A DNA stretch of 49,748 nt from an uncultured Hyphomicrobiales bacterium (lineage in GTDB: Bacteria > Bacteroidota > Ignavibacteria > Kapaibacteriales > UBA2268). The stretch spans positions 1 through 49,748 of the forward strand of contig CAZCLJ010000003.1 of assembly GCA_964499465.1 (NCBI GenBank). Reading direction: 5' to 3'. How positions within the stretch are numbered: position 1 is the first letter of the stretch; every line of letters begins with the position of its first letter. Made by a program: the position numbers and the translations under genes. A model generated the notes under the pieces. It made no database searches and was not told the origin of the DNA. It was given only the letters and a program-made list of their open reading frames with translations. This document shows positions 1 to 49,748 of the stretch, piece after piece.

Positions 1-129
1 ATATTGAAAAAAAACAAAATTTGAAAGGAAAACTATTTAAATATAGTGAAATAAATAATAAAAATATTTTGAATTTAAATAAATTAATTTTATATTTGTA
101 TAAGCTAAAAGTATTTTAAAGTAAATAAA

Positions 130-540
130 ATGAAGACAAAAAACGCATATAAAGAAGCAATGCGTTACATAGAGAACGCAAGAGAAACGTTGAAACTTGC
201 CGGGAAAGATGGCAAGTTCTATGCAGATGAAAAGTATGTTAAGACTGCATCAGGCACCGCATATTCTGGAACGCTTGTTGCTTTAGATTATTTGTTTGAT
301 GTAAAGAATGTTCCTAAAAGAAGAGGAAGAAAATCTATTGATTATTACCAAGATAATTTAGGTAAAATTGATAAAAAACTATTAAAACATTTAAACAATG
401 CTTATTTAATTCTTCATTTAAATGGGTATTATGAGGGATTAACTAATATAAAAGCTATTGATGGTGGGCTAGACGAAGCTATATCATTAATTGATTCTAT
501 TAAGCAATACTGCAAAAATGGAGATGGGGTAAGCGAATAA
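130..540 (+). CDS. hypothetical small helical protein
   Basis: 136-aa ATG-initiated ORF with no longer competing ORF. It is Lys/Glu/Leu-rich with no signal peptide. I cannot name a family with confidence. Confidence 0.45.
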   Translation: MKTKNAYKEAMRYIENARETLKLAGKDGKFYADEKYVKTASGTAYSGTLVALDYLFDVKNVPKRRGRKSIDYYQDNLGKIDKKLLKHLNNAYLILHLNGYYEGLTNIKAIDGGLDEAISLIDSIKQYCKNGDGVSE

Positions 541-788
541 AAATAAATTTGATTTGCAATAAAAAATAATTAAATTAAAATATAAAAAAAATAAAATATT
601 TGAAAGGAAAAGCTATTTAAATATAGTGAAATAAAATACATAAGTAAGCTTGGTCTTACTGTCTGAACCTTGATTTGCTTGATTTAAAGATTACTTGATT
701 ATTACAATTAACAATTAACAATTAATCCTATAATCCTTATAATCAAGATTCAAGACAAATTGATTTAAATAATAAAAAGAAAAAAATT

Positions 789-2486
789 ATGAAAAAAACA
801 TTTTTTTTTATTATTATAGCTATTATTCTATTCTTTTCAATCAATATTAAGGCACAAAATCCGCAATGCCAGTGGGCTGAAAAAATTTCAGGAGATTCTA
901 CTGATAATACTCATTCAATATGTACAGATGTGAGCGGCAATGTATATGTTGCTGGTCGTTTTTACTCTCCTACACTAACATTTAATAACAGCATAACACT
1001 TTCAAACAGTGGTAATTGGGATGGCTTTATAGCAAAATATAATGGCGATGGAGTATGTCAGTGGGCAGAAAAAATTGCTGGAGCAGATGATGATTATACA
1101 TATTCAATAAGCACAGATGTGAGCGGCAATGTGTATGTTGCTGGATATTTTGGTTCTGATACACTAACATTTAACAATGGAAAAATACTTTCAAACGGTG
1201 GTTGTGGAGATGGCTTTATAACAAAATATAATGGCGATGGAGTATGCCAGTGGGCTGTAAGAATTGCTGGAACTGGGTATGAAATATTATATTCAATAAG
1301 CACAGACGCTAATGGCAATGTGTATGTTGCTGGTGATTTTAATAATACTCTACTATTGAATTACGACAAAAAACTTACAAACACTGGTAGAATGGATGTC
1401 TTTATTGCAAAATACAATAGCGATGGAGAACTTGAGTGGGCAAAAAAAATTGCAGGAACAAAAGATGAATATGCAAATTCAATAAGCACCGATATTAATG
1501 GCAATGTGTATGTTGCTGGTTATTATGATTCTCCTACACTAACATTTAACAACGGAAAAACACTTTCAAACAGTGGTAATTGGGATGGCTTTATAGCAAA
1601 ATATAATAGCGATGGAGTATGCCAATGGGCAAAAAAAATTGCAGGAACAGATTATGATAATTCATTTTCAATAATCACCGATGCTAATGGCAACGTGTAT
1701 GTTGCTGGTGAGTTTTCCTCTGCTAAACTAACATTTAACAACAGCATAACACTTTCAAACAGTGGTAGTTTGGATAGCTATATAGCAAAATATAATAGCT
1801 ATGGATTATGCCGGTGGGCTGAAAAAATTGCAGGAACAGATGAAGATTATTCATTTTCAATAATCACCGATGCTAATGGCAATGTTTATGTTGCTGGTGA
1901 GTTTTCCTCTGCTACACTAACATTTAACAATGGAAGAATACTTTCAAACAGTGGTAGTGGAGATGGCTACATAACAAAATATAATGGCGATGGAGTTTGC
2001 CAGTGGGTAGAAAAAATTGGCGGGGCAGATAATGAATATGCACATTCAATAATCAAAGATGTGAGTGGCAATGTTTATGTAACTGGTTATTTTAGGTCTG
2101 CCCCACTTAGATTTAACAACGGAAAAACAGTTTCAAGCAATGGCAGCGGAGATGGCTTTATAGCAAAATATACTGAAAGTCCACAAGGTATCCCCTTTTT
2201 ATCTCTTTCTACTAACAATGTGATAAACCAGCAACTCTTCCTTTCGCCAAACCCAGTTAACGACAACTACTTAAACATTGCATTTAATTTAGCTACTCCA
2301 GAGCAAGTTACAATAGAAATAGCAAATATGTTAGGTGAAATTGTATCAGTTGTCAAAGCAAATGAGTTCTTTCCTCAGGGAGAACATTCAATCAAAACAG
2401 ATATTAGCAATTTTCTTGTTGGAACTTACTTCTGCATTTTACGATACAAAGACAAAGTTTACCAACAGAAGTTTATTAGATATTAG
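789..2486 (+). CDS. secreted beta-propeller (SBBP-like) repeat protein with T9SS C-terminal sorting domain
   Basis: Signal peptide MKKTFFFIIIAIILFFSINIKAQ. About 8 tandem ~57-aa units follow the pattern CQWA.KIAG...YSI.TD..GNVYVAG.F.S..LTFNN...LSN.G..DGFIAKYN.DG. The C-terminal ~80 aa (LSPNPVNDNYLNIAFNL..VTIEIANMLGEIV..GTYFCILRY) fit the T9SS type-A CTD pattern. Confidence 0.8.
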   Translation: MKKTFFFIIIAIILFFSINIKAQNPQCQWAEKISGDSTDNTHSICTDVSGNVYVAGRFYSPTLTFNNSITLSNSGNWDGFIAKYNGDGVCQWAEKIAGADDDYTYSISTDVSGNVYVAGYFGSDTLTFNNGKILSNGGCGDGFITKYNGDGVCQWAVRIAGTGYEILYSISTDANGNVYVAGDFNNTLLLNYDKKLTNTGRMDVFIAKYNSDGELEWAKKIAGTKDEYANSISTDINGNVYVAGYYDSPTLTFNNGKTLSNSGNWDGFIAKYNSDGVCQWAKKIAGTDYDNSFSIITDANGNVYVAGEFSSAKLTFNNSITLSNSGSLDSYIAKYNSYGLCRWAEKIAGTDEDYSFSIITDANGNVYVAGEFSSATLTFNNGRILSNSGSGDGYITKYNGDGVCQWVEKIGGADNEYAHSIIKDVSGNVYVTGYFRSAPLRFNNGKTVSSNGSGDGFIAKYTESPQGIPFLSLSTNNVINQQLFLSPNPVNDNYLNIAFNLATPEQVTIEIANMLGEIVSVVKANEFFPQGEHSIKTDISNFLVGTYFCILRYKDKVYQQKFIRY

Positions 2487-2552
2487 AGTATCAACATAAA
2501 ATACTTTACCAGAACAATTTAGGTTTAAATAGAATTGGAATAGTAATTCTGG

Positions 2553-2636
2553 CTACTGGATTTATATGAATGCACCAGCGGTTTTGACGTATCCGGGGAA
2601 TTAGCTGTTGGCTGTCAACTGAAAGCCATCGGCTTT
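2553..2636. repeat. cassette-boundary repeat X, copy 1
   Basis: ctactggatttatatga..gcggttttgacgtatccgggRaattagct..gctgtca.ct.a..gcc.tcggcttt. It recurs at 3093-3176, and its 3' half recurs at 4497-4532. Confidence 0.8.
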
Positions 2637-2644
2637 ATATTTTT

Positions 2645-2684
2645 GTAGAGACACAGTATGCTGTGTCTCTACATTTTTTATTTT
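2645..2684 (+). terminator. hairpin plus T-rich tail (intrinsic terminator-like)
   Basis: gtagagacacag-tatg-ctgtgtctctac followed by attttttatttt. Related hairpins lie at 4541-4568 and 7810-7837, with a half copy at 3757-3776. Confidence 0.5.
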
Positions 2685-2795
2685 CTTTCCAAAATTACCA
2701 TTTATTAAGTTTTTTGAAACAAATCAATTATTCTTTTATTTGGATAATTGTTCTATTTTTGTTAATTTAATAAAGATTGTAAAAAATGCAGTTAA

Positions 2796-2900
2796 ATGAA
2801 AAGAAAATTAAAAATATATTTGGATACTTCAGTAATCAACTTTCTATTTGCTGACGATGCTACTTATGAGGTTTTAGATTATGAAATATCAGAAGAATAA
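2796..2900 (+). pseudogene. internally deleted PIN-domain gene remnant
   Basis: The 34-codon ORF MKRKLKIYLDTSVINFLFADD.. matches the N-terminus of the intact PIN protein at 23491-23961 (MNKQLKLYIDTSVIGGYYDKEF). It then runs straight into a short tail and stop. It overlaps the next small ORF just as the intact pair does. Confidence 0.45.
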
Positions 2901-3078
2901 AATTAGCATAATACACTCGAAAATTTCTAAATCACAATTAGAGGTTTGGGAAATGAAAAATAAAATTTATGACAAAGTTAAAGATTTGGAATTAAAAAAT
3001 GCTTTACGTAAAATATTAGAAGAATCCAAATATACAACTGACAATTTGATTGAAAAAGGTAAGATTGCGTTAAATTAA
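2881..3078 (+). CDS. small protein, partner of PIN module (antitoxin-like)
   Basis: 65-aa ORF overlapping the PIN remnant by 20 nt. It has the same position, and is about the same size, as the 58-aa ORF downstream of the intact PIN gene (23328-23504). Confidence 0.4.
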   Translation: MKYQKNKISIIHSKISKSQLEVWEMKNKIYDKVKDLELKNALRKILEESKYTTDNLIEKGKIALN

Positions 3079-3092
3079 AAAATATAAAGATG

Positions 3093-3176
3093 CTACTGGA
3101 TTTATATGACTGTCCCTGCGGTTTTGACGTATCCGGGAAATTAGCTTATAGCTGTCAGCTAACGGCTGTCGGCTTT
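3093..3176. repeat. cassette-boundary repeat X, copy 2
   Basis: Direct nucleotide similarity to 2553-2636. Confidence 0.8.
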
Positions 3177-3309
3177 TTCCCAAATTCAGCAGCTTGTGAA
3201 TGTTTTTTTTTAATTAAATCTTTCTGCTTTGCTTTTATTGAAAAAATGTTTAATTTGTTTATTATATTTTGTGTTATAAATTATGTATTTTTATTAAATT
3301 AATAATAAA

Positions 3310-3516
3310 ATGAATACAGCATATTTACAAATTCCACAATCTGCAGTAATTGATTTTTTGCATACTCTTCCCCGTGAACAAATATTGGATATTTTTGATA
3401 ATTTACTTGTCTATTCTGATGATTCAGCATTAACAAATGAAGAAAAAGATGCTCTAAACATTTCAATGAAAGAACTTGAGGAAGGTGAGTTAATAAATTG
3501 GGAAGATATAAGATAA
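3310..3516 (+). CDS. putative antitoxin of RelE/ParE module
   Basis: 68-aa acidic ORF overlapping the downstream RelE-like ORF by 19 nt, a typical type II TA arrangement. Confidence 0.55.
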   Translation: MNTAYLQIPQSAVIDFLHTLPREQILDIFDNLLVYSDDSALTNEEKDALNISMKELEEGELINWEDIR

Positions 3517-3746
3517 AATTTAGCAAATCTGCAACAAAACAATATCTGAATTTACCTTTAAATTATAAACAAATTGTTGACAATACTTTAAAGAAATTTC
3601 AAGATAGAATTCCTGTTGATATAAAACCAATTAAATCAACTGAAAATTGCTATAGAATTAGAATAGGTAGATATCGAATTCTACTTTTCATTGAAGAAGA
3701 CAACGTTATAATTTCTGAAATTGATACAAGAAGTAATGTTTATTAG
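3498..3746 (+). CDS. RelE/ParE family toxin
   Basis: 82 aa. YKIKFSKSATKQYLNLP at the N-terminus and YRIRIGRYRILLFIEEDNVIISEIDTRSNVY at the C-terminus match the RelE/ParE signature. Confidence 0.7.
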   Translation: MGRYKIKFSKSATKQYLNLPLNYKQIVDNTLKKFQDRIPVDIKPIKSTENCYRIRIGRYRILLFIEEDNVIISEIDTRSNVY

Positions 3747-3793
3747 AGTAGGAGATAAAGTACGCTGTGTCTCTACGTTTTGTTATACGCTTT

Positions 3794-4132
3794 TTAAAAA
3801 TGAATGTTGTTGATTAGGTCGTCAAAAGAATATTTATCATAAAAAACTATGAGACGAAAATATAACTCATTGAGATTAATTTGTTTACTTACAATTATAC
3901 CAAAGTGTTTTTTTCCAGTTTCTATATATTTTGAATATAAATTAACAAAATCTGCAACATTGAAAGTTACAATGCATCGTTGTTCAGAAATTGCAAATTC
4001 TAACTGCTCATCGTCAGTGAGACCTTTACGGTTTGCTTCGTCAATATGAATAGCATCAATATCACGTTTTCTCAAAGCAGCAGCACATTTTAAAGGAGTA
4101 TCTTCATCAAGCAAAAACTTCAACTTTTTCAT
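3794..4132 (-). CDS. DUF5615-type PIN-like putative toxin
   Basis: 112 aa. MKKLKFLLDEDTPL...DIDAIH...GLTDDEQLEFA..E.RCIVTFNVADF fits the DUF5615 (Mut7-C/PIN-like) pattern. It overlaps the upstream DUF433 ORF. Confidence 0.65.
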   Translation of the reverse strand: MKKLKFLLDEDTPLKCAAALRKRDIDAIHIDEANRKGLTDDEQLEFAISEQRCIVTFNVADFVNLYSKYIETGKKHFGIIVSKQINLNELYFRLIVFYDKYSFDDLINNIHF

Positions 4133-4433
4133 CGCTTAACTCCGATATGGCTTTCATTTCTGCAACTTTTTTTTCCCAATATTCAATATCATTATTATAA
4201 TCATTTTCCTTATCAATTTCTTCCTGATTGTCGAAATAGTATGCAAGTGCAGAAAATACCTGAGCAGGTTCAAGTGATGGATAATTGAGTAATATTTCAT
4301 CAATACTTTGCCCCATTTGATAAAATGCAGCAATAGTTCTTACTGGTATTCTGGTTCCCTCAATTATTACAGTGCCATCTAATATCTTGGAATTTTTAGC
4401 TAAATATGGGTATATTTCCATTACTAAATTCAT
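4107..4433 (-). CDS. DUF433 domain protein (antitoxin-like partner)
   Basis: 108 aa. ILDGTVIIEGTRIPVRTIAAFYQMGQSIDEILLNYPSLEPAQVFSALAYY is the DUF433 signature. It overlaps the DUF5615 ORF by 26 nt. Confidence 0.7.
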   Translation of the reverse strand: MNLVMEIYPYLAKNSKILDGTVIIEGTRIPVRTIAAFYQMGQSIDEILLNYPSLEPAQVFSALAYYFDNQEEIDKENDYNNDIEYWEKKVAEMKAISELSDEKVEVFA

Positions 4434-4496
4434 AAAATTTAAATATATAACAATAAATAAACGAATTATTAATATTATTATTTCAAAATATATATC

Positions 4497-4532
4497 AGCT
4501 ATTAGCTGTCAGCTAACGGCTGTTGGCTTTTT
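4497..4532. repeat. cassette-boundary repeat X, partial copy 3
   Basis: cagctattagctgtcagctaacggctgttggctttttt matches the 3' part of copy 2. Confidence 0.7.
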
Positions 4533-4620
4533 TAATTTTTGTAGGGAACAGGCATTCCTGTTCTTTACGTTTTTATCTTCTTTCCAAATTCAACTTGGAA
4601 ATGATTTTCTAAAATATTAT

Positions 4621-4797
4621 CTTTCTGCTTTGCTTTTATTTTAAAAATGTTTGATTTGTTTATTATATTTTATAATTTAAATCAATTAAATTATTAATAA
4701 AATGAATATAGCATACTTACAAATTCCACAATCTGCAGTAATTGATTTTGTGCATACTCTTCCCCGTGTATAAATATTGGATATTTTTGATAATTTA
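4621..4797. repeat. duplicate of 3220-3405 (upstream region plus first 23 codons of the antitoxin gene)
   Basis: ctttctgctttgcttttatt...aataaaatgaata.agcata.ttacaaattccacaatctgcagtaattgatttt is shared by both copies. Confidence 0.8.
4702..4773 (+). pseudogene. truncated duplicate of the 3310-3516 antitoxin gene
   Basis: MNIAYLQIPQSAVIDFVHTLPRV* compares with MNTAYLQIPQSAVIDFLHTLPREQ... in the full gene. It has a premature TAA, and nucleotide homology continues past the stop to about 4797. Confidence 0.65.
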
Positions 4798-4832
4798 TAA
4801 CAAACCGCTAACTAATAGTGCAAAATCTTAAT

Positions 4833-4913
4833 GTCATTTCGTAACGAAATGAGAAATCTCACAACTCCTTGCTAACAAAGACATTGAGATTCATCACTTC
4901 GTTTCGGAATGAC
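4833..4913. repeat. palindromic MITE/REP-like element, family A
   Basis: gtcatttcgtaacgaaatgagaaatctcac ... gagattcatcacttcgtttcggaatgac: ~28-bp inverted arms around a ~25-bp core. Confidence 0.8.
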
Positions 4914-5150
4914 AGACAATCATATTTTATCTTTAAAAGCAACTTGGTATAATGACTAATAACCTATAAACTTTTTTTTCCGTCAGAATGACACGGAAAA
5001 TTATGTCATCTCCTTTTAAATAAAGCACTAGCTTAATCAGGGAGGTCAGAATGACAAGAACCTTTTATAAGTTGTTCAATGAATCATCACACAAGAAAAG
5101 ATTAATTAGTCTTATATCCTCCTTCCCAAGCCCAACTTGAGAAGGATGGT

Positions 5151-5276
5151 ATCATTAATCATTAATCATTAATCATTAATCATTAATCATTAATCACTAA
5201 TCACTAATCACTAATCACTAATCACTAATCACTAATCACTAATCATTAATCATTAATCATTAATCATTAATCACTA
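5151..5276. repeat. heptanucleotide microsatellite, 18 units
   Basis: Counted by hand: 6 x ATCATTA, 7 x ATCACTA, 4 x ATCATTA, 1 x ATCACTA. It ends 3 nt from the pgk stop codon (5280-5282). Confidence 0.95.
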
Positions 5277-5279
5277 TTT

Positions 5280-6470
5280 TCACTGTTGTAAAGCAGCTAT
5301 ACCGGGAAGTTCTTTGCCTTCAAGAAATTCAAGTGAAGCGCCTCCACCAGTTGAAATATGAGTAATTTTTTCTTTTAAATGCATTTGAATCACGGCTGCA
5401 GCTGAATCTCCACCACCGACAATGCTTATAGCGCCCTTATGAGTTGCATTGGCAAGAGAATTTGCAATTGAACGGGTGCCTTTGGAAAATTTATTCATTT
5501 CGAACACTCCCATAGGACCATTCCAGAAAATTGTTTTGGATTTTGTAATTTCATCAATGAAGATTTTTTGAGTTTCTTCTCCGATGTCCATACCCATCCA
5601 ATCTTTCGGCATTTCATTAAATTTAACGGTCTTTGCGTTGGCAGTATCTGAAAAAGCATCAGAAACAACCACATCAACAGGCAGTAATAGTTTTACATTA
5701 TTACTTTTTGCTTCCTGAATGAGTTCTTTAGCAAGTTCGATTTTGTCTTCTTCGACAATAGATTTTCCAATTTCATAACCCATTGCTTTAAAGAAGGTGT
5801 ACATCATTCCACCACCTAAAATAATTGTGTCGCATTTAGTCATCAGATTACGGATAACATCAATTTTTCCTGAGATTTTAGCGCCACCAATTACGGCGGT
5901 AAACGGATGAACAGGATTAATAATGGCTTTGCCGAGATATTCAATTTCATCAAGAAGTAATTTACCTGCATATTTTTCATTGAAAAATTTAGCTACTTCA
6001 AAAGTACTTGAGTGAGCGCGGTGAGCAGAACCGAATGCATCGTTAACATAAACATCAGCAAGTGATGCAAGCTGTTTTGCAAATTCATTGTCATTCATTT
6101 CTTCTTCTTTATGGAAACGCAGATTCTCAAGCAATACGATACTGCCGGCATCAGCTATTCGAATTGCATCAAGAGCTGGTTTCCCTATACAATCCTTAGC
6201 AAAATGAACTTTAAAACCGTATCTTTTTTTCAATACTTCTGCAACAGGACGAAGCGAGAATTTTGGATTCGATTCTCCTTTGGGTCTCCCTAAATGAGAC
6301 ATAACTATTGGCAAGCCACCATCGTCAATAATTTTATCTATCGTTGGGAGCGACTCGCGTATGCGGTTGTCATCGGTTACTTCTAAATCTTGATTCAGAG
6401 GAACGTTAAAATCTACTCTAAGCAGGACTTTTTTACCCTCAAACACTGTATCGTATATTGATTTTATCAT
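5280..6470 (-). CDS. pgk: phosphoglycerate kinase
   Basis: Full-length match to the PGK pattern (KKVLLRVDFNVPL, MSHLGRPKG, IGGAKISGKI, WNGPMGVFE, STGGGASLEFLEG). The start is probably the MIKSIYD Met, since the ORF track extends 5 codons further to 6485. Confidence 0.95.
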   Translation of the reverse strand: MIKSIYDTVFEGKKVLLRVDFNVPLNQDLEVTDDNRIRESLPTIDKIIDDGGLPIVMSHLGRPKGESNPKFSLRPVAEVLKKRYGFKVHFAKDCIGKPALDAIRIADAGSIVLLENLRFHKEEEMNDNEFAKQLASLADVYVNDAFGSAHRAHSSTFEVAKFFNEKYAGKLLLDEIEYLGKAIINPVHPFTAVIGGAKISGKIDVIRNLMTKCDTIILGGGMMYTFFKAMGYEIGKSIVEEDKIELAKELIQEAKSNNVKLLLPVDVVVSDAFSDTANAKTVKFNEMPKDWMGMDIGEETQKIFIDEITKSKTIFWNGPMGVFEMNKFSKGTRSIANSLANATHKGAISIVGGGDSAAAVIQMHLKEKITHISTGGGASLEFLEGKELPGIAALQQ

Positions 6471-6642
6471 ATATTTGAATAGCATTATTAAACATACTAT
6501 TACTAATATATAAAATTTTTTTCAATTTAAAAGAACAAAAGTTATTTTTTTGAAAATAATTATAATTTAAAAATCAAATTAATGGCATATATTTTGATAA
6601 TTTTGTAATTGAAATAATGAATTGATTATAAATGGAAAATTT

Positions 6643-7593
6643 ATGACAATAAATGAAGATTATACCATTATCGGGATTGATGGTGGCGGTACAAAGACAA
6701 GAGGAGTTCTTTATAGAAGTAATGAAATTATTGCAAAATCCAATTCCGGAACTACTCGTATAGGAGCGGTTGGGGTTGGCGAATCTTGCGAAAGATTGCT
6801 TAATGTAATTGCTGATTTATGTATTAGAGCAAATATTGATAGTTCCGAAATAGATGCAGTTGTAGTTGGTTTAGCAGGGGTCTGGTTAGATGAAGAAAAG
6901 AAGCGTTCAACTCAACTCATAAAAACTTTAGCACGAACCCAAAAAATGTATCTTAATGACCTTATTGTAACAAGCGATGCCGAATTAGCACTTGAAGGAG
7001 CTTTTGAAGGCGACCAGGGAATTGTAATGATTGTTGGTACTGGTTCGATTGCGATTGGCAAAGTTGGCAAAAACCAATTGATTAGATGCGGTGGATGGGG
7101 TATCGAACTTGATGATGAAGGTAGTGGGGCTTGGATTGGGCGCGAAGGGCTTACTGCAATTGTCAGGGCTCTTGATGGCAGAGGAAATAATACAACTTTA
7201 ACTAAAGTATTCACTGAGCTTTATCCTTCCAGTATTGATATTAAAGAACCCAGAACTATTGTTAAAGCATATTCAGACAGAGTTTTTGAATATTATATGC
7301 TTTCTCCTTTAGTGATGAAATGTGCAGAAGAAGGGGACCCGGTTTGCCTCGAAATAATTCAAAAAGCTGCTTTTCATCTGATGGAACTTCTTGAAACTTT
7401 GCAAAAGAAATATAAAACTCAGCAAGTTAAAGTAGCATTACTTGGGGGTATTATTGAAGCAGATACTATTCTTGCAAAAATGCTTGAAGATAATATAGCT
7501 ATTAATCCGAAATTTAAACGAATTGACGCTAAAAGAAGTGCATTAGATGGTGCTATTGCTATAGGGAAGCGGCTTATTTCTGAAATGGAATAG
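6643..7593 (+). CDS. BadF/BadG/BcrA/BcrD-type ATPase, N-acetylglucosamine kinase-like
   Basis: IIGIDGGGTKTRGVL phosphate-1 motif, VGTGSIA and WG..LDDEGSGAWIG motifs of the ASKHA/COG2971 family. I prefer the ATG at 6643 over the TTG at 6622. Confidence 0.8.
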   Translation: MTINEDYTIIGIDGGGTKTRGVLYRSNEIIAKSNSGTTRIGAVGVGESCERLLNVIADLCIRANIDSSEIDAVVVGLAGVWLDEEKKRSTQLIKTLARTQKMYLNDLIVTSDAELALEGAFEGDQGIVMIVGTGSIAIGKVGKNQLIRCGGWGIELDDEGSGAWIGREGLTAIVRALDGRGNNTTLTKVFTELYPSSIDIKEPRTIVKAYSDRVFEYYMLSPLVMKCAEEGDPVCLEIIQKAAFHLMELLETLQKKYKTQQVKVALLGGIIEADTILAKMLEDNIAINPKFKRIDAKRSALDGAIAIGKRLISEME

Positions 7594-7675
7594 CGCTTAT
7601 CAGCAAAGATTTTAAATAATAAAAATATTTTATACTATCTAGTGTTGTAATTCGTTAAAAGACTTATTATATTGT

Positions 7676-7756
7676 GTCATTTCGAAACGAAGTGAGAAAT
7701 CTCACAAGTCACTGCTACTACAGAACTTGAGATTCCTCACTTCGTTTCGGAATGAC
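7676..7756. repeat. family A element
   Basis: gtcatttcgaaacgaagtgagaaatctcacaag...cttgagattcctcacttcgtttcggaatgac. Confidence 0.85.
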
Positions 7757-7843
7757 AAGAAATGTTTATTAGGTTTTCAATAAATTATTACACTAGCTTT
7801 TAACAAGATGAAGGGAACAGACATATCTGTTCCCTTCGTTTGA

Positions 7844-7975
7844 TAATTACTATATTGCTTAAGTCATACGATGACTGGCAGTCATCGTATGACTTGGAAA
7901 GTGCAGCGGGTCTATACTGTGGAAACGCCCAATTTCGTCATCGTATTTTCTTACTTCGTGGTCGGCGTTTTGCTT
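7844..7975. repeat. repeat family D, copy 1
   Basis: taattactatattgctt.agtcatacgatgactggcagtcatcgtatgacttggaaagtgcagcgggtctat...tttcgtcatcgt..tttcttact.cg.ggtcggcgttttgctt. It contains a 15-bp-stem hairpin. Confidence 0.85.
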
Positions 7976-8063
7976 TCTTTTTCTTTTTCTTTTCGATGAA
8001 TTTGGAGCGGTTTATACAGTTTGAACTTGAACACAGAACTTACCCAAACTGAGCATAATCATA

Positions 8064-8306
8064 CTATTCTTCAATTTTATTGCTTTTTTCAAAAAGAATT
8101 TCAGGGTCAAAATCCAATCCATTTGACCATTCTATACTGTCAAAGCATACTTTAACTTGGTTAAACTGATTTATATCTTTCAACTCTTTAAAACGACCAA
8201 TATCTAAATACTTTTTCATATCAAAAATACGAACCTGACAATTATCAAATTTCAGTTTTAAGATATGATTTTCTAATGGTTCTACTTCTATGACTGCTGG
8301 ATACAT
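8064..8306 (-). CDS. DUF2442 domain protein
   Basis: 80 aa. V.EVEPLENHILKLKFDNCQVRIFDMKKYL...F..V.....IEWSNGLDFDPE fits DUF2442. Confidence 0.65.
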   Translation of the reverse strand: MYPAVIEVEPLENHILKLKFDNCQVRIFDMKKYLDIGRFKELKDINQFNQVKVCFDSIEWSNGLDFDPEILFEKSNKIEE

Positions 8307-8373
8307 TTTTCTCCTTTATTTTAATGGTTCAATATTATAAGGATTTTCACCCTCCTGACAAAGCTTCCAATTT

Positions 8374-8601
8374 CAGAACTCCTGATGCCTCGTAGTTTGC
8401 TATTGCGCATTTAATATAGTTCTGATATTAAAAATAATGTAATTTCAAAAAATAACAAGCATATAACTCCTAAATAAATTTAGGAGTTATTCTAATAATT
8501 AGAGTAACTCCCAAATTTATTTGGGAGATTAACTGCGCAATTGTTCTTTACGAGGCAAAACTCCTAACTCCTTTATTTTTGTTATGGGGGCTGGAGTTCT
8601 G
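8374..8601. repeat. composite MITE-like element (cagaactcc...ggagttctg ends, central double hairpin)
   Basis: Left end cagaactcctgatgcctcgtagtttgctattgcgca, with a degenerate inverted copy at 8534-8601. The centre carries aactcctaaataaatttaggagtt and aactcccaaatttatttgggag hairpins. Confidence 0.7.
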
Positions 8602-8787
8602 AAACTTCAAAGATTTCTTTTGGTAAATTAGATTGTCTAATTATTGAAGCTAAAGTTCCAATTTTTATTTCTTTGTGGAGAGGTACTGGTAAAGTGATTG
8701 TTGAATTATTTTTGTTCTTTTGTAAACTTGAATGACTACTTTTTGTTTTGATACCAAGTTGCTTTTAATGATAAAATATGTTTGTCT

Positions 8788-8867
8788 GTCATTCCGAAAC
8801 GAAAAGAGGAATCTCAAACTCTGTAGTAGCAATGACTTGTGAGATTCTTCACTTCGTTCAGAATGAC
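8788..8867. repeat. family A element, core inverted relative to 7676-7756
   Basis: gtcattccgaaacgaaaagaggaatctcaaactctgtagtagcaatgacttgtgagattcttcacttcgttcagaatgac. Confidence 0.8.
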
Positions 8868-8908
8868 AAGACTGCGAAATAGCAAACTACGAGGGGTCAG
8901 GAGTTCTG

Positions 8909-9040
8909 TAATTACTATATTGCTTTAGTCATACGATGACTGGCAGTCATCGTATGACTTGGAAAGTGCAGCGGGTCTATTATGGAGAAACGTCCTATTT
9001 CGTCATCGTTCTTTCTTACTCCGGGGTCGGCGTTTTGCTT
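8909..9040. repeat. repeat family D, copy 2
   Basis: Near-identical to 7844-7975. The 3' portions recur at about 9285-9352 and 9890-9949. Confidence 0.85.
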
Positions 9041-9275
9041 ACTTTGAATGCTCCGTAGGAGCATCCTGTTTGTAGAAATAAAGTTGAAAAATAGAAAAGC
9101 AACGTAGTTGCGACCTGTCTATGCTACAAACAGAACACTCCTACGGAGTTTTGCAAAAATAAAAAACATTTTTCTACAAACAAGTTGCAACTACGTTGCT
9201 TTTTCTTCTAATTTTGCGAAATTTTGAAAGGCAGATGTCCAACACTTGGGAAAGTGTTGGACATCTTCTGTAAAC
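9041..9275. repeat. structured ~235-bp element E, copy 1
   Basis: Almost identical to 9950-10184 and in the same orientation. It contains several interleaved inverted repeats and a 14-bp-stem terminal hairpin. Confidence 0.9.
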
Positions 9276-9378
9276 TCAAATAGCAGGTCTATGCTTGTAA
9301 ACCTTCCAATTTCGTCATCGTATTTTCTTACTCCGTGGTCGGCGTTTTGCTTCCCTTATCTTTTTTCTTCACGATGAA

Positions 9379-9610
9379 TTACTTTTTCAATAAATCTTTA
9401 AATTCTTCTATTGTTATTCCACATTCCCTAATAATATTTCGCAATGTTCCTTTAGCCATTTTCTTTATGATTTGGAACTGTTACTCTTCTATTCGGATAA
9501 TATGAATTTCTTAAAATTATATGACTACCAGTTTGATGGTTAATAGAATAACCTAATTTATTAAGAATTTGCAATAATTCGCGTGCAGAAATAACTTTTA
9601 ATTTACCCAA
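9379..9610 (-). pseudogene. hicA: hicA-like toxin gene with +1 frameshift
   Basis: From a TTG overlapping the hicB stop it reads GKLKVISARELLQILNKLGYSINHQTGSHIILRN..RRVTVPNHKE, then hits TAA. Shifting one base within GAAAAT restores AKGTLRNIIRECGITIEEFKDLLKK*. The span is 232 nt, which is not a multiple of 3. Confidence 0.6.
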
Positions 9611-9818
9611 AGCTAACCTCTAAATATTCTTCATAAATTGGAGGAGGTATCGGTTCATTATGTTTCTTCAAACTAAACAAATACCCTTCAATGGCATCTT
9701 GGATATTTATTAATGCTTCTTTGCGTGTTTTACCTTGTGAAATGCAACCTGGCAAGTTTGGGCATTGAACTATAAACATACCATCTTCATCTTGCTCAAT
9801 AATAACTCTATATTTCAT
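9603..9818 (-). CDS. hicB: HicB family antitoxin
   Basis: YRVIIEQDEDGMFIVQCPNLPGCISQGKTRKEALINIQDAIEGYL is the HicB/UPF0150 signature. The MKY start at 9818 is preferred; the ORF track extends to 9830. Confidence 0.8.
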   Translation of the reverse strand: MKYRVIIEQDEDGMFIVQCPNLPGCISQGKTRKEALINIQDAIEGYLFSLKKHNEPIPPPIYEEYLEVSFG

Positions 9819-9949
9819 AATTAAATTCAAAATTAATTAATAATATTAACAATTTAAGAAATCTATTCAAAAATAAAAAAAAAATATATGCTGGTAAACT
9901 TACCGATTTCATCATCATTCTTTCTTACTCCGTGTTCTGCGTTTTGCTT

Positions 9950-10184
9950 ACTTTGAATGCTCCGTAGGAGCATCCTGTTTATAGAAATAAAGTTGAAAAA
10001 TAGAAAAGCAACGTAGTTGCAACCTGTCTATGCTACAAACAGAACACTCCTACGGAGTTTTGCAAAAATAAAAAACATTTTTCTACAAACAAGTTGCAAC
10101 TACGTTGCTTTTTCTTCTAATTTTGCGAAATTTTGAAAGGCAGATGTCCAACACTTTCCCAAGTGTTGGACATCTGCTGTAAAC
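9950..10184. repeat. structured ~235-bp element E, copy 2
   Basis: See copy 1. The differences are two substitutions plus a reverse-complemented hairpin loop and one flanking base. Confidence 0.9.
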
Positions 10185-10252
10185 ACCCTCTACGCTTATT
10201 AAATGCTTTTATTTCTGCTTATCAGTTTGAAATAAGCAATATTCTGTAAAAA

Positions 10253-10834
10253 TTATTTCTTGATAACTCCTAAAGGTAAAACAGTTTTTCTGAGTGATTC
10301 ATTAAGAACCTGAGCAAAAGAAGCATATATTGCAGAAAAGCCGCAGATTATTCCTTCAATTCCAGCCAAAATGCCTATTGATTCATTTCCGCTAAAATCT
10401 CTTATAGCCAGAAGGAAAAACAAAATCGTAAGCGATGCAAAGACAAACTGCAATGCCCTGTTAGCTTTTAAAGTGCCAAAGAACATTCCAAGAGTAAAAA
10501 TACCCCACATTAAAAGATAAAATCCCATTGCAAACGGAGTTGATGCCTGTAAATCAAATTTGGGTAGAATCCAGAGTCCGACTAATGTTAGCCAGAATAA
10601 TCCATACGAGGTAAAAGCAAGGGTGCCAAAGGTGTTTCCTTTTTTCCATTCCATAATTCCAGCAATAACCTGAGCAAGCCCACCATAAAAAATCCCCATC
10701 GACATAATCATAGTATCTAAAGGAAAAACGCCAGCATTGTGAATATTAAGCAAAACGGTAGTCATACCAAATCCCATAAGCCCAAGCGGAGCAGGATTTG
10801 ATGTAGCATCTTTGATAATCATTTCATTAGCCAT
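10253..10834 (-). CDS. satP: GPR1/FUN34/YaaH family acetate/succinate channel
   Basis: [18 protein letters not shown] signature plus six hydrophobic segments. Confidence 0.85.
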
Positions 10835-10905
10835 AAAAACCTTTTTGTAATTAATTAAAAGAATCTATCTAAATTAATGAAAATTATCAAAAAAATAAAA
10901 ATTTT

Positions 10906-12081
10906 TTAAAAAAAGAATTCTCCTATTAAATAAACTGCTGTTGAGTAATAAGAATATTCTGTTTTTTCTTCACCCCAAAAGAACATAGTGCCAAGCTTAA
11001 GATTAAGTTCATCTAAAGCAGACCATGATGCATTTAAACCGACATATCCGCTCATATCATCAAGATTTGTAAGAACCATTAAACCACTATTTACAAGCGG
11101 GTGAATAAGATAAGTAAAATTTGATGTTAAATAGTTTTTTCCCAAATTTTGAATTTCACCTTTTGCAAGCCGTTCAAAATAGTTTATATACTTATCTTTG
11201 TTTGCAGTGCCTTCACCATTAAACTGGTATTCAATTAAACCATAAATATCAGAAGTGAACTGGTAATCCAATCCGGCAATACATTTGAAAAAGCTTGAAT
11301 CCTTATCCTTATGAAATTTATAAATTGCTTCTCCTCTTAAACCTGCTCCAAAGAAATTGCCTGTAAAATCAGCACCAACAGCATATTTTTCATCGAAATA
11401 GCCAGTCATAAGCGAAACATCATATTCATTGAAATTTGTTCTGAATCTCGCTCCAACATTGCTTTGTTTTATAGTTTCCCGAAAGTTATAAACAAACTCA
11501 ATATCAGTAAAATTTCCTGCAAAATATTTGAAAGAAACAGCATCAACACCATCTTTTTCAAATTTAGAAAAGTTTGCAGGGTTTAGTGGATTAAACAAAT
11601 CTGTTGGTTGCCATACCCGACCAACTCCCCATGAAATAACTTGTCTTCCGGCGGTAATTTCACCAAAATCGAAACTGTGCTTAAAATAAAGTAAATCAAT
11701 AAAATGCTCTGCAATCAAATTCCAGTTATTATCAATTTTATTATCAATAAATTTATTATGCAAGTTTAAAACTTGTCTATTTGTTTTGCCATAATTTGTT
11801 TGATATGGAATAATCGCATTGGAAACAGAAAAATCAAGTTCATAGTGCATTGTAATACGGGTATCCTCTGATAAATGCAGTGTTGGTCTCAAACGAAATC
11901 GATTTAAATCCATAAAATAGCTGTCATTATCCTCGGATATATTAAATAACTTTGCAGATTTAGGCAGTTTTTGATAAGTTGGTAAAACATAAACATATCC
12001 GTTGAAATCTAATTCAATAGAGAATAGCTCAGCTATTGCAACAAAAAATAAAAATATGCTTAATAAAAGTGATTTTTTCAT
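10906..12081 (-). CDS. outer-membrane beta-barrel protein (porin-like)
   Basis: Signal peptide MKKSLLLSIFLFFVAIAELFS. Aromatic/polar beta-strand periodicity runs throughout, and the protein ends in an aromatic ...GEFFF beta-signal. It sits next to the acetate channel gene. Confidence 0.6.
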   Translation of the reverse strand: MKKSLLLSIFLFFVAIAELFSIELDFNGYVYVLPTYQKLPKSAKLFNISEDNDSYFMDLNRFRLRPTLHLSEDTRITMHYELDFSVSNAIIPYQTNYGKTNRQVLNLHNKFIDNKIDNNWNLIAEHFIDLLYFKHSFDFGEITAGRQVISWGVGRVWQPTDLFNPLNPANFSKFEKDGVDAVSFKYFAGNFTDIEFVYNFRETIKQSNVGARFRTNFNEYDVSLMTGYFDEKYAVGADFTGNFFGAGLRGEAIYKFHKDKDSSFFKCIAGLDYQFTSDIYGLIEYQFNGEGTANKDKYINYFERLAKGEIQNLGKNYLTSNFTYLIHPLVNSGLMVLTNLDDMSGYVGLNASWSALDELNLKLGTMFFWGEEKTEYSYYSTAVYLIGEFFF

Positions 12082-12132
12082 AATGTTATTCTAAGCCATA
12101 CGATTAACAAGTTTATTTTGAAATATATCCCT

Positions 12133-12166
12133 AAGCCATACTATCAACTTGTTGATCGTATGGCTT
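12133..12166. repeat. family F palindrome
   Basis: aagccatactatcaacttgttgatcgtatggctt. Related copies lie at about 31581-31612 and 31751-31784, with a half copy at 12093-12112. Confidence 0.75.
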
Positions 12167-12184
12167 GAAGTATATGCTATTGTT

Positions 12185-12715
12185 TTACTTTTCTATGCCT
12201 ATTCTTGCTTCAATCCCTTCGGTGTAGTAGTGTTTAATTTCTTTCATTTCTGTAACCAAATCGGCTAAATCTATAAGTTCCTGTGGAGCATATCTCCCTG
12301 TTATTATCACTTCAATGTGCTCTGCTCTACCCAGAATAACTTTTTTAAATTCTTCAAAACTTAAAAGATTGTAATAAAGGGCAATGTTTGCTTCATCTAA
12401 AATTACAATATCAAATTCACCATTTTTTAGTTTTTTTTCACATTCTGCAAGTCCATTTAATGCAGCTTCTATGTCTTCTTTTTCTGGTTTAGAGTAAATG
12501 AAACATGCTCTGCCGAATTGCTTGAGCTGAATGTTTGGAATAGAATTTAGAATATCCAATTCGCTATAGTGCATTCCTTTAACAAATTGAGCAATGAAAA
12601 CCTTTTTTCCAGCAGCTGCAGCCCTAATTGCAAGTCCAATGGCGGCAGTAGTCTTGCCTTTACCATTGCCTGTATATACCTGAATATATCCTTTCATTAT
12701 ACTATTACTCCCCAA
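12185..12715 (-). CDS. cobO: cob(I)yrinic acid a,c-diamide adenosyltransferase (CobO/BtuR type)
   Basis: GYIQVYTGNGKGKTTAAIGLAIRAAAAGKKVFIAQFVKG ... DIVILDE pattern. The true start may be the MKGY Met at 12697. Confidence 0.85.
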   Translation of the reverse strand: MGSNSIMKGYIQVYTGNGKGKTTAAIGLAIRAAAAGKKVFIAQFVKGMHYSELDILNSIPNIQLKQFGRACFIYSKPEKEDIEAALNGLAECEKKLKNGEFDIVILDEANIALYYNLLSFEEFKKVILGRAEHIEVIITGRYAPQELIDLADLVTEMKEIKHYYTEGIEARIGIEK

Positions 12716-12751
12716 AACTTTGTTTTTTTAGCAAAATTTTTAGAATAATTT

Positions 12752-12969
12752 CAGAACTCATTAACGAAAATAAAGAGTTAATAGAATTGCCACGCACCGA
12801 ATAATTGCACAGTTAATCTCCATAATAAATTATGGAGTTAATCTAATTATTAGAATAACTCCCAAATTTATTTGGGAGTTATTAGTATGGTATTTTGTGA
12901 AATTACATTTTTTTTATATCAGAACTTTCTTAATTCCGAAATATCAAGCTACGTGGCATCTGGAGTTCT
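12752..12969. repeat. composite MITE-like element, inverse orientation copy
   Basis: cagaactca...ctccataataaattatggag...aactcccaaatttatttgggagtt...ctggagttct. The interior matches the reverse complement of 8410-8540. Confidence 0.7.
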
Positions 12970-13012
12970 TATTTTTGTTTGTAGCTTTTAGCTACGTTAT
13001 GATTTCCTGTTT

Positions 13013-13372
13013 TTAAAACGTCAATACCCTATCGCTATCTTGCACCCACTGCGCTAAAGCAGCCATAGTGGATTTTTCTGCACCTTCAAAATACGGCTCA
13101 TTTTTATAAATTCCGCAGCGAGCCATACAAGTTCCGCATACTTTAACAACAACACCTTTTTCAATTAAATCTTTCAGCATTTGAGATAAATCGTATTCAT
13201 AAGTTTGAGGTGGTTTGCATTGATTTCTTGCTAAATCAACAGAATCATTCATTAGAAAAATTCTTACTTCGTTGCTATTTTTACGAAGCGTTTCTGCAAG
13301 TCGAAGTGCATTCCATGTTACATCGGAACCATCGTAAGGTTCGTGATTAAAGATGATTAGTATTTTCTGCAT
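13013..13372 (-). CDS. DsrE/DsrF-like sulfur relay family protein
   Basis: 119 aa. ILIIFNHEPYDGSD..NALRLA...V.IFLMNDSV..A and VCGTCMARCGI motifs. Confidence 0.7.
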   Translation of the reverse strand: MQKILIIFNHEPYDGSDVTWNALRLAETLRKNSNEVRIFLMNDSVDLARNQCKPPQTYEYDLSQMLKDLIEKGVVVKVCGTCMARCGIYKNEPYFEGAEKSTMAALAQWVQDSDRVLTF

Positions 13373-13711
13373 TTTTTATTCTCTTTTTATTAGAATTGGA
13401 TTAAACTCTAAAAACGTTTTTTTATTTTATTTTAAAAGATACTCATTTTTCTAGTGTAGTGATTCGTTAAAAGACTTATTATATTGTCTCATTTCGAACC
13501 TTCCGATAAAGGAAGACCTTTATTTAAATGGAGAAATGACATAATTTAAACTTTCGCAAAGTTAAGAAACTTTACGAAAGTGAAATTCTTCATACTTTGC
13601 GAAAGTTTCTTAACTTTCGTATAGTTTTAACAGACAAACGTAAAGATGTCATTCTGAACCCCCTGATAAAGGAAGACCTTTATTTAAATAGAGATGACAT
13701 CACTTAACACA

Positions 13712-13790
13712 GTCATTCTGAACGAAGTGAAGAATCCAGAAAATTTTTTGAACCACTACTCTCTGGATTCTTCATTCCGTTACCAATGAC
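13712..13790. repeat. family A-related element
   Basis: gtcattctgaacgaagtgaagaatccaga...tctggattcttcattccgttaccaatgac. Confidence 0.65.
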
Positions 13791-13852
13791 ATCTTTGCTT
13801 GCATGCTTCAAAACTTTCCGAAAGATAGAAAGTTACACAAAATGTAGGGAAT

Positions 13853-14003
13853 AGCAACGTAGTTGCTACCTGTTTGTAGAAAAATTATTTTGAGTTTGCA
13901 AAACTCCGTAGGAGTGTTCTGTTTGTATTTAAGATAGGTCGCAACTACGTTGCTTTCCTTTTTTTTATCATTATTTCTACAAACCGAACACTCCTACGGA
14001 GTT
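13853..14003. repeat. element E, partial copy in inverse orientation
   Basis: agcaacgtagttgctacctgtttgtagaaaaa...aaaactccgtaggagtgttctgtttgta...gcaactacgttgc...ctacaaaccgaacactcctacggagtt. Confidence 0.7.
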
Positions 14004-14193
14004 AAAAGAAAACAAAACTCTGGCATCGGTGAGTACAATTGCTTTTAACTGTTTTTAAGCTTTTATAAAGTAAGAACATTATTAGTACTTTTGTAAAGTT
14101 TCTTAACTTTGCAAAAGTTTAAAAATCTAAACAATCTAAACCTTCTAATCTTTCTAAACTTTTACCATCTACATTACAAAAAAGCATTTTAGC

Positions 14194-14478
14194 TCAAAAT
14201 CCTTTTACATAATTAATAATCTTTTCCAAATCCTCTTCAAAATGAGTATTTGAAAAAACTATTCTTATTGAATTATTGGTTTCGCTTCCCTTAATCGTGT
14301 ATTTTCCTTTAACGATTACTTTAAAAAATGGCTTTTCTAATTCTTTTATATGAATAAGTTTACCGAGTTTGCCAATATGCTCGACAAACTCGGTTTTTAT
14401 TTCTTTTTCCAAAAAAACATCTTTTGCGTTAAAAGCTTCTAAACAACCCAAAACCTTTTTAATTTGAACTACTTGCAT
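14194..14478 (-). CDS. hypothetical protein
   Basis: 94-aa ORF starting 2 nt after the serS stop on the same strand. No family recognised. Confidence 0.45.
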   Translation of the reverse strand: MQVVQIKKVLGCLEAFNAKDVFLEKEIKTEFVEHIGKLGKLIHIKELEKPFFKVIVKGKYTIKGSETNNSIRIVFSNTHFEEDLEKIINYVKGF

Positions 14479-14480
14479 TA

Positions 14481-15749
14481 TTAATCGATATATTCAAAAC
14501 CGCAATAAGGAACTAAAACGTCTGGAACGCGAATTCTTCCGTTTTCGTAGTATTGCTCTATGATTGATACTATTAGGCGGGACGTAGCAAGCCCGCTTCC
14601 ATTTAAGGTATGAACAAATTCCGGTTTAGAACTTGGAGTTCGCTTAAACCTAATAGCTGCTCTTCTTGCCTGAAAATCTTCAAAGTTAGAGCAACTGGAA
14701 CATTCCAACCATTTTTTTTCTGCTTGCGACCAACATTCCAAATCATAAGTCTTAGCACTCGAAAAACTTGTATCGCCCGAGCAAAGAGAAAGTACTCTAT
14801 AAGGAATTTGTAGTGCCTGAAGAATTTCCTCAACATCAGCAACAAGCAATTCCAATTCATTATAAGATTCTTCTGGCAAGCAAAGTTTGACAAGTTCTAC
14901 TTTATTGAATTGATGAACTCTTAAAAAGCCGCGTGTGTCTTTTCCATAGCTGCCAGCTTCACGACGAAAACACTGAGTAAAACCGCATACTTTGGTAGGA
15001 ATTTCTTCTACTTTCAAAATTTCGTTTGAAAAGAAATTGGTTAGTGGAACTTCAGCTGTTGGAATTAAATACAAATCATCTTTTTCGATGTAATACATAT
15101 CTTCAGCGAGTTTTGGGATTTGCCCTGTTCCGACCATAGAATTGCGATTAACAACAAGAGGTGGGATTAGTTCAGTGTAGCCGTGCTTTTCGATATGTAA
15201 ATCAAGCATATAATTAATTAAAGATCGCTCAAGTTTGGCACCCTTTCCAATATAATAAGCAAAACCAGCACCTGTAACCTTTGCGCCACGCTCAAAATCA
15301 AGTATGTTCAATTCTTTTGATATTGCAAGGTGGTCTTTGTAATTTCCATCAACTTTGGGGCTGCCCCAGTTGCGAACTTCAATATTATCTTCTGCTGTTT
15401 TTCCTATTGGCACGCTGTTATGAACCATATTTGGTATTTTTAGCTGCAAATTGAAAAGTTCCTGCTCAATTTCACGCAATTCATCATCAAGAATTTTAAT
15501 TCTATCTGAACATTCCTTCATTGCCTGGATTTTGTCGTCTGCATTTTCTTTTTGCCTTTTAAGCATTGCTATTTCATTAGAAACGACATTGCGGACATTT
15601 TTTAGCTGCTCAACTTCCAAAAGGTTTGCGCGCCTCTTCGAATCAACATCCATTATTTGTTCTACGACTTCGCTTGTTTTTTCATTTTTGTTAAGAATAT
15701 TTTGCTTAACGTTCTCACTATTTTCTCTAATAAATTTTAAATCTAACAT
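14481..15749 (-). CDS. serS: seryl-tRNA synthetase
   Basis: N-terminal coiled-coil arm followed by class II motifs (FRREAGS.G.DTRG..R.HQF.KVE, GSGLA.SR). Confidence 0.95.
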   Translation of the reverse strand: MLDLKFIRENSENVKQNILNKNEKTSEVVEQIMDVDSKRRANLLEVEQLKNVRNVVSNEIAMLKRQKENADDKIQAMKECSDRIKILDDELREIEQELFNLQLKIPNMVHNSVPIGKTAEDNIEVRNWGSPKVDGNYKDHLAISKELNILDFERGAKVTGAGFAYYIGKGAKLERSLINYMLDLHIEKHGYTELIPPLVVNRNSMVGTGQIPKLAEDMYYIEKDDLYLIPTAEVPLTNFFSNEILKVEEIPTKVCGFTQCFRREAGSYGKDTRGFLRVHQFNKVELVKLCLPEESYNELELLVADVEEILQALQIPYRVLSLCSGDTSFSSAKTYDLECWSQAEKKWLECSSCSNFEDFQARRAAIRFKRTPSSKPEFVHTLNGSGLATSRLIVSIIEQYYENGRIRVPDVLVPYCGFEYID

Positions 15750-15778
15750 ATTTTCTTTGTTTAAATGTATTTGAAAAA
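15732..15778. repeat. 47-bp direct repeat, copy 1 (native serS start region)
   Basis: aaattttaaatctaacatattttctttgtttaaatgtatttgaaaaa includes the serS ATG and its first 6 codons on the minus strand. Confidence 0.9.
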
Positions 15779-15781
15779 TAT

Positions 15782-16042
15782 TTATACGTATTCAAATTGT
15801 AAATTCACTTTATAACCTAAAGATAAAATTATTTCCTCGCAATCTTCCCATGTTAGACCGAATGCTTTAACATCGGAGAGTCCTATTCTGGCAATTATAT
15901 CTCTTATTAAATCAACATCCTGAGCATCGAATTCAGCTTCCATAAAGGATAGCTCAGCCCAACTTACTAATTCAGAAAGTGAAATGCGATGAGTAAGATA
16001 TTGCTTAATTTTGTTAAATATTTCATATTTAGTAATTTTCAT
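15782..16042 (-). CDS. hypothetical small protein (second gene of 2-gene cassette)
   Basis: 86-aa acidic ORF with a 4-nt ATGA-type overlap with the upstream ORF. No family recognised. Confidence 0.45.
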   Translation of the reverse strand: MKITKYEIFNKIKQYLTHRISLSELVSWAELSFMEAEFDAQDVDLIRDIIARIGLSDVKAFGLTWEDCEEIILSLGYKVNLQFEYV

Positions 16043-16284
16043 TTTACCTCCTTATGACCTTTATCAATTGGATATTTTTCATGAATTTCTACTAATTCAT
16101 CATATTGATTATAAATTTCCTGATAAAATTTTAATGTTGTTTCAACTTCATTTACTTCTTTTACATATCTTGCTTTCCAACCATATTTATCATCAACTTC
16201 ATAATAATAGATTCTTCCACCATTATCTAATTCATACCAATTAATGAATTTTTTTTCGTTTTCAAGTCTTTTCTTTTCAAACAT
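16039..16284 (-). CDS. hypothetical small protein (first gene of 2-gene cassette)
   Basis: 81-aa ORF translationally coupled to 15782-16042. No family recognised. Confidence 0.45.
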   Translation of the reverse strand: MFEKKRLENEKKFINWYELDNGGRIYYYEVDDKYGWKARYVKEVNEVETTLKFYQEIYNQYDELVEIHEKYPIDKGHKEVK

Positions 16285-16322
16285 AATTATTGACTTATTA
16301 TTTCACTTTATTATTTTATTCA

Positions 16323-16369
16323 AAATTTTAAATCTAACATATATTCTTTGTTTAAATGTATTTGAAAAA
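16323..16369. repeat. 47-bp direct repeat, copy 2 (orphan serS start region)
   Basis: It has one substitution relative to 15732-15778. On the minus strand it reads MLDLKF and then a stop. Confidence 0.9.
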
Positions 16370-16474
16370 AAACAAATTTACTAATTTTTTAAAATATAAG
16401 GTTAAGATAATTAGAGAAAAATTACTAATTTGAAAATTAGAAGAAGTCAATTTGAGAAGAAAAATAGAAGATTT

Positions 16475-17458
16475 ATGAAATTAGAAAATAAAAAATACAA
16501 TACTGTGATTGAAAAGAATACTTTTTACTTTTTTAATAAGGACTTTGAACAGCAGTATGAAGGATATATCAATTCATTAAAGGAAACATTACTTCTTTTA
16601 AAAAATGAAACAGAAAATAACGGATTTACAAAAGAAGTTTTTGAAAAGTTTTTATTTGAAAAAGAATATGGATTAAAAGCACTTTTAGCTTTAACTGGTT
16701 TTTCAAATGAATATTTTAAAAGACTAATCACTATCATTCGTATTTTGAATGATAAAGAGTTAAATAGGTTAATTTTAAAAGATAATTGGAACATAAATGA
16801 AAAATCTAGTTTTGAAAGCATAAGTGAGTGGTCAGACAATAAAATTGAGAACTTAATAAAAGAAAATGAATTTTTTAGAAAAGGCATTGTTAATCTGTTC
16901 TTTGAAGGGGCTACTATTCCATTTTTGACAAAAACAATTCCTTTATTTGAACTAAAAAAATTAAGTTTATCTAAACTTAAATTTGAAATTCCTGAGATGA
17001 TTGACACTTTAATCCGTTATAAGGAAAAAGGTTCTTATAACGGAAAAATAGAAAATAATCCAGAAACATTAATTAAATCAATTTTAAATGAGCTTAGTGT
17101 TGAGTTCGAGAAAGGAGATTTAACTGAATTAGTAACAGACGCTCCAGATAAAAAGCGAACAATGGATTTTATCATTCCAAACAAAACAAATCCAAGAATT
17201 ATTATTGAATATTCTTATCTCGTAACAACTTCCTCTGGTCAGGGAGATAAATCTAAAACTGAGATTTCAATAAATTCACTAATTACTCAGCACTATCCAA
17301 AAGCGAAGTTTATTGGCTTCGTTGATGGAATTGGCTGGTATGTTAGGAAAAAAGATTTAGAACGAATGGTAAATGCTTATTTTGATGTTTTTACTTTTCA
17401 CAATGATGAATTAGAGAGATTTGTAAAATTTATTAAAAAGGAGTTGAAAATTGTTTAA
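16475..17458 (+). CDS. putative type II restriction endonuclease
   Basis: The C-terminal MDFIIPNK..PRIIIEYSYLVTTSSGQGDKSK resembles the D..(E)x(K/S)...GSK nuclease core of some type II REases. The stop overlaps the start of the first methyltransferase. I prefer the ATG at 16475 over the TTG at 16430. Confidence 0.5.
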   Translation: MKLENKKYNTVIEKNTFYFFNKDFEQQYEGYINSLKETLLLLKNETENNGFTKEVFEKFLFEKEYGLKALLALTGFSNEYFKRLITIIRILNDKELNRLILKDNWNINEKSSFESISEWSDNKIENLIKENEFFRKGIVNLFFEGATIPFLTKTIPLFELKKLSLSKLKFEIPEMIDTLIRYKEKGSYNGKIENNPETLIKSILNELSVEFEKGDLTELVTDAPDKKRTMDFIIPNKTNPRIIIEYSYLVTTSSGQGDKSKTEISINSLITQHYPKAKFIGFVDGIGWYVRKKDLERMVNAYFDVFTFHNDELERFVKFIKKELKIV

Positions 17459-18434
17459 CGACCTAATTAATAAAATACATCAGGGCGATTGCTTAGAGCT
17501 TTTCAAACAGATACCAGATGACTCTGTTGATATTGCTTTTGCAGACCCACCTTTTAATTTAAATAAAAAATATAATAATAATAAAGATAAATTAAAAATA
17601 AAGGAATATCTTAACTGGTGCAGAAAATGGATAAATGAAATGGTTCGGGTAACAAAGCCGAGTGGTTCTATTTTTGTTCACAATATCCCAAAATGGCTGA
17701 CTTACTATTCTTCATTTCTCAATGAAATTGCGTATTTCAAGCACTGGATTAGCTGGGATGCAGCAACAGCGCCAATGGGAAAAACCTTGCAACCAGCACA
17801 CTATGGTATTCTTTTCTATACAAAACAGCCCCAAAATTTTAAATTCTACGAAGTTAGATGTCCTCATAAAAGAGCTCGAAAATCAAATATTTTAGCAAAA
17901 GATTATGGTGGGAAAAAAAGTTTGCTTCACCCATTTGGACCATTGGTTTCTGATGTTTGGACTGACATTCACCGCATTAAACACAATAAATACAGAGACG
18001 AGCATCCTTGCCAATTACCGATTCATTTGTTGGAAAGAATCATCTTGCTATCAACAGATGAAAACGATATAGTGCTTGACCCATTTAACGGAACTGGGAC
18101 AACAGCACTTGCTGCAAAGCGTTTGGGTAGAAACTTTATAGGATTTGATTTAAGCCAGGAATATATTGATATAACTAACTCGAAATTATCCAAGGAATTA
18201 TCAAATTCAAAAATTGGAGAAAAATGGGTAAGTTTTTATCTTAACCAAGTAGTTACTTTAAGGAATGATGATTGGGATTATTTAAAAGATTTCTTTTTTA
18301 TTCCAAAAAATCCAGTTGATATTGATACAATACAAATAATGCTAAAATCAAAAATTAAGCATATTCCAAATAAGAAAAACGGAAGTTCTGAAATTTCAAA
18401 CGAAAATCAAACTGCATTTTTATTTCCGGCTTAA
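17451..18434 (+). CDS. beta-class N6-adenine/N4-cytosine DNA methyltransferase, copy A
   Basis: Motif IV FADPPF near the N-terminus and motif I DPFNGTGTT near residue 210, the permuted order of PF01555-type enzymes. The TTG start overlaps the R gene stop. Confidence 0.9.
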   Translation: MFNDLINKIHQGDCLELFKQIPDDSVDIAFADPPFNLNKKYNNNKDKLKIKEYLNWCRKWINEMVRVTKPSGSIFVHNIPKWLTYYSSFLNEIAYFKHWISWDAATAPMGKTLQPAHYGILFYTKQPQNFKFYEVRCPHKRARKSNILAKDYGGKKSLLHPFGPLVSDVWTDIHRIKHNKYRDEHPCQLPIHLLERIILLSTDENDIVLDPFNGTGTTALAAKRLGRNFIGFDLSQEYIDITNSKLSKELSNSKIGEKWVSFYLNQVVTLRNDDWDYLKDFFFIPKNPVDIDTIQIMLKSKIKHIPNKKNGSSEISNENQTAFLFPA

Positions 18435-18442
18435 TTTTATAT

Positions 18443-19378
18443 ATGAATGAAAACTACATAAATAAAATTATAAATGACGATTGTTTGAATCATCTTTCGA
18501 ACTTGGAAGAAAATTCAATTGATTTGTTTCTGTCGGATATTCCTTACGGGATTTGCCTTGACGATTGGGACGTTTTACATAATAATACAAATTCTGCATT
18601 GCTCGGCACTTCTCCAGCTCAAAACGGGAAAAATGGATTTAAAAGACGTGGCAAACCAATTAATGGGTGGAGTTCGGCTGATAGAAATATTGGGAAAGAA
18701 TATCAGGAATGGGTGCAAAAGTGGTCAGATATGCTTTTTCCAGTAATGAAAGAAGGGGCTTTTCAATTTGTTTTTGGTGCAAGAAGGACAATTCACAGAG
18801 TTATAAATGCTTTTGAAAATTCTGGATTTCTTTTAAAAGATATTTTAGCTTGGAAAAAGCCATCTGCTCACCATAGGGCTCAAAAATTTTCTAACATTCT
18901 GCAAAATAGAGGACTTGAAGAAGAAATTGAAATATGGAATGGTTGGCGGCTTGGCAATTTAGCTCCTATTTATGAACCGATTGCTTGGTTTTTCAAGCCA
19001 TATAAAATAACTATAACTGATAATATCTTAAAATATGGAGTTGGCGCTATTAATACTGAAGATTGCAAAATAAACGGAGCAAGCCCAACAAACTTATTGG
19101 AATTTGGTTTTTCAAAAAATGAGAATAGATTTCACGAAGCTCAGAAACCATTAGAATTAATTGAATTTTTAATTAAATTAACTACTCGTGAAGAACAAAT
19201 TATTCTTGACCCATTTATGGGAAGTGGAACAACAGCATTAGCAGCTAAAAGGTTAAACAGAAAGTTTATTGGCTTTGAAATTAATGTAGATTATTACAAT
19301 GCTGCAATAGATAGAATTGAACAAAATAATTCTTCATTATTTTTTAATGGATTAGAAAAAGAATGTAGCTTGTTCTGA
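18443..19378 (+). CDS. second, distinct beta-class DNA methyltransferase
   Basis: Motif IV-like LSDIPYG at the N-terminus and motif I DPFMGSGTTALAAKRL near the C-terminus. Outside these motifs it is only distantly related to copies A and B. Confidence 0.85.
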   Translation: MNENYINKIINDDCLNHLSNLEENSIDLFLSDIPYGICLDDWDVLHNNTNSALLGTSPAQNGKNGFKRRGKPINGWSSADRNIGKEYQEWVQKWSDMLFPVMKEGAFQFVFGARRTIHRVINAFENSGFLLKDILAWKKPSAHHRAQKFSNILQNRGLEEEIEIWNGWRLGNLAPIYEPIAWFFKPYKITITDNILKYGVGAINTEDCKINGASPTNLLEFGFSKNENRFHEAQKPLELIEFLIKLTTREEQIILDPFMGSGTTALAAKRLNRKFIGFEINVDYYNAAIDRIEQNNSSLFFNGLEKECSLF

Positions 19379-19412
19379 ACTGATTTAATAATTCAAGATT
19401 TTCTATCTAACA

Positions 19413-20396
19413 ATGTTTAACGACCTAATTAATAAAATACATCAGGGCGATTGCTTAGAGCTTTTCAAACAGATACCAGATGACTCTGTTGATATTGCTT
19501 TTGCAGACCCACCTTTTAATTTAAATAAAAAATATAATAATAATAAAGATAAATTAAAAATAAAGGAATATCTTAACTGGTGCAGAAAATGGATAAATGA
19601 AATGGTTCGGGTAACAAAGCCGAGTGGTTCTATTTTTGTTCACAATATCCCAAAATGGCTGACTTACTATTCTTCATTTCTCAATGAAATTGCGTATTTC
19701 AAGCACTGGATTAGCTGGGATGCAGCAACAGCGCCAATGGGAAAAACCTTGCAACCAGCACACTATGGTATTCTTTTCTATACAAAACAGCCCCAAAATT
19801 TTAAATTCTACGAAGTTAGATGTCCTCATAAAAGAGCTCGAAAATCAAATATTTTAGCAAAAGATTATGGTGGGAAAAAAAGTTTGCTTCACCCATTTGG
19901 ACCATTGGTTTCTGATGTTTGGACTGACATTCACCGCATTAAACACAATAAATACAGAGACGAGCATCCTTGCCAATTACCGATTCATTTGTTGGAAAGA
20001 ATCATCTTGATTTCAACTGATGAAAACGATATAGTGCTTGACCCATTTAACGGAACTGGAACAACAGCACTTGCTGCAAAGCGTTTGGGTAGAAACTATA
20101 TTGGATTTGATTTGAGTCTGGAATATATTGATATAACTAACTCAAAATTATCCAAGGAATTATCAAATTCAAAAATTGGTGAAAAATGGGTGAGTTTTTA
20201 TCTTAACGAAGTAGTAACTTTAAGAAATGATGATTGGGATTATTTAAAAGATTTCTTCTTTATACCCAAAAATCCAGTTGATATTGATACAATTCAAATA
20301 TTGTTAAAATCAAAAATTAAGCATATTTCAAATAAGAAAAATGGAAGTTCTGAAATTTCAAATGAAAATCAAACTGCATTTTTATTTCCGGCTTAA
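19413..20396 (+). CDS. beta-class DNA methyltransferase, copy B (near-identical to 17451-18434)
   Basis: 327 aa with 6 aa differences from copy A. It has an ATG start and its own upstream spacer. Confidence 0.9.
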   Translation: MFNDLINKIHQGDCLELFKQIPDDSVDIAFADPPFNLNKKYNNNKDKLKIKEYLNWCRKWINEMVRVTKPSGSIFVHNIPKWLTYYSSFLNEIAYFKHWISWDAATAPMGKTLQPAHYGILFYTKQPQNFKFYEVRCPHKRARKSNILAKDYGGKKSLLHPFGPLVSDVWTDIHRIKHNKYRDEHPCQLPIHLLERIILISTDENDIVLDPFNGTGTTALAAKRLGRNYIGFDLSLEYIDITNSKLSKELSNSKIGEKWVSFYLNEVVTLRNDDWDYLKDFFFIPKNPVDIDTIQILLKSKIKHISNKKNGSSEISNENQTAFLFPA

Positions 20397-20416
20397 TTTA
20401 TTAGAATTATTTAATT

Positions 20417-21187
20417 TTACTTACCCGGACAAATTATTGATTTGATTTCGTTGCTAATTTGAAATTCTTTGTATGGTTTAAATTTATAAATAGCTTTTTT
20501 TATATGGCTATATTTAGAAAGGTCGCCTGCTGCACATTTTTCCCAGTAAGAGTATGCTTCATCATTTGTAAATCCGCAGAATTGCATTAAAACAAGTGCT
20601 GAGGCATAACCAGATTGGTGCCAGCCATTCCAGCAATGTATGTATATTGGTCCGGCAGTCGAATCTTTTATATTGTTATAAACTAATTCTAAAAATTGCT
20701 TTATATCCTTTTCGTTTGATAATGAGTTTTGTATATAATTCAAGGATTTACTATTTATATCAGGTCCTATTGATTTTTTTGAATCAGCAAAATTTTTGGA
20801 ATATAAATAAATAACAGTTGAAAATCCTTCTTCGAGCAAATTTTCAAGACCTTCTTCTGGCATTGGATTTTCATTGTCTCTTTTATTATTTTTATTATAA
20901 TAGTTGTTTGCTCCTCCACGATAAACAATTCCATTTAATACAACCCGCATATTTCTCGTTCCATAAACCGAAGGGCAGTTTTCACCAAAATTGTCTGTGA
21001 TTTTATCATAAAGCGATGATGTTTTATATTTTTCTTCATATTTTGTTGCTCTTTCCTTTAAGTAGTTAAAATCATGTTTTTGAGCAAGTAAAGAAAAAGC
21101 AAATAAGAATAAAATAAGATAGGTATATTTTTTTAAACTATACGTTTTAAATAAATTAGTTTTTATCATAATTTTAAAAAATAACAT
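20417..21187 (-). CDS. secreted protein-tyrosine/dual-specificity phosphatase-like protein with atypical P-loop
   Basis: N-terminal hydrophobic signal (YTYLILFLFAFSLLAQ). IYIHCWNGWHQSGYASAL resembles the HCX5R(S/T) loop, but Gln occupies the Arg position. Confidence 0.5.
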   Translation of the reverse strand: MLFFKIMIKTNLFKTYSLKKYTYLILFLFAFSLLAQKHDFNYLKERATKYEEKYKTSSLYDKITDNFGENCPSVYGTRNMRVVLNGIVYRGGANNYYNKNNKRDNENPMPEEGLENLLEEGFSTVIYLYSKNFADSKKSIGPDINSKSLNYIQNSLSNEKDIKQFLELVYNNIKDSTAGPIYIHCWNGWHQSGYASALVLMQFCGFTNDEAYSYWEKCAAGDLSKYSHIKKAIYKFKPYKEFQISNEIKSIICPGK

Positions 21188-21292
21188 CAGAATTCCTAAT
21201 TCAGTTGCAATAATAATTGAGTTATGAGATTTGCCTTGTAAAGAATAATCTCGTCGTTAAATTTATATCTGTTAAAAGACATATTATATTGT

Positions 21293-21347
21293 GTCATTTC
21301 GAAACGAAGTGAGAAATCTCACAAGTCATAGCTACCACAGAACTTGA
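21293..21347. repeat. family A element, left half only
   Basis: gtcatttcgaaacgaagtgagaaatctcacaagtcatagctaccacagaacttga, with no right arm. Confidence 0.75.
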
Positions 21348-21390
21348 AAATATGCGAAATAACATACTAAGAGTCATCAGGAGTTCTGCA

Positions 21391-21446
21391 TTACTTCAAA
21401 AAGCAATGTTCATACACTTTCGGCTCTATTTTATTTGCTAATAATT
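21391..21446 (-). repeat. orphan copy of the 3' end of the NPPY methyltransferase gene
   Basis: ttacttcaaaaagcaatgttcatacactttcggctctattttatttgctaataatt compares with 24125- ttacttcaaaaagcaatgttcatacacttttggctcaattttctttgctaataatt. Confidence 0.8.
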
Positions 21447-21460
21447 GCAATACAAAAATA

Positions 21461-21922
21461 TTAGTCTCTAATTGATGGACATATTTCATGGTCAGGGTCA
21501 AACCATAAAATTTTTAAATATCCTGATTCTCGGATACCCCATATTCGTGATTTTCCATCTAACCGAAGTGAAAATAATTGGTCAATGTCATCAAGATGTA
21601 GCTCTATTAGCCGTTTTTGAGCTTCTTTAATAATATTGGAAATATCTACAGAATGATGTTTAGATTTACCTTTAGAACCAAAAGATTGTGTTTCAAGTTC
21701 ATTCCATTTACTACATTCAAAACTTTTTAGTTTATCAAGAATTTTTTTATAGTATTCAATATCTTCACTGATTATTTTCCTGGACCAATAAGGTTCTAAA
21801 TCCATTGTTCTAAACTGCCAAGATATAAAATGATTCTTACAAGTTGCTGGTTCTAAATGTTTAGGAGTTTTATTGAATTCTTCATCATTAAAAATTGATT
21901 TAGGATTTTTATTCTTTTTCAT
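21461..21922 (-). CDS. hypothetical protein, candidate toxin/effector of Panacea operon
   Basis: 153 aa with a 4-nt overlap with the Panacea gene. The C-terminal LFSLRLDGKSRIWGIRESGYLKILWFDPDHEI weakly resembles RelE/ParE/HigB-type terminal strands. Confidence 0.45.
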   Translation of the reverse strand: MKKNKNPKSIFNDEEFNKTPKHLEPATCKNHFISWQFRTMDLEPYWSRKIISEDIEYYKKILDKLKSFECSKWNELETQSFGSKGKSKHHSVDISNIIKEAQKRLIELHLDDIDQLFSLRLDGKSRIWGIRESGYLKILWFDPDHEICPSIRD

Positions 21923-22512
21923 AATGAACTATAATATTCAGCCATTGATTCTAAAGTAATAATATTATTTCCTCTATCTGTTGGTGACAAACCTTCTCTT
22001 GAAATTAACCATGGTTCTTCATTGTGTGTTAAATCTATTAACCATTGAGCTTGACGATTACCATAATAATTTAAGACTGAGTCAATGGTTTCTTTTTGTG
22101 TAGGGCTTAATTTATCTGGATTTCCATTTTCAATTTTCTCTACTTGAAAATGACCTCGATGAAAATTAAATAATTCTCTAATTACAGGGCCATTAGACCA
22201 AGCTTCAATATTTTCAAAAAATAAAGGTGCTTCATCCCATACTAAAGACCAGGCTTGGCAATAGTATAATAATTTATGTAATTTCATAGATGACATTTGC
22301 CCTAACTTCTTTAAAATATAAGCAGCAACATCAAAAACAGATATTCTAATAGCTGAAGTTTGTGCATTAATATTTTTTGTTAATTCTTCTTTATTTTGCC
22401 ATTTTACTTTTTCATTTTCTATAGTATTACTCAAAAGTTTACTTTCACTACTATAAAAATTGGGATTACTTTTAAATTCTGGCTTAATAGTATTTATTGA
22501 ATTGATGTTCAT
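21919..22512 (-). CDS. Panacea (DUF4065, SocA-like) antitoxin-domain protein
   Basis: VFDVAAYILKKLGQMSSMKLHKLLYYCQAWSLVWDEAPLFFENIEAWSNGPVIRELF matches the DUF4065 core (KLqKLLYY.Q.w.l......lf.e..eAW..GPV). A ~60-aa N-terminal extension precedes it. Confidence 0.75.
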   Translation of the reverse strand: MNINSINTIKPEFKSNPNFYSSESKLLSNTIENEKVKWQNKEELTKNINAQTSAIRISVFDVAAYILKKLGQMSSMKLHKLLYYCQAWSLVWDEAPLFFENIEAWSNGPVIRELFNFHRGHFQVEKIENGNPDKLSPTQKETIDSVLNYYGNRQAQWLIDLTHNEEPWLISREGLSPTDRGNNIITLESMAEYYSSL

Positions 22513-22513
22513 A

Positions 22514-23038
22514 CTATTCTAATTCTAAATTATAATATTTTTTAAGAATTTCAATGCTATCATTTTTAAGTTTTATTATTCCAAATTTATCTATTTTGCC
22601 TTTAAATTCAACTAAGTCTTTTATTGCAAAGTGATAATTGAAATTAATAAGGTAATTATTACCTGGATTTTTTGAAAATGTTAAATTCAAGGTATAATCG
22701 GTTAATTTAAATGAACGAGCAATATTAATATTTTCAATTTTTGATAAATCTTTTGTCAAAAAATCATCGTCAGGTAATTGAAATAACTCTTCTAATTGTT
22801 GGTTATTTGATGCTTTATAAAGAAAATTTACTCCAAATGAATCTACAGGTGTATGTGGTAAATAGTCCGCAATTTTTTGGGAATAATCATCTATTTTTTT
22901 TAATACTTCATCATCTACTTTTATTACTGAAAAATTTAACCTATTAGCTAATATATACATTCTTAATTCATCAGTAGAAAACCTTAAAGAACCATCAAAA
23001 TTTAATGGATATTCAATAAATAAGCTGATATTAGGCAT
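22514..23038 (-). CDS. hypothetical protein, first gene of Panacea operon
   Basis: 174 aa. Its stop lies 1 nt before the Panacea gene start. No family recognised. Confidence 0.45.
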   Translation of the reverse strand: MPNISLFIEYPLNFDGSLRFSTDELRMYILANRLNFSVIKVDDEVLKKIDDYSQKIADYLPHTPVDSFGVNFLYKASNNQQLEELFQLPDDDFLTKDLSKIENINIARSFKLTDYTLNLTFSKNPGNNYLINFNYHFAIKDLVEFKGKIDKFGIIKLKNDSIEILKKYYNLELE

Positions 23039-23256
23039 TAAAAAATTGTTAACCCAATTTTCTGTGAGGATATATTAATTCCATCCGCCAGTAATAGTTA
23101 ATACCTCAAAATCTGATAACATTTTCATAATAAATACTTTATTTCAAAAAATTAATATACAAAATTAATAATTATAAACTCAATATAATAAAAATTATTT
23201 TAAAATCATTTTATCAGAGATTATATTTTTAATTATTTAATCAATTGTTTTTCTAT

Positions 23257-23316
23257 TTCAAAAAGCAATGTTCATAGACCTTAGACTCTATTTTCTTTGC
23301 TAATATTTTTAATTTA
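23257..23316 (-). repeat. orphan, more diverged copy of the 3' end of the NPPY methyltransferase gene
   Basis: ttcaaaaagcaatgttcatagaccttagactctattttctttgctaatatttttaattta. Confidence 0.7.
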
Positions 23317-23327
23317 ATATATTGACA

Positions 23328-23504
23328 TTATACTATAGTTGATTTTGTAATAAACTTCAATCTACGTTCTTCAAAATATTTCTTCAATTCTTCAAAACTC
23401 ATATTTTGTATATCATTACTTATACTATCTCTTACTTCGCGCATAAATTTTACTGCTTTGAAGTTTGGAATTACTTCATTTTTAATATTTTTAATATTTT
23501 TCAT
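23328..23504 (-). CDS. small protein downstream of PIN gene (antitoxin-like)
   Basis: 58-aa ORF MKNIKNIKNEVIPNFKAVKFMREVRDSISNDIQNMSFEELKKYFEE... It is below the ORF-track cutoff, so I translated it by hand. It overlaps the PIN stop by 14 nt. Confidence 0.4.
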   Translation of the reverse strand: MKNIKNIKNEVIPNFKAVKFMREVRDSISNDIQNMSFEELKKYFEERRLKFITKSTIV

Positions 23505-23961
23505 AGTTTATAAGCTCCTTTGGTGAACGAATATCAATAGGTTTATAACCGTTTTTAATATTGACTGCATTGTATCCTCTTATTTTAACAACATTTACAA
23601 GATGTTTAAAATTCCAACTAACTAAAACATCTATATTATTAATAGTTGCCAAAGCAATATGGAAACAATCGTTACGACTGGTTTTGCCAACAACATTCTC
23701 ATCAATATATGAATCAGCGAGTAAAACTGCATCTTCTGTTAGTTCGACTTTAATTTTCAAATTTTCTGGAACTGAATTCAACAGTTTTTTTACTTGCAAA
23801 GGTGCTGTCAGTAATTCATCTTCAGTAACACTTGAAATTACAATGATATATTCACCAGAAATTATACTATTAAATAATTTTTGAGTTTCATTGGCAAATT
23901 CCTTATCATAGTATCCACCGATAACAGAAGTGTCTATATATAGTTTTAATTGTTTATTCAT
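23491..23961 (-). CDS. PIN-domain protein (VapC-like)
   Basis: 156 aa. LYIDTSVIGG (first acidic residue), ...EDELL..., and a later D/N-rich segment NDCFHIALA...VSWNFKHL, consistent with a PIN fold. Confidence 0.7.
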   Translation of the reverse strand: MNKQLKLYIDTSVIGGYYDKEFANETQKLFNSIISGEYIIVISSVTEDELLTAPLQVKKLLNSVPENLKIKVELTEDAVLLADSYIDENVVGKTSRNDCFHIALATINNIDVLVSWNFKHLVNVVKIRGYNAVNIKNGYKPIDIRSPKELINYEKY

Positions 23962-24124
23962 CGTTCATTCAGTTTTGTAAACTTAATTAGTTAAACGAAT
24001 AATATTATTAATAATTGCATAACTTTTAGATTTAAAAGTTTATTAGAGAAATAGATAATTTTCTTTTATACCTTTTTCTTTTTTAATTATCAAATATGAA
24101 AAGTTTATTATATGTGGTAAAACA

Positions 24125-25705
24125 TTACTTCAAAAAGCAATGTTCATACACTTTTGGCTCAATTTTCTTTGCTAATAATTTTAATTTATCGCGTAAGATG
24201 CTGATTAATTCCATATATAGTTCATCGTTGCTTTTGTTGTTCATTTTACCTTTTTCGTTGCGTCCCTGAAAATGCTCGCGAATATCATAAAGAGATGCAT
24301 TTACGTTGCATTTGGGCTGTGCGTGATAATATTTCCAAAGCTCCCTACCTGCATCGAAAACTGCTTGGGCTTCGCTTGAAAAAACAAGCGGAGTTGTTCT
24401 ATTGTTAAATTCATCCGATGACTTGAAGTCATCGGATGAATGAAATATCTCATTACTTTCATTTTTTTCAAAGCTATACTTTTTCAACTTTCCTCTTATA
24501 AAATCACTCATAAAACTGCTTTCAAACTTCTCTCTTGAGTTTACTTCCTGCTCTGTAAATGGAATCCAGTGGTTTGTTCCTTCTTTTGATGTAATCCTGT
24601 TTTGGCTGTGGAATAATGAAAAAGCAAGGCAGTCATTTTGAAACTCTGTATCTGCTTTCCAGCCATCATTTGGAAATAAGAACTGGTCGCGGTCGTTCAG
24701 CCAGGTTGCTTCAAGACAATTATGTATTGTAAAATAAATACTTTGCACAGGTAAATTAAGTGGCGTTACCTTTGAAGTATGGTCTTTATTATCAAAACTA
24801 CTAATATGCACACCACGAACGCTTTGAAAATCATTTCTGCCGTGATGCATTACTCCAATTACATTTTTGTTCGTATTGCTATAATAAATTCGTAACCAAT
24901 CATTTATCCTTTTCAAACCATTATAATCTAAAATATTCTTGTTGGAAAGCTTATTTCCTTTTTCATCATAAACATCAAAATTAAAACTTGAGAATTTATG
25001 CTCTAAATCTGTATTCCAAATTTTAAATCCTATTGGAAAATAACCTTTTACATTATCAAAAGTATAAGCTGGAACAAGAAAGCCATTTTCTAATTTTGCC
25101 AGAAAATTCTGTCGGAAAGTAAAAGAATCTAAACCAGTCAAATGCTTGATTTTAGAAAATTCCGCTATTTTGCAACCTTTAAATATTGTGTAAATCTGCC
25201 ATAGAAATTGAATAAAAATCTCATTGCTTGCTTTTCTTAATTCATTATAATATTTTTTGCTAACCGCTGTTTCTTTTACTCCTGCTTTATTTTGTCTTGA
25301 ATCTTTATTCCCTGCTTCCGCATACGGCGGATTAATATACATAACTAATTTTTTTCTTTTTTCTGGGTTATTAATAATATCAAAAAGTGGTTTAGGCAGT
25401 TTTTCGAAATCATCATTTAAGAAATCGAATTGAAAAACGTGGTCTTCAAGCAGGTTTGTCCCGTTTTTAATTCGGTCTTTCATTACCTCCACATCTTGCT
25501 TATCCAAAGTCGAAGCCCAGACATTATATTTATTTATAAGTCCGGTAAGCAAATTACCCGTTCCAGCGGCGCAATCCCAAACGTAGTATTCATCTTGCCA
25601 ATTCTCACCAAGCACATCTGTTATATATTTTTGAGAAAGCTCCACCCATATTTGTGGAGTAAAGAAACTGCCCTTTCGCTCCCTCTCTTCTTTTGGCATA
25701 AGCAA
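24125..25705 (-). CDS. N-terminally truncated paralogue of the 830-aa enzyme: gamma-class N6-adenine methyltransferase plus C-terminal (TRD-like) region, without the nuclease domain
   Basis: 526 aa, collinear with residues ~305-830 of the 25815-28307 product. Motif I WDCAAGTGNLL and motif IV YINPPYAEAGNK are retained. Confidence 0.8.
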   Translation of the reverse strand: MLMPKEERERKGSFFTPQIWVELSQKYITDVLGENWQDEYYVWDCAAGTGNLLTGLINKYNVWASTLDKQDVEVMKDRIKNGTNLLEDHVFQFDFLNDDFEKLPKPLFDIINNPEKRKKLVMYINPPYAEAGNKDSRQNKAGVKETAVSKKYYNELRKASNEIFIQFLWQIYTIFKGCKIAEFSKIKHLTGLDSFTFRQNFLAKLENGFLVPAYTFDNVKGYFPIGFKIWNTDLEHKFSSFNFDVYDEKGNKLSNKNILDYNGLKRINDWLRIYYSNTNKNVIGVMHHGRNDFQSVRGVHISSFDNKDHTSKVTPLNLPVQSIYFTIHNCLEATWLNDRDQFLFPNDGWKADTEFQNDCLAFSLFHSQNRITSKEGTNHWIPFTEQEVNSREKFESSFMSDFIRGKLKKYSFEKNESNEIFHSSDDFKSSDEFNNRTTPLVFSSEAQAVFDAGRELWKYYHAQPKCNVNASLYDIREHFQGRNEKGKMNNKSNDELYMELISILRDKLKLLAKKIEPKVYEHCFLK

Positions 25706-25814
25706 ATTATAATCATTTCTGAAATTACAGTCGTTTTTTTCTATTATTTACGGTGATATCGCCACTAATTCCTTTGACTTCATTTCTTAACTTATTAAGT
25801 AAGTATATAATTTG

Positions 25815-28262
25815 TCATTTCTTCAAAAAACCATATTCATACACTTTTGGCTCAATTTTCTTTGCTAATGATTTTAATTTATCGCGTAGAATGCTGATTA
25901 ATTCCATATATCTTTCATCGCTACTTTTGTTGTTCATTTTTCCTTTTTCATTGCGTCCCTGAAAATGCTCACGAATGTCGTAAAGAGATGCGTTTACGTT
26001 GCAGTTGGGCTGTGAATGATAATACATCCAAAGCTCCCTGCCTGCATCGAAAACAGCTTGGGCTTCGCTTGAAAAAACGAGCGGAGTTGTTCTATTGTTA
26101 AATTCATCAGATGACTTGAAGTCATCGGATGAATGAAATATCTCATTACTATCATTTTTTTTAAAGCTATACTTTTTCAGTTTCCCTCTTATAAAATCAG
26201 CGATGAAACTGCTTTCAAACTTTTCTCTGGAATTTACTTCCTGCTCTGTGAATGGAATCCAGTGGTTAATTCCTTCCTGTGAAGTAATTCTGTTTTGGCT
26301 GTGAAATAAAGTAAAAGCAAGGCAGTCGTTTTGAAACTCTGTGTCTGCTTGCCAGCTGTCATTTGGATATAAAAACTGGTCGCGGTCGTTTAGCCAAGTC
26401 GCTTCAATGCAATTATGTATTGTAAAATAAATACTTTGCATAAGTAAATTATGTGGAGTTATCTTTGAAGTATGGTCTTTATTGTCAAAACTACTAATAT
26501 GCACACCGCGAACACTTTGAAAATCATTTCTGCCGTGATGCATTACTCCAATGACGTTTTTATTCGTATTGCTATAATGAATTCGTAACCAATCGTTTAT
26601 CCTTTTCAAACCATTATAATCAAAAATATTCTTGTTGGAAAGCTTGTTTCCTTTTTCATCATAAACATCAAAATTAAAACTTGAGAATTTATGCTCTGAA
26701 TCTGTATTCCAAATTTTAAAACCAATTGGGAAAGAACCTGTTACATTATCAAAAGTATAAGCAGGAACAAGAAATCCTTTTTCTAATTTTGCCAGAAAAT
26801 TCTGCCTGAATGTAAAAGCATCTAACCCAGTTAAATGCTTAATTTTAGAAAACTCCGCTATTTTGCAACCTTTAAATTTAGTATATATCTGCCAAAGAAA
26901 TTGAATAAAAATTTCATTACTGGCTTTTCTTAATTCATTATAATACTTCTTGCTTACTGCTGTTTCTTTTATTCCTGATTTATTTTTTCTTGATGATTTG
27001 TTTCCCGCTTCAGCATAGGGCGGATTAATATAAATGACTAATTTTTTTATTTTTTCCGGATTATTGATAATATCGAAAAGCGGTTTAGGTAGTTTCTCAA
27101 AATCATCATTTAAGAAATCGAATTGAAAAACGTGGTCTTCAAGCAGGTTTGTCCCGTTTTTAATTCGGTCTTTCATTACCTCTACATCTTGCTTATCCAA
27201 GGTAGAAGCCCAGACATTATATTTATTTATAAGCCCTGTAAGCAAATTACCCGTTCCCGCAGCGCAATCCCAGACATAGTATTCATCTTGCCAATTCTCA
27301 CCAAGCACATCAGCTATATATTTTTGAGAAAGTTCCACCCATATTTGCGGAGTGAAAAAACTGCCCTTTCGTTCCCTGACATCCTGTGGAACGAGCAAAT
27401 CGCGACGCTCTACAATATAGTCCCAGTATTCTTCTTTTGGTGGTCTTTCGTATTTGTTCCAAAATTGATTATGCTGCTTTTGTCCGTCATTAAAAGTAGT
27501 AGTTCTGGAGCTGAACATACCCATTTCATCGAATTTTCTGTCCAATTCGTAGTGGTCTTTTTTGAGCAGAACAAAGAGTTTTTCCTTAAGAGATACATTT
27601 TCGTAAGAAAGCAAATCAGCTAGGTAAAAGTCGCCATCAATAATCCCGTTTTTCTTTGCAATTTCCCAATTTACAGCAATAGTTGGCTTTACAGTTTGCA
27701 GCCATTTATTGTAAATGTTCATAAAATTATTTTTATCTATTCTGATTTTTGTTAAGCCGAACTTACCAACGACGAAATTGTTTTTGATAAACTTGAGCAG
27801 TTCTTTATCATTTTTTTCAAAATAAAAGAGCAATGCTTTTTCGTCAATAATGATTTTTACTTTATTTTCAACGAACTGAAACTCTTTTGTATCATGATTG
27901 GAAGGAGTAACATTCCAGTTGAAATCGTTCATATAAAATACATCGTGAATTTCGCTATATGGAATGAAAGCGATTTTTTCAGAATCGAAAGCACCAAGCA
28001 GAGCAGGGGGGAGGTGCTGAACGAAAGTTCTGGCTTTACCAATAGTCAAGATAAGCTGAGTGATAGATTTATAAATATCAGAAATTCCTTTTTTTGCCTC
28101 AGCCCAAAGAAGAGATTCGTGTTCAAAAAGCTGGTTTTTCGTTTGATGGAAAGAGACGCAAAAATCCACATTGCCAATAATTTTGGAGCAATCATACTGC
28201 CAGAAATAATCCTGAGCAATTTTATTTTTGAGTTCTTCTTCTCTTATGTTTGAATATTTCAT
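25815..28262 (-). CDS. fused PD-(D/E)xK nuclease / NPPY N6-adenine methyltransferase (type IIG/IIL-like R-M enzyme)
   Basis: N-terminal GNVDFCV...ESLLWAEAKKG is a D...ExK arrangement. WDCAAGTGNLL (motif I) precedes INPPYAEAGNK (motif IV), the gamma-class order. A ~400-aa C-terminal region could be a TRD. The MKYSNIREE start at 28262 is preferred; the ORF extends to 28307. Confidence 0.7.
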   Translation of the reverse strand: MKYSNIREEELKNKIAQDYFWQYDCSKIIGNVDFCVSFHQTKNQLFEHESLLWAEAKKGISDIYKSITQLILTIGKARTFVQHLPPALLGAFDSEKIAFIPYSEIHDVFYMNDFNWNVTPSNHDTKEFQFVENKVKIIIDEKALLFYFEKNDKELLKFIKNNFVVGKFGLTKIRIDKNNFMNIYNKWLQTVKPTIAVNWEIAKKNGIIDGDFYLADLLSYENVSLKEKLFVLLKKDHYELDRKFDEMGMFSSRTTTFNDGQKQHNQFWNKYERPPKEEYWDYIVERRDLLVPQDVRERKGSFFTPQIWVELSQKYIADVLGENWQDEYYVWDCAAGTGNLLTGLINKYNVWASTLDKQDVEVMKDRIKNGTNLLEDHVFQFDFLNDDFEKLPKPLFDIINNPEKIKKLVIYINPPYAEAGNKSSRKNKSGIKETAVSKKYYNELRKASNEIFIQFLWQIYTKFKGCKIAEFSKIKHLTGLDAFTFRQNFLAKLEKGFLVPAYTFDNVTGSFPIGFKIWNTDSEHKFSSFNFDVYDEKGNKLSNKNIFDYNGLKRINDWLRIHYSNTNKNVIGVMHHGRNDFQSVRGVHISSFDNKDHTSKITPHNLLMQSIYFTIHNCIEATWLNDRDQFLYPNDSWQADTEFQNDCLAFTLFHSQNRITSQEGINHWIPFTEQEVNSREKFESSFIADFIRGKLKKYSFKKNDSNEIFHSSDDFKSSDEFNNRTTPLVFSSEAQAVFDAGRELWMYYHSQPNCNVNASLYDIREHFQGRNEKGKMNNKSSDERYMELISILRDKLKSLAKKIEPKVYEYGFLKK

Positions 28263-28369
28263 TTTAATTTTCGTTTGGAAAACAAAAAGCAAATACATTT
28301 TTTGCAAATTACGAAAAAATTGAAGAACAATATTTATAGAAAAGAAATTCAGTTTATTATCAATTCAAA

Positions 28370-28663
28370 TTTAAACTCTAACTCTCCCAATTTTAAGTAA
28401 TTGAAAGATTTATTAAGTAAAAAACGCATACATTTTTCTTACTGCTAGTAAAATCACCATAATAAATTATGGTGATACTCTAATTCTTAGATTAACTCCC
28501 AAATTTATTTGGGAGTTAATTTCCAATAAAGAGCGTAAAATCCTTAAACCATAAATACGTAATAGATTATTTGTTATAAAATTCAAGATAAACTGCTACT
28601 AATCTATATTTATTAAAAAAATAAATAAAGTAATACGTAAATTTGGGAGAGTTAGAGTTTAAA
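28370..28663. repeat. MITE-like element with ~24-bp terminal inverted repeats
   Basis: tttaaactctaactctcccaattt (28370-28393) pairs with aaatttgggagagttagagtttaaa (28639-28663). The interior carries the same double-hairpin module (28454-28517). Confidence 0.75.
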
Positions 28664-28666
28664 AGC

Positions 28667-28700
28667 CAGATGTCCTACATCTCGAAGATGTAGGACATCT
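28667..28700. repeat. family G hairpin
   Basis: cagatgtcctacatctcgaagatgtaggacatct. A second copy lies at 31539-31572. It is related to the terminal hairpin of element E. Confidence 0.75.
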
Positions 28701-28711
28701 ATATAGGGATT

Positions 28712-28884
28712 GTTAAGAAATAAGTCATACGATCAACAAGTTGATAGTATGACAAAATTTAAAGTTTAAATTTCTTTGAATTCTTAAACCATTGGTTTAA
28801 TCAATATCTGATAGTTTTTTCATTTAGATTTTTATGCTACCTGCCATACTATCAACTTGTTGATCGTATGGCTTATTTCTTAAC
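28712..28884. repeat. MITE-like element with 42-bp terminal inverted repeats (family F palindrome ends)
   Basis: gttaagaaataagtcatacgatcaacaagttgatagtatgac pairs with gccatactatcaacttgttgatcgtatggcttatttcttaac, with 2 mismatches when reverse-complemented. Confidence 0.8.
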
Positions 28885-28960
28885 AACTCCATAGTATGGC
28901 TTCTTCTTACTTTCGTAAAGTTTTCTGAATATTTTAAAGAGAAAATCAAAAATAACTACA

Positions 28961-30130
28961 CTAATTCAAATCTTCGGCTTTTAGTTCAATAAAAAAAGTA
29001 CTTCCATCACCATTTTTAGATTCAGCCCAGATTTTTCCATTATGCAGTTCAATAATTTGTTTCGCAATGTAAAGCCCAAGACCAGTAGAAGACTCTCCAG
29101 CTGTCGGCAATGCAGAAAGCCGCTGAAATTTATTAAAGAGTTTTTGCATATCTTCTTTTGAAATACCCGGACCAGAGTCTTTTACAGCAAGTTGAATATT
29201 TTCAAATATATTTTCAACATTAATAATTATATTTCCACCTATTTTTGAATATTTAATAGCATTACTTACTAAATTTTCTATTGATTCTCTAATTTTAATA
29301 GGGTCTGCATAAACAATATAATCTTTGTTTCGGTGAAAGTTAAATTCGATTATTTGCTGTTTGTTTTCTATCTGAGATTTGCATTGGTAAATAATTACAT
29401 TTATAAGTTCAATTAAATCAAGATACTGTTTTTTTAATTGAATTTTTCCAGCTTCAATAACATTAGTATTTAAAATTTCAACAATTAAATTAAGCATTTG
29501 AGAAGAAGTAATAAAAATCTGCTCTAAATTTTCACAAGTATTTTGTTTAGAGTCAACTTCTTCTAATGCAATTTTCGATAACGCAATTATATTATTTAAT
29601 GGATTTTTTAAATCGTGAGCAGCTATGCTTAATAATTCTGTTTTTGAATCATTTGCTTCTTTAAGAGCTAGCATAGCAAGAAGGTTAATTTGAGAGTGAG
29701 CTAAAATTAAGAAATAACTATCTAATATTTTTAAAGAACCATCATCAAATTCTACGATAATTGGTCCGTCGTAGTTGTCTTTTTCTCTTGAAAGAGCAAT
29801 TTGCACTGCTGTAGATATGTCCATTGAAAATGGTAATTTGAGAATTTCTTCCTTTTCGATTTGCTCAAAGAACACAACGATTTCTCTTTTAGAAAAGAGG
29901 TCAAGCCAAAAGGGTTTGCTAAGAGATTCGTGATATTGTTTTCTTGAAATAAATCCAAAATATTTTTTCTCATTCGTAAGGATTATTCCGGGCAAAGCTG
30001 GATTATTTTCAAAAGTTGAGCGAATTATATTAACTGGTTTAGATATTTCTATCTTATCGTCATATAGAATTAAATCACATAAAATTGATTTTAAATGCAA
30101 ATCATTTACTTTTTTTAATTGCTTTGTCAT
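28961..30130 (-). CDS. cytoplasmic sensor histidine kinase
   Basis: H-box LSIAAHDLKNPLNNI. HATPase_c N, G1 and G2 boxes (NAIKYS, DSGPGI, GLGLYIAKQI). No TM segments, and a ~160-aa N-terminal sensor-like domain. Confidence 0.85.
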   Translation of the reverse strand: MTKQLKKVNDLHLKSILCDLILYDDKIEISKPVNIIRSTFENNPALPGIILTNEKKYFGFISRKQYHESLSKPFWLDLFSKREIVVFFEQIEKEEILKLPFSMDISTAVQIALSREKDNYDGPIIVEFDDGSLKILDSYFLILAHSQINLLAMLALKEANDSKTELLSIAAHDLKNPLNNIIALSKIALEEVDSKQNTCENLEQIFITSSQMLNLIVEILNTNVIEAGKIQLKKQYLDLIELINVIIYQCKSQIENKQQIIEFNFHRNKDYIVYADPIKIRESIENLVSNAIKYSKIGGNIIINVENIFENIQLAVKDSGPGISKEDMQKLFNKFQRLSALPTAGESSTGLGLYIAKQIIELHNGKIWAESKNGDGSTFFIELKAEDLN

Positions 30131-30152
30131 TTCAGTATATTTCTTATATTTT

Positions 30153-31346
30153 TTAGCTGTAAATTAAATTGAAGTCTAAACTATTTAGAAGTTTGTCAGA
30201 TGTATTTTTATCTATTGTAAAATTTTGATTCTGATATAGAGGTATTTGAACTTCTATTGTTGTCCCAAAATTTATTTTGCTATCAATTTTAAATATTCCT
30301 CTATGAATTTTTGTTATAAGTTTAGCAATAATCAATCCTAATCCAGTTCCTTGTTGCTCATAAATATTTCTATTAAATTGTTTGTATGCACCTATGTTGT
30401 TAATTTGCTCTTGCGTCATACCCAGCCCATAATCAGTTATTGTAATTATATAGTAATTATACTGGATTTCAGATTTAATGATTATTTTTGAATCATTTTC
30501 AGAAAACTTTATAGCATTATCAATCAATTCATAGCATAGTTTAAAAAAATAATAATAAGAAATTTGAATTGGAGCATTTTGCAAATCAATATCAAAAATA
30601 TCAGAACGTTTCATTTCGTCTTGAAGCATTTCATTTATTTCAATAATTATTTCCTTCGGATTATGAATATTTTCATTTCTTAACTCAAGTATTTTATCAT
30701 TACTATTTAAAATTGTCTGTATTTGAGAATAAAGCAGGAAGTTTTCAGTAAGACGATACAGTTTTTTTCCGGATTCTGTAATAGCATTGGACATTTCATT
30801 AATACATTTTATATTTAAATCAGATTGACATTCAATTTTTTTTGATAATTCTGAAATTACATCAGCACATCCTAAAATCCCATTAATTGATGTCCTAAAT
30901 TCGTGAGGAAGAGCAGATGTAATATTATTCCTTAAATCTTCCATTTTCGTCTCATATCGTTTTGCCAAGTGAGATATTCTCTTAAAATATTCTTTAATAA
31001 ATTTCATAATTAAATGAATATTTAACGGCTTATAAAATATATCGACAGAAAAGTATTCATAAGTAATTAAATTTTCAATACCTTCATTTTTTTCTAAAAT
31101 TAATACTGTTGGAATAATGGTAAAGGTAGGTGATGATTGAATGAAATTGAAAAAATTGATTTCGTCTTCATTTTTAAAATTTATGCTAATTATTAACATA
31201 TCAAAGGTTTTTAAATTAATTAATTCCTTTGATTCTTCATAGTTTGATGCGATTAATACATTAATGCCATATTGAGTTAAATTAGTTATTAAATCAGAGA
31301 TTGAATCAGGGGCAGAATCAAAAATTAAAATTGTTTTATTATTCAT
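30153..31346 (-). CDS. histidine kinase with N-terminal receiver-like (pseudo-receiver) domain
   Basis: N-terminal flavodoxin-like REC pattern, H-box LPHEFRTSINGILG, and HATPase_c (NAIKFS, DYGLGM, GTGLGLIIAK). Confidence 0.8.
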   Translation of the reverse strand: MNNKTILIFDSAPDSISDLITNLTQYGINVLIASNYEESKELINLKTFDMLIISINFKNEDEINFFNFIQSSPTFTIIPTVLILEKNEGIENLITYEYFSVDIFYKPLNIHLIMKFIKEYFKRISHLAKRYETKMEDLRNNITSALPHEFRTSINGILGCADVISELSKKIECQSDLNIKCINEMSNAITESGKKLYRLTENFLLYSQIQTILNSNDKILELRNENIHNPKEIIIEINEMLQDEMKRSDIFDIDLQNAPIQISYYYFFKLCYELIDNAIKFSENDSKIIIKSEIQYNYYIITITDYGLGMTQEQINNIGAYKQFNRNIYEQQGTGLGLIIAKLITKIHRGIFKIDSKINFGTTIEVQIPLYQNQNFTIDKNTSDKLLNSLDFNLIYS

Positions 31347-31795
31347 TGTAAACTTATATTTTAATAAATTTTAAAAAAATAAAATTACAATTTTTGTATA
31401 AGGATAAAATAAAGAGATTGTTAATTTTTAATTAAAATTTACAGTAATTTGCTTTTTCCACTATCAACAAGTTGATAGCATAACTTTGGCAATTTCTTAC
31501 TTTCGTAAAGTTTCTTTTGCTTTTCGAAAGTTAAAACGCAGATGTCCTACATCTCGGAGATGTAGGACATCTTTATTTTCCAGTCATACTATCAACAAGT
31601 TGATAGCATGACTTATGGCAATTTCTTACTGCTTTTTAGAAAATAATTTATATTTTGAAGCTACTTGTAAAAATATTTTCACTTAGTAAATAATTCATTT
31701 AATTGAATTTTATATAACTATTTCTATACAAATAAAATACTTAGAACTTTTAGCCATACTATCAACTTGTTGATCGTATGGCTATAAAAGAACGT

Positions 31796-31858
31796 ATCAC
31801 TAATCACTAATCACTAATCACTAATCACTAATCACTAATCACTAATCACTTATCATTA
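31796..31858. repeat. heptanucleotide microsatellite, 9 units
   Basis: 7 x ATCACTA, then ATCACTT, then ATCATTA. The last unit contains the complement of the yggS stop codon (31856-31858). Confidence 0.95.
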
Positions 31859-32581
31859 AAGGTTATAATTCCTTTCACCGAAGAGATTTGTTCCAATACG
31901 TATTAAAGTAGCACCTTCTTCAATGGCAATCTGATAATCTCCGGACATTCCCATTGAGAGATGGTGAATATTTAGGTCTGGAAATATTTTATTTACTTCA
32001 TCAAATTTTTGATGAAGTAATTTAAATTCAGAGCGAATAATACTTTCATTATTGGAAAAAGAGCCGATAGTCATTAGACCTTTAATTGAAATATTTTTAA
32101 GTTTTGAAATCTGTTCAAATAGATTTAAAGTATCGTTTGGGGAGCAGCCGAATTTTGATTCTTCTAAAGATGTATTAACCTGAATTAAAATATCAATATT
32201 TCTGTTAATATTTTCAGCTTGTTTGGAAATTTCCTGAGCAAGCAGAAAAGAATCAACAGAATGGACAAGCGAAACGAAGTCAATGATATATTTAACTTTA
32301 TTGCGTTGCAAGTGTCCAATGAAATGCCATTTGGGGCTGTATTTTGTGTGTTCAATCTGATTATGTTTTTCAAGAAGTTCCTGAACATAGTTCTCGCCGA
32401 TATTACTGATGCCAGTATTTAAAGCAAACTCGACAAAAGAAATTGGCTTTGTTTTCGAAACAGCAATGACAGTTATGTCATTTGCATTTCTGTTGCATTT
32501 TTTAGCAGTAGAAATAATATTGTTATTAATTTCGCTCCAGCGTTGATTTATATCACTTTGGGTTAATGGCTCATTTTTCAT
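31856..32581 (-). CDS. yggS: YggS family pyridoxal-phosphate homeostasis protein
   Basis: AVSKTKP, GENYVQEL, WHFIGHLQRNKVKYI, LSMGMSGDY..AIEEGAT.IRIGT.LFG. The MKNEPL start at 32581 is preferred; the ORF extends to 32620. Confidence 0.85.
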   Translation of the reverse strand: MKNEPLTQSDINQRWSEINNNIISTAKKCNRNANDITVIAVSKTKPISFVEFALNTGISNIGENYVQELLEKHNQIEHTKYSPKWHFIGHLQRNKVKYIIDFVSLVHSVDSFLLAQEISKQAENINRNIDILIQVNTSLEESKFGCSPNDTLNLFEQISKLKNISIKGLMTIGSFSNNESIIRSEFKLLHQKFDEVNKIFPDLNIHHLSMGMSGDYQIAIEEGATLIRIGTNLFGERNYNL

Positions 32582-32653
32582 ATAGATTTTGAAAAAAAAC
32601 GAATAAAAAAAATCCCTCAAAGAGAGGGATAAACAAAAAACTAAATTAATAAA

Positions 32654-33649
32654 TTAAGCAGAAACATCTTCGTCGAAATCATTGTTAACATCAACGAGCT
32701 TTCCATTATCCATAATAAGATAATTATCGAAATACACGGTTGGTTTTTTCACTAAACCGTCAACGTGAATTTTAACAGCAATTTTTCCACCCATACCGAT
32801 ATTATTTCCGAAAGCGATATGAATAGTACCTAATACTTTCTCGTCTTCAAGGATATTTCCTGTAAGTTTTGCCTTGTAATTAGTCCCAATACCGAATTCG
32901 CCGATAGCAAAAGCATCAGTCCCGACTTTATTGAGCATAGTATTTAATTTGTCAGCTTCTTCTTTTCCGGTAATTGATTTTGCATAACCATCTTTAACTT
33001 CAATAGTAACGGGGTCTTTTAGCAATCCGATACCTGCGATAGAACCATCGAAAACGATAACACCATTAGCTTTTCCTTCGGTAGGAGCAAGATATACTTC
33101 TCCTGAAGGGAGATTGCCGTAATCACCAATATTGCGAAGAACGCCGGTGCTGGAAATAACCCTACGGTTTTTTACGTATAAGGTAATATCTGTTCCGAGT
33201 TTAGAAATAACTCTTATTTTTTGAACTTTTTTCATTTTTTCGGCAACAGATTTGGTAGTCTCTATAATTTTGTTTGGGTCGGCACTTAGGCATCTTGATA
33301 GAGTGTCCAGAGTTATGCTTGGCATAGTTGCTACTCTAACTCCAAGGTCAGAGGCGATTCTGCGGGCTTCGGTATGAGTCAATGAGCGGTAAGTAGGGCA
33401 AACTACCACATCAACTTTCCTCATCATTGAAGCAATTTGGTCAGGTGGCTCTTCACCATTTAAGTCACGGGAACGCATTTCAATGATAAATGCCTCACTT
33501 GCAATTGTTGTTCCTGCTTCATAAAGGGCATAACCGATTTCACGCATTTGCTCGTCTGTTATAACAAGAAATGTTTCATCTTGAGTTAAACATAAGTAAT
33601 CTCTAACAGCAGTCATTACTGCTTTTTGTAATTTTGGTTGTGTTGGCAT
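32654..33649 (-). CDS. M29/COG2309-type aminopeptidase
   Basis: 331 aa. PSGEVYLAPTEGKANGVIVFDGSIAGIG and GEFGIGTN...G..L.DEK..GT.HIAFG patterns of aminopeptidase T-like enzymes. Confidence 0.7.
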   Translation of the reverse strand: MPTQPKLQKAVMTAVRDYLCLTQDETFLVITDEQMREIGYALYEAGTTIASEAFIIEMRSRDLNGEEPPDQIASMMRKVDVVVCPTYRSLTHTEARRIASDLGVRVATMPSITLDTLSRCLSADPNKIIETTKSVAEKMKKVQKIRVISKLGTDITLYVKNRRVISSTGVLRNIGDYGNLPSGEVYLAPTEGKANGVIVFDGSIAGIGLLKDPVTIEVKDGYAKSITGKEEADKLNTMLNKVGTDAFAIGEFGIGTNYKAKLTGNILEDEKVLGTIHIAFGNNIGMGGKIAVKIHVDGLVKKPTVYFDNYLIMDNGKLVDVNNDFDEDVSA

Positions 33650-34301
33650 AATAATTTTTTTATTTAATGTTTAGTTCTTACTTTTTTGGAAAAAAGCATT
33701 TTTTGCTTTGCTAAAATGCAATATAATAAAAAATATTCAATTGCAAAACTTTTTTTTATTTTTTTTATATAAATTTGATTTATATTAAGTTATCATTAAA
33801 TATTATATCTTTATTTCAATCAATGCTACTACTAATTTGCTGCATTATTTGTTTGTATAGTCATTTAAAATACACTTTGAATAACATATTTAACAATTGC
33901 TATATTAGTTTTTTTAATTGTATAAAAATAAATATTATTAAATTTTATCTTGTATTAAAAAAATATTCATTTGTTTTTCAGATGAATGTAATATAACTCA
34001 ATAATTCATTAAATATCATAGTTTAACTAATAAAAAATTGTATAATATTTCATAATTGAATTCTAAATTGTTATAGAACTCTTTTTCAATAAAAAAAATA
34101 GTAAAAATAATTTATATTATATTCTTCTTTTGCATTAATTTGCTATATAATGCTTTACAAATTAAAATTAATACTTTACACTTAATCATAACTAAAATAT
34201 GTTTAAAATTAAAAAAAATAATTGAAAAAAAAAAATATTATTATAATTGTAACTTTTTTACAAATGGATTTGTCATACATTAAAATAAATATGAAATTGA
34301 A

Positions 34302-34865
34302 ATGTTTGGACGAAAAAAACATATAAACACAGAAATAGATATAGAAAGCACAATCCAGGAGCTTCAACGTGGTAGTGCTGAAGCATTTCATATTTTATAT
34401 CATAAATATAGTCAAAAGATTTACAGGTTTTGCTTGCGGATGATTGGTGATTCAAAATTAGCGGAAGATGCATTTCAGGAAACATTTATTAAATTATTTG
34501 AACATAAGAAAGATTTTCGGGGCGTAAATTTCAGTGCCTGGCTATATGCAATAGCCAGAAATACCTGCTTAAACTTAATTCGTTCCAGAAAGAATTATGA
34601 ACAGTATGACGCATTAAAAAATTTTCCCATTCAGGAAAAAAGTACCGATTATTTTACAAAGAAATATATTCAAGACGCTGTAATGAGTTTGCCTATTTCA
34701 CTTCGTGAAGCTATTATCCTTCGGGAATACCAGGAATGCTCTTATCAGGAAATAGCTGAAATTGTTGGTATTGACTTATCACTCGCAAAAGTAAGGGTGC
34801 ATAGGGCAAGATTAATTTTAAGAAAAACTTTAGAACCAATTGCAAAAGAAATTTATGAACACTGA
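34302..34865 (+). CDS. ECF-type RNA polymerase sigma-70 factor
   Basis: Region 2 (AF..LY..Y..KIYRFCLRMIGD...AEDAFQETF) and region 4 HTH (REAIILREYQECSYQEIAEIVGIDLSLAKVRVHRAR). Confidence 0.85.
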   Translation: MFGRKKHINTEIDIESTIQELQRGSAEAFHILYHKYSQKIYRFCLRMIGDSKLAEDAFQETFIKLFEHKKDFRGVNFSAWLYAIARNTCLNLIRSRKNYEQYDALKNFPIQEKSTDYFTKKYIQDAVMSLPISLREAIILREYQECSYQEIAEIVGIDLSLAKVRVHRARLILRKTLEPIAKEIYEH

Positions 34866-36246
34866 AAAATTAATATCGAAATACTTAGATAGCAACTTAA
34901 CTAATGAAGAAGATGCAATTCTTCGTTATGCTATCAACAATGACTTAAAAGCAAAGAATGCTTTTGAGCAGTCAGTTCATATTTTTTCTATTATGAAAAA
35001 AGATGCCCGTGAAATAAGAGTTCCCAAAAAACTCTTATCAAATACTGAAGATATCATTATGATGAAATATATTGATAGCGCCAATGTTCACATTAAAGCT
35101 ATTCCGGTTAAACGAAATTATAAATATGCTTATAATTTGATTGCTGCCTCAGTATGTTTCCTTTTCATCAATCTGTTTTTTATCTCTGATTTAAAATATA
35201 ATCCAACGATGAATAATGTTGATTCAGAAACCACTCCAGCTTATAAATATAATACTATAGAATTGTCAGATGATTTATTATTAAATAATGCACATGTTAT
35301 TTCTAATGAAAAGAAAACTGAAAAAAACTACAATCAAAAAGTTAATAATGAAATTAAATCAAACGAAACAACTTCATTCAATGATTTAGCCAACAATGAC
35401 AAAGTACTTTCTGAAATAAACAACAATACATACGAAGGAAATGATTTAGAAAATATGATTACATATCCCAGCACAGTATTAAACTCAATAGAAGTTGGAA
35501 ATACAAATACAAAATATACTGATAATCAGGAAAACGTTGAATTTCAGTTTTTACAACCAGTTGAAGAAACTGTATTACCTGATAACATTTTATTGAGTAA
35601 AGAAAATTACAATACATTGAATAATAAAAAAATACAGAAATCAAATTTAAATAACATTAGAGAGTTCAAATTATCTACAAATGCAATCAACATAAGTTCA
35701 TTTTTTGGTACAGATATAATACGTAGCGGTATATCTGACGACCAGAATGCATTTATAACCAATTTTTCACAAAGTGTTACATATGCTATAACCAACTCAC
35801 ATAGTGTAGGAGTGGAATTTGGATATTCCAATTATGCATATAACGAAAATTTTGAATCTCAGGAATCAAAAACTAACAAAATAAAAAATTCATCTGGAAC
35901 AATATTTGAAGTAAATGATTTAAGGACTTCGCCAGTTGAATTTAACTACAAATCATTATCATTCAATACAGACAAACAGATATATTGGGGAGCAGCGTAT
36001 TACGAATTATTAATGTTAGATAACAGTATTTTTTCATTACAAAGTCGGATAGGGGCTGGTTTAACAGAAGAAGGACCCCTAAGTTATGGAAGAATTTTTT
36101 CGTGCTATCGCTTATTTAAAGGTTTTAATATAACTATTGGAACTGAAGGAAGAGTATTTTACTCAAGATTCCCAGAGATTTCTCAGACCTCAAAAGAATT
36201 AAAGGCAACGTTTTCCATTATTTATGGCTTCCAAATAAATTTATAG
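34855..36246 (+). CDS. putative membrane-anchored anti-sigma factor with beta-rich periplasmic domain
   Basis: The ATG overlaps the sigma gene stop. N-terminal helical segment (LISKYLDSNLTNEEDAILR), one TM (LIAASVCFLFINLFFI), an Asn/Ser-rich linker, then an alternating beta-like C-terminus. Confidence 0.5.
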   Translation: MNTEKLISKYLDSNLTNEEDAILRYAINNDLKAKNAFEQSVHIFSIMKKDAREIRVPKKLLSNTEDIIMMKYIDSANVHIKAIPVKRNYKYAYNLIAASVCFLFINLFFISDLKYNPTMNNVDSETTPAYKYNTIELSDDLLLNNAHVISNEKKTEKNYNQKVNNEIKSNETTSFNDLANNDKVLSEINNNTYEGNDLENMITYPSTVLNSIEVGNTNTKYTDNQENVEFQFLQPVEETVLPDNILLSKENYNTLNNKKIQKSNLNNIREFKLSTNAINISSFFGTDIIRSGISDDQNAFITNFSQSVTYAITNSHSVGVEFGYSNYAYNENFESQESKTNKIKNSSGTIFEVNDLRTSPVEFNYKSLSFNTDKQIYWGAAYYELLMLDNSIFSLQSRIGAGLTEEGPLSYGRIFSCYRLFKGFNITIGTEGRVFYSRFPEISQTSKELKATFSIIYGFQINL

Positions 36247-36340
36247 GTTTGTTAAGTTCGATTGAATTTTATATGGTAAAAATGAAAAAAAATTCTTATT
36301 TTTGAAAGTTTGTAAAAATATTTTTAGAATGGAGGCATAA

Positions 36341-38317
36341 ATGAAATTATTCCAACAGTTTTTAATAGCAGTTTTCTTGTTTTCACTGCTATCATTTAGC
36401 AGTTTGCAAGCACATGAAGCAATCCAAAAAATGAACCCAAACAATTGCTACGAGTGCAAATATAAACCACTTTTAAGTGAAACAAGTCATTTTGTAAATA
36501 AGTATAAAGGCGACCAAACTTTAGTTGATGGCAATTTCGTCATTTTCGATTCGTTATCAAACGCCTTTTCGTATTTTTCAGATGACCAGCAACCCTACAT
36601 CTATGACAGAGAAACCGGAACATTGATTACTATTATTCGCGGTTACTTCAATACTACTTATGCTAAGCATAGTAATTATGCTGGCATTTTTACAAGTAAT
36701 AATCTTTTTGCAAGAACATCCAAAGATTGGGGAAATACCTGGTCAGAAGATACTAACCTTGTCTATAATGCTGGTTCTCCACAATTTAAAGATAAATGGG
36801 CAAGATATCCCAGTGTTTCCCCATATTACGTATCAGACGAAGAAACTATGGGGTTCGCTTTTACTGCTCCAATTACTACTCCTTCTGCAACAGGTAGCTG
36901 GGAAGACGGCTTCATTACCGGTCTAAGCTATGAAGGTACTACAGTTGCTACTGTTGTCAAATCAGCGATAGTTAACGGTGAAAATGTAAAATGGTATGGT
37001 TCTTCATCAAAAATGGTTACTTATGTTAATCCAGACGGTGAAGGCACCGGACTTGCTTTAGGTTTGTTAAATACAGGAAATGCAGGCGGTTACAATCATT
37101 TTGGTTTAAGAAAATCTGAAAATTTTCTAAACTGGGAAACAGTTATTCCTTCTCAATGGGCTTCAAACAAGTTTGTTCCTGCAGACCCTGATACTACAAG
37201 GAACTCTTCTTTGATTGACTTAAAGAAAGCCCAAGACGGTAAACTTTATATGGCTAATTTCGCAGTTTTTAATGCAAATGACATTACTAACCGCGCATCT
37301 GTGGGTGTTTCTGTTTCTGAAGATAAAGGCGAAACATGGACTGAATTTAATATTCTTCCTTTCAATTTAGTAAGAGAATATGCTCAGCAGCAAGGTGCAA
37401 ACCCAGACAGCGTAGCTTTCAATGCTAACTGCGATTTTACTCTTCTTGATAACGGTGATTATTCTTTTGCTATGTATTTAAGAGAATATAACGATTCACG
37501 CGAATTCGATTCTTTAAATATTATGCAAATTGTTGAAGTTTATTGGGAAAATGGTGCTTGGGGTATCAGAAAAGTTGCTGACCTTACTGGACTTTGGGTT
37601 CCTTATTACGATGAAGACAACGACACTCAAGCTTCAATGTCAAATAATCAATTGAGAAATGAAATTCAGATTACACGCACTCTTGACGGAACTAATTTAG
37701 TTATTAAGTGGGTCGATTTGATTGGAGTTTCTCATAACTGGGAAGAAAGTACTTTTACATGGCAAACAAGCGATATTTTCAGTTCAGGAAGAACTGTTGG
37801 GACGTCAAATTGGACTGAAGCTAAGAATTTAACTAATACTCCAGAAGTTGACAGAGTTACCTGGATACCGGATTTTATTCCAAATGATTTAACTCTTCCT
37901 ATTTTAAAAGTTAAAACAATGGCTATTGATGGTGAAACTGCAGATGAAGCAAAATTCAGACAAATGCACAACCAAGGTGAAGAATATGAACAACACGTAA
38001 TGTTGGGACATTTTGCTCCTGTTTCTGTTAATGAACAAAATAGTGCTATTGTAAATAAAGTTGATATTAGTGGAATTTATCCTAATCCTGCAAGCGAAAA
38101 AGCAAATATTGATTTTACTTTGACTGCAAGCGGCAACATAACAATAGACATTTATAATGTATTCGGTCAATTAGTTGCAAATGTTTATGATAGATTTATT
38201 AATGATGGTTTCAATTCAATAAACATTAATACTAAAGATTTGCCAACCGGTGCATATTTCATTACATTACGTACAGCTAATGAAAGCGTTACAAAGCAAT
38301 TGAATGTTATTAGATAA
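36341..38317 (+). CDS. BNR/Asp-box beta-propeller protein with T9SS C-terminal sorting domain
   Basis: GGAGG lies 6 nt upstream and a signal peptide is present. Asp-boxes SKDWGNTWSE and SEDKGETWTE. CTD IYPNPASEKANIDFTL..GNITIDIYNVFGQLV...GAYFITLRT. Confidence 0.7.
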   Translation: MKLFQQFLIAVFLFSLLSFSSLQAHEAIQKMNPNNCYECKYKPLLSETSHFVNKYKGDQTLVDGNFVIFDSLSNAFSYFSDDQQPYIYDRETGTLITIIRGYFNTTYAKHSNYAGIFTSNNLFARTSKDWGNTWSEDTNLVYNAGSPQFKDKWARYPSVSPYYVSDEETMGFAFTAPITTPSATGSWEDGFITGLSYEGTTVATVVKSAIVNGENVKWYGSSSKMVTYVNPDGEGTGLALGLLNTGNAGGYNHFGLRKSENFLNWETVIPSQWASNKFVPADPDTTRNSSLIDLKKAQDGKLYMANFAVFNANDITNRASVGVSVSEDKGETWTEFNILPFNLVREYAQQQGANPDSVAFNANCDFTLLDNGDYSFAMYLREYNDSREFDSLNIMQIVEVYWENGAWGIRKVADLTGLWVPYYDEDNDTQASMSNNQLRNEIQITRTLDGTNLVIKWVDLIGVSHNWEESTFTWQTSDIFSSGRTVGTSNWTEAKNLTNTPEVDRVTWIPDFIPNDLTLPILKVKTMAIDGETADEAKFRQMHNQGEEYEQHVMLGHFAPVSVNEQNSAIVNKVDISGIYPNPASEKANIDFTLTASGNITIDIYNVFGQLVANVYDRFINDGFNSININTKDLPTGAYFITLRTANESVTKQLNVIR

Positions 38318-38339
38318 TTAATTTTTGTTTTAAATATTT

Positions 38340-38372
38340 TGCTCCTTCTTAACTGCCATTTAAGAAGGAGCA
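38340..38372 (+). terminator. 13-bp-stem hairpin downstream of the BNR/T9SS gene
   Basis: tgctccttcttaa-ctgccat-ttaagaaggagca. No U-tract follows on the plus strand, so its function as a terminator is uncertain. Confidence 0.35.
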
Positions 38373-38717
38373 AAAAGATTGATGATGTGTGTGAATTTAT
38401 AACAGGTATAATCTAATACTGCGATTTCTTCGTTTCATAAATCGCATATTATATTGCTATGCATCTATCTTCTTATGAAAATAGAATAACTTATTCAATA
38501 TCTAAAACGTAGAAACATTAAAAAAGTTTCAAAAATAAAAAAATTTAATTTTATTTTGAAAGCAGAGAAAATATATAATGAATAAAAGAGCTAATCTCTT
38601 CATTCAAAATGAAATATAAGTTTAGTAAAAGAAACAATAATAAAACAGAGAAAATATAGAAAAATAATATACAGAATGCAATCAACAATTTTACAATATA
38701 AAGTATATAGAGGTAAT

Positions 38718-40397
38718 ATGAAACTCTCTACTATAAATATAGCTATATTAGTTTTATTAATTTGTTTTGTTGTTAGTTATTCCAATGCAGAAACAGCTAT
38801 TCAGTCTAATTCAAATAAAGAAAAGAATAGCAAAGATGAAATTCAGAGAACTTATAATTATGGTCAATATGGGACTGATTTACAAAGAAATACTGTGAGT
38901 AATGTCCAGTTCTATAATACGAATTATGGAATATTTGGACACAATGTTTCGCAAAGCGTTGGTGGATTGCATTGGCCCCGCGGCTCCCAAAATCAGTATC
39001 TTTATGGTGGTGGAATTTGGTTCGCTGCCCAAAAGATGTCTCCGGATAATTCCGGTATGAGAAATTATGTTGAGTTATCATATAATCCTAATAAAGGCAA
39101 TTCCTGGTTTGTTCCCGGCAGAATTGAAGATGGGGATACTACTATTGAAGATAATGAAGCTTATAAAAAATACAGAACATATTTTTCAACCGATTTCAGA
39201 AGTACAGATGGTGCTGCTATAAATTCAAATGAAGGACCTAACTGGCCTCTCTGGCATATTAAACCAGTAAGCGAGATTAGCACCGATTACTTTGGTTCTT
39301 ATGTAAATGATGTTAATCAAAGAAATAGAAATTCCTATCCTCAAGGACCTACCTTTTTTTCTGGAGAAGATATTTTCTGCGTGTTTAAAGATACTGATTT
39401 AAGCAGGTATGATGATGAAATAACTTATGGCTATCCCTTACATTTGCAATTTGAACAATCTATTTACACATGGTTTTCAGATGATTTAAAAGATATTGTT
39501 CTTTTAAAATATATTATTATTAATTACAGCGAAGATACTTTAAAAAACTGCTGGATTACTCCTGTTTTAGACCCTGATATTGCCTTATCATCAAACTCAA
39601 GTCAAGGTGCTATGAATGATAAAATCAGATATTATAACGAAGAGGATTCTTTAAACTTAGCAGTAGTTTGGTCTGAACACCATAATACTAACGAAAATGG
39701 TAAAGGTTTCGGATATCTTGGAGTTACATTAATTGAAACACCAGCAGTTGATGAAAATAGTTTTTTACGAAAAGACAAAACATATTATCCGGAAAATTCA
39801 CAACTTGGTTTGAAAACTTTTCGTAACTGGCCTATTGATGAGGATATAAATACTGATGATGAAAGATATAACTTTATTTCTGCCGGAATAAAAGACGGTT
39901 ACAGCGAATCCCCAGGAGATATTAGATTGGTAATGGCATCTGGACCTTTCAATATGCTTCCGGGAGATACTGCAAAAATAGTATATGCACTGGTTCTTGC
40001 TTTACCGTTTGTTCAGTATGAAGCCGACGGCACAGCAGCGGATTTAGCTGATTTAGTGCGAAAAGTAAAAGTAATTAGAAATTATTATCAAAATACTGTT
40101 ACAGGTATTGAAGAAGAATCACAAAGATTTACAAATGGATTATCAATAAAGAACATTTTCCCTAATCCAGCAAATGATTTTTGCAAAATAGAATATTATT
40201 TACCAAAATTAGAAAATGTAAGTATAGAAATAACAAATATATATGGAATGCCTGTTTTGGGCATATCGAATGAAACAGTTCAAAACGGACTGAATTCAGT
40301 AGAAATTAATACAAAGAGTTTATCTTCAGGAGCATATTTTGTAACGCTACGAACTGCAACTGAACATATATCGAAATTAATAAATATAATTAAATAA
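38718..40397 (+). CDS. T9SS-sorted surface protein sharing a ~480-aa N-terminal domain with the 1583-aa protein
   Basis: AGAGG precedes the ATG at 38718 and a signal peptide (MKLSTINIAILVLLICFVVSYSNA) follows. CTD IFPNPANDFCKIEYYL..VSIEITNIYGMPV..GAYFVTLRT. The ORF track starts at 38676. Confidence 0.7.
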   Translation: MKLSTINIAILVLLICFVVSYSNAETAIQSNSNKEKNSKDEIQRTYNYGQYGTDLQRNTVSNVQFYNTNYGIFGHNVSQSVGGLHWPRGSQNQYLYGGGIWFAAQKMSPDNSGMRNYVELSYNPNKGNSWFVPGRIEDGDTTIEDNEAYKKYRTYFSTDFRSTDGAAINSNEGPNWPLWHIKPVSEISTDYFGSYVNDVNQRNRNSYPQGPTFFSGEDIFCVFKDTDLSRYDDEITYGYPLHLQFEQSIYTWFSDDLKDIVLLKYIIINYSEDTLKNCWITPVLDPDIALSSNSSQGAMNDKIRYYNEEDSLNLAVVWSEHHNTNENGKGFGYLGVTLIETPAVDENSFLRKDKTYYPENSQLGLKTFRNWPIDEDINTDDERYNFISAGIKDGYSESPGDIRLVMASGPFNMLPGDTAKIVYALVLALPFVQYEADGTAADLADLVRKVKVIRNYYQNTVTGIEEESQRFTNGLSIKNIFPNPANDFCKIEYYLPKLENVSIEITNIYGMPVLGISNETVQNGLNSVEINTKSLSSGAYFVTLRTATEHISKLINIIK

Positions 40398-40431
40398 CAA
40401 TAGTTCTTAATAAACAACAATCGGAGTTATT

Positions 40432-43400
40432 ATGATTCGTAAAATTATGTTACTATTATTGATGGTTCTGATAGCTACGCCATTCACAATGAATGCGGCT
40501 ATCTACGGAACCTTAAAAGGAAAAGTAACAGATAAGAAAAGCGGACAACCAGTTCCGGCGGCTACAGTACTAATTACAGGGACCAAACTTGGCGGTTATG
40601 CCAACAATGACGGTCGCTTTACAATAGTCAACGTAGACCCCGGAACTTATGTAGTCCGAGTTACTGCTGTGGGGTATGCACCACTTGAACTCAAGAATGT
40701 GCGTATCAACGTTGACGAGGTTGCAGAAGTTGTAGCCCAGCTACAGGAAGAAGGAACAATGACAGAAGAGATAGTCGTTGTTGATAGACGTATGGTCGAT
40801 AATACTGCAATCGGAAAAAAGCAAAAGTTTGAATCTAAGGATTTGACTTCAATTGCCCGTGAAGGTATTCAAAGTATTGTAGCAATGAGTGCTGGAGTTT
40901 TTTCATCTGGCAATGGCTTTAATATTCGTGGTTCAAGAGCATCAGAGACGCAAATCCGTGTTGATGGTCTTGATGTTGGAAACCAGTTTACAGGTGGATT
41001 TGGTGCTTCCGGCGGTAATTATTTTCCAATGGTTAGCTCATTTGCAACTGAAGAAGTTCAGGTGTTAACTGGTGGCTTCTCTGCAGAATATGGCGATGCT
41101 ATGGGTGGTATTGTTAATACTGTAGTTAAAACAGGTTCAACTGACAATTACGAAGGTTTCCTTCGTTGGCGTACTGACTTAGATGCTCTCTGGGGTAGTC
41201 AATCCTCTGGTATAAAAATTATTCGTGAGAGCGAAGGTTCAAATTTAAAAGCTGTAAATGTTGGCGAAGGAAAAAAATTACAAGGTCCGGGCGAACATAA
41301 AATTGAATTCGGTACTGGTGGTCCTTTGCCATTCCTCGATAAATCTACTTTCTATGTATCGGGAAATTATTTTTATGAAAAATATAGAAGTAGTAATTAT
41401 GAAGTATATGACCCTATTGGAAATAATTTAGGACAAATGCCTCACAATCAATCTTGGGTAAAAAGTTTTACCGGACGCCTCAAATTCTCAATTACAAATG
41501 AAATTGATTTAACAGTAGGTGGTCAGTATGGACTTACAAATCTTGAGGGTTCAAGCTGGGGTTGGCTCTATGCAAACACTATGGGTACTACTACCGAATC
41601 TGCCAAGATTTCTGAAAGTATAGCAAAACAAGTTGTCCAGAACCAATTTGTTAACAATATGATGGTTCGTATAAACCATCGTTTATCACAAAATAGTTAT
41701 TATGAATTCACAATTTCGAAAACTGAGAATAGTGATGAGCTTTCGAAACGCGTTGGTTATGAAGACCCTGATTTTCTAAACGGTTTCGATATATATTATC
41801 CTGAAGATAATTATACTATTAGTGGAAGTGCATTAGTACAAGGTAAAAATAAAGCAATTGACGTTTACGAATTAATTACAATGGTAAGAAAAACCAGTGA
41901 TGGCAGAATAGCATACAATATGCCGACAGTAAATCCCTTGACAGGTTATGTTGAAGGAAATGCTAATACAAGTGCAACTAATAACCCTTATGGTTTGCCT
42001 TACTTATTTACAAATACAGGTAACTCAAGGAGTTTTCAATTTAGAAAAGGATTTTACTGGCAGTTAGATGGTGCATATAATTTAAGCTTAGAAGGCGGAG
42101 ACAATGGATTTTCGCATATGATTAGAACTGGATTTGAACTCAGATTCTATAATTTAAGCCGTCATCAGAACAGTTTACCTTGGGATGGTAATCCATTTTA
42201 TGATGTGTATTCCAGCGATTGGGGCGGAAATATATATGCTTTTGATAACGATAGAGTATATCAAAAAACAAGCAAACCAAACAAGCCGATGAGAGCATCA
42301 GCATATTTCCAGGACCAGATATCCTATAAAGGTATTATCATTAGCCCCGGCTTAAGATTTGATTTCTTTGACCCAAATTCATTATATAGAATTTATAACT
42401 ATAAGTTTATTTCTATTAATGAAGGTGATTCATTATTTTCAGATGCTGATATAAAATTCCAGATAAGTCCAAGATTAAATATAACTTATCCTTTAACAGA
42501 ACGTTCAAATATTTCAGTTTCTTATGGCTTATATTTCAAGATGCCCGAAATGAATTATTTATATGACGGATTCAACACTGAAAGGTTAAGAGGTAGCGCA
42601 ATTCTTGGTGCACCAAATATGGAAGCTCAAAGAACCAATGCTTATGAAGTCAATTATAGCAATCAATTAACTGATATTTTCTCTTTAAATATATCTGCTT
42701 ATTACAAAGATATATATAATCAGGTAGGTATGATTTATGTTAATGCTATACCGGACCCATATCAGCAGTATTCAATTTCTGAATATGGTAATTCAAAAGG
42801 AATTGAATTTGAAATTAGAAAACGTCCATTACCTACAGACCATTTAGGTATAACATTAAATTATACATTAGCACAGGTAATTGGTACTTCATCTTCAGCA
42901 GATGATTATTATCAGCCAAATATTGAACCATATACAGAATTACCAGCTTATCCACTAACTGAATATCCGATGTCTAATGACAGAACTCACAGATTAAATC
43001 TCGTAGTAAATTTTTCATGGGGTTCACAACAAGGACCATCAATTGGTGGTATATATCCACTTGAAAATGCTTTTATAAATCTTTCAGGATTCTTCCAATC
43101 TGGTTCACCATATACAAAGTTAAATATAGGTGGACAGCCGGTTGGCGAAATTAACTCTGAAAGAGGTCCTTCTTTTTGGAGAGCTGATTTGCGATTCCAA
43201 AAAGATTTTATGCTTAAAGACTACTTCGGTGATGGTGCCGGTAATATGGCTATTTCATTCTTTGTGGACGTAAATAATTTATTTAACAGAACTGCTATTG
43301 TTGGCTTTTATACCAGAACAGGTGACCCTGATGATGATGGTGTTAGCTTCTCAAGACCAGTTGACTATTTTGGTCCAACTTCGTTTTATAAAGAATCAAA

Positions 43401-43611
43401 TTTTGGTATCGCAGAAACTTTTGCTACCAACCAGTATGATTATCTTGGTAATCGTCTTTATAGTGAATATGCCGACCACGATAAAAATGGTATTGTTACT
43501 CAGGCAGAAAAATATGAAAGCTATGTTAATTACTTAGAAACATCTACTGCTTTTAGGGGTAATTATCAATCACCAAGGGTCGTTTATTTTGGTTTAATGT
43601 TTAGATTCTAA
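40432..43611 (+). CDS. SusC/RagA-like TonB-dependent outer-membrane barrel with CarboxypepD_reg domain
   Basis: Signal peptide. GTLKGKVTDKKSGQPVPAATVLI.GT..G..ANNDGRFTI.NV.PGTY.V.V.A.GY is the carboxypeptidase-regulatory fold. Plug motif IRGSRASETQIRVDGLDV. About 800 aa of barrel ending in ...FGLMFRF. Confidence 0.85.
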   Translation: MIRKIMLLLLMVLIATPFTMNAAIYGTLKGKVTDKKSGQPVPAATVLITGTKLGGYANNDGRFTIVNVDPGTYVVRVTAVGYAPLELKNVRINVDEVAEVVAQLQEEGTMTEEIVVVDRRMVDNTAIGKKQKFESKDLTSIAREGIQSIVAMSAGVFSSGNGFNIRGSRASETQIRVDGLDVGNQFTGGFGASGGNYFPMVSSFATEEVQVLTGGFSAEYGDAMGGIVNTVVKTGSTDNYEGFLRWRTDLDALWGSQSSGIKIIRESEGSNLKAVNVGEGKKLQGPGEHKIEFGTGGPLPFLDKSTFYVSGNYFYEKYRSSNYEVYDPIGNNLGQMPHNQSWVKSFTGRLKFSITNEIDLTVGGQYGLTNLEGSSWGWLYANTMGTTTESAKISESIAKQVVQNQFVNNMMVRINHRLSQNSYYEFTISKTENSDELSKRVGYEDPDFLNGFDIYYPEDNYTISGSALVQGKNKAIDVYELITMVRKTSDGRIAYNMPTVNPLTGYVEGNANTSATNNPYGLPYLFTNTGNSRSFQFRKGFYWQLDGAYNLSLEGGDNGFSHMIRTGFELRFYNLSRHQNSLPWDGNPFYDVYSSDWGGNIYAFDNDRVYQKTSKPNKPMRASAYFQDQISYKGIIISPGLRFDFFDPNSLYRIYNYKFISINEGDSLFSDADIKFQISPRLNITYPLTERSNISVSYGLYFKMPEMNYLYDGFNTERLRGSAILGAPNMEAQRTNAYEVNYSNQLTDIFSLNISAYYKDIYNQVGMIYVNAIPDPYQQYSISEYGNSKGIEFEIRKRPLPTDHLGITLNYTLAQVIGTSSSADDYYQPNIEPYTELPAYPLTEYPMSNDRTHRLNLVVNFSWGSQQGPSIGGIYPLENAFINLSGFFQSGSPYTKLNIGGQPVGEINSERGPSFWRADLRFQKDFMLKDYFGDGAGNMAISFFVDVNNLFNRTAIVGFYTRTGDPDDDGVSFSRPVDYFGPTSFYKESNFGIAETFATNQYDYLGNRLYSEYADHDKNGIVTQAEKYESYVNYLETSTAFRGNYQSPRVVYFGLMFRF

Positions 43612-43648
43612 TTTCTTATATTGATAACAAAGAATTCATGAGGTTAAA

Positions 43649-46600
43649 ATGATAAATAAAAAATTATTAAATTTTATTGCAATAACTTTCATTTTGTTTT
43701 TATCTGCATCGCTTATGTTTGCTGCAATAAAGAAGCAGCCAAACAAGAAAAATAGCAACAAAGCAGATGAAATTCAAAGAACGTATAGTTATGGACAATA
43801 TGGAGCTGATTTACAAAGAAATACTGTTAGTAATTTTCAGTTCTATACGACAAATTATGGTATTTTTGGCCATAATGTAAGTCAAAGTGTAGGTGGCGGA
43901 CATTGGCCACGTGGCTCTCAAAACCAGTATTTTTATGGTAGCGGTATCTGGTTTGGTGCAAGAAAAATGAGACCAGACAGTTCGGAATATAAAAACTATG
44001 TTGAAGTTACATATAATCCAAATAATGGTAGCTCCTGGATGGTGCCAGGTAGAATTGAAGATGGCGACAAAGCTATTGAGGAAACTGCTTCCCATCAGAA
44101 ATACAGAACTTATTTTTCTACTGATTTCCGTAAAGCCGACGGAACTCCTATTAAAAGTTCTGATGGACCAAACTGGCCTATATGGGATATTAGTTTAGAA
44201 GATACTCTGATGACCAACCGTTACTTTGGTCGCTATATCTATGACAATGCAACCCGCAACAGAACATTTTTCCCCAAAGGTCCAGCTTTTATTTCGGGAG
44301 AAGACATTTTCTGTGTATTCAAAGATACAGATTTAAGCAGATACGATGGTGGCGAAACAAGAAGAAAAGATGAAGGTTATCCTTTGCGTTTACAATATGA
44401 ACAAACCATCTATTCATGGGGTTTCGGCGATTACAGAGATTTTATTTTTTTACGTTATGATATTATTAATTTTAGCGATGATACCTTACTTGATTGCTGG
44501 ATGGCTCCTGTTATGGATATAGATATTGCTTTAACAAGCAACTCTCAGGCAGGTGCATCTAATGATAAAGTTAGATATTACGAAGAAGAAGATACTTTAA
44601 ACTTAGCAGTAGCTTGGTCTGAACATCCTCAAACTAGTGAAAAAGGTAAAGGTTTCGGATATTTCGGAATGGACTTCCTTGAAAGTCCTTCTGCATATCG
44701 CTGCGAAGAGGTTATTGACTCTTTAATTCAAGGTGATACTGTTAAATTCTGTGCTATGTGCATTGAACACGAATGGAGATGGGTTAAAGAATTTAACGGT
44801 AAGGATACTGTAGATGTCTGGAAAGAAGTATGTATAGATAAAATGGTATTTGACCCTGCATTAAATGGGTATTTACGTAAAGATGCCCGTTTCTTTGAGA
44901 ACAGATATCAATTAGGTCTTAAAACATTTCATAAATGGCCTATTGATGAAGACAAAACAGAAGATGACCCGAGATATATGTATATGGCTGATGGCACAAG
45001 AGATGGAGCATCTGAAAGCCCCAGTGATATTCGGGTACTTATGGCAACAGGACCTTTTACAATGCTTCCTCAGGACACAGTAAGAGTAATAGTTGGTTTA
45101 ATACTTGCTCGTCCTGCAATAAATCCCGAAGCTGACGGAAAAACTGCAGACTTAGCGGAATTAGTTCGCAAAGATAAATTTGCACAATTTGTTTATGATA
45201 ACAATTTTAGAGCTCCTATTCCTCCAGATAAGAGCATAGCATCATGGAGACCACTGAATAATGCTATTATGGTTACCTGGGATACTACGTCCGATGTTAG
45301 CTGGGATGGGTTAGAACGTGGCTTAGACTTTATGGGCTATCGTTTATACCGCGCAAGAAGAAGTAATTTGGATACTTTTGATATAGACCAAATTAGTTCA
45401 TCAGTTAACTATCCATCAGGTAAAGGACCATTTGGCTGGAAACAGGTCGCCTCATGGGAAATGCCTCTTCCTTTTAACAAATCAGTAGTTCGTGCCGGCA
45501 TTGACAGAGAAAGTCCAGACTTCCCATTGATTGATTCTTTGCTTATTGCTGGTCCAGTTTATGATTTTTCTACAAATCCACCAACTCTTGACCAATTTGC
45601 AATCAAGTTGATGAGAGTTGCCAAAGGTGTTATTTTTTATCAACCAAGTTCCTTCTACCAAAACGGAATGTTCTTTTACAATAGGAGTAAAGATACATTA
45701 ATAACTTTTTTAGATTCAATAGGTTATCTTCCAGTAATTACTAGTATTGATACTGCATTACTGACTAAACCTTGGGGAGACCATTTTATTAAATTAGTTA
45801 ATGAAAATGATTTACCATTCTATCATAATCCTTATCTTAACGTAGAAAGGGAAGATTTTGTCGTTCTTGATACTTCTGACCGCCGCAATCTAAGGGGGAA
45901 TTACTTTAAATCCAAACCTCACCATGAATTGTTTGACAGTGTTTTAATTGGAGTAATTCATTTAGACAAAGCACTTTTAAGCTATAATCCGTTACTATAT
46001 TCAAAACAGATACTTGTTATTAATGATACTATTAGTATAGATTCAATACCGGATAGAGTTAGAGATACAATTACTAAAATAGATACTATTAATATATTGG
46101 ATACTATTAATTTAAAACATACTGACAGAAGAATTGTAATTGATGGAAAGACTGTTAGAGTTATAGACCGTGCTGTTCCTCTTAACCCAATGCTTTCGAT
46201 GAGAGACACAATTCATTTGAAAGCTGTATTGGATTCTGTTTATTATTATATAAAGCACAAGATGTTTGAGAAATTAATATTCCCAGATTTCGAAAATACT
46301 GAAGTTGTTAGGAATGAAATCATTCCGAATTATATGAAGAAATTAACCAATAACAATACATTTATTGATTTGGGAGATGATAATGCTAATTACAAAATAG
46401 AATATAACGAAGACCCTGTTAAAACCGAAAAAATAATTAATAATGTCGATTATTACTATAAAGTATTAGCTTATGATGAAGGCGACTATACTCAGCCAAC
46501 AGAAGCTAAACTGAATGACGGTTCTATAGGAAGCACCAATGTTGTTACTTCTTATGCAAAAGCTGCACCAATTGGTAATAACTCTGAATTTGAAATTACT

Positions 46601-48400
46601 TATATTGACCAGGATAAAATGGGTGGAGTGTATAATTTTAAAATGTTTGCTATTGACCAGGACAGAGTAAATCAACTTTTTGGCGATGGAAGAGAAATAG
46701 AATTAGAATTTAATCCATATTGGAGTCTAACTACTCGTGCAGTAAATAATCAAAGAAAAAAGAGCTTCGGAATGTATCATCAAAGAATGAAATTAAGAGA
46801 TACAAAAACCGACGAAATCTTATTTGATGGTATTACTTATTTTGAAGCTACTCCCTGTGAATTATTATATAGAGGTGGTTTTACTGAAGATGCATATTCA
46901 TATGTATTATCAGATACTCTAATAATTGATACAACACGAACACCTCCGGATACAGTCAGTTTTGGATTAAGAGATAATGACGAAAGAGTATTCCGTGCTG
47001 GTAAATTTACTTCTGGTAACTTTTCCGAAGAAGGTTATTGTTATGCTCAAGCTTTCGTCCCTTCAGCATTAGGAACTCTCGGATTTAGTTTTGATTTTGC
47101 TGTTCAGCAAAGAGGTGGAAGATACAGACCAGATGTTTTAAGGAATGGCAAAGATAAACCATCAAATGTTACAACAGTAATAGGTGCTGTTACTGATTGG
47201 GAAGCACTTGATAATACTAATCTAGTATTATCTACTCAGTTATTGGATATAGAATACTATAAAAAGGAATTTTATAATAAAGATTCTCTGACTCTTGGTG
47301 GGGTTTATGGTAGTTACAATAATGGTCCTGGAGATTATGTTGTTACTTTTGAAGAAGGTGGATACGAAGATATCGAATTGATATTCAAAGCTGATGAAGG
47401 TAATAAAACAGTTTTGTTTAGAGTACCTTACTTGAATGTAACTGTTCATAATAGCTTGAATTTAATACCTCCAACAGGTCCATCTTCAATTGAATATCCC
47501 GGACTAATGGAACATATTGTATTACCGGATTCTTTCCCCGGAACCCCACTGTTCCAAGAATTAAAAAAGTATTACCCAGACCCGAGATTTTTATTGAGAG
47601 AAAATAATTCCTTTATAGGAAAATACAATCTATATTCATTTGCTTGGGTAAATGGAAGAAATAAATCAATGTCTATTCCAAGTTTGAGAAAACAACAAGC
47701 TTGGCAAACGAGCAAACCAGAAAACGTAATATTAAAATTAACTTCTAACGTTGGAACACAAGGGCGTTATTATTTATCTGCAGTTTCAAGTGATGGTGTT
47801 GATACTGTTGACTTTGTAAATATGTTTCAAATAGCCGGTATTAATTTTGCTTTAGATTATGCTAATAAGGGAAGAATTGACCCCAGCGGTGAATTGAAAT
47901 GGGATGCAGAAGACAATATAGCACATATATACGGCGATGACTTTAAACCCGGTGACCAGGTAACTTTATATTCCACTGGTGGTGCCGCAGGTTTCCCACT
48001 TCCCGGAGCTAAAGTAAAATTTAAGGTTACTAATAATCAGCCAGGTTCCTATACAGACAAAATGATGGACCAAATTAAAGTTGTTCCGAACCCGTATATG
48101 ATTTCACATCAGGGACAGAAATCTCCTTATGATGCAAAAATCTACTTCACAAAATTACCCAAGAGATGCACTATTAGCATATATACAGTTATGGGTGATT
48201 TGGTTACAACTTTAGAGCACGATGAAGCTTCTGCTTATCAGGACCAGGAATCAGTAGAAATCTGGAATTTACTATCCAAGAATAAGCAAAGAGTTCAAAG
48301 CCAAACATTAGTAGCAGTTATTACTACACCTGACGGAGCCAAGACAATAAAGAATTTCTCAGTTATTGTTGGTGGCTTCAGATTAATTGAAGATTTATAA
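43649..48400 (+). CDS. very large (1583 aa) secreted/surface protein with N-terminal paralogous domain, FN3-like segment and C-terminal sorting-like domain
   Basis: Signal peptide. Residues ~40-520 are collinear with the 38718-40397 product. FN3-like W.PL....V.WD...D and YYYKVLAYDEGDY. C-terminal VVPNPYMISH...CTISIYTVMGDLV... resembles a T9SS/FlgD-Ig-like tail. Confidence 0.8.
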   Translation: MINKKLLNFIAITFILFLSASLMFAAIKKQPNKKNSNKADEIQRTYSYGQYGADLQRNTVSNFQFYTTNYGIFGHNVSQSVGGGHWPRGSQNQYFYGSGIWFGARKMRPDSSEYKNYVEVTYNPNNGSSWMVPGRIEDGDKAIEETASHQKYRTYFSTDFRKADGTPIKSSDGPNWPIWDISLEDTLMTNRYFGRYIYDNATRNRTFFPKGPAFISGEDIFCVFKDTDLSRYDGGETRRKDEGYPLRLQYEQTIYSWGFGDYRDFIFLRYDIINFSDDTLLDCWMAPVMDIDIALTSNSQAGASNDKVRYYEEEDTLNLAVAWSEHPQTSEKGKGFGYFGMDFLESPSAYRCEEVIDSLIQGDTVKFCAMCIEHEWRWVKEFNGKDTVDVWKEVCIDKMVFDPALNGYLRKDARFFENRYQLGLKTFHKWPIDEDKTEDDPRYMYMADGTRDGASESPSDIRVLMATGPFTMLPQDTVRVIVGLILARPAINPEADGKTADLAELVRKDKFAQFVYDNNFRAPIPPDKSIASWRPLNNAIMVTWDTTSDVSWDGLERGLDFMGYRLYRARRSNLDTFDIDQISSSVNYPSGKGPFGWKQVASWEMPLPFNKSVVRAGIDRESPDFPLIDSLLIAGPVYDFSTNPPTLDQFAIKLMRVAKGVIFYQPSSFYQNGMFFYNRSKDTLITFLDSIGYLPVITSIDTALLTKPWGDHFIKLVNENDLPFYHNPYLNVEREDFVVLDTSDRRNLRGNYFKSKPHHELFDSVLIGVIHLDKALLSYNPLLYSKQILVINDTISIDSIPDRVRDTITKIDTINILDTINLKHTDRRIVIDGKTVRVIDRAVPLNPMLSMRDTIHLKAVLDSVYYYIKHKMFEKLIFPDFENTEVVRNEIIPNYMKKLTNNNTFIDLGDDNANYKIEYNEDPVKTEKIINNVDYYYKVLAYDEGDYTQPTEAKLNDGSIGSTNVVTSYAKAAPIGNNSEFEITYIDQDKMGGVYNFKMFAIDQDRVNQLFGDGREIELEFNPYWSLTTRAVNNQRKKSFGMYHQRMKLRDTKTDEILFDGITYFEATPCELLYRGGFTEDAYSYVLSDTLIIDTTRTPPDTVSFGLRDNDERVFRAGKFTSGNFSEEGYCYAQAFVPSALGTLGFSFDFAVQQRGGRYRPDVLRNGKDKPSNVTTVIGAVTDWEALDNTNLVLSTQLLDIEYYKKEFYNKDSLTLGGVYGSYNNGPGDYVVTFEEGGYEDIELIFKADEGNKTVLFRVPYLNVTVHNSLNLIPPTGPSSIEYPGLMEHIVLPDSFPGTPLFQELKKYYPDPRFLLRENNSFIGKYNLYSFAWVNGRNKSMSIPSLRKQQAWQTSKPENVILKLTSNVGTQGRYYLSAVSSDGVDTVDFVNMFQIAGINFALDYANKGRIDPSGELKWDAEDNIAHIYGDDFKPGDQVTLYSTGGAAGFPLPGAKVKFKVTNNQPGSYTDKMMDQIKVVPNPYMISHQGQKSPYDAKIYFTKLPKRCTISIYTVMGDLVTTLEHDEASAYQDQESVEIWNLLSKNKQRVQSQTLVAVITTPDGAKTIKNFSVIVGGFRLIEDL

Positions 48401-48425
48401 TTAATGAGAACTGGAGATAATTTTA

Positions 48426-49465
48426 TGAAATATAAAATAAATTTGTATATAGTTTTAGCTATATTTATATCGTTTGTATATAATGTACAAGCTTTAGATA
48501 ATAATACCTCTGGCTCCTCTGCTGGTGAATTTTCAAAAGTCGGTGTTGCAGGTGCTCAGTTTGTGAAAATACCTGTAGGAGCAAGAGCAAATGGTATGGG
48601 AGCTTATGCTGCTGTAGTTAACGATTTGACTTCTATTTATTGGAACCCGGCCGGACTTGCAGATGTTAAATATATGGCTTGTAATGTCTCTTATACCAGT
48701 TGGTTCTCAGATTTTCAGCATAACTATGCTGCATTATCTATGCCAATAGGGGAATACTTTACTTCTGCTCTTTCCTTTACAACTTTTGGTTGTGATAAAA
48801 TAGAAAGAACTACTATTGAAAGACCGGAAGGAACGGGAAACTACTACAGTGTCAACGATTTTGCAATTGGAATGTCTCTTGCCGGCTATCTTACCGAACA
48901 ATTTTCTTTCGGTGTAACCGGTAAATATTTGTACAATGCAATTGCAGATTTAGATGCTTCAGGATTTGTTTTTGATATTGGAACTAAATATGAAACAGGT
49001 ATTCAAGGAATAAAACTTGGATTCTCAATTCATAATCTCGGTTCTCAAATGACTTATACAGGGCAGGACCTTAATGCAACAAAAAAATTAGTCGATGAAT
49101 TATATATGCAGCCACTTGATGTGCAATACTTAACTTCTGCATATAATGTTCCACTAATTTTCCGTGCAGGTATTGCTTCAGAAGTATATAATGATGATGA
49201 CCATAAAGTAACTGCTGCTTTCGATTTCGTTACTCTATCTGATTCTCCGGAGCAATTTGTTCTTGGAGCAGAATGGACTTGGAAGCAAATACTTTCAGTT
49301 CGTGGTGGCTATCGTTTCGGACATGACCAGTTCGGACTTTGTGGCGGAATTGGACTTAGTTACTTAGTTGGCGGGGTAGGTGGCCAATTAGATTATTCTA
49401 TTACTCCTACACAAGACATCGGAATTGTCAACAGACTTTCTCTAAATGTTGATTTAAGGCAATAA
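48426..49465 (+). CDS. PorV/PorQ-family outer-membrane beta-barrel
   Basis: GGAG lies 8 nt before the ATG at 48426 and a signal peptide is present. GARANGMGAYAAVVNDLTSIYWNPAGLA is the family signature. Beta-strand periodicity runs to the end. Confidence 0.7.
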
Positions 49466-49475
49466 TTAAATTAAA

Positions 49476-49507
49476 CTGCCAGAAGAAATTCTGGCAGTTT
49501 TTTTTTA
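49476..49507 (+). terminator. Rho-independent terminator of the PorV-like gene
   Basis: ctgccagaa-gaaa-ttctggcag followed by a run of 10 T, 10 nt after the stop codon. Confidence 0.8.
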
Positions 49508-49615
49508 TACTCAGAACTCCTGACGCCTCGTAGTTTGGTATTTCGCAGTCTTGTCATTTCGTTGCCAATGACATCTTTTTTGCAAAACCAATGAAATACA
49601 GAACAGCACTAAGAA

Positions 49616-49693
49616 ATCCCCCCTACCCCCCTTTTTCAAAGGGGGAAATTACAAAGAAAATTCTTCTCCCCCTTTGAAAAAGGGGGGTAGGGG
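49616..49693. repeat. long GC-rich palindrome
   Basis: cccctacccccctttttcaaaggggga ... tccccctttgaaaaaggggggtagggg: ~27-bp arms separated by ~20 nt. Confidence 0.8.
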
Positions 49694-49748
49694 CTGACGT
49701 TACCCAAATAAATTTGGATATGTCAATATAATTTATTATATTGCATAT

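Follow-up and report, generated by a model that had tools for sequence, protein, structure and literature searches.

Type II toxin–antitoxin modules are known to occur inserted in host operons, as in relA-mazEF-mazG and dinB-yafNOP (Fraikin et al. 2020, PMC7167474), and a review of these systems states that the chromosomal integration of toxin–antitoxin modules 'remains unelucidated' (PMC7167474). Insertion with long target duplication has been described for restriction-modification systems (Nobusato et al. 2000 Gene 259:99; PMC2853133), where Furuta et al. 2010 looked for a repeat of more than 30 bp and an insert of less than 20 kb without mobility genes (PMC2853133). The repeats in these cases often span translation starts or stops, and examples of 46 and 47 bp are listed (PMC2853133). 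Such long duplications have not been reproduced in published experiments (PMC3031569).

The serS cassette that we describe here, in a 49.7-kb stretch of DNA (the window), shares with the restriction-modification insertions a long, locus-specific repeat (47 nt, compared with 46 and 47 nt in H. influenzae and T. thermophilus; PMC2853133) and the existence of an empty-site genome, and like them it has no mobility genes, no inverted ends and a repeat spanning a translation start. It is unlike them in being far smaller, a 544-bp unannotated gene pair, and in parting an essential gene from its promoter. In common with relA-mazEF-mazG and dinB-yafNOP, it is a small coupled bicistronic module of patchy distribution with an undisturbed empty site in related strains, and it is placed, as operon-inserted type II modules are, between a promoter and a housekeeping gene. 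In contrast to those two modules, the serS cassette keeps its integration footprint, the 47-nt duplication, and it further differs from type II modules in that its two proteins, A81 and B86, fall outside the known families, with the putative neutraliser standing second and lacking a DNA-binding domain.

A two-gene insertion with target duplication at serS

The serS gene of the window (14481..15749, minus strand) is intact and encodes a seryl-tRNA synthetase of 422 aa, with the Pfam domains Seryl_tRNA_N and tRNA-synt_2b, that is 98% identical to the SerS of a Candidatus Kapaibacterium sp. Its 5′ end belongs to a direct repeat of 47 nt, at 15732-15778 and 16323-16369, in which 46 of the 47 positions match and whose edges are sharp, the flanking bases differing at both sides. 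The proximal copy (15732..15778, minus strand) holds the functional serS leader (29 nt) and the start of the gene, and is identical to the empty-site sequence of the relatives described below. The distal, orphan copy (16323..16369, minus strand) holds the serS leader, the ATG and five further codons; it aligns with the single copy of the empty-site genomes L005 and L006, and the sole mismatch between the copies, at 16342, lies within it and is specific to the window lineage. Read from the sequence, the distal copy opens a mini-ORF, MLDLKF-stop (16320..16340, minus strand; codons ATG TTA GAT TTA AAA TTT TGA), whose stop codon TGA is the first three bases of the insert. An earlier note on this DNA had described a 47-bp duplication with one substitution around two coupled ORFs, together with the orphan MLDLKF-stop, and every detail proved correct on re-reading.

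The inserted DNA comprises 544 bp (15779..16322, minus strand) and consists of 38 nt before A81, the A81 and B86 genes, and 3 nt past the B86 stop; exactly two ORFs, of 81 and 86 aa and both on the minus strand, lie between the repeat copies. Its G+C content is 26%, against 37% for serS. The junctions are blunt, and the ends of the insert share no microhomology with the target. No terminal inverted repeats were found in the 544 bp, nor any integrase or transposase, the two ORFs having no Pfam, NCBIfam or PHROG match. An IS element or transposon was rejected, given the lack of a transposase and of inverted ends and a duplication of 47 nt here and of 27–140 nt elsewhere. Like integron toxin–antitoxin cassettes, the serS cassette is small, promoter-less and probably served by an upstream promoter, and one homologue (L090) lies in an array of structured repeats; unlike them, it has neither an attC-like element nor an integron integrase, and its repeats are host target sequence. 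The lack of an attC-like element led us to reject the integron reading for the window: no more than 3 nt separate the B86 stop from the target copy, and the region of the window is devoid of an integrase.

The possibility that the 47-mer belongs to a dispersed repeat family was also checked. With up to three mismatches allowed, the 47-mer is found at two places in the 49.7-kb window, a number that 100 dinucleotide-preserving shuffles failed to reach even once; the 10.8-kb L001 likewise carries two copies, so that the repeat is confined to this pair in both sequences.

The filled structure was found in four independent assemblies (L001–L004), and it is therefore not an assembly artefact. In the sister strain, L001, the cassette is present and the repeat matches at 47 of 47 positions. 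The cassette is absent from L005 and L006, with 98% SerS identity, where one 47-nt copy runs into serS, and from the outgroup L007, with 84% SerS identity, where one copy is continuous with serS; it is also absent from at least 70 further serS loci. The empty sites of L005–L007, taken together with the perfect repeat of the filled L001, establish that 544 bp were truly inserted here and that 47 bp of target were duplicated, and this bears out the earlier proposal of an insertion for which an empty site should exist in related genomes. The same proposal would have been weakened by relatives carrying the two genes without the duplication; the close relatives that have the cassette all have the duplication as well.

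In a four-taxon comparison the filled alleles form a single derived clade. The insertion of this promoter-less two-gene selfish cassette dates to the ancestor shared by the window strain and L001, a Kapaibacterium-like bacterium. The cassette came to lie with the serS promoter on one side and the serS coding region on the other, and the target that it duplicated is essentially the whole serS 5′ leader and the first six codons. Owing to this 47-bp duplication, serS retains an intact translation start, and the orphan MLDLKF-stop start remains behind the promoter.

The reverse history, in which the filled state is ancestral and L005, L006 and L007 lost the cassette through precise recombination of the 47-nt copies, is very improbable. 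The exactness of the empty sites and the ability of 47-nt direct repeats to mediate precise deletion would fit such a history, but at least three independent precise losses would be needed, including one in the 84%-identity outgroup L007, and all of the other serS loci, at least 70 in number, are without the cassette. Moreover, the repeats match at 46/47 and 47/47 although the two filled strains differ by 5% in their flanks, and by 7–8% from L006, and the G+C content of the insert is 10 points under that of serS.

As for the origin of the inserted cassette, a donor was not found: the nearest cassette outside the species is ∼70–75% identical at the protein level, and among the four nearest cassette relatives none adjoins serS and none has flanking repeats. 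The fragmented Logan contigs, from bioreactor and wastewater metagenomes, contained no informative joint for an empty allele or a circular form.

The A81–B86 gene pair

A81 (81 aa, 16039..16284, minus strand) and B86 (86 aa, 15782..16042, minus strand) overlap by the ATGA of a stop and a start codon at 16039-16042, and the sequence AAGGAGG, read as the Shine-Dalgarno of B86 (16047..16053, minus strand), lies inside the 3′ end of A81. A81 and B86 form a small, adjacent, co-oriented and coupled pair, as type II toxin–antitoxin genes are, with neither a recognised toxin superfamily nor a DNA-binding antitoxin among their products. The same 4-nt overlap was seen in 34 metagenome loci, where it is the commonest junction, and 79 of 80 loci have both genes. 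The pair has a patchy distribution that crosses phyla, at 55–75% identity, and its neighbourhoods are enriched in ParE, MazF, HicA, HepT and TumE modules.

Both families are widespread and without annotation. A word-indexed search returned 127 homologues of A81, and B86 has 69. A profile search of 1.84 billion representatives extended A81 to at least 429 clusters at 50% identity, all of them small proteins, and revealed no fusion proteins of either A81 or B86. No family match was obtained for A81 in Pfam, NCBIfam, PADLOC, PHROG or PDB with single sequences and profiles, nor for B86 in Pfam, NCBIfam, PADLOC, PHROGs or PDB. The earlier remark that neither protein has a nameable family therefore stands, since sequence, profile and fold searches all ended without a significant match.

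The AF2 model of A81 (pLDDT 91) has one N-terminal helix and a six-stranded sheet, for which Foldseek searches of PDB and BFVD gave no fold match with E < 0.05, and no sequence or fold match places A81 in a recognised toxin superfamily (RelE/ParE, MazF, PIN, HicA, Doc and others). Invariant polar residues of the family are Y26, Y40, K42, Q55, E66, H68 and K70. The median pI of the A81 family is 8.7, but the member encoded in the window departs from this in being acidic (pI 5.4). A81, being sheet-rich, basic across the family and full of invariant polar residues, thus appears to be a toxin candidate.

The AF2 model of B86 (pLDDT 90) is all-helical, with five helices, and the B86 family is acidic (median pI 4.6). 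ImmD came out as the top fold match of B86 (TM 0.53, E 4.7) but, like the SnoaL-like matches, lies below significance and was set aside. No HTH, RHH, AbrB or Phd match pointed to a DNA-binding domain in B86. Compared with L001, B86 has a pN/pS of 0.11, which indicates purifying selection. Helical and acidic, B86 may be the candidate antitoxin or immunity protein that neutralises A81, produced via coupled translation.

On these features of sequence and predicted structure, A81–B86 is probably a toxin with its neutraliser, both unannotated. The layout resembling a toxin–antitoxin or immunity pair, to which the earlier note drew attention, is reinforced by the strict pairing (79/80 loci), the charge pattern of the families and the toxin–antitoxin neighbours. 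The arrangement recalls colicin D–ImmD and barnase–barstar, in which the toxin comes first, as the candidate toxin does here, and is followed by a small acidic helical partner; it is unlike them in that there is no significant similarity and A81 has no secretion or delivery domain. Searches at family and fold level found no resemblance of A81 or B86 to a known toxin, antitoxin or DNA-binding fold.

Flanking repeats at other loci and the route of insertion

At 12 of 62 loci A81–B86 is bracketed by locus-specific repeats of 21–140 nt, while such repeats occur in 6 of 1,269 control windows (odds ratio 50, p = 5e-13), and a conservative count still leaves 8 of 58 loci (p = 2e-8). The target-duplication count excludes L090, whose repeat is dispersed and structured, and L120, where it is a 21-nt G+C hairpin; in L125 and L121 the repeats are paralogous coding sequence, and these two loci were set aside. 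Among the targets duplicated elsewhere are the 3′ end of a tRNA-Ala, the start of a gene together with 11 codons, and the 3′ ends of genes. The control windows that do carry repeats hold ParE, PIN and Gp49/HigB-type pairs, a Uma2 gene and a methyltransferase; two reviews do not mention such a flanking-repeat signature around the classical pairs (PMC3874152, PMC7167474). That A81 or B86 catalyses its own insertion is unlikely, because unrelated classical pairs bear the same footprint. About 80% of the A81–B86 copies elsewhere, the four nearest relatives included, have no detectable flanking repeat, which implies that the long duplication is either short-lived or one route among several.

These counts bear on a more modest reading of the locus, in which the structure is real but A81–B86 is a small accessory operon, serving stress or defence or consisting of a regulator and its partner, and the duplication is a by-product of illegitimate recombination. 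The lack of homology of either protein to any toxin or antitoxin, together with the absence of a PADLOC match, speaks for it, as do the lack of a DNA-binding fold in B86 and the fact that most copies are without repeats. Against this, the genes are strictly paired, translationally coupled and patchy across phyla, they are located inside toxin–antitoxin islands, and they have the flanking-repeat signature in common with classical ParE, PIN and HigB pairs. We consider such an accessory operon unlikely, if still a serious contender, and prefer to read A81–B86 as an addiction pair.

A different reading of the repeats themselves is that they are the attL and attR sites of a miniature integrative element, with a tyrosine or serine recombinase encoded elsewhere and the 47 nt as the shared core. 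This could be argued from L124, where a 36-nt repeat accompanies the pair and the site, the tRNA-Ala 3′ end, is a classic integrase target, and from L090, where A81–B86 stands within structured 122-nt repeats resembling a cassette array; Furuta et al. themselves put tRNA cases aside as possibly site-specific (PMC2853133), and the L090 array suggests a different, recombinase-driven route. However, at least eight different repeat sequences of 27–140 nt surround the same conserved cassette, and a site-specific system would require for every one of them a matching core within the element. The 38 nt before A81 and the 3 nt after B86 in the serS insert are unlike the target, and no integrase was found within 4–10 kb at any inspected locus. 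We regard att sites as an improbable source of the serS repeats.

The insertion with long target duplication agrees with the restriction-modification cases in that the repeats align to a single copy in insert-free relatives (L005 and L006, and more distantly L007), the duplication exceeds 30 bp (47 nt, matching at 46/47 in the window and 47/47 in L001), and the insert, at 544 bp, is below 20 kb and free of mobile-element genes; it departs from them in its cargo, which is A81 and B86 rather than restriction and modification homologues. Two routes can be envisaged. In one, fill-in of two single-strand breaks spaced by 47 nt would have followed the joining of the fragment; in the other, the fragment would have linked two sister copies whose breaks lay at a distance of 47 bp. 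In either case the joining would be done by host functions, and addiction would then select the rare integrants. The best joint explanation, which we hold to be rather probable, is the insertion of a 544-bp addiction pair with a long target duplication by host functions, with read-through into serS.

Restriction-modification genes also lie next to the cassette, outside it and divergent from it. A restriction endonuclease, with its likely ATG at 16475, is followed by three methyltransferases (16430..20396, plus strand): M1 (17451-18434, plus strand), M2 (18443-19378, plus strand) and M3 (19413-20396, plus strand), a 97.6% copy of M1. M2 is thereby flanked in the window by two full 986-bp M1 copies, and this orphan methyltransferase has a structure like that of the restriction-modification insertions. 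In L006 the restriction-modification system is present without the cassette. The earlier note had linked the serS duplication to a similar one at the methyltransferase end; that link holds in part, as M2 does sit between M1 copies, but the short repeat of the relatives is a deletion remnant of the second M1 copy.

The putative serS promoter and the meaning of the cassette

A putative −7 box of the Bacteroidetes type TAnnTTTG, TAAATTTG, lies at 16373..16380 (minus strand), 3 nt upstream of the distal copy. Among 34 related serS loci, 16 have such a box 26–63 nt before the serS ATG, and all 16 fall in the 19 closest (L005–L018 and L023–L025); the expectation is ∼0.05 per locus (p ∼ 1e-12). In the window the serS box adjoins the distal repeat copy only, and TAnnTTTG occurs neither in B86 nor in the 32-nt gap between B86 and serS. 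A second match, TATGTTTG, at 16278-16285, overlaps the A81 start codon. No terminator-like site was found in the 1-kb region scanned. Among the promoter scans only the comparative test at serS was informative, the sigma-70 scan giving background level and the window-wide test for TAnnTTTG enrichment upstream of genes being negative. The earlier placement of the cassette between promoter and serS agrees with this conserved box, which lies beyond the distal copy only.

Because the conserved box stands 3 nt outside the upstream copy, serS is probably transcribed through the cassette, as judged from these sequence comparisons. The serS gene would then be the third cistron of a transcript from the old serS promoter, an arrangement that would tie the expression of the cassette to an essential housekeeping promoter and in which imprecise deletions would endanger serS. 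The A81–B86 pair itself may resist loss in the manner of a toxin–antitoxin module.

The serS locus provides a clean before-and-after pair, with two genes, 544 bp, exact junctions and no mobility gene. Here the duplication, by regenerating the leader and start of serS, would allow foreign genes to come under an essential gene's promoter with no harm to that gene. The occurrence of the same footprint at A81–B86 and at classical toxin–antitoxin pairs of unrelated genomes extends the restriction-modification phenomenon to a broader range of selfish cassettes, and the question of how such modules integrate becomes open to survey and test. In addition, A81 and B86 represent two widespread small-protein families with confident predicted folds and without annotation or structural relatives.

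Tentatively, ParE, PIN and HigB pairs, orphan methyltransferases, Uma2 and A81–B86 might all use a shared, recombinase-independent route, with A81–B86 as a new toxin–immunity family of new folds. If this possibility were true, the route would duplicate from tens to more than 100 bp of target, so that promoter-less cassettes could enter the ends of genes, even essential ones, and leave them unbroken. The cassettes would in this way capture host promoters, and at serS one such recent event would have been preserved as a natural snapshot.

A two-gene insertion ahead of serS

The serS gene (422 aa, Seryl_tRNA_N and class II core; minus strand, 15749 to 14481) starts inside one copy of a 47-nt direct repeat, whose two copies, at 15732-15778 and 16323-16369, are equal at 46 of 47 positions. 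Given the position of serS, the proximal copy comprises the ATG with the five codons after it, preceded by 29 nt of leader; in the distal copy the frame, ATG TTA GAT TTA AAA TTT, continues into TGA. The intervening DNA holds two ORFs on the minus strand, A81 (81 aa, 16284..16039) and B86 (86 aa, 16042..15782), which overlap by ATGA, with AAGGAGG 4 nt ahead of the B86 start. Re-reading the sequence bore out the factual statements of an earlier note, namely a 47-bp repeat with one substitution, two coupled ORFs and an orphan MLDLKF-stop frame. That note had also considered a dispersed repeat family, of which there was no sign within the window: with up to three mismatches allowed, the 47-nt pattern matches exactly twice, a count reached by none of 100 dinucleotide-preserving shuffles.

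We compared filled and empty alleles of this site. Searching with both small proteins identified L001, a sister strain whose versions are 98% and 95% identical to them and whose repeat copies are equal at 47/47 positions; three Logan contigs carry identical small proteins, and all four share the layout of the window. A SerS scan of species-representative genomes placed the host among Candidatus Kapaibacterium-like Bacteroidota. Two relatives with 98% SerS identity, L005 and L006, have the same restriction enzyme upstream of serS, accompanied in L006 by both methyltransferases, and lack the A81 and B86 genes at their serS loci. In alignment, their single 47-nt copy is continuous with serS, and the sole difference from the filled alleles is the 544 bp plus the second copy. 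L007 (84% SerS identity), with other upstream genes, likewise has a single copy, so that the empty site sought by the earlier note is present in three relatives. None of the remaining serS loci examined carries the cassette. With very high confidence, these alignments point to an insertion that duplicated 47 bp of its target; the earlier observation is thereby confirmed, and the interpretation given to it is supported. Since the filled strains are mutual closest relatives (serS DNA identity ∼95% between them, 92–93% to L005 and L006), the parsimonious reading is that the cassette was gained once, in their common ancestor. The insert junctions are blunt, showing neither microhomology nor terminal inverted repeats, and the G+C content is 26% in the insert versus 37% in serS.

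Between the window and L001, just two nonsynonymous changes separate the 246-nt A81 genes (16039-16284 vs 6424-6669), far below the 4–5% divergence of B86, serS, M1 and M2 (Poisson p = 4e-4); the restriction gene diverges by 2.4%. Either a recent recombination tract reaching from the 5′ part of the restriction gene through A81 or an unusual DNA- or RNA-level constraint on A81 may account for this. Separately, several MAGs labelled ‘uncultured Hyphomicrobiales’ (L005, L008, L010, L012, L014, L015) have SerS 63–98% identical to that of the Kapaibacterium-like host, and L005, at 98%, equals the figure of a MAG labelled Candidatus Kapaibacterium sp.; these taxonomic labels look wrong.

In the neighboring methyltransferase region of the window, M2 (18443-19378) lies between two full M1 copies (17452-18437 and 19414-20399). 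These 986-bp copies are 97.6% identical and extend from base 2 of the start codon to 3 nt beyond the stop. L001 (3280-3336) and L006 (2915-2969) keep only the last 55–57 nt of the second copy, joined at an 8-nt microhomology, GTTCTGAA, found both at the end of M2 and at the 3′ end of M1, for which reason both strains look like deletion derivatives. Because the window and L001 group as sisters by serS but are unlike at M1/M2, either two identical deletions or between-strain recombination would be needed.

A81 and B86 as a putative addiction-type pair

The earlier note could name no family for either protein, and this holds: neither matches Pfam, NCBIfam, PADLOC, PHROGs or PDB sequences, by single sequence or profile. 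Homologues of both are numerous, all unnamed (41–75% identity), in Nitrospirota, Bacteroidota, Chlorobiota, Bacillota, Verrucomicrobiota and an archaeal MSBL1 bin. When 1.84 billion representatives were searched by profile, 429 A81 clusters emerged, all small proteins without fusions. The confident AlphaFold models predict one helix and six strands for A81 (pLDDT 91) and five helices for B86 (pLDDT 90), and Foldseek found nothing significant for either in PDB or BFVD. Invariant polar residues of A81 are Y26, Y40, K42, Q55, E66, H68 and K70, with the motif EIHEKYPxDKGH.

B86 lies directly downstream of A81 in 79 of 80 metagenome loci found with A81, the exception being cut off by a contig end, and the junction seen most frequently is an overlap of 4 nt. 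Family-wide, A81 proteins are basic (median pI 8.7) and B86 proteins acidic (4.6), but the A81 encoded in the window departs from this in being acidic. B86 shows purifying selection between the two filled strains (pN/pS 0.11). The pair has no constant partner; the 25 most frequent neighbor families contain no integrase, ParE, MazF, HicA and DUF5615/DUF433 genes occur among the neighbor families, and two of the nearest relatives of the pair sit inside obvious toxin–antitoxin islands. Together, the pairing, coupling, family pI contrast, purifying selection and neighbors argue with moderate confidence for an addiction-type pair, A81 being the putative toxin and B86 the putative neutralizer.

Proposed transcription of serS through the insert

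In the empty allele, ∼134 bp separate serS from the divergent restriction gene. A TAnnTTTG box (Bacteroidetes-type -7 element) lies 26–63 nt ahead of the serS ATG in 16 of 34 serS loci, all 16 within the 19 closest (L005-L018, L023-L025), against a chance expectation of ∼0.05 per locus (p about 1e-12). In the window, the putative serS box, TAAATTTG (16373-16380, minus strand), falls 3 nt outside the distal copy, so the duplicated segment would match the transcribed leader plus six codons nearly exactly, leaving the promoter out. Neither B86 nor the stretch ahead of the proximal copy contains such a box, and no terminator-like site was found in the 1-kb region scanned. Transcripts of serS would then still start at the old promoter and pass through the orphan mini-ORF, A81 and B86, a read-through that we infer with moderate confidence. 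Preservation of the 29-nt leader would account for the tolerance of this insertion.

Five Ignavibacteria-/Melioribacter-like relatives (L026, L029, L035, L038, L048) lack a TAnnTTTG box upstream of serS and conserve the motif TAYAAYATYGTRGT within ∼60 nt upstream, which suggests another promoter or regulatory element in that clade.

Route of insertion and recurrence of the footprint

Insertion with long target duplication is already known for restriction–modification genes, so this kind of event is not new. Furuta, Abe and Kobayashi list cases with 46- and 47-bp repeats, cases in which the repeat extends across a translation start or stop, and cases with orphan methyltransferases (PMC2853133). 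The serS cassette has the same structure, with repeats over 30 bp that align to an empty site and an insert without mobility genes, and departs from their definition only in its cargo, A81 and B86 instead of restriction–modification genes. The geometry requires both strands of the 47-bp target as templates, leaving two possible routes: a fragment could be joined at nicks 47 nt apart, followed by fill-in, or joined between sister copies with breaks 47 bp apart. Blunt junctions speak for end-joining rather than template switching, though any physical mechanism is proposed with low confidence; published experiments did not reproduce long duplications (PMC3031569).

Flanks of the pair were searched for same-strand upstream/downstream matches (E below 1e-6). 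Repeats flank 12 of 62 loci compared with 6 of 1,269 control windows (p = 5e-13), or 8 of 58 once redundant and doubtful cases are dropped (p = 2e-8). The repeat differs at every locus, each time being local sequence: the final 36 nt of a tRNA-Ala gene (L124), the ATG and 11 codons of the epimerase gene directly downstream of B86, mirroring the serS case (L157, L160), the 3′ ends of upstream coding sequences (L085, L164), and otherwise non-coding sequence of 30–117 nt. In each interpretable case the invaded gene keeps an intact copy. No flanking repeat is seen in some 80% of copies, the four nearest relatives among them, so the footprint either decays or marks just one of several routes.

Several loci have more complex histories. 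The L160 epimerase gene was invaded twice, by A81-B86 at its start (35-nt repeat including the ATG, 234-268/1157-1191) and by a ParE-type pair inside (46-nt repeat, 1337-1382/2282-2327), its 5′ part persisting as a short ORF; L157 has the same structure. In L090, four copies of a 122-nt structured palindromic repeat (186-307, 891-1012, 1760-1881, 2761-2882; DNA fold z = -5.3) separate small cassettes, namely A81-B86, a ribbon-helix-helix-like ORF (by eye) with a PIN-like ORF, and one more ORF. This looks like an attC-type or REP-type array, without a clear GTTRRRY core, and its structured repeats and PIN pair point to a different route there. Repeats around a PIN pair (L100, 3194-3259/4009-4074) and a Uma2 gene (L104, 2509-2550/3268-3309) are built from CACGGAA-type heptad units and may reflect insertion into, or recombination between, a dispersed repeat rather than target duplication. 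In L035, a Melioribacteraceae MAG (serS 3234-4508), an HTH and Gp49/HigB-like pair just downstream of serS sits between two 97% identical 140-nt copies (4147-4286 and 5329-5468) of internal serS coding sequence (codons 305–353), with restriction enzyme and M1 homologues (67–68% identity to the window's) 1–2 kb beyond; this geometry is not that of a simple target duplication.

The six control matches were more than noise: between their repeats lie a PIN pair, a PhdYefM-ParE pair, a Gp49/HTH pair, a Uma2 gene, methyltransferase M2 and an unclassified segment (L152), and an earlier scan gave two further ParE pairs with flanking repeats. In the reviews consulted, long target duplications are ascribed to restriction–modification systems only (PMC3874152), and one describes the integration of toxin–antitoxin modules as unexplained (PMC7167474); in the accessible literature, we found no report of this footprint for toxin–antitoxin pairs. 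What is new here is the cargo, an unannotated family of two genes whose predicted folds are novel, the position of a very small cassette between an essential gene and its putative promoter, and the same footprint around classical toxin–antitoxin pairs. As the footprint is common to unrelated addiction-type cassettes, an activity of A81 or B86 is disfavored as its source, which argues instead for host processes and selection.

Follow-up and report, generated by a model that had tools for sequence, protein, structure and literature searches.

The locus described here raises the question of how one restriction endonuclease gene came to be followed by three DNA methyltransferase genes, two of them nearly identical copies that flank a third, distinct one, and why the identity between the two copies ends abruptly in the middle of the gene. 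We addressed it by analysis of the whole 49,748-nt stretch of DNA (hereafter the window) and by comparison with related loci, which are denoted by L and a number where they have to be told apart.

Gene content of the locus

The block comprises, in this order, the endonuclease gene R1, the methyltransferase gene M327 (copy A), a second methyltransferase gene, M311, a short spacer and M327 again (copy B) (Table 1). The starts of homologues place the start of R1 at the ATG at 16475, not at the TTG at 16430. The R1 stop codon is overlapped by the TTG start of copy A and copy B starts with ATG, as the preliminary description of this DNA had stated; 8 nt (TAATTTTATAT) separate copy A from the ATG of M311. 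All three methylases belong to the beta class: they match PF01555 with E-values from 1e-41 to 1e-52 and PF02086 only weakly, in the AdoMet-binding region, and both M327 and M311 have motif IV near the N-terminus and motif I near the C-terminus. A promoter and terminator scan within the four-gene block gave nothing useful, and the Rfam search returned no match. The same island also contains a 47-nt repeat at the 5' end of serS, for which the relative L007 represents an empty site, and 63-nt repeats of the 3' end of another methylase gene.

Table 1. Coordinates of genes and sequence features of the locus in the window
Feature	Position	Strand	Remarks
R1 restriction endonuclease	16475..17458	+	327 aa; ATG start by homologues
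M327 copy A, beta-class N6-adenine methyltransferase	17451..18434	+	PF01555 E=7e-52; TTG start
M311, M.HindIII-family methyltransferase	18443..19378	+	PF01555 E=9e-41
M311/copy-B spacer, 34 nt	19379..19412	+	first 24 nt are the native M311 3' flank
M327 copy B, full-length, intact	19413..20396	+	327 aa, all motifs, ATG start
Identical tract, 596 nt	17452..18047	+	equals 19414-20009; 0 differences; candidate gene-conversion tract
Copy A diverged 3' tract	18048..18437	+	copy B counterpart 20010-20399; 24 substitutions
GTTCTGAA octamer, left	19372..19379	+	at M311 stop codon; left end of the relatives' deletion
GTTCTGAA octamer, right	20347..20354	+	copy B nt 935-942; right boundary of this 975-nt deletion

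R1 exhibits a helical N-terminal domain and an alpha/beta C-terminal core. It has marginal matches, confined to its C-terminal ~100 aa, to the Pfam families RE_BanI (PF24447; 30.6 bits, cut-off 28) and DpnII (PF04556; 25.2 bits, cut-off 23; residues 221-308); NCBI labels some of its close homologues "DpnII family type II restriction endonuclease". Sequence searches with the single protein or a 35-sequence profile found no match in the PDB, and Foldseek, run with the AlphaFold model of R1 (pLDDT 74.7), reported no significant match (best E=0.2). R1 is probably an endonuclease of the PD-(D/E)XK type, akin to both the DpnII and the BanI family. Homologues ~70% identical to it in amino acid sequence are found across many phyla, from CPR bacteria to archaea. 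Among 80 other genomes with R1, M327 lies directly 3' of it in 70 and behind an insert of ~1.7 kb in 8 more, and in 78 of the 80 it is the sole family partner of R1; M311 occurs beside R1 in L088 alone, where a degenerate remnant of it is left, and otherwise accompanies it in the window's own clade only. A second M327 occurs in none of the 80, which bears out the earlier remark that an extra methylase copy is unusual. R1 and M327 form a complete, widely mobile two-gene unit, in which copy A is the cognate partner of R1; dN/dS values against the relatives are 0.02-0.08 for R1, M327 and M311. In the plasmid search R1 had no match and M327 only generically named methylases.

The nearest solved relatives of M327 (DPPF at residue 32, FNGTGTT at residue 212), M.MboIIA (GAAGA), M.BceJIV (GTWWAC) and CcrM (GANTC), differ in their sites and are thus uninformative as to its target. 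The R1-M327 unit is likely to be specific for GATC, judging from site counts: the window contains 5 GATC sites versus ~109 expected (O/E 0.05), L005 none versus 21 and L007 one versus 21. CATG, CTAG, GTAC and GGCC are also depleted, so other systems may have shaped this genome. At 77 other R1 loci the median O/E of GATC is 0.57 versus 0.70 in controls, i.e. depletion is not clearly stronger there, and the assignment thus rests on the window's own lineage. In the literature searched, we found no paper that links the "DpnII family" with GATC.

M311 (DIPY, motif IV, at residue 32; FMGSGTT at residue 258) belongs to the M.HindIII family, 119 of 120 members of which have the DIPY motif, and it is foreign to the R1-M327 unit. 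An RE_HindIII gene immediately precedes its homologues (59-87% identity) in L098-L104 and in most of the JGI loci whose flank is long enough, and this partner matches the structure of R.HindIII (PDB 2E52, E=1e-46); in one Ignavibacteria MAG the two units, R1-M327 and R.HindIII-M311, occupy separate loci. A tblastn search found no HindIII-like endonuclease in the window, thus M311 is an orphan here, lacking its usual partner, and purifying selection nevertheless maintains it in all close relatives. From the family of that partner, its site is probably AAGCTT; the O/E of this sequence is 0.62 at R.HindIII-M311 loci, and at 0.87 it is not depleted in the window. The recognition of the block as a restriction-modification locus was right, with R1-M327 as a conserved pair and M311 as a methylase of the M.HindIII family, and the locus is probably assembled from components of two type II systems that are unrelated to each other.

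The two M327 copies and their history

Copies A and B align exactly and without gaps at an offset of 1962, with homology extending from the second base of the start codon to 3 nt past the stop. Over nt 2-597 there are 0 differences in 596 nt, a tract that spans motifs IV-VIII and the presumed target-recognition region. Nucleotides 598-984 carry 24 substitutions (6.2% divergence), 18 synonymous and 6 non-synonymous according to NG86 (L200I, F229Y, Q236L, Q266E, M297L and P306S), with dN/dS of 0.07. If substitutions were evenly spread, all 24 would fall into the last 387 of 983 positions with P=1.9e-10. The preliminary description, made by eye, had put the identical part at ~595 nt, followed by about two dozen substitutions and six amino acid changes between two proteins of 327 aa, with a sharp mosaic boundary, and the exact alignment agrees with it on every point. 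The complete identity could in part reflect collapse of isolated 5' differences by the assembler, which may have sharpened the boundary; without such collapse it would soften, not vanish.

The relatives L005, L006 and L007-L012 exhibit the same junction of copy A, 8 nt and M311 as the window, and their sole difference from it is a 975-nt segment, bounded by the GTTCTGAA octamers, which they lack while retaining the last ~50 nt of copy B as a remnant. L005, L006 and L007 read ...AGCTTGTTCTGAAATTTCAAACG..., with M311 fused at the octamer to the 3' end of copy B; in L005 and L007 there is no spacer. Its first 24 nt also trail the frameshifted M311 of L152, where no M327 follows, which indicates that M311 followed by the spacer is the older state and the fusion to the remnant the derived one. 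In the 3' part copy A differs from copy B at 24 of 387 nt and from the L007 lineage at 25 of 387, i.e. about equally.

The mosaic is best fitted by an old duplication and a recent conversion tract at the 5' end, as had been proposed, given that the 3' parts are about as diverged as copy A and L007 while the 5' parts are identical. The duplication of M327 would have taken place before this lineage separated from relatives with 93-96% DNA identity; these would then have lost copy B by the 975-nt deletion between the two octamers, with ~50 nt left behind, while the lineage of the window would have kept both copies intact. Recent intragenomic gene conversion would have homogenised the 5' 596 nt, up to the 5' edge of homology. 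The identical tract is 5.2% diverged from L005, versus 2.6% for R1 together with the 3' part of copy A (Fisher p=0.006), which hints that copy B may have been the donor. M311 would have lost its endonuclease and persisted as a selected orphan.

Several observations complicate this history. The window is nearest to L005, yet L005 shares the deleted form with the more distant L007, which calls for either recurrent deletion at the octamers or exchange of alleles between strains. A degraded remnant of the M327 3' end follows M311 at L098, an R.HindIII-M311 locus unrelated to this one (z=6.3), which makes the history older and more complicated than the simple model allows. The low dN/dS between A and B might go back to alleles that were functional in other strains and is thus no proof that copy B has been under selection in place. 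Among the relatives compared we found no strictly allelic empty site for M311.

As to function, R1 is predicted to cut unmethylated sites which both copies of M327 would protect, copy A being presumably coupled translationally to R1 and copy B expressed from its own ATG, while M311 would add a separate methylation mark to which no restriction is attached. The anatomy of the locus, the families of its genes, the remnants, the mosaic and the selection are shown, while the origin proposed above for copy B, its activity, the direction of conversion, the specificities and the behaviour in recombination are what we infer. Through homologous recombination between the 596-nt identical repeats, M311 together with one M327 copy should be prone to being excised or amplified. 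Loop-out of the middle gene, suggested in the preliminary description, is mechanistically plausible, and L154, which has R and M327 but lacks M311 and whose 3' part resembles that of copy B, would agree with it; L154 is no proof, however. It has a different downstream flank, and the similarity of this flank to the L007 region past the remnant, homology with which would have proved loop-out, was too weak to be used. We consider it quite improbable that the M327 copies serve as portable homology arms for excision of M311 (as a 1962-bp circle), its amplification or its transfer, which could take place between genomes carrying the widespread R1-M327 unit. If they did, they would amount to a reversible switch, driven by recombination, for one methylation mark, and the M327 remnant beside M311 in L098 would be a trace left by such movement.

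Other readings of the arrangement

Import from other strains, by which either copy B received a foreign 3' segment or both copies a foreign 5' segment, has a small chance of being the right account. In phylogenetic analysis the 3' part of copy A clusters with L005 (bootstrap 0.99), and that of copy B with the M327 of L154, with which it has four derived sites in common (686, 804, 852 and 855); the excess divergence of the common 5' part from L005 relative to its flanks, mentioned above, points in the same direction. However, the grouping of copy B with L154 is weak (bootstrap 0.61), with differences between them remaining at 22 of 387 sites, and import alone leaves it unexplained that the identity of A and B runs exactly from the edge of homology to nt 597. 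It is compatible with conversion between A and B and does not exclude it.

Distinctly unlikely is a recent insertion, in which a circle with M327 and M311 would have entered an R1-M327 locus by Campbell-type recombination and thereby given rise to two copies; we give as little credence to its corollary, that the ~50-nt remnants of the relatives are short target duplications left by separate events. The phenomenon is documented for restriction-modification genes (PMC2853133), the serS repeat and the 63-nt repeats are two clear cases in the same island, and both L154 and L013, a single-copy form at another locus, resemble empty sites. Nonetheless, the window and the relatives share the left junction of copy A, TAATTTTATAT and the ATG of M311, and hence a single indel sets them apart rather than independent insertions. 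Conversion of the relatives' form into that of the window would require the spacer and 941 nt to be inserted exactly in register, while the reverse is a single microhomology deletion, and the 6.2% divergence of the 3' parts of A and B equals the deepest split among the strains.

It is very improbable that the duplication is an assembly artefact, produced by stitching strain variants of one M327 into two or by threading the repeat wrongly, although the window comes from a metagenome-type assembly, the 596-nt exact repeat exceeds the length of a short read and the whole triple arrangement is present in no other assembly of the collections searched. Likewise, exact-protein look-ups with M311, copy B and the predicted C-terminal fragment of copy B gave no match outside the window. 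All four junctions are unique sequence, however, and the given order is the only linear path that leads from R1 through the repeat, the 3' part of A, M311, the spacer, the repeat again and the 3' part of B to the downstream flank; the remnant of copy B is found in the relatives at the predicted place, and the M311-spacer junction recurs in L152. Moreover, four independent Logan assemblies that carry the exact R1 break off at 17481, which is exactly 30 nt past the first shared base and matches a break with k=31 at the repeat edge, so that four independent samples branch exactly there, while L006, the relative without copy B, assembles straight through. The assembly artefact, which the preliminary description had named as a finding that would refute the duplication, thus fails against the remnants and the branching assemblies.

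Finally, it is scarcely credible that the locus is a single type IIS-like system for an asymmetric site, with one strand modified by M327, the other by M311, and the third gene as a redundant spare, even though two different beta-class methyltransferases adjoin one endonuclease and selection preserves M311, for M327 is alone with R1 in 78 of 80 other genomes, the M311 family pairs with R.HindIII homologues and the two units stand apart in one MAG; this suggestion of the preliminary description is largely refuted, as the methylases are not co-inherited with the endonuclease across relatives, M311 coming from a HindIII system and R1-M327 normally having a single methylase.

With an old duplication and a recent conversion tract as the preferred history, the layout is real and old, yet an evolutionary by-product and not a new kind of system, and no new mechanism is needed for it. 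The locus offers a clear, datable view of restriction-modification loci being rebuilt in uncultivated Kapabacteria/Ignavibacteria, where one can read from sequence alone how a methylase apparently outlived its endonuclease as a selected orphan in the operon of another system, how a protective methylase was duplicated and its copies evolved in concert, and how a copy was lost at a defined microhomology. It also draws attention to R1-M327 as a very widespread and highly conserved pair without a solved structure or a measured specificity.

Comparison with known systems

The unit resembles the GATC-specific DpnII/MboI type in that R1 passes the Pfam DpnII cut-off and has homologues named as DpnII-family proteins; the N6-adenine methyltransferase next to R1 and the near absence of GATC also fit. 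It differs in that the match of R1 is marginal and confined to the C-terminal ~100 aa, with RE_BanI scoring slightly better. The classical DpnII cassette comprises the alpha-class, Dam-like DpnM together with DpnA, while here there is one beta-class cognate methylase, nearest to M.MboIIA, M.BceJIV and CcrM. With the HindIII system (AAGCTT) the locus shares M311, which has the family-wide DIPY and whose homologues lie directly downstream of R.HindIII-like proteins, but M311 is here an orphan inside the operon of another system and AAGCTT is not depleted.

Restriction-modification genes can insert with long target duplication (Nobusato/Furuta/Kobayashi; PMC2853133), and the 47-nt serS repeat, with L007 as its empty site, is such a case. 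The M327 locus is similar in having a foreign modification gene between direct repeats, no transposase or integrase, and single-copy "empty" forms in relatives (L013, L154). However, its repeat is a whole functional gene of 987 nt as against 30 to ~100 bp, its insert is a lone methylase and not a pair of R and M genes, and its repeats are old and partly homogenised.

The literature searched contained no description of gene conversion between duplicates of a cognate methylase. A parallel is the concerted evolution of duplicated bacterial genes, with which the locus shares the sharp switch from 0% to 6.2% divergence within a direct repeat and an identical tract that reaches the edge of homology; the difference is that here it would act between two copies of a methylase that protects against restriction.

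Gene layout and reality of the duplicated methylase

The restriction endonuclease gene R1, the 327-aa methylase gene M327 (copy A), the middle methylase gene M311 and a second M327 (copy B) follow each other in one direction, and a promoter/terminator scan predicted no terminators between the four genes. Gapless comparison of A and B at offset 1962 revealed homology from the second base of the start codon to 3 bases past the stop, with zero differences at nt 2-597 of the gene and 24 substitutions (six amino-acid changes) at nt 598-984; given an even spread, the probability of finding all 24 in the last 387 of 983 positions is 1.9e-10. All numbers in the preliminary description of the locus are accurate by this exact comparison.

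Features of the R1-M327-M311 locus and its surroundings (window coordinates)
Feature	Position	Strand	Remarks
189-nt tandem repeat array	866-2107
ATCACTA/ATCATTA arrays (7 nt)	5158-5290; 31796-31860		two sites
67-nt double-hairpin element	8464-8530; 12815-12881; 28452-28518		intergenic, three copies
GATC sites	12154; 15223; 28731; 28862; 31772
47-nt direct repeat	15732-15778; 16323-16369		first 18 nt of serS + 29 nt upstream
544-nt insert	15779-16322		beside R1
Insert ORFs	15782-16042; 16039-16284		86 aa; 81 aa; overlapping
R1	16475-17458	+	homologues begin at ATG 16475, not at TTG 16430
M327 copy A	17451-18434	+	TTG start overlapping R1 stop
M311	18443-19378	+
Spacer, 34 nt			between M311 and copy B
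Octamer GTTCTGAA	19372-19379; 20347-20354		at M311 stop; inside copy B
M327 copy B	19413-20396	+	ATG start
256-aa protein gene	20417-21187	-	directly downstream of copy B; position conserved in relatives
~63-nt copies	21389-21451; 23251-23313; 24123-24185; 25816-25878		last ~63 nt of the NPPY methylase-like gene, 81-92% identity
SocA/Panacea antitoxin-like gene	21919-22512
PIN-domain gene	23491-23961
Duplicated methylase-like genes	24125-25705; 25815-28307	-	same island

An assembly artefact is contradicted by two lines of evidence. All four Logan assemblies with exact R1 end at 17481, exactly 30 nt beyond the first base that A and B have in common, which is the mark left by a k=31 graph branching at the edge of a repeat; L006, a relative without copy B, assembles straight through. 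Moreover, relatives at the same serS-linked locus (L005 and L006, 96% DNA identity; L007-L012 and L018, 93%) exhibit R1-M327-M311 followed, right after the M311 stop, by the last ~50 nt of M327, a remnant of copy B. The duplication is therefore no assembly artefact, the number of M327-M311 units and the exact match of the 5' parts being given as assembled.

In these relatives M311 is joined to the remnant within the octamer GTTCTGAA, and their sequence corresponds to the window less 975 nt. The window and the relatives share an identical M327A-8nt-M311 junction, which leaves one indel as the difference between the two forms. In the independent contig L152, M311 is likewise followed by the first 24 nt of the window's spacer, with no M327 after them; therefore the M311-spacer arrangement is older and the direct fusion of M311 with the remnant is derived. 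The form of the relatives is explained by one microhomology deletion, while the reverse change would need the spacer and 941 nt inserted in register. L152 itself (JGI Ga0116184_10170089, 1-1022) carries a frameshifted M311, these 24 nt, a hairpin, 74 nt matching the R1 leader (window 16418-16491) and an unrelated ORF replacing R1, i.e. further cassette shuffling at the R1-M311 locus in another strain.

Relationships of R1, M327 and M311

Homologues of R1 (thousands, ~70% identity) are found in Ignavibacteria, Bacteroidales, CPR bacteria and one Altiarchaeales archaeon, and some close ones are named 'DpnII family' by NCBI. Read from the correct start, R1 matches Pfam families RE_BanI (score: 30.6; cut-off 28) and DpnII (score: 25.2; cut-off 23), in both cases over the C-terminal ~100 residues only; neither sequence, profile nor predicted fold identified a relative in the PDB. 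M327 belongs to the beta-class N6-adenine methyltransferases (DPPF at residue 32, FNGTGTT at residue 212) and lies nearest to M.MboIIA, M.BceJIV and CcrM. It directly follows R1 in 70 of 80 R1-bearing genomes and is separated from it by a ~1.7-kb insert in 8 (L029, L033, L041, L046, L065, L068, L084, L089), and none of the 80 has a second copy. Since M327 adjoins or lies near R1 in 78 of these genomes and occurs twice in none, R1-M327 is a self-sufficient two-gene unit. In L029 the insert (6971-8662) codes for a type IV restriction enzyme of the GmrSD family (PF03235 + PF07510), and other defence genes seem to have entered repeatedly at the R1/M327 junction.

The M311 family is as widespread and conserved as R1 (~75% identity), with DIPY as motif IV in 119/120 members. 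Its usual direct upstream neighbour is a protein matching R.HindIII (PDB 2E52, E=1e-46), and in an Ignavibacteria MAG (GCA_012522895.1) R1-M327 and R.HindIII-like-M311 occupy two different loci. No HindIII-like endonuclease was found in the window; thus M311 is an M.HindIII-family orphan lodged within a different R-M system, under strong purifying selection (dN/dS 0.02-0.08 vs relatives). With R1-M327 self-sufficient and the partner of the M311 family being a R.HindIII homologue, the earlier proposal of two methylases serving an asymmetric (type IIS-like) site gains no support. In L088, from a Bacteroidales MAG, a degenerate piece of M311 (8223-8496; residues 1-91) is located downstream of R1-M327; therefore the order R1-M327-M311 also occurs outside the Kapabacteria clade.

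Origin of the mosaic and of the arrangement

In the 3' 387 nt, copy A shows 12 differences to L005, 24 to B and 25 to L007, and copy B shows 23 to L005 and 26 to L007; therefore the 3' part of B is as old as the deepest split of this strain cluster, which agrees with the relatives having formerly carried copy B. The 5' 596 nt common to A and B are 5.2% diverged from L005, vs 2.6% for R1 and the 3' part of copy A on either side (Fisher p=0.006). These data are most simply explained by an old duplication with a recent conversion tract from the 5' homology edge to nt 597, for which B may have been the donor; the gene conversion suggested previously is supported. All motifs are kept in both copies (A vs B dN/dS 0.07), and part of the low ratio could go back to functional alleles in other strains. 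Copy B and L154, a R1-M327 locus without M311, have four derived sites in common, with a bootstrap of only 0.61 for the grouping; the structure of L154 fits either a loop-out product or an empty site.

In GCA_012522895.1 the R.HindIII-like-M311 locus (L098) retains, right after the M311 stop, a degraded 36-nt remnant of the M327 3' end (score 40 vs null 20±3); therefore M311 and M327 were neighbours before these lineages split (~85% DNA identity). The deleted form is found in L098, L007 and L005, and the window, nearest to L005, has a full copy B, which implies that the deletion recurred at the octamer or that both forms have long coexisted, with exchange between strains. Campbell-type integration of a M327-M311 circle would yield exactly M311 between two M327 copies; such a process has been described as 'insertion with long target duplication' (PMC2853133), and the same island contains two clear small-scale cases. 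The 544-nt insert flanked by 47-nt repeats is a textbook example. L007-L012 have a single copy of the repeat and no insert (an empty site), and L006 lacks 16047-16362; the two small ORFs have no Pfam or PADLOC match.

Farther downstream, an 830-aa methylase-like protein (motifs NPPY and DCAAGTG, no Pfam match) stands alongside an N-terminally shorter 526-aa paralogue (~91% DNA identity over the compared 300 nt). Extra copies of the ~63-nt end of the NPPY gene flank small modules, namely the SocA/Panacea antitoxin-like gene, its neighbours and the PIN-domain gene; these copies represent either scars or duplicated targets, comparable to the M327 remnant of the relatives. The 256-aa protein shows a weak, below cut-off similarity to dual-specificity phosphatases (PF00782, 22 bits), and relatives of the L007 type have the double-hairpin element, too, downstream of their M327 remnant.

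Probable specificities and function

GATC is nearly absent from the window and its most strongly depleted 4-mer (5 sites vs ~109 expected; observed/expected, O/E, 0.05), with 0 sites in L005 and 1 in L007 (21 expected in each). AAGCTT is not depleted (16 sites, O/E 0.87), as opposed to loci with R.HindIII-M311 (O/E 0.62). R1-M327 probably acts on GATC and M311 is probably an unpartnered AAGCTT methylase; this assignment from site counts is not secure, because CTAG (O/E 0.17), CATG (0.19), GGCC (0.30) and GTAC (0.35) are also low and other R1-bearing loci are not clearly poorer in GATC than control loci (median O/E 0.57 vs 0.70). The strong avoidance of short palindromes suggests long exposure to several restriction systems.

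We propose that R1 would restrict and both M327 copies would protect, A coupled to R1 and B from its own start, with M311 adding a second, restriction-free mark. Copy B may bring an advantage by supplying additional or R-independent methylase, or it may be a by-product that conversion keeps intact and that has yet to be deleted; the other lineages examined have lost it, which suggests that it is dispensable. The perfect 596-nt repeats should make M311 open to RecA-dependent excision or amplification; neither product was observed. The locus is a well-resolved case of RM-locus evolution, and it points to R1 as an uncharacterised, very widespread endonuclease family. Each component belongs to a known family, and rearrangements of known kinds have given rise to this unusual variant, which is not a new system.

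Follow-up and report, generated by a model that had tools for sequence, protein, structure and literature searches.

Integron arrays and CALINs consist of compact units, each of which ends in a site of ~60 nt soon after a stop codon, and from a fixed point onwards these units follow one another in a single orientation. The site, attC, is an imperfect inverted repeat (R''-L''/L'-R') that folds into a hairpin, and integrons have a tyrosine recombinase of the IntI type next to the array, which CALINs by definition lack. Some integrative elements insert at gene 3' ends, restoring the gene that they hit and duplicating att, so that n inserts leave n+1 copies. A further pattern, 'insertion with long target duplication', was reportedly described by Nobusato et al. 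in 2000. Restriction–modification (RM) genes without mobility genes have been found between direct target repeats of 30-420 bp (Furuta, Abe & Kobayashi 2010, PMC2853133). These repeats (46-423 bp, >30 bp) occur once where a relative has an empty site, and some of them overlap the 3' ends of genes, and the cases are RM-linked and mostly come from naturally competent species (PMC2853133). Displaced 3' regions are also known from rhs, from cdiA-CT/cdiI orphans and from T6SS effector–immunity arrays (Jackson 2009 and Koskiniemi 2014, via PMC5361080; Kirchberger 2017). [quoted passage not shown]

Here, we analysed a window of 49.7 kb (the whole stretch of DNA under study), in which the last ~63-66 nt of the 815-aa gene A are present as four direct copies. 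Two of these end genes A and B, and the other two, C and D, are orphans that each follow a toxin–antitoxin (TA) module (Table 1). As in long target duplication, repeats of 63-66 nt flank inserts of 0.8 and 1.8 kb that have no mobility gene, which is within the limits for that pattern (repeat >30 bp, insert <20 kb). There, however, the insert is the RM system, whereas here the RM gene is the target and the inserts are of TA type, with no R and M genes inside them. Moreover, the target was used at least two times in series here, and one insert with its repeat recurs as a block in another species. As in C-terminal displacement, a full-length gene (A) is followed in the same orientation by 5'-truncated 3' copies (B, 1585 nt; C, 66 nt; D, 63 nt). 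In both, each displaced fragment is accompanied by the genes formerly located behind it, a description that B fits directly. Displaced pieces in those arrays are a variable functional tip with its immunity gene, whereas C and D are conserved and encode nothing useful, and their companion genes are unrelated TA modules rather than the cognate partners of a tip. The cassettes resemble those of integrons and CALINs in that they are compact, in a single orientation and followed by a gene-end copy close after the stop codon. Unlike in those systems, there is no attC-type hairpin and no integrase in the window, the 'site' copies coding sequence and the cassettes keep their own promoter leaders. Finally, as in att duplication, gene A is intact and the insert is bounded on its far side by a displaced copy of the gene end, but the inserts (0.4-1.8 kb) have no recombinase and the duplicated length differs from case to case. 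Overall, the locus forms a small defence island, built behind an RM gene that is Type IIG-like and horizontally mobile. It looks like a known pattern in an unusual version and not like a novel type of mobile element.

Table 1. Features of the locus, in window coordinates.
Feature	Position	Strand	Remarks
Putative invertible promoter segment (inverton)	28370..28663	.	30-nt inverted repeats; about 65-110 nt upstream of gene A
Gene A, 815 aa	25815..28262	-	Type IIG-like; longest ORF begins at 28307
Repeat copy A	25816-25881	-	actual end of gene A; from repeat search and self-BLASTN
A-B spacer, 108 nt	25708..25815	-	first ~30 nt resemble the native gene tail in L003
Gene B	24125..25705	-	copy of A without nuclease domain; methylase and recognition region
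Repeat copy B	24123-24188	-	end of gene B, YEHCFLK and stop codon
Native gene-unit tail	24104..24122	-	L003/L004 homology runs past the B stop codon and stops at 24104
PIN block	23254..24105	-	one conserved unit: leader, PIN gene, 58-aa gene, orphan C
PIN-domain protein, 156 aa	23491..23961	-	VapC-like putative toxin; PF01850, E = 6e-5
58-aa ORF	23328..23504	-	putative antitoxin; 14-nt overlap with PIN gene
Orphan copy C	23251-23316	-	reads KLKILAKKIESKVYEHCFLK and stop codon; starts 11 nt past stop codon of 58-aa ORF
Three-gene Panacea operon	21461..23131	-	PF13274; native promoter leader starts about 15 nt after C
Panacea operon gene 1	22514-23131	-	in-frame stop at codon 18; open part 174 aa
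SocA/Panacea-domain protein, 197 aa	21919-22512	-	PF13274
153-aa operon protein	21461-21922	-	last gene of Panacea operon
Orphan copy D	21389-21451	-	ends in LLANKIEPKVYEHCFLK and stop codon; starts 9 nt past last stop codon of operon
MITE-like composite	21271..21388	.	two short repeat families; abuts D 5 nt past stop codon
Other MITE-like copies	4832-4950, 7654-7757, 8751-8868, 8374-8424, 13466-13498, 49512-49547		

Gene A, its copies and the modules between them

Gene A is predicted to encode a Type IIG-like nuclease–methylase fusion. It has an N-terminal PD-(D/E)xK nuclease-like domain, a gamma-class N6-adenine methyltransferase with NPPY, a variable target-recognition region (alignment columns about 425-620) and a conserved C-terminus that ends in LAKKIEPKVYEYGFLKK. 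D33, E55 and K57 are invariant in 54 sequences, and DCAAGTGNLL (motif I, before NPPY) and NPPY itself are conserved. It has >8000 homologues of about 800-815 aa, and the gene is widespread, solitary and horizontally mobile. Unlike known Type IIG enzymes, gene A has no sequence-level family match in Pfam or the PDB and is matched by its predicted fold alone. The full protein found no match in Pfam, NCBIfam or PADLOC, and its AlphaFold model (pLDDT 74) matches BpuSI, DrdV, LlaBIII and CamA at a TM of about 0.2-0.25 over multi-domain alignments. A PDB sequence search with the gene A profile returned only Rab matches, which were spurious, and exact-protein look-ups of gene A and the downstream phosphatase gave no match. 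As in the BpuSI, MmeI and DrdV families, a single polypeptide combines a PD-(D/E)xK N-terminus, a gamma-class adenine methylase and a recognition region, and alleles swap their recognition regions, as gene A homologues do. Such allelic diversity has been reported for a Type IIG gene (PMC2853133). The homologues P0001 and P0004, for example, have the same ends and different central recognition regions. The sequences indicate that recombination inside gene A is frequent and that the gene is mosaic.

The preliminary description of this DNA had called gene B a truncated paralogue. It is indeed homologous to gene A over 1585 nt (90.5% identity; 85-97% in 150-nt windows, so that A and B are mosaic), but it is preceded by an unrelated leader of 108 nt. 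Beyond its first part, this spacer extends the coding sequence of B at the N-terminus (MKSKELVAI..); the frame of this extension is open in L004 and interrupted by a stop codon in the window. The Eco57I system is a Type IIG enzyme with a separate methylase, and here too a methylase-only gene adjoins gene A. The same tandem of A, spacer and B is found in L004 and L092 (88.9% identity over 4304 nt), where B is an intact ORF of 550 aa. In L004, A and B are 100% identical in each 150-nt window between alignment positions 100 and 1450. The tail behind B matches the tail in L003 (p = 0.007). Elsewhere, L068 contains three full-length copies in tandem, and truncated 3' remnants occur in L090 and in the Helicobacter pylori plasmid pVN1291.

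Four copies of the gene end had been described before, and they are real. A repeat search (family D2) placed them at 21389-21451, 23251-23313, 24123-24185 and 25816-25878, at 81-92% identity to the reference copy, with a chance expectation of none, and self-BLASTN of the window matched every pair at E = 1e-10 to 7e-19 and found no fifth copy. A 48-nt pattern with at most three mismatches matched three of the four copies and nothing in 100 shuffles; the orphans align far better than shuffled sequence. Among metagenome contigs, all seven with this pattern have it as the end of a gene A homologue rather than scattered at unrelated sites (five stop at the contig edge or contain the whole gene, and L090 holds only a 273-nt remnant). 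All four copies lie on the minus (coding) strand and span from codon -21/-22 to 2-5 nt beyond the stop codon. B and D share an exact stretch of 32 nt, and orphan D is 94.8% identical to copy B. Orphans C and D are discrete pieces that hold only the conserved last 19-21 codons, adjoined by genes unrelated to the enzyme, and no further remnant of gene A, including the 108-nt spacer and fragments of the gene body, was found in the cassette region. Their left limits nearly coincide (C at -66, D at about -58 to -63). Significant extension of C beyond the repeat is confined to the adjacent 13 nt, and homology of D reaching into the preceding ORF was ruled out because the 153-aa protein aligns with its homologue through the final residue. 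All three cassette-to-orphan joins lie 0-11 nt past a stop codon; the orphans start close behind the stop codon as described before, at 9-11 nt instead of 12-15 nt. The native tail is present after A and B and absent after C and D.

The units bracketed by the copies are genuine modules, as had been proposed. PIN cassette and orphan together (852 nt) recur as one block in another Kapabacteria species, at 88.9% identity over 854 aligned columns (L112-L121, ten further contigs from NCBI, JGI, ENA and Logan), where the 58-aa ORF is kept with PIN at 85% amino acid identity. There, the block has a MITE on one side and, on the other, a gene of 364 aa that lies upstream of smc, with no gene A homologue adjacent. 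In L003 and L098, which contain the closest relatives of gene A, the gene itself is the immediate upstream neighbour of this same smc. Cassette and site appear to have moved between genomes together, as the PIN block. What looked like a 55-nt duplication polymorphism in L112 was a scaffold gap of N. Homologues of the PIN protein number in the thousands, with 66-95% identity among the matches listed. In the second module, the PF13274 protein (E = 1.9e-18; 67.9 bits against a cut-off of 25.7) forms an operon with a putative toxin, as in Panacea (SocA-like) modules. The operon ends are native and lie within about 10-15 nt of the flanking orphans. The three-gene order is kept in L084 and L085, where no flanking repeats were found around the operons. 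The gene tail may also resemble the flanks of the MITE-like elements.

Gene-end loci in other genomes and divergence among the copies

A recognisable gene end is present at 76 homologue loci, and 56 of these have at least 3 kb of downstream sequence. None of these 56 other loci contains a short orphan, and tandem paralogues are the only copies among them, in L004 and L068. The gene end is therefore not the general hotspot for cassettes that had been suggested. For two homologues, P0007 and P0117 (11 and 20 contigs), the neighbouring genes are the same at every place listed, so no variation in context was seen for these alleles across many samples. Among about 100 loci, neither PIN, Panacea nor the ORF of L093 (see below) was found behind other gene A homologues, and we found no genome with PIN or Panacea directly behind an intact homologue without an orphan. 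L003 and L098 have a single gene end with its tail and L004 has A and B, all without a cassette, but as their flanking genes differ from those of the window, they do not represent true allelic empty sites. Viral contigs contained just three matches, which were distant or unremarkable.

L093 is an independent case of an insert with an orphan gene end. Behind its homologue (58% identical), the gene end is followed from 5 nt past the stop codon by an ORF of 119 aa, which has no Pfam match, and then by an orphan. This orphan has a 35-nt exact match, and its left limit may reach a position similar to that of C and D (p about 0.015). In L090, the 3' remnant lies behind an HsdS-like pseudogene. The retained fragments thus measure about 45 to 66 nt (L093), 63 and 66 nt (window), 273 nt (L090) and 1585 nt (B).

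C and D differ from B in 11 places, 9 of which are third codon positions (p = 0.0014; G>T, T>A and A>G changes), from which it follows that C and D diverged as coding sequence. Several of the variants are synonymous and also occur in the gene ends of other genomes (ATA, CCG, AAG and GTC in L004). The orthologous orphan in L112, which has no such gene adjacent, has 4 of 11 differences at third positions, with decay at random positions and an internal stop. By their coding-type divergence, C and D were once the ends of working gene alleles. B, C and D also have CAT TGC (His-Cys) in common, whereas all other alleles seen, including the L112 orphan, encode Tyr/His-Gly, a contrast indicative of gene conversion between the copies of this genome. 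A diversity-generating retroelement was rejected as the source of the differences, because the window contains no RT domain and there is no adenine-specific pattern.

Origin of the orphan gene ends

We give about an even chance to a reading in which the orphans are scars of illegitimate joins into the gene end, which then served as homology arms for ordinary recombination. Each orphan would be the former 3' end of a gene A allele, into which DNA with a TA module was joined by one illegitimate (microhomology) event. The join point would be ATAAATTAAAATTATTA, a run of A and T only that lies about 50-66 nt ahead of the stop codon, and a complete gene end would have been kept or supplied upstream at joining. 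Joins of this kind match what is already known as 'insertion with long target duplication' and as 'C-terminal displacement'. Copy B would be a relic of the same type with a longer retained piece. Module and orphan would then travel as a single block. As the orphan shares homology with the gene end of every allele, ordinary RecA-type recombination between gene end and orphan could place the block behind a further allele, stack or delete blocks and convert copies, and a dedicated recombinase would not be required. Here, we infer the illegitimate first join, the order of events and the use of the orphans as homology arms. This reading draws support from the discreteness and coding-type divergence of C and D, the conserved PIN block, the conversion between copies and frequent recombination within the gene, the case of L093 with the remnant in L090, and the published precedents.

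The evidence supports the earlier proposal that recombination at the 3' end of the gene left the repeats as relics. Of the two mechanisms it suggested, an att-like site fits less well than homologous exchange with the gene end as anchor, as fragment lengths vary, the repeat has no hairpin or dyad, and the gene is visibly mosaic with copies that converted one another. Several observations count against scars of illegitimate joins. The left limits of C and D nearly coincide, unlike those of random joins, which is explained solely by the A/T-only run at this position, and the joins just past stop codons are tidier than random breakage. The missing native tail after C and D requires extra events, neither module was found directly behind an intact homologue in the absence of an orphan, the arrangement is rare among the homologue loci, and an arm of 63 nt is short for RecA-dependent exchange.

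Alternatively, the ~65-nt unit could be an attachment site, at which a recombinase encoded elsewhere inserts cassettes at the gene's 3' end and duplicates the site, as with attC. The unit is discrete and its limits are similar in C and D and possibly in L093, the cassettes are compact with the site directly behind their last stop codon, and the PIN cassette takes its site into another genome and context. Also, the putative inverton upstream of gene A, which is found reversed in L003, the closest relative, implies that this genome has at least one site-specific invertase acting nearby. The repeat copies, however, do not resemble the inverton arms. DNA folding of the four copies on both strands revealed no hairpin or dyad (MFE -0.8 to -6.6 kcal/mol; z -1.22 to +1.52 against shuffles), which rules out an attC-like hairpin, and neither an Rfam family nor a tRNA target was found for the repeat. 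The lack of a visible integrase or transposase in the window was borne out by a domain scan of its ORFs of at least 90 aa that were taken as likely genes and are not nested in longer genes, which found no recombinase, integrase or transposase domain; the cassettes encode only PIN and the 58-aa protein, or the three proteins of the Panacea operon. A fixed site also sits poorly with retained fragments of about 45 to 1585 nt and with the lack of cassettes at the 56 other loci. Moreover, the PIN block is separated from copy B by the native tail, and a crossover within the site would not have preserved this tail. We therefore consider an attachment site unlikely. We regard as very unlikely an integron-like cassette system of Kapabacteria and Bacteroidota that has the gene end as its recombination site. 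In such a system, either a recombinase encoded elsewhere or the nuclease domain of the enzyme itself would capture TA and defence cassettes and stack them behind the Type IIG gene, and units of cassette and site would move between genomes.

Unequal crossing-over could have produced tandem paralogues A-B-B'-B'', of which the orphans would be the last remains after TA modules replaced the bodies of B' and B'', with the repeats having no role in mobility. Tandem copies and truncated 3' remnants do arise, as described above, and the coding-type divergence of C and D suits former gene copies. Yet two independent replacements would have to end within about 3-8 nt in a 1.6-kb unit, no remnants of spacer or body survive, the PIN block is portable and found without other gene pieces, and L093 has the same layout behind a single-copy gene, which makes this origin quite unlikely. 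It is highly improbable that the ~65 nt are kept for a function, for example as a signal for mRNA processing or 3'-end formation that each module would reuse, as an antisense promoter or as a short peptide. C and D do retain open frames of 19-20 codons to the original stop codon, and as the coding strand has no terminator-like site from one module to the next, a single transcript could span the array (the sole minus-strand terminator-like hairpin of the scanned stretch is in the MITE after D). The copies, however, fold no better than shuffles, contain no terminator and are not enriched in promoter-like matches; the frames lack a start codon and upstream continuity, with a stop codon before C and D out of frame with the preceding ORF, and the L112 orphan is decaying. 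Lastly, an assembly artefact, in which strain variants or a small circle were joined at a shared k-mer, is scarcely credible. Logan contig L001 begins and ends in the 32-nt B/D stretch, as would a 2.7-kb circle. Nevertheless, the stretch from PIN through C and Panacea to D is 100% identical in independent Logan assemblies of two sequencing runs, breaking exactly in the B/D repeat, so that the internal junctions are not an artefact of this assembly. B followed by the tail is the native order in L003 and L004, PIN with its orphan is found in the ten further contigs, L093 is an unrelated assembly, and the window contains no N.

Possible consequences for defence islands

If the orphans are indeed scars that became homology arms, a short relic of a widespread mobile gene acts as a portable homology arm, and any module fused to this relic could be placed behind any allele without a transposase or integrase. 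This would be a simple route for the growth of defence islands beside RM genes, and 'insertion with long target duplication', which still lacks an explanation, would gain a specific case open to testing. If a recombinase is involved instead, the locus would point to a new cassette-capture system. Gene-end scars could be searched for systematically, which may provide insight into the history of defence loci.

The gene A end and its orphan copies

The 3' end of gene A, which encodes an 815-aa Type IIG-like enzyme, occurs four times as a direct repeat: at the true ends of gene A and of B, its copy without the nuclease domain, and as orphan copies C and D, 3' of the PIN and Panacea modules, respectively. 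The locus lies between a histidine kinase gene (28961-30130) and a phosphatase gene (20417-21187). All genes of the locus are on the minus strand. In the coding direction, the repeat starts at about codon -21 of the gene and stops 2-5 nt beyond the stop codon. A 48-nt pattern with up to three mismatches matched three of the four copies (0 matches in 100 shuffles), self-BLASTN connected all copy pairs (E = 1e-10 to 7e-19), and two independent Logan assemblies contained, at 100% identity, the whole stretch that begins inside the end of B, includes PIN, C and the Panacea operon, and reaches D. This confirms the four-copy repeat reported in the preliminary description. Both assemblies end within a 32-nt exact match common to B and D. 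Self-BLASTN of the 49.7 kb window detected no fifth copy.

Coordinates of gene A and of the four copies of its 3' end
Feature	Position	Strand	Description
Gene A	25815-28262	minus	Type IIG-like
Repeat copy A	25816-25881	minus	direct repeat, ~63-66 nt
Repeat copy B	24123-24188	minus	direct repeat, ~63-66 nt
Orphan copy C	23251-23316	minus	direct repeat, ~63-66 nt
Orphan copy D	21389-21451	minus	direct repeat, ~63-66 nt

The PIN module consists of a PIN-domain gene (PF01850) and a 58-aa ORF. The Panacea module is a three-gene operon with a SocA/Panacea protein (PF13274, E = 2e-18), and its gene order is repeated in two other loci (L084 and L085). The operon is complete, as its last protein aligned with its homologue through the final residue and the homologous leader starts ~15 nt past C; D begins 9 nt downstream of the operon's end. 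A premature in-frame stop (23080-23131; MKMLSDFEVLTITGGWN* versus the homologous protein P0122) interrupts the first gene, which is open in close homologues.

Copy D adjoins a composite element made up of two short repeat families, both dispersed through the window. Short interspersed repeats of at least two families lie at 4832-4950, 7654-7757, 8751-8868, 13466-13498 and 21271-21347, with further ones at 8374-8424, 21338-21388 and 49512-49547, and in two other genomes (L004 4370-4424; L112 ~7420-7510). One family is a ~85-nt MITE with terminal inverted repeats TGTCATTTCGAAACGAAGTGAG..., the other a ~40-nt motif that ends in ..CAGGAGTTCTG. Both occupy several gene-free stretches and repeatedly adjoin the gene A end or orphans. 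The window also contains two heptanucleotide tandem arrays (ATCATTA x17.6, 5151-5273; ATCACTA x9.1, 31796-31859) and a 189-nt tandem repeat (866-2172; 6.9 copies, 78% matches) within the gene of a 565-aa beta-propeller / T9SS-sorted protein. A 986-nt direct duplication (17452-18437 and 19414-20399, 97.6%) is exactly the ORF of a 327-aa N6/N4 methyltransferase. Its copies flank a 311-aa methyltransferase gene, and upstream lies a 342-aa ORF (16430-17458) without a family match. This gene group is possibly a second restriction–modification system with a duplicated methylase.

Gene A and its tandem copies

More than 8000 homologues of gene A, 800-815 aa in length, were found; they belong to Bacteroidota, Ignavibacteriota/Kapabacteria and other groups. 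Among the matches listed, which include several phyla, identity is typically ~67%. Its protein had no match in Pfam, NCBIfam or PADLOC. Residues D33, E55 and K57 are invariant in the family and are accompanied by motif I followed by NPPY. Structures matched by the AlphaFold model (pLDDT 74) are those of BpuSI and DrdV (both Type IIG), LlaBIII (Type ISP) and the methylase CamA. Both protein ends are strongly conserved, with a variable central block (alignment columns ~425-620). The homologues P0001 and P0004 have the same ends and different central blocks, the result of a recombinational swap of the target-recognition region. They are alleles at one chromosomal position upstream of smc (L003 and L098), with near-identical N- and C-terminal parts and unrelated central blocks. 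Downstream neighbours of gene A vary between nearly all genomes (154 of 184 neighbour proteins are singletons), and homologues also occur on Helicobacter pylori mobilizable plasmids. These features identify gene A as a solitary, horizontally mobile, Type IIG-like gene with recombinational segment swapping. One of the plasmids (L111, pUM157, 4001-6900) has a 47%-identical homologue broken into three pieces. In another (L110, pVN1291, 4001-4552), the corresponding position behind the relaxase gene retains no more than the final 182 codons, which are annotated as a hypothetical protein.

Upstream of gene A, at a distance of ~65-110 nt, a 294-nt segment (28370-28663) is bordered by inverted repeats of 30 nt that are 93% complementary. 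The corresponding segment of L003, the closest relative, is 91.8% identical and has the opposite orientation relative to the gene. The segment looks like a putative invertible promoter switch, in which case the enzyme would be phase-variably expressed and a site-specific invertase would be encoded elsewhere.

B is 90.5% identical to A across 1585 nt; the homology begins precisely where the methylase domain does, and the 108 nt before it are of different sequence. The arrangement of A, spacer and B was also found in a Kapaibacterium MAG (L004 = L092; 88.9% identity over 4304 nt), in which the B ORF is intact (550 aa) and has a 25-residue N-terminus of its own. This N-terminal extension, open in L004, is interrupted in the window (25740-25790) by an in-frame stop (MKSKELVAISP*). 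Both B and the first Panacea gene may be decaying or may be re-initiated downstream. Between alignment positions 100 and 1450, A and B of L004 (205-4341) are 100% identical in each 150-nt comparison window, whereas those of the window form a mosaic of 85-97% identity (overall difference ~9.5%). These patterns indicate probable gene conversion and allelic exchange; the uniformity in L004 reflects either concerted evolution by gene conversion or assembly collapse. B is followed by a ~20 nt tail that is also found 3' of the gene in L003 and L004, with homology ending at 24104. This native tail is absent after C and D.

Gene ends and orphans in other genomes

The most telling result among other genomes came from ten contigs (NCBI, JGI, ENA and Logan; L112-L121) of another Kapabacteria species. 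Here the PIN leader, both PIN module genes and orphan C (24105-23254) are kept as one block (88.9% over 854 aligned columns), flanked by a MITE and by a 364-aa gene that lies upstream of smc, and the orphan is the sole nearby trace of gene A. In the closest gene A relatives (L003 and L098), gene A lies directly upstream of the same smc.

We surveyed 76 homologue loci in which the gene end could be recognised; at least 3 kb of downstream sequence was present in 56 of them. None of these 56 contained a short orphan of its own gene end at the protein or DNA level, and only tandem paralogues were found (L004 and L068). The latter, a Cytophagales MAG (4395-12430), has three full-length tandem paralogues of 816, 814 and 809 aa, which agree completely in their last 40 nt. 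The second and third are separated by a 200-aa ORF. Two homologues, found on 11 and 20 contigs, had identical neighbour genes at all places listed. The gene end is therefore not the general cassette hotspot that had been proposed. Nor was the repeat found scattered at unrelated sites: a pattern scan of metagenome contigs gave seven matches, all at ends of the gene A family.

Two of these seven matches, L093 and L090, are informative. The L093 gene has an identity of only 58%; after its stop codon come 5 nt, a 119-aa ORF and, immediately after that ORF, an orphan gene end with a 35-nt exact match to the gene end and synonymous-type differences in the last 12 nt (FLKE* versus FLRE*). In L090, a 273-nt 3' remnant lies behind an HsdS-like pseudogene.

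C and D differ from B at 11 sites, 9 of which are third codon positions (p = 0.0014), and several of these differences are synonymous variants also present in L004 gene ends. B, C and D have His-Cys (CAT TGC) in common, where Tyr/His-Gly is present in every other allele and in the L112 orphan. C and D are thus former ends of working alleles that have exchanged sequence with resident gene ends. The L112 orphan, which has no adjacent gene copy, has differences in first, second and third codon positions and an internal stop.

Origin of the orphan copies

The repeat showed no secondary structure above shuffled controls, no Rfam match and no terminator within it, and promoter-like matches were not enriched in the region. 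Among ORFs of at least 90 aa in the window taken as likely genes, no recombinase or transposase domains were found, which bears out the earlier remark that no integrase or transposase is visible. The locus is not an integron, because hairpin and integrase were both tested for and neither was found; nor is it a self-contained integrative element.

The retained gene pieces measure ~45 to 66 nt (L093), 63 and 66 nt (orphans of the window), 273 nt (L090) and 1585 nt (B). We favour, at an even level of confidence, the reading that the orphans are scars of illegitimate joins in the gene's end and that module and orphan were then moved by ordinary homologous recombination. Each orphan would result from one illegitimate join of incoming DNA into the last ~65 nt of the gene, at a point within an A/T-only run of 17 nt, while a complete gene end was retained upstream. 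The block of module and orphan could then spread, stack, be deleted or be converted through ordinary homologous recombination of the orphan with gene ends. This reading has weak points: C and D, and possibly L093, have left limits that nearly coincide (p ~0.015), every join is tidily placed just past a stop codon, C and D lack tails, and the homology arm is short. Because of these same features, an att-like site used by a recombinase encoded elsewhere retains some weight, although we consider it unlikely. In-place decay of further tandem paralogues is slightly less likely still; no other remnants of gene A were found anywhere between B and D.

The locus matches the published pattern of 'insertion with long target duplication' (PMC2853133), as well as the model, put forward for arrays of orphaned 3' regions, of homology-facilitated illegitimate recombination and displacement (PMC5361080). 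It works like such a displacement or long-target-duplication scar array. Unlike in the described cases, where it is cargo, the restriction–modification gene is here the target. The cargo here consists of toxin–antitoxin modules, and one block of cargo and scar is common to two species, in which it lies in different contexts.

Follow-up and report, generated by a model that had tools for sequence, protein, structure and literature searches.

What does a Panacea antitoxin do when it has a partner gene on each side? The question is raised by three minus-strand open reading frames (ORFs) of 174 aa (22514-23038), 197 aa (21919-22512), and 153 aa (21461-21922) in contig CAZCLJ010000003.1, from which a stretch of 49,748 nt was analysed as a whole (the window, hereafter). 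The first two ORFs are separated by a 1-nt gap and the last two share a 4-nt ATGA overlap; both the sizes and the tight coupling, as given by an initial sequence-only reading, are confirmed by the ORF list and the sequence. That reading recognized a Panacea (DUF4065) domain in the 197-aa protein and a discrete cassette around the three genes, could place neither flanking protein in a known toxin family, and considered either a tripartite arrangement or a new toxin fold neutralised by Panacea to be plausible. It suggested Foldseek comparisons of AlphaFold models of the flanking proteins and a survey of neighbourhood conservation. All three ORFs are genuine, and homologue families exist for both the 153-aa and the 174-aa proteins. 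In what follows, the 197-aa protein is PanA, the 153-aa protein is C, and the upstream gene is A. Our preferred answer, to which we give a probability of roughly 60%, is that a PanA:RNase toxin-antitoxin core is joined by A as an accessory that would act through a tail on PanA.

Layout and limits of the cassette

The mobile unit (21454..23251, minus strand) comprises an upstream region, gene A, the PanA gene, and the toxin gene, and was delimited using blastn, repeats, and GC content. Its nearest relative, locus L145, aligns to window positions 23251-21454 with 76% identity over 1,806 nt (blastn). This homology ends at each copy of a 63-nt direct repeat, the cassette being the exact interval between the copies, which bears out the discrete unit proposed earlier. 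On the toxin side, the copy located by the repeat search (21389..21451, no strand assigned) is what remains of the final ~20 codons of a neighbouring methylase-like gene (the last 17 read LAKKIEPKVYEHCFLK*). The copy on the gene A side (23251..23313, likewise without a strand) is also the end of a neighbouring PIN cassette.

Two observations argue for mobility: the intact copy in L145 occurs in a different genomic context, and the GC content of the cassette is low (25.1%, compared with 31.4% for the window). The best explanation is that the 1.8-kb unit is a horizontally moved cassette lying between two 63-nt repeat copies in a small restriction-modification/toxin-antitoxin island, next to three DNA methylases, a module with a PIN domain, and paralogues that resemble methylases. 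No direct repeats were found flanking the intact cassette of L145. Two ORFs near the repeats (389 aa and 397 aa) were considered as recombinases and rejected, as both are histidine kinases.

The predicted toxin and its Panacea antitoxin

Profile searches of Pfam, NCBIfam, and PHROGs agree on the identity of PanA (21919..22512, minus strand). The Pfam model SocA_Panacea (PF13274) matches residues 78-168 (about 22009-22281) with E=1.9e-18 and 67.9 bits (cut-off 25.7), as the domain call made from the letters of the sequence would lead one to expect, and phrog_1281 matches at 1.2e-36. The NCBIfam model SocA_antitoxin matches at 5.7e-10, which is under its cut-off. The motif KLHKLLYYCQAWSLVWDEAPLF..EAWSNGPV is confirmed within the 197-aa protein. 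Kurata et al. looked for a conserved toxin-like gene within 100 nt of the Panacea gene; here, PanA overlaps C by 4 nt, and PanA-C pairing is seen in nearly all of >100 related loci. Almost all C homologues examined are directly preceded by a PanA gene, in many cases with a 4-nt overlap. Most of these homologues are in plain two-gene PanA-toxin pairs, so partners on both sides are not a general feature of Panacea proteins.

The toxin gene (21461..21922, minus strand) encodes a protein for which AlphaFold, Foldseek, and homologues point to the RelE/ParE (BECR) fold, in which helices lead into an antiparallel sheet of 3-4 strands; its N-terminal extension is basic. The AlphaFold model has a pLDDT of 88.9, and the top 36 Foldseek matches in the PDB are all RelE, HP0894, HigB, YoeB, YafQ, or ParE (best probability 0.97; TM 0.38-0.57, normalised to the target; best E 0.019, with none at 0.001). 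The scan of Pfam and NCBIfam gave no RelE, ParE, YoeB, HigB, or YafQ model at E<=1, and a profile of C searched against PDB sequences gave no RelE-family match. The PADLOC model NsnC aligns to residues 27-147 (E=1.3e-4), and the NCBIfam model MAG6450_fam matches the C-terminus (8e-7; 29.6 bits, compared with a cut-off of 40). Databases hold 203 homologues, and the family is basic (median pI 9.4). Across 71 homologues, H90, R126, and H145 never vary, a pattern consistent with the H-R-H triad of NsnC-C, which is described as a BECR RNase with YafQ as its top structural match (PMC12065111); these residues are candidate counterparts of the catalytic residues of NsnC and YafQ.

One homologue ties C to a catalogued family. 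P0046 (E=3.8e-24, 43% identity over 91% of the query) is WP_059026745.1, which Dataset S1 of Kurata et al. (2022; PMC8832971) lists as a predicted PanT of cluster T1, with order A|T and a gap of -4; the table of that paper marks the cluster "notest". Based on the predicted structure, the NsnC match, and the T1 homologue, C most plausibly has a RelE/ParE (BECR) fold and belongs to the PanT cluster T1 family, and thus its fold is not new. The faint RelE/HigB-like pattern noticed in the sequence was therefore a correct lead, and the suggestion of an unassignable toxin falls away. That suggestion had been staked on both flanking proteins lying outside well-described families, and one of the two is now placed in such a family.

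Compared with the PanA-PanT pairs of cluster T1 (PMC8832971), the window shares the Panacea antitoxin, the antitoxin-then-toxin order, the 4-nt overlap, and a toxin homologous to WP_059026745.1; the window and about 45 related loci add gene A and an N-terminal tail on PanA. Likewise, C resembles RelE, HigB, YoeB, YafQ, and ParE in its predicted fold, its conserved C-terminal histidine, an arginine in the sheet, and its basic character, but it lacks Pfam-level membership, is ~60 residues longer, carries the basic N-terminal extension, and is paired with a Panacea antitoxin rather than one of the RelB, HigA, YefM, or DinJ type. The likeness to Menshen NsnC (PB-BECR1; PMC12065111) lies in the NsnC model match and the invariant His/Arg/His pattern. 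However, the operon contains neither NsnA (ParB-DUF262) nor NsnB (ABC ATPase), A and PanA have no PADLOC match, the match of the NsnC model to C is confined to the model's C-terminal part, and C lacks the inactive-PIN N-terminal domain and appears to be the standalone toxin of a toxin-antitoxin pair. Closer in arrangement is the RelE-like and DUF4065 pair reported from Mycoplasma (MMSYN1_0416/0417; PMC13621843), which, along with MAG6450, has a distant RelE-like protein adjoining a DUF4065/Panacea protein; no third gene is described there.

Gene A, its interruption, and the PanA tail

The 174-aa ORF is a truncated reading of a longer gene, not a complete protein as initially described. Homologues of A are all 200-221 aa long, with 30 N-terminal residues beyond those of the ORF, and the missing 30 codons are directly upstream and in frame: MKMLSDFEVLTITGGWN*YILTENWVNNFL. 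The stop is a TAA at 23077-23075 (codon 18), a position occupied in relatives by K, Y, S, A, R, or P. The ORF (22514..23038, minus strand, from the ORF list and the homologue alignment) thus begins at an internal start, Met31, downstream of the TAA. The true gene, as defined by homologue N-termini and the upstream translation, has 204 codons (22514..23128, minus strand), is 90 nt longer (23128-22514), and is interrupted. The same TAA occurs in a separate assembly of run SRR8925806. Without its beginning, the ORF lacks the first strand and helix, the site of the nearly invariant V11, G14, W16, N17, I20, F21, and W25. A possible Bacteroidota-type -7 promoter box, TAATTTTG, read from the sequence at 23160..23167 (minus strand), is 32 nt upstream of the full-length start, and the equivalent place in L145 reads TATTTTTG. 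We take TAATTTTG to resemble the Bacteroidota -7 consensus TAnnTTTG, as a candidate only. A sigma-70 promoter scan yielded 20 sites, compared with 16.5 expected by chance.

Gene A is far from confined to this contig. The order A-PanA-C recurs in viral contigs and at about 45 loci spread over several phyla, and in this respect the tripartite arrangement proposed from the sequence is upheld. Genome scans were seeded with an A alignment and with a narrow C alignment. The A-seeded scan found A-PanA-C in ~41 of 51 genome loci; of the 80 loci reached from two-gene-type C sequences, A is present in just 4. The survey of neighbourhoods therefore confirms that the triplet recurs, with two-gene pairs the commoner state. 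Mucilaginibacter also has the triplet, as does the cultured Gabonibacter massiliensis GM7, in which it is intact; the Gabonibacter row in Dataset S1 of Kurata et al. (2022) lists no accessory protein, yet A is present. In locus L006, an intact orphan A occurs with no PanA or C nearby. Divergent A homologues occupy another operon type that has no Panacea gene, and the partner proteins in that alternative (A') operon have no Pfam, PADLOC, NCBIfam, or PDB match. In locus L009, A is split and PanA and C are intact.

Could A simply be an unrelated neighbour, functionally unconnected to the toxin-antitoxin pair with which it travels? Most PanA-C pairs do without A, and Kurata et al. (PMC8832971) concluded that third genes generally lie outside toxicity and neutralisation. 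However, about 45 loci across distant phyla, and viral contigs, keep the genes in one order, on one strand, and closely spaced or overlapping, the cassette moves as one unit with A included, and the tail of PanA co-varies with A (see below). This explanation is already disfavoured, and we attach hardly any credence to it.

The tail is the N-terminal extension of PanA (residues 1-56; 22345..22512, minus strand), recognized by alignment and locus comparison. It is polar, poorly conserved, ~55-65 residues long, and acidic (median pI 4.25), and is probably disordered. In 45 three-gene loci, PanA is 192-260 aa long (median 212) and aligns from profile position ~23, whereas in 47 two-gene loci it has a median length of 151 aa and aligns from profile position ~57. 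The tail is homologous only among three-gene loci. A rough neighbour-joining tree built from C shows ~5 changes in the three-gene state, and PanA is long in 45 of 45 three-gene loci. A few two-gene loci also have long PanA ORFs (191-219 aa), which may reflect over-called starts or other N-terminal domains. The link between A and the tail is correlative, in that related sequences tend to have both or neither, and it suggests that the two may work together.

The family to which A belongs is large and unannotated. Its profile matches 352 proteins and, at 50% identity, 2,881 clusters. Searches with the single protein and with 89 family members gave no match in Pfam, NCBIfam, PADLOC, or PHROGs, and against PDB sequences A alone and the A profile gave nothing beyond chance matches. 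The earlier statement that neither flanking protein can be assigned therefore stands for A, which matches no library tried, and not for C. The AlphaFold model of the homologue P0122 (63% identical) has a pLDDT of 94 and an element order of two beta-alpha-beta(3-4)-alpha halves. A comparison of the N-half with the C-half (hhalign) gave a probability of 0.25%, which lends no sequence-level support to an internal duplication; the notion of two similar halves comes from the secondary-structure order only. The best PDB match found by Foldseek, an AdoMetDC prozyme, was rejected as a structural relative (TM 0.35, rmsd 19 Å). Among viral models, there is one good match, to the unnamed A0A515MGR4 (TM 0.72). 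A TIGR04255-like relationship was considered and dropped after the NCBIfam scan gave no such match. The Foldseek comparisons suggested at the outset thus place C with the RelE-type toxins and give no convincing neighbour for A: the family appears to combine a confidently predicted structure with no convincing neighbour among solved structures.

What role gene A might have

The tail and the invariant residues of A invite the idea of two toxins sharing one antitoxin, in which A would be a toxic enzyme of a new fold, neutralised "linearly" by the PanA tail, and the Panacea core would handle the RelE-like toxin. The tail appears only with A, and elements appended to Panacea can neutralise (PMC10440598). 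Seven polar residues are invariant in the A family (N17, H92, T93, N101, N164, H166, and Y199), and they resemble an active or ligand-binding site more than a plain docking surface, which also counts against our preferred reading; on this explanation they would be suggestive of catalysis. Mutational loss is common for toxin genes, and A carries a nonsense mutation here. Nonetheless, no known toxin resembles A, which is acidic (median pI 5.3), the orphan in L006 is intact with no PanA or C nearby, and the divergent homologues sit in operons without a Panacea gene. On balance, we consider this explanation unlikely.

A second idea draws on toxin-antitoxin-chaperone (TAC) systems, in which the antitoxin has a C-terminal extension and a dedicated SecB-like chaperone is the third protein. 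By analogy, A would be a dedicated chaperone that stabilises PanA via a tail prone to aggregation or degradation, and the toxin would be freed once A was lost or titrated away. The window shares with TAC systems (e.g., HigB-HigA-SecB-like; such systems are mentioned in PMC8832971 and PMC10440598) its three genes, a probably disordered antitoxin extension that co-occurs with A, and a dedicated third protein. The differences are that A is not SecB-like (it has no Pfam or NCBIfam match, and no SecB is among its Foldseek matches), that it is first in the operon, and that the PanA extension is N-terminal. In addition, the chaperone model predicts harm when A is lost, yet A is knocked out in the window and split in L009, and PanA and the toxin look intact in both. 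The inactivation of A alongside an intact PanA and C argues against dependence of PanA on A, and we regard the chaperone explanation as quite improbable.

A third possibility is that A controls transcription of the operon, as PaaR does in paaR-paaA-parE, and supplies the DNA binding that standalone Panacea lacks. Like paaR, A comes first (PMC8832971), and the secondary-structure order, along with a match to a putative TATA-box-binding protein in BFVD, hints at a TBP-like fold. That match is poor, however (TM 0.27), A has no helix-turn-helix or other DNA-binding domain match, and it is acidic. A regulator would also leave unexplained why the PanA tail is gained only with A, and two-gene relatives manage without it. 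We consider such a role very unlikely.

We return to the reading in which A is an accessory to a two-gene core. Its core would be a type II toxin-antitoxin pair in which PanA binds and neutralises the 153-aa toxin, a predicted RelE/ParE-fold endoribonuclease that probably cleaves RNA via H90, R126, and H145. A would be a conserved accessory in a sub-group of these operons, acting on the acidic tail that PanA has only in the presence of A. Its contribution may be a regulatory or sensing input on when PanA releases the toxin, dispensable for neutralisation itself. The broken A in the window and the split A in L009, each alongside intact PanA and C, suggest that neutralisation does not need A, although pseudogene counts are soft evidence because metagenomic assemblies contain sequencing errors. 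In the window, PanA and C keep all conserved residues despite the interruption; with A knocked out by the premature TAA, the cassette most likely functions as a simple two-gene module.

A bolder version of this reading is possible, and we offer it tentatively, at well below even odds. In it, A would represent a new fold family (~2,900 clusters) that serves as a sensor or switch docked on the disordered antitoxin tail and controls release of the RNase toxin, a TAC-like logic built with an unrelated protein. That module would also serve a different effector, likewise uncharacterised, of 300-400 aa and with an "LTQSCDL" motif.

The Panacea:toxin pair was already catalogued in 2022, and its toxin is now assigned, from the predicted structure, to the RelE/BECR RNase fold. 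The novelty lies in the third gene, a member of an unannotated family that precedes PanA in several phyla and in phage-like contigs and that always comes with an extra, probably disordered, tail on the antitoxin. A sensory role for Panacea has been proposed (Ernits et al. 2023). How toxin-antitoxin modules sense their triggers is the wider question, and a dedicated partner of the antitoxin provides a testable handle on it. The copy in the window has decayed, with A broken, and as such may serve as natural evidence that A is dispensable for holding the toxin in check.

The operon and its interrupted first gene

The operon consists of three minus-strand ORFs, and the coordinates, gap and overlap recorded in the sequence-only reading were all reproduced. 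These are A (22514-23038, 174 aa as first read), B (21919-22512, 197 aa) and C (21461-21922, 153 aa), with a 1-nt gap between A and B and an ATGA overlap between B and C. The Panacea domain that had been recognized in B is clear (Pfam PF13274, residues 78-168, E=1.9e-18, score 67.9 bits, cut-off 25.7), and there are also strong PHROG matches and a sub-threshold SocA match in NCBIfam; B is referred to below as PanA, the Panacea antitoxin. Database searching returned 203 homologues of C, and the A profile gave 352 proteins, and 2,881 clusters at 50% identity (339 of these with E<=1e-30). Judged by homology, none of the three is a chance reading frame.

All homologues of A are 200-221 aa long and share a conserved N-terminus that is absent from the 174-aa ORF. 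The 30 missing codons are in frame directly upstream, reading MKMLSDFEVLTITGGWN, a stop codon, and then YILTENWVNNFL, which runs into MPNISL... Based on these codons and the N-terminus of the homologues, the full-length gene occupies 23128-22514 (minus strand, 204 codons). The interrupting TAA (codon 18, 23077-23075) stands at a position that K, Y, S, A, R or P occupies in relatives, and it is one base change away from AAA or TAT. A product beginning at Met31 would be unlikely to fold, because it lacks the first strand and helix of the modeled fold and seven residues that are nearly invariant in the family alignment. The stop is no quirk of one assembly, because it is also present in a separately assembled contig of run SRR8925806 (100% identical over 21391-24154), although that sample may be the same or a related one. 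The nearest relative, which belongs to different runs of this accession series, has an intact A of 207 aa, with B of 197 aa and C of 154 aa. A TAnnTTTG-type box (TAATTTTG, 23167-23160, minus strand), which we take to be a candidate Bacteroidota promoter element, is found 32 nt upstream of the start codon of full-length A, with a counterpart in this relative.

A cassette bounded by direct repeats

DNA similarity to the nearest relative spans 23251-21454 (76% over 1,806 nt) and breaks off at a 63-nt direct repeat, one copy at either end (21389-21451 and 23251-23313). In the relative, the three genes have another neighborhood, between efflux/outer-membrane genes and a Por_Secre_tail gene; flanking repeats were looked for around them there and none was found. 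The GC content of the cassette is 25.1%, versus 31.4% for the window. The discrete cassette proposed earlier is thus borne out by the coincidence of homology limits with repeats and by the same genes in a different context: the upstream region together with A, B and C is a horizontally moved unit.

The repeat has two further copies (24123-24185 and 25816-25878; the four are 81-92% identical) and corresponds to the last ~20 codons of an 830-aa methylase-like gene, of which the last 17 read LAKKIEPKVYEHCFLK before the stop. Along the minus strand, one copy terminates each of the 830-aa gene, its 526-aa truncated copy, a PIN cassette and the Panacea cassette, so both toxin-antitoxin cassettes look as if they had been serially inserted at the 3' end of the 830-aa gene. 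No recombinase was found among the nearby window genes; the 389-aa and 397-aa ORFs near the repeats, considered as candidates, are histidine kinases. Short-read assemblies break at the repeats, and two of the contigs fetched for comparison (L143 and L144) both end at 21391.

The surroundings comprise three N6/N4 DNA methylases, an ORF without a match, a PIN-domain module and two methylase-like paralogues. The "defence island" of the sequence-only reading is fairly called a small defence/restriction-modification island. The three methylase genes are consecutive (16430-20396, E=1e-41 to 1e-52) and are preceded by a 342-aa ORF without a family match, which may be the matching restriction enzyme; serS (14481-15749) is just upstream of them on the opposite strand. 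Directly adjoining the Panacea cassette is a gene for a 256-aa protein (20417-21187) with a hydrophobic N-terminus and weak dual-specificity phosphatase matches, every one below cut-off. The PIN cassette (23328-23961, GC 24.7%), also between repeat copies, encodes a PIN-domain protein of 156 aa (Pfam PIN 6.2e-5, narrowly above cut-off) and then an overlapping 58-aa ORF with no matches; having the putative toxin first is an unusual order for a PIN/VapBC-type pair. The 526-aa ORF (24125-25705) is a 5'-truncated paralogue of the 830-aa ORF (25815-28307). Their 3' ends are 91% identical over 300 nt and both copies contain the same 33-nt palindrome (24409-24441 and 26102-26134); N6_Mtase matches are weak only, and neither Pfam nor NCBIfam gives a match for the 830-aa protein. 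A 45-nt inverted repeat (28710-28754 and 28842-28886, 96% complementary, arms 87 nt apart) lies in the intergenic stretch that separates the histidine kinase genes from the 830-aa gene, and a second inverted pair, of 30 nt, is at 28370-28399 and 28634-28663.

Protein C as a predicted RNase

AlphaFold models C with confidence (pLDDT 88.9), and the model's top 36 structural neighbors in the PDB are all RelE/ParE-superfamily toxins, including RelE 1wmi (probability 0.97), HP0894, HigB, YoeB, YafQ and ParE2, with TM scores of 0.38-0.57 (target-normalized) against these ~90-aa toxins. Because the E-values are weak (best 0.019), the case for the fold rests on the consistency of the matches, not on any single one. 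Three independent sequence links agree with it. The PADLOC Menshen NsnC model aligns to C residues 27-147 (E=1.3e-4), and NsnC's C-terminal domain is described as a BECR (Barnase/EndoU/Colicin/RelE) RNase that is structurally closest to YafQ and has an H-R-H triad (PMC12065111). In C, H90, R126 and H145 are invariant (71 homologues). The NCBIfam MAG6450 family matches the C-terminus of C (8e-7, below cut-off); in Mycoplasma, a distant RelE-like protein is reported to adjoin a DUF4065 protein (PMC13621843). The C family is basic (median pI 9.4), and C differs from classic RelE toxins in being ~60 residues longer, owing to a basic N-terminal extension. As no curated RelE, ParE, YoeB, HigB or YafQ sequence model matches it, C belongs to the RelE/ParE superfamily by fold and to none of those families by sequence.

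The B-C pairing is already catalogued. A homologue of C (P0046, 43% identical) is WP_059026745.1 of Gabonibacter massiliensis. Kurata et al. (2022, Dataset S1) list this very accession in Panacea toxin (PanT) cluster T1, as the toxin predicted for PanA WP_082667137.1, with the antitoxin gene first, a gap of -4 and the entry "notest"; the C family is thus the predicted cluster T1. Other PanT clusters in that dataset have HHpred matches to RelE, YoeB or HigB (Kurata et al. 2022). The Gabonibacter row lists no accessory protein, although A is present at the locus, and no description of A was found in the literature searched. The suggestion of two unassignable partners, possibly with a new toxin fold, was only half right: C is a predicted RelE/BECR-fold RNase of a catalogued Panacea toxin cluster, whereas A is unassigned and the tripartite arrangement is conserved. 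Some C homologues are longer (213-228 aa; L001, L007, L013, L043, L061, L148-L152 and L170), with a ~65-residue insertion after the first helices; these occur in Bacteroidota and some viral contigs and were seen only in three-gene loci, and the C of the window is of the short form.

Protein A and the tail of PanA

Among 51 loci pulled from species-representative genomes with the A profile, about 41 carry all three genes (A, Panacea, C), with order and strand preserved and the genes overlapping or closely spaced. These A-seeded loci are from Poribacteria (the majority), Bacteroidota, Desulfobacterota, Clostridia, Fibrobacter, Dehalococcoidia and others, and the arrangement also occurs in metagenome contigs, Mucilaginibacter, the cultured Gabonibacter massiliensis GM7 and IMG/VR viral contigs. 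In the two-gene form (Legionella, Sphingobium, Sulfurimonas), which is common as well, only a short PanA is upstream of C. A survey of 80 metagenome loci was seeded with C sequences sharing a C-terminal motif, including three confirmed two-gene members; PanA is present in nearly all and A in 4/80, in a sample biased towards the two-gene type. The PanA-C pair is thus the core, and A marks a subset. At L075/L076 and L156, a second Panacea gene or PanA-toxin pair is directly beside the first.

PanA is 192-260 aa (median 212) in 45 three-gene loci, aligning from about position 23 of the window PanA profile, and has a median of 151 aa in the 47 two-gene loci whose upstream DNA is long enough for a judgement, aligning from about position 57 (its own residue ~3). 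The N-terminal extension of about 55-65 residues that goes with A has a median pI of 4.25 and an acidic, polar composition rich in E, S, D and T; its length varies, and conservation is poor apart from a tryptophan that often stands 15-20 residues ahead of the Panacea core. Such features are typical of a disordered tail. About five changes of the three-gene state are seen on a rough neighbor-joining tree of C, and PanA is long in 45/45 three-gene loci, so the correlation is not a single inherited event, crude as the tree is. This co-variation, with the conserved synteny, makes it unlikely that A is a pure hitch-hiker. The tail is more likely a contact for A than a C-neutralizing element, because tail-less two-gene PanAs would neutralize the same toxin family.

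We favor, at a probability of roughly 0.6, a type II toxin-antitoxin core of PanA and C, the putative RNase, with A as an accessory that would provide regulatory or sensing input by way of the PanA tail and would not be required for neutralization. PanA and C retain all their conserved residues where A is knocked out (the window) or split (L009), which argues that A is dispensable for neutralization and counts against a chaperone as in toxin-antitoxin-chaperone systems. A role as a regulator is unlikely, given that the A family is acidic (median pI 5.3), that no DNA-binding domain was found in A and that the PanA tail would be left unexplained.

The very confident model of an intact relative of A (P0122, 63% identical; pLDDT 94, pTM 0.89) has two halves, each beta-alpha-beta(3-4)-alpha, with no sequence similarity to each other. 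No solved structure matches convincingly (the best is AdoMetDC prozyme, TM 0.35); among viral models there is a good match to one unnamed protein (TM 0.72) and a weak one to a putative TATA-box-binding protein. Invariant or nearly invariant polar residues (W16-N17, the LPHTPV motif, N101, N164, H166 and Y199) are retained by the most divergent members as well, a hint that the family has a conserved biochemical site. They would also fit A being a second toxin neutralized by the PanA tail, as would the frequent decay of toxin genes. That possibility is weakened by an intact, closely related orphan A (L006 1418-2089, E=3e-73 to the family profile), which adjoins ribosomal protein genes with no Panacea or toxin gene nearby, and by Panacea-free operons of divergent homologues (A').

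Nine A' lack both PanA and C. In 7/9 (L038, L044, L045, L046, L047, L050 and L054; e.g., L044 2910-5087), a gene for a 296-408-aa protein with an "LTQSCDL/LTPTCD" motif comes downstream of A', separated from it in 5/7 by a 93-138-aa ORF; the proteins of these operons have no Pfam, NCBIfam, PADLOC or PDB sequence match. These operons may represent an undescribed small system sharing the A module, and A is thus a module common to at least two types of small operon. In the Panacea operons, A is conserved as the third gene of a tripartite variant, and in the window it is a pseudogene.
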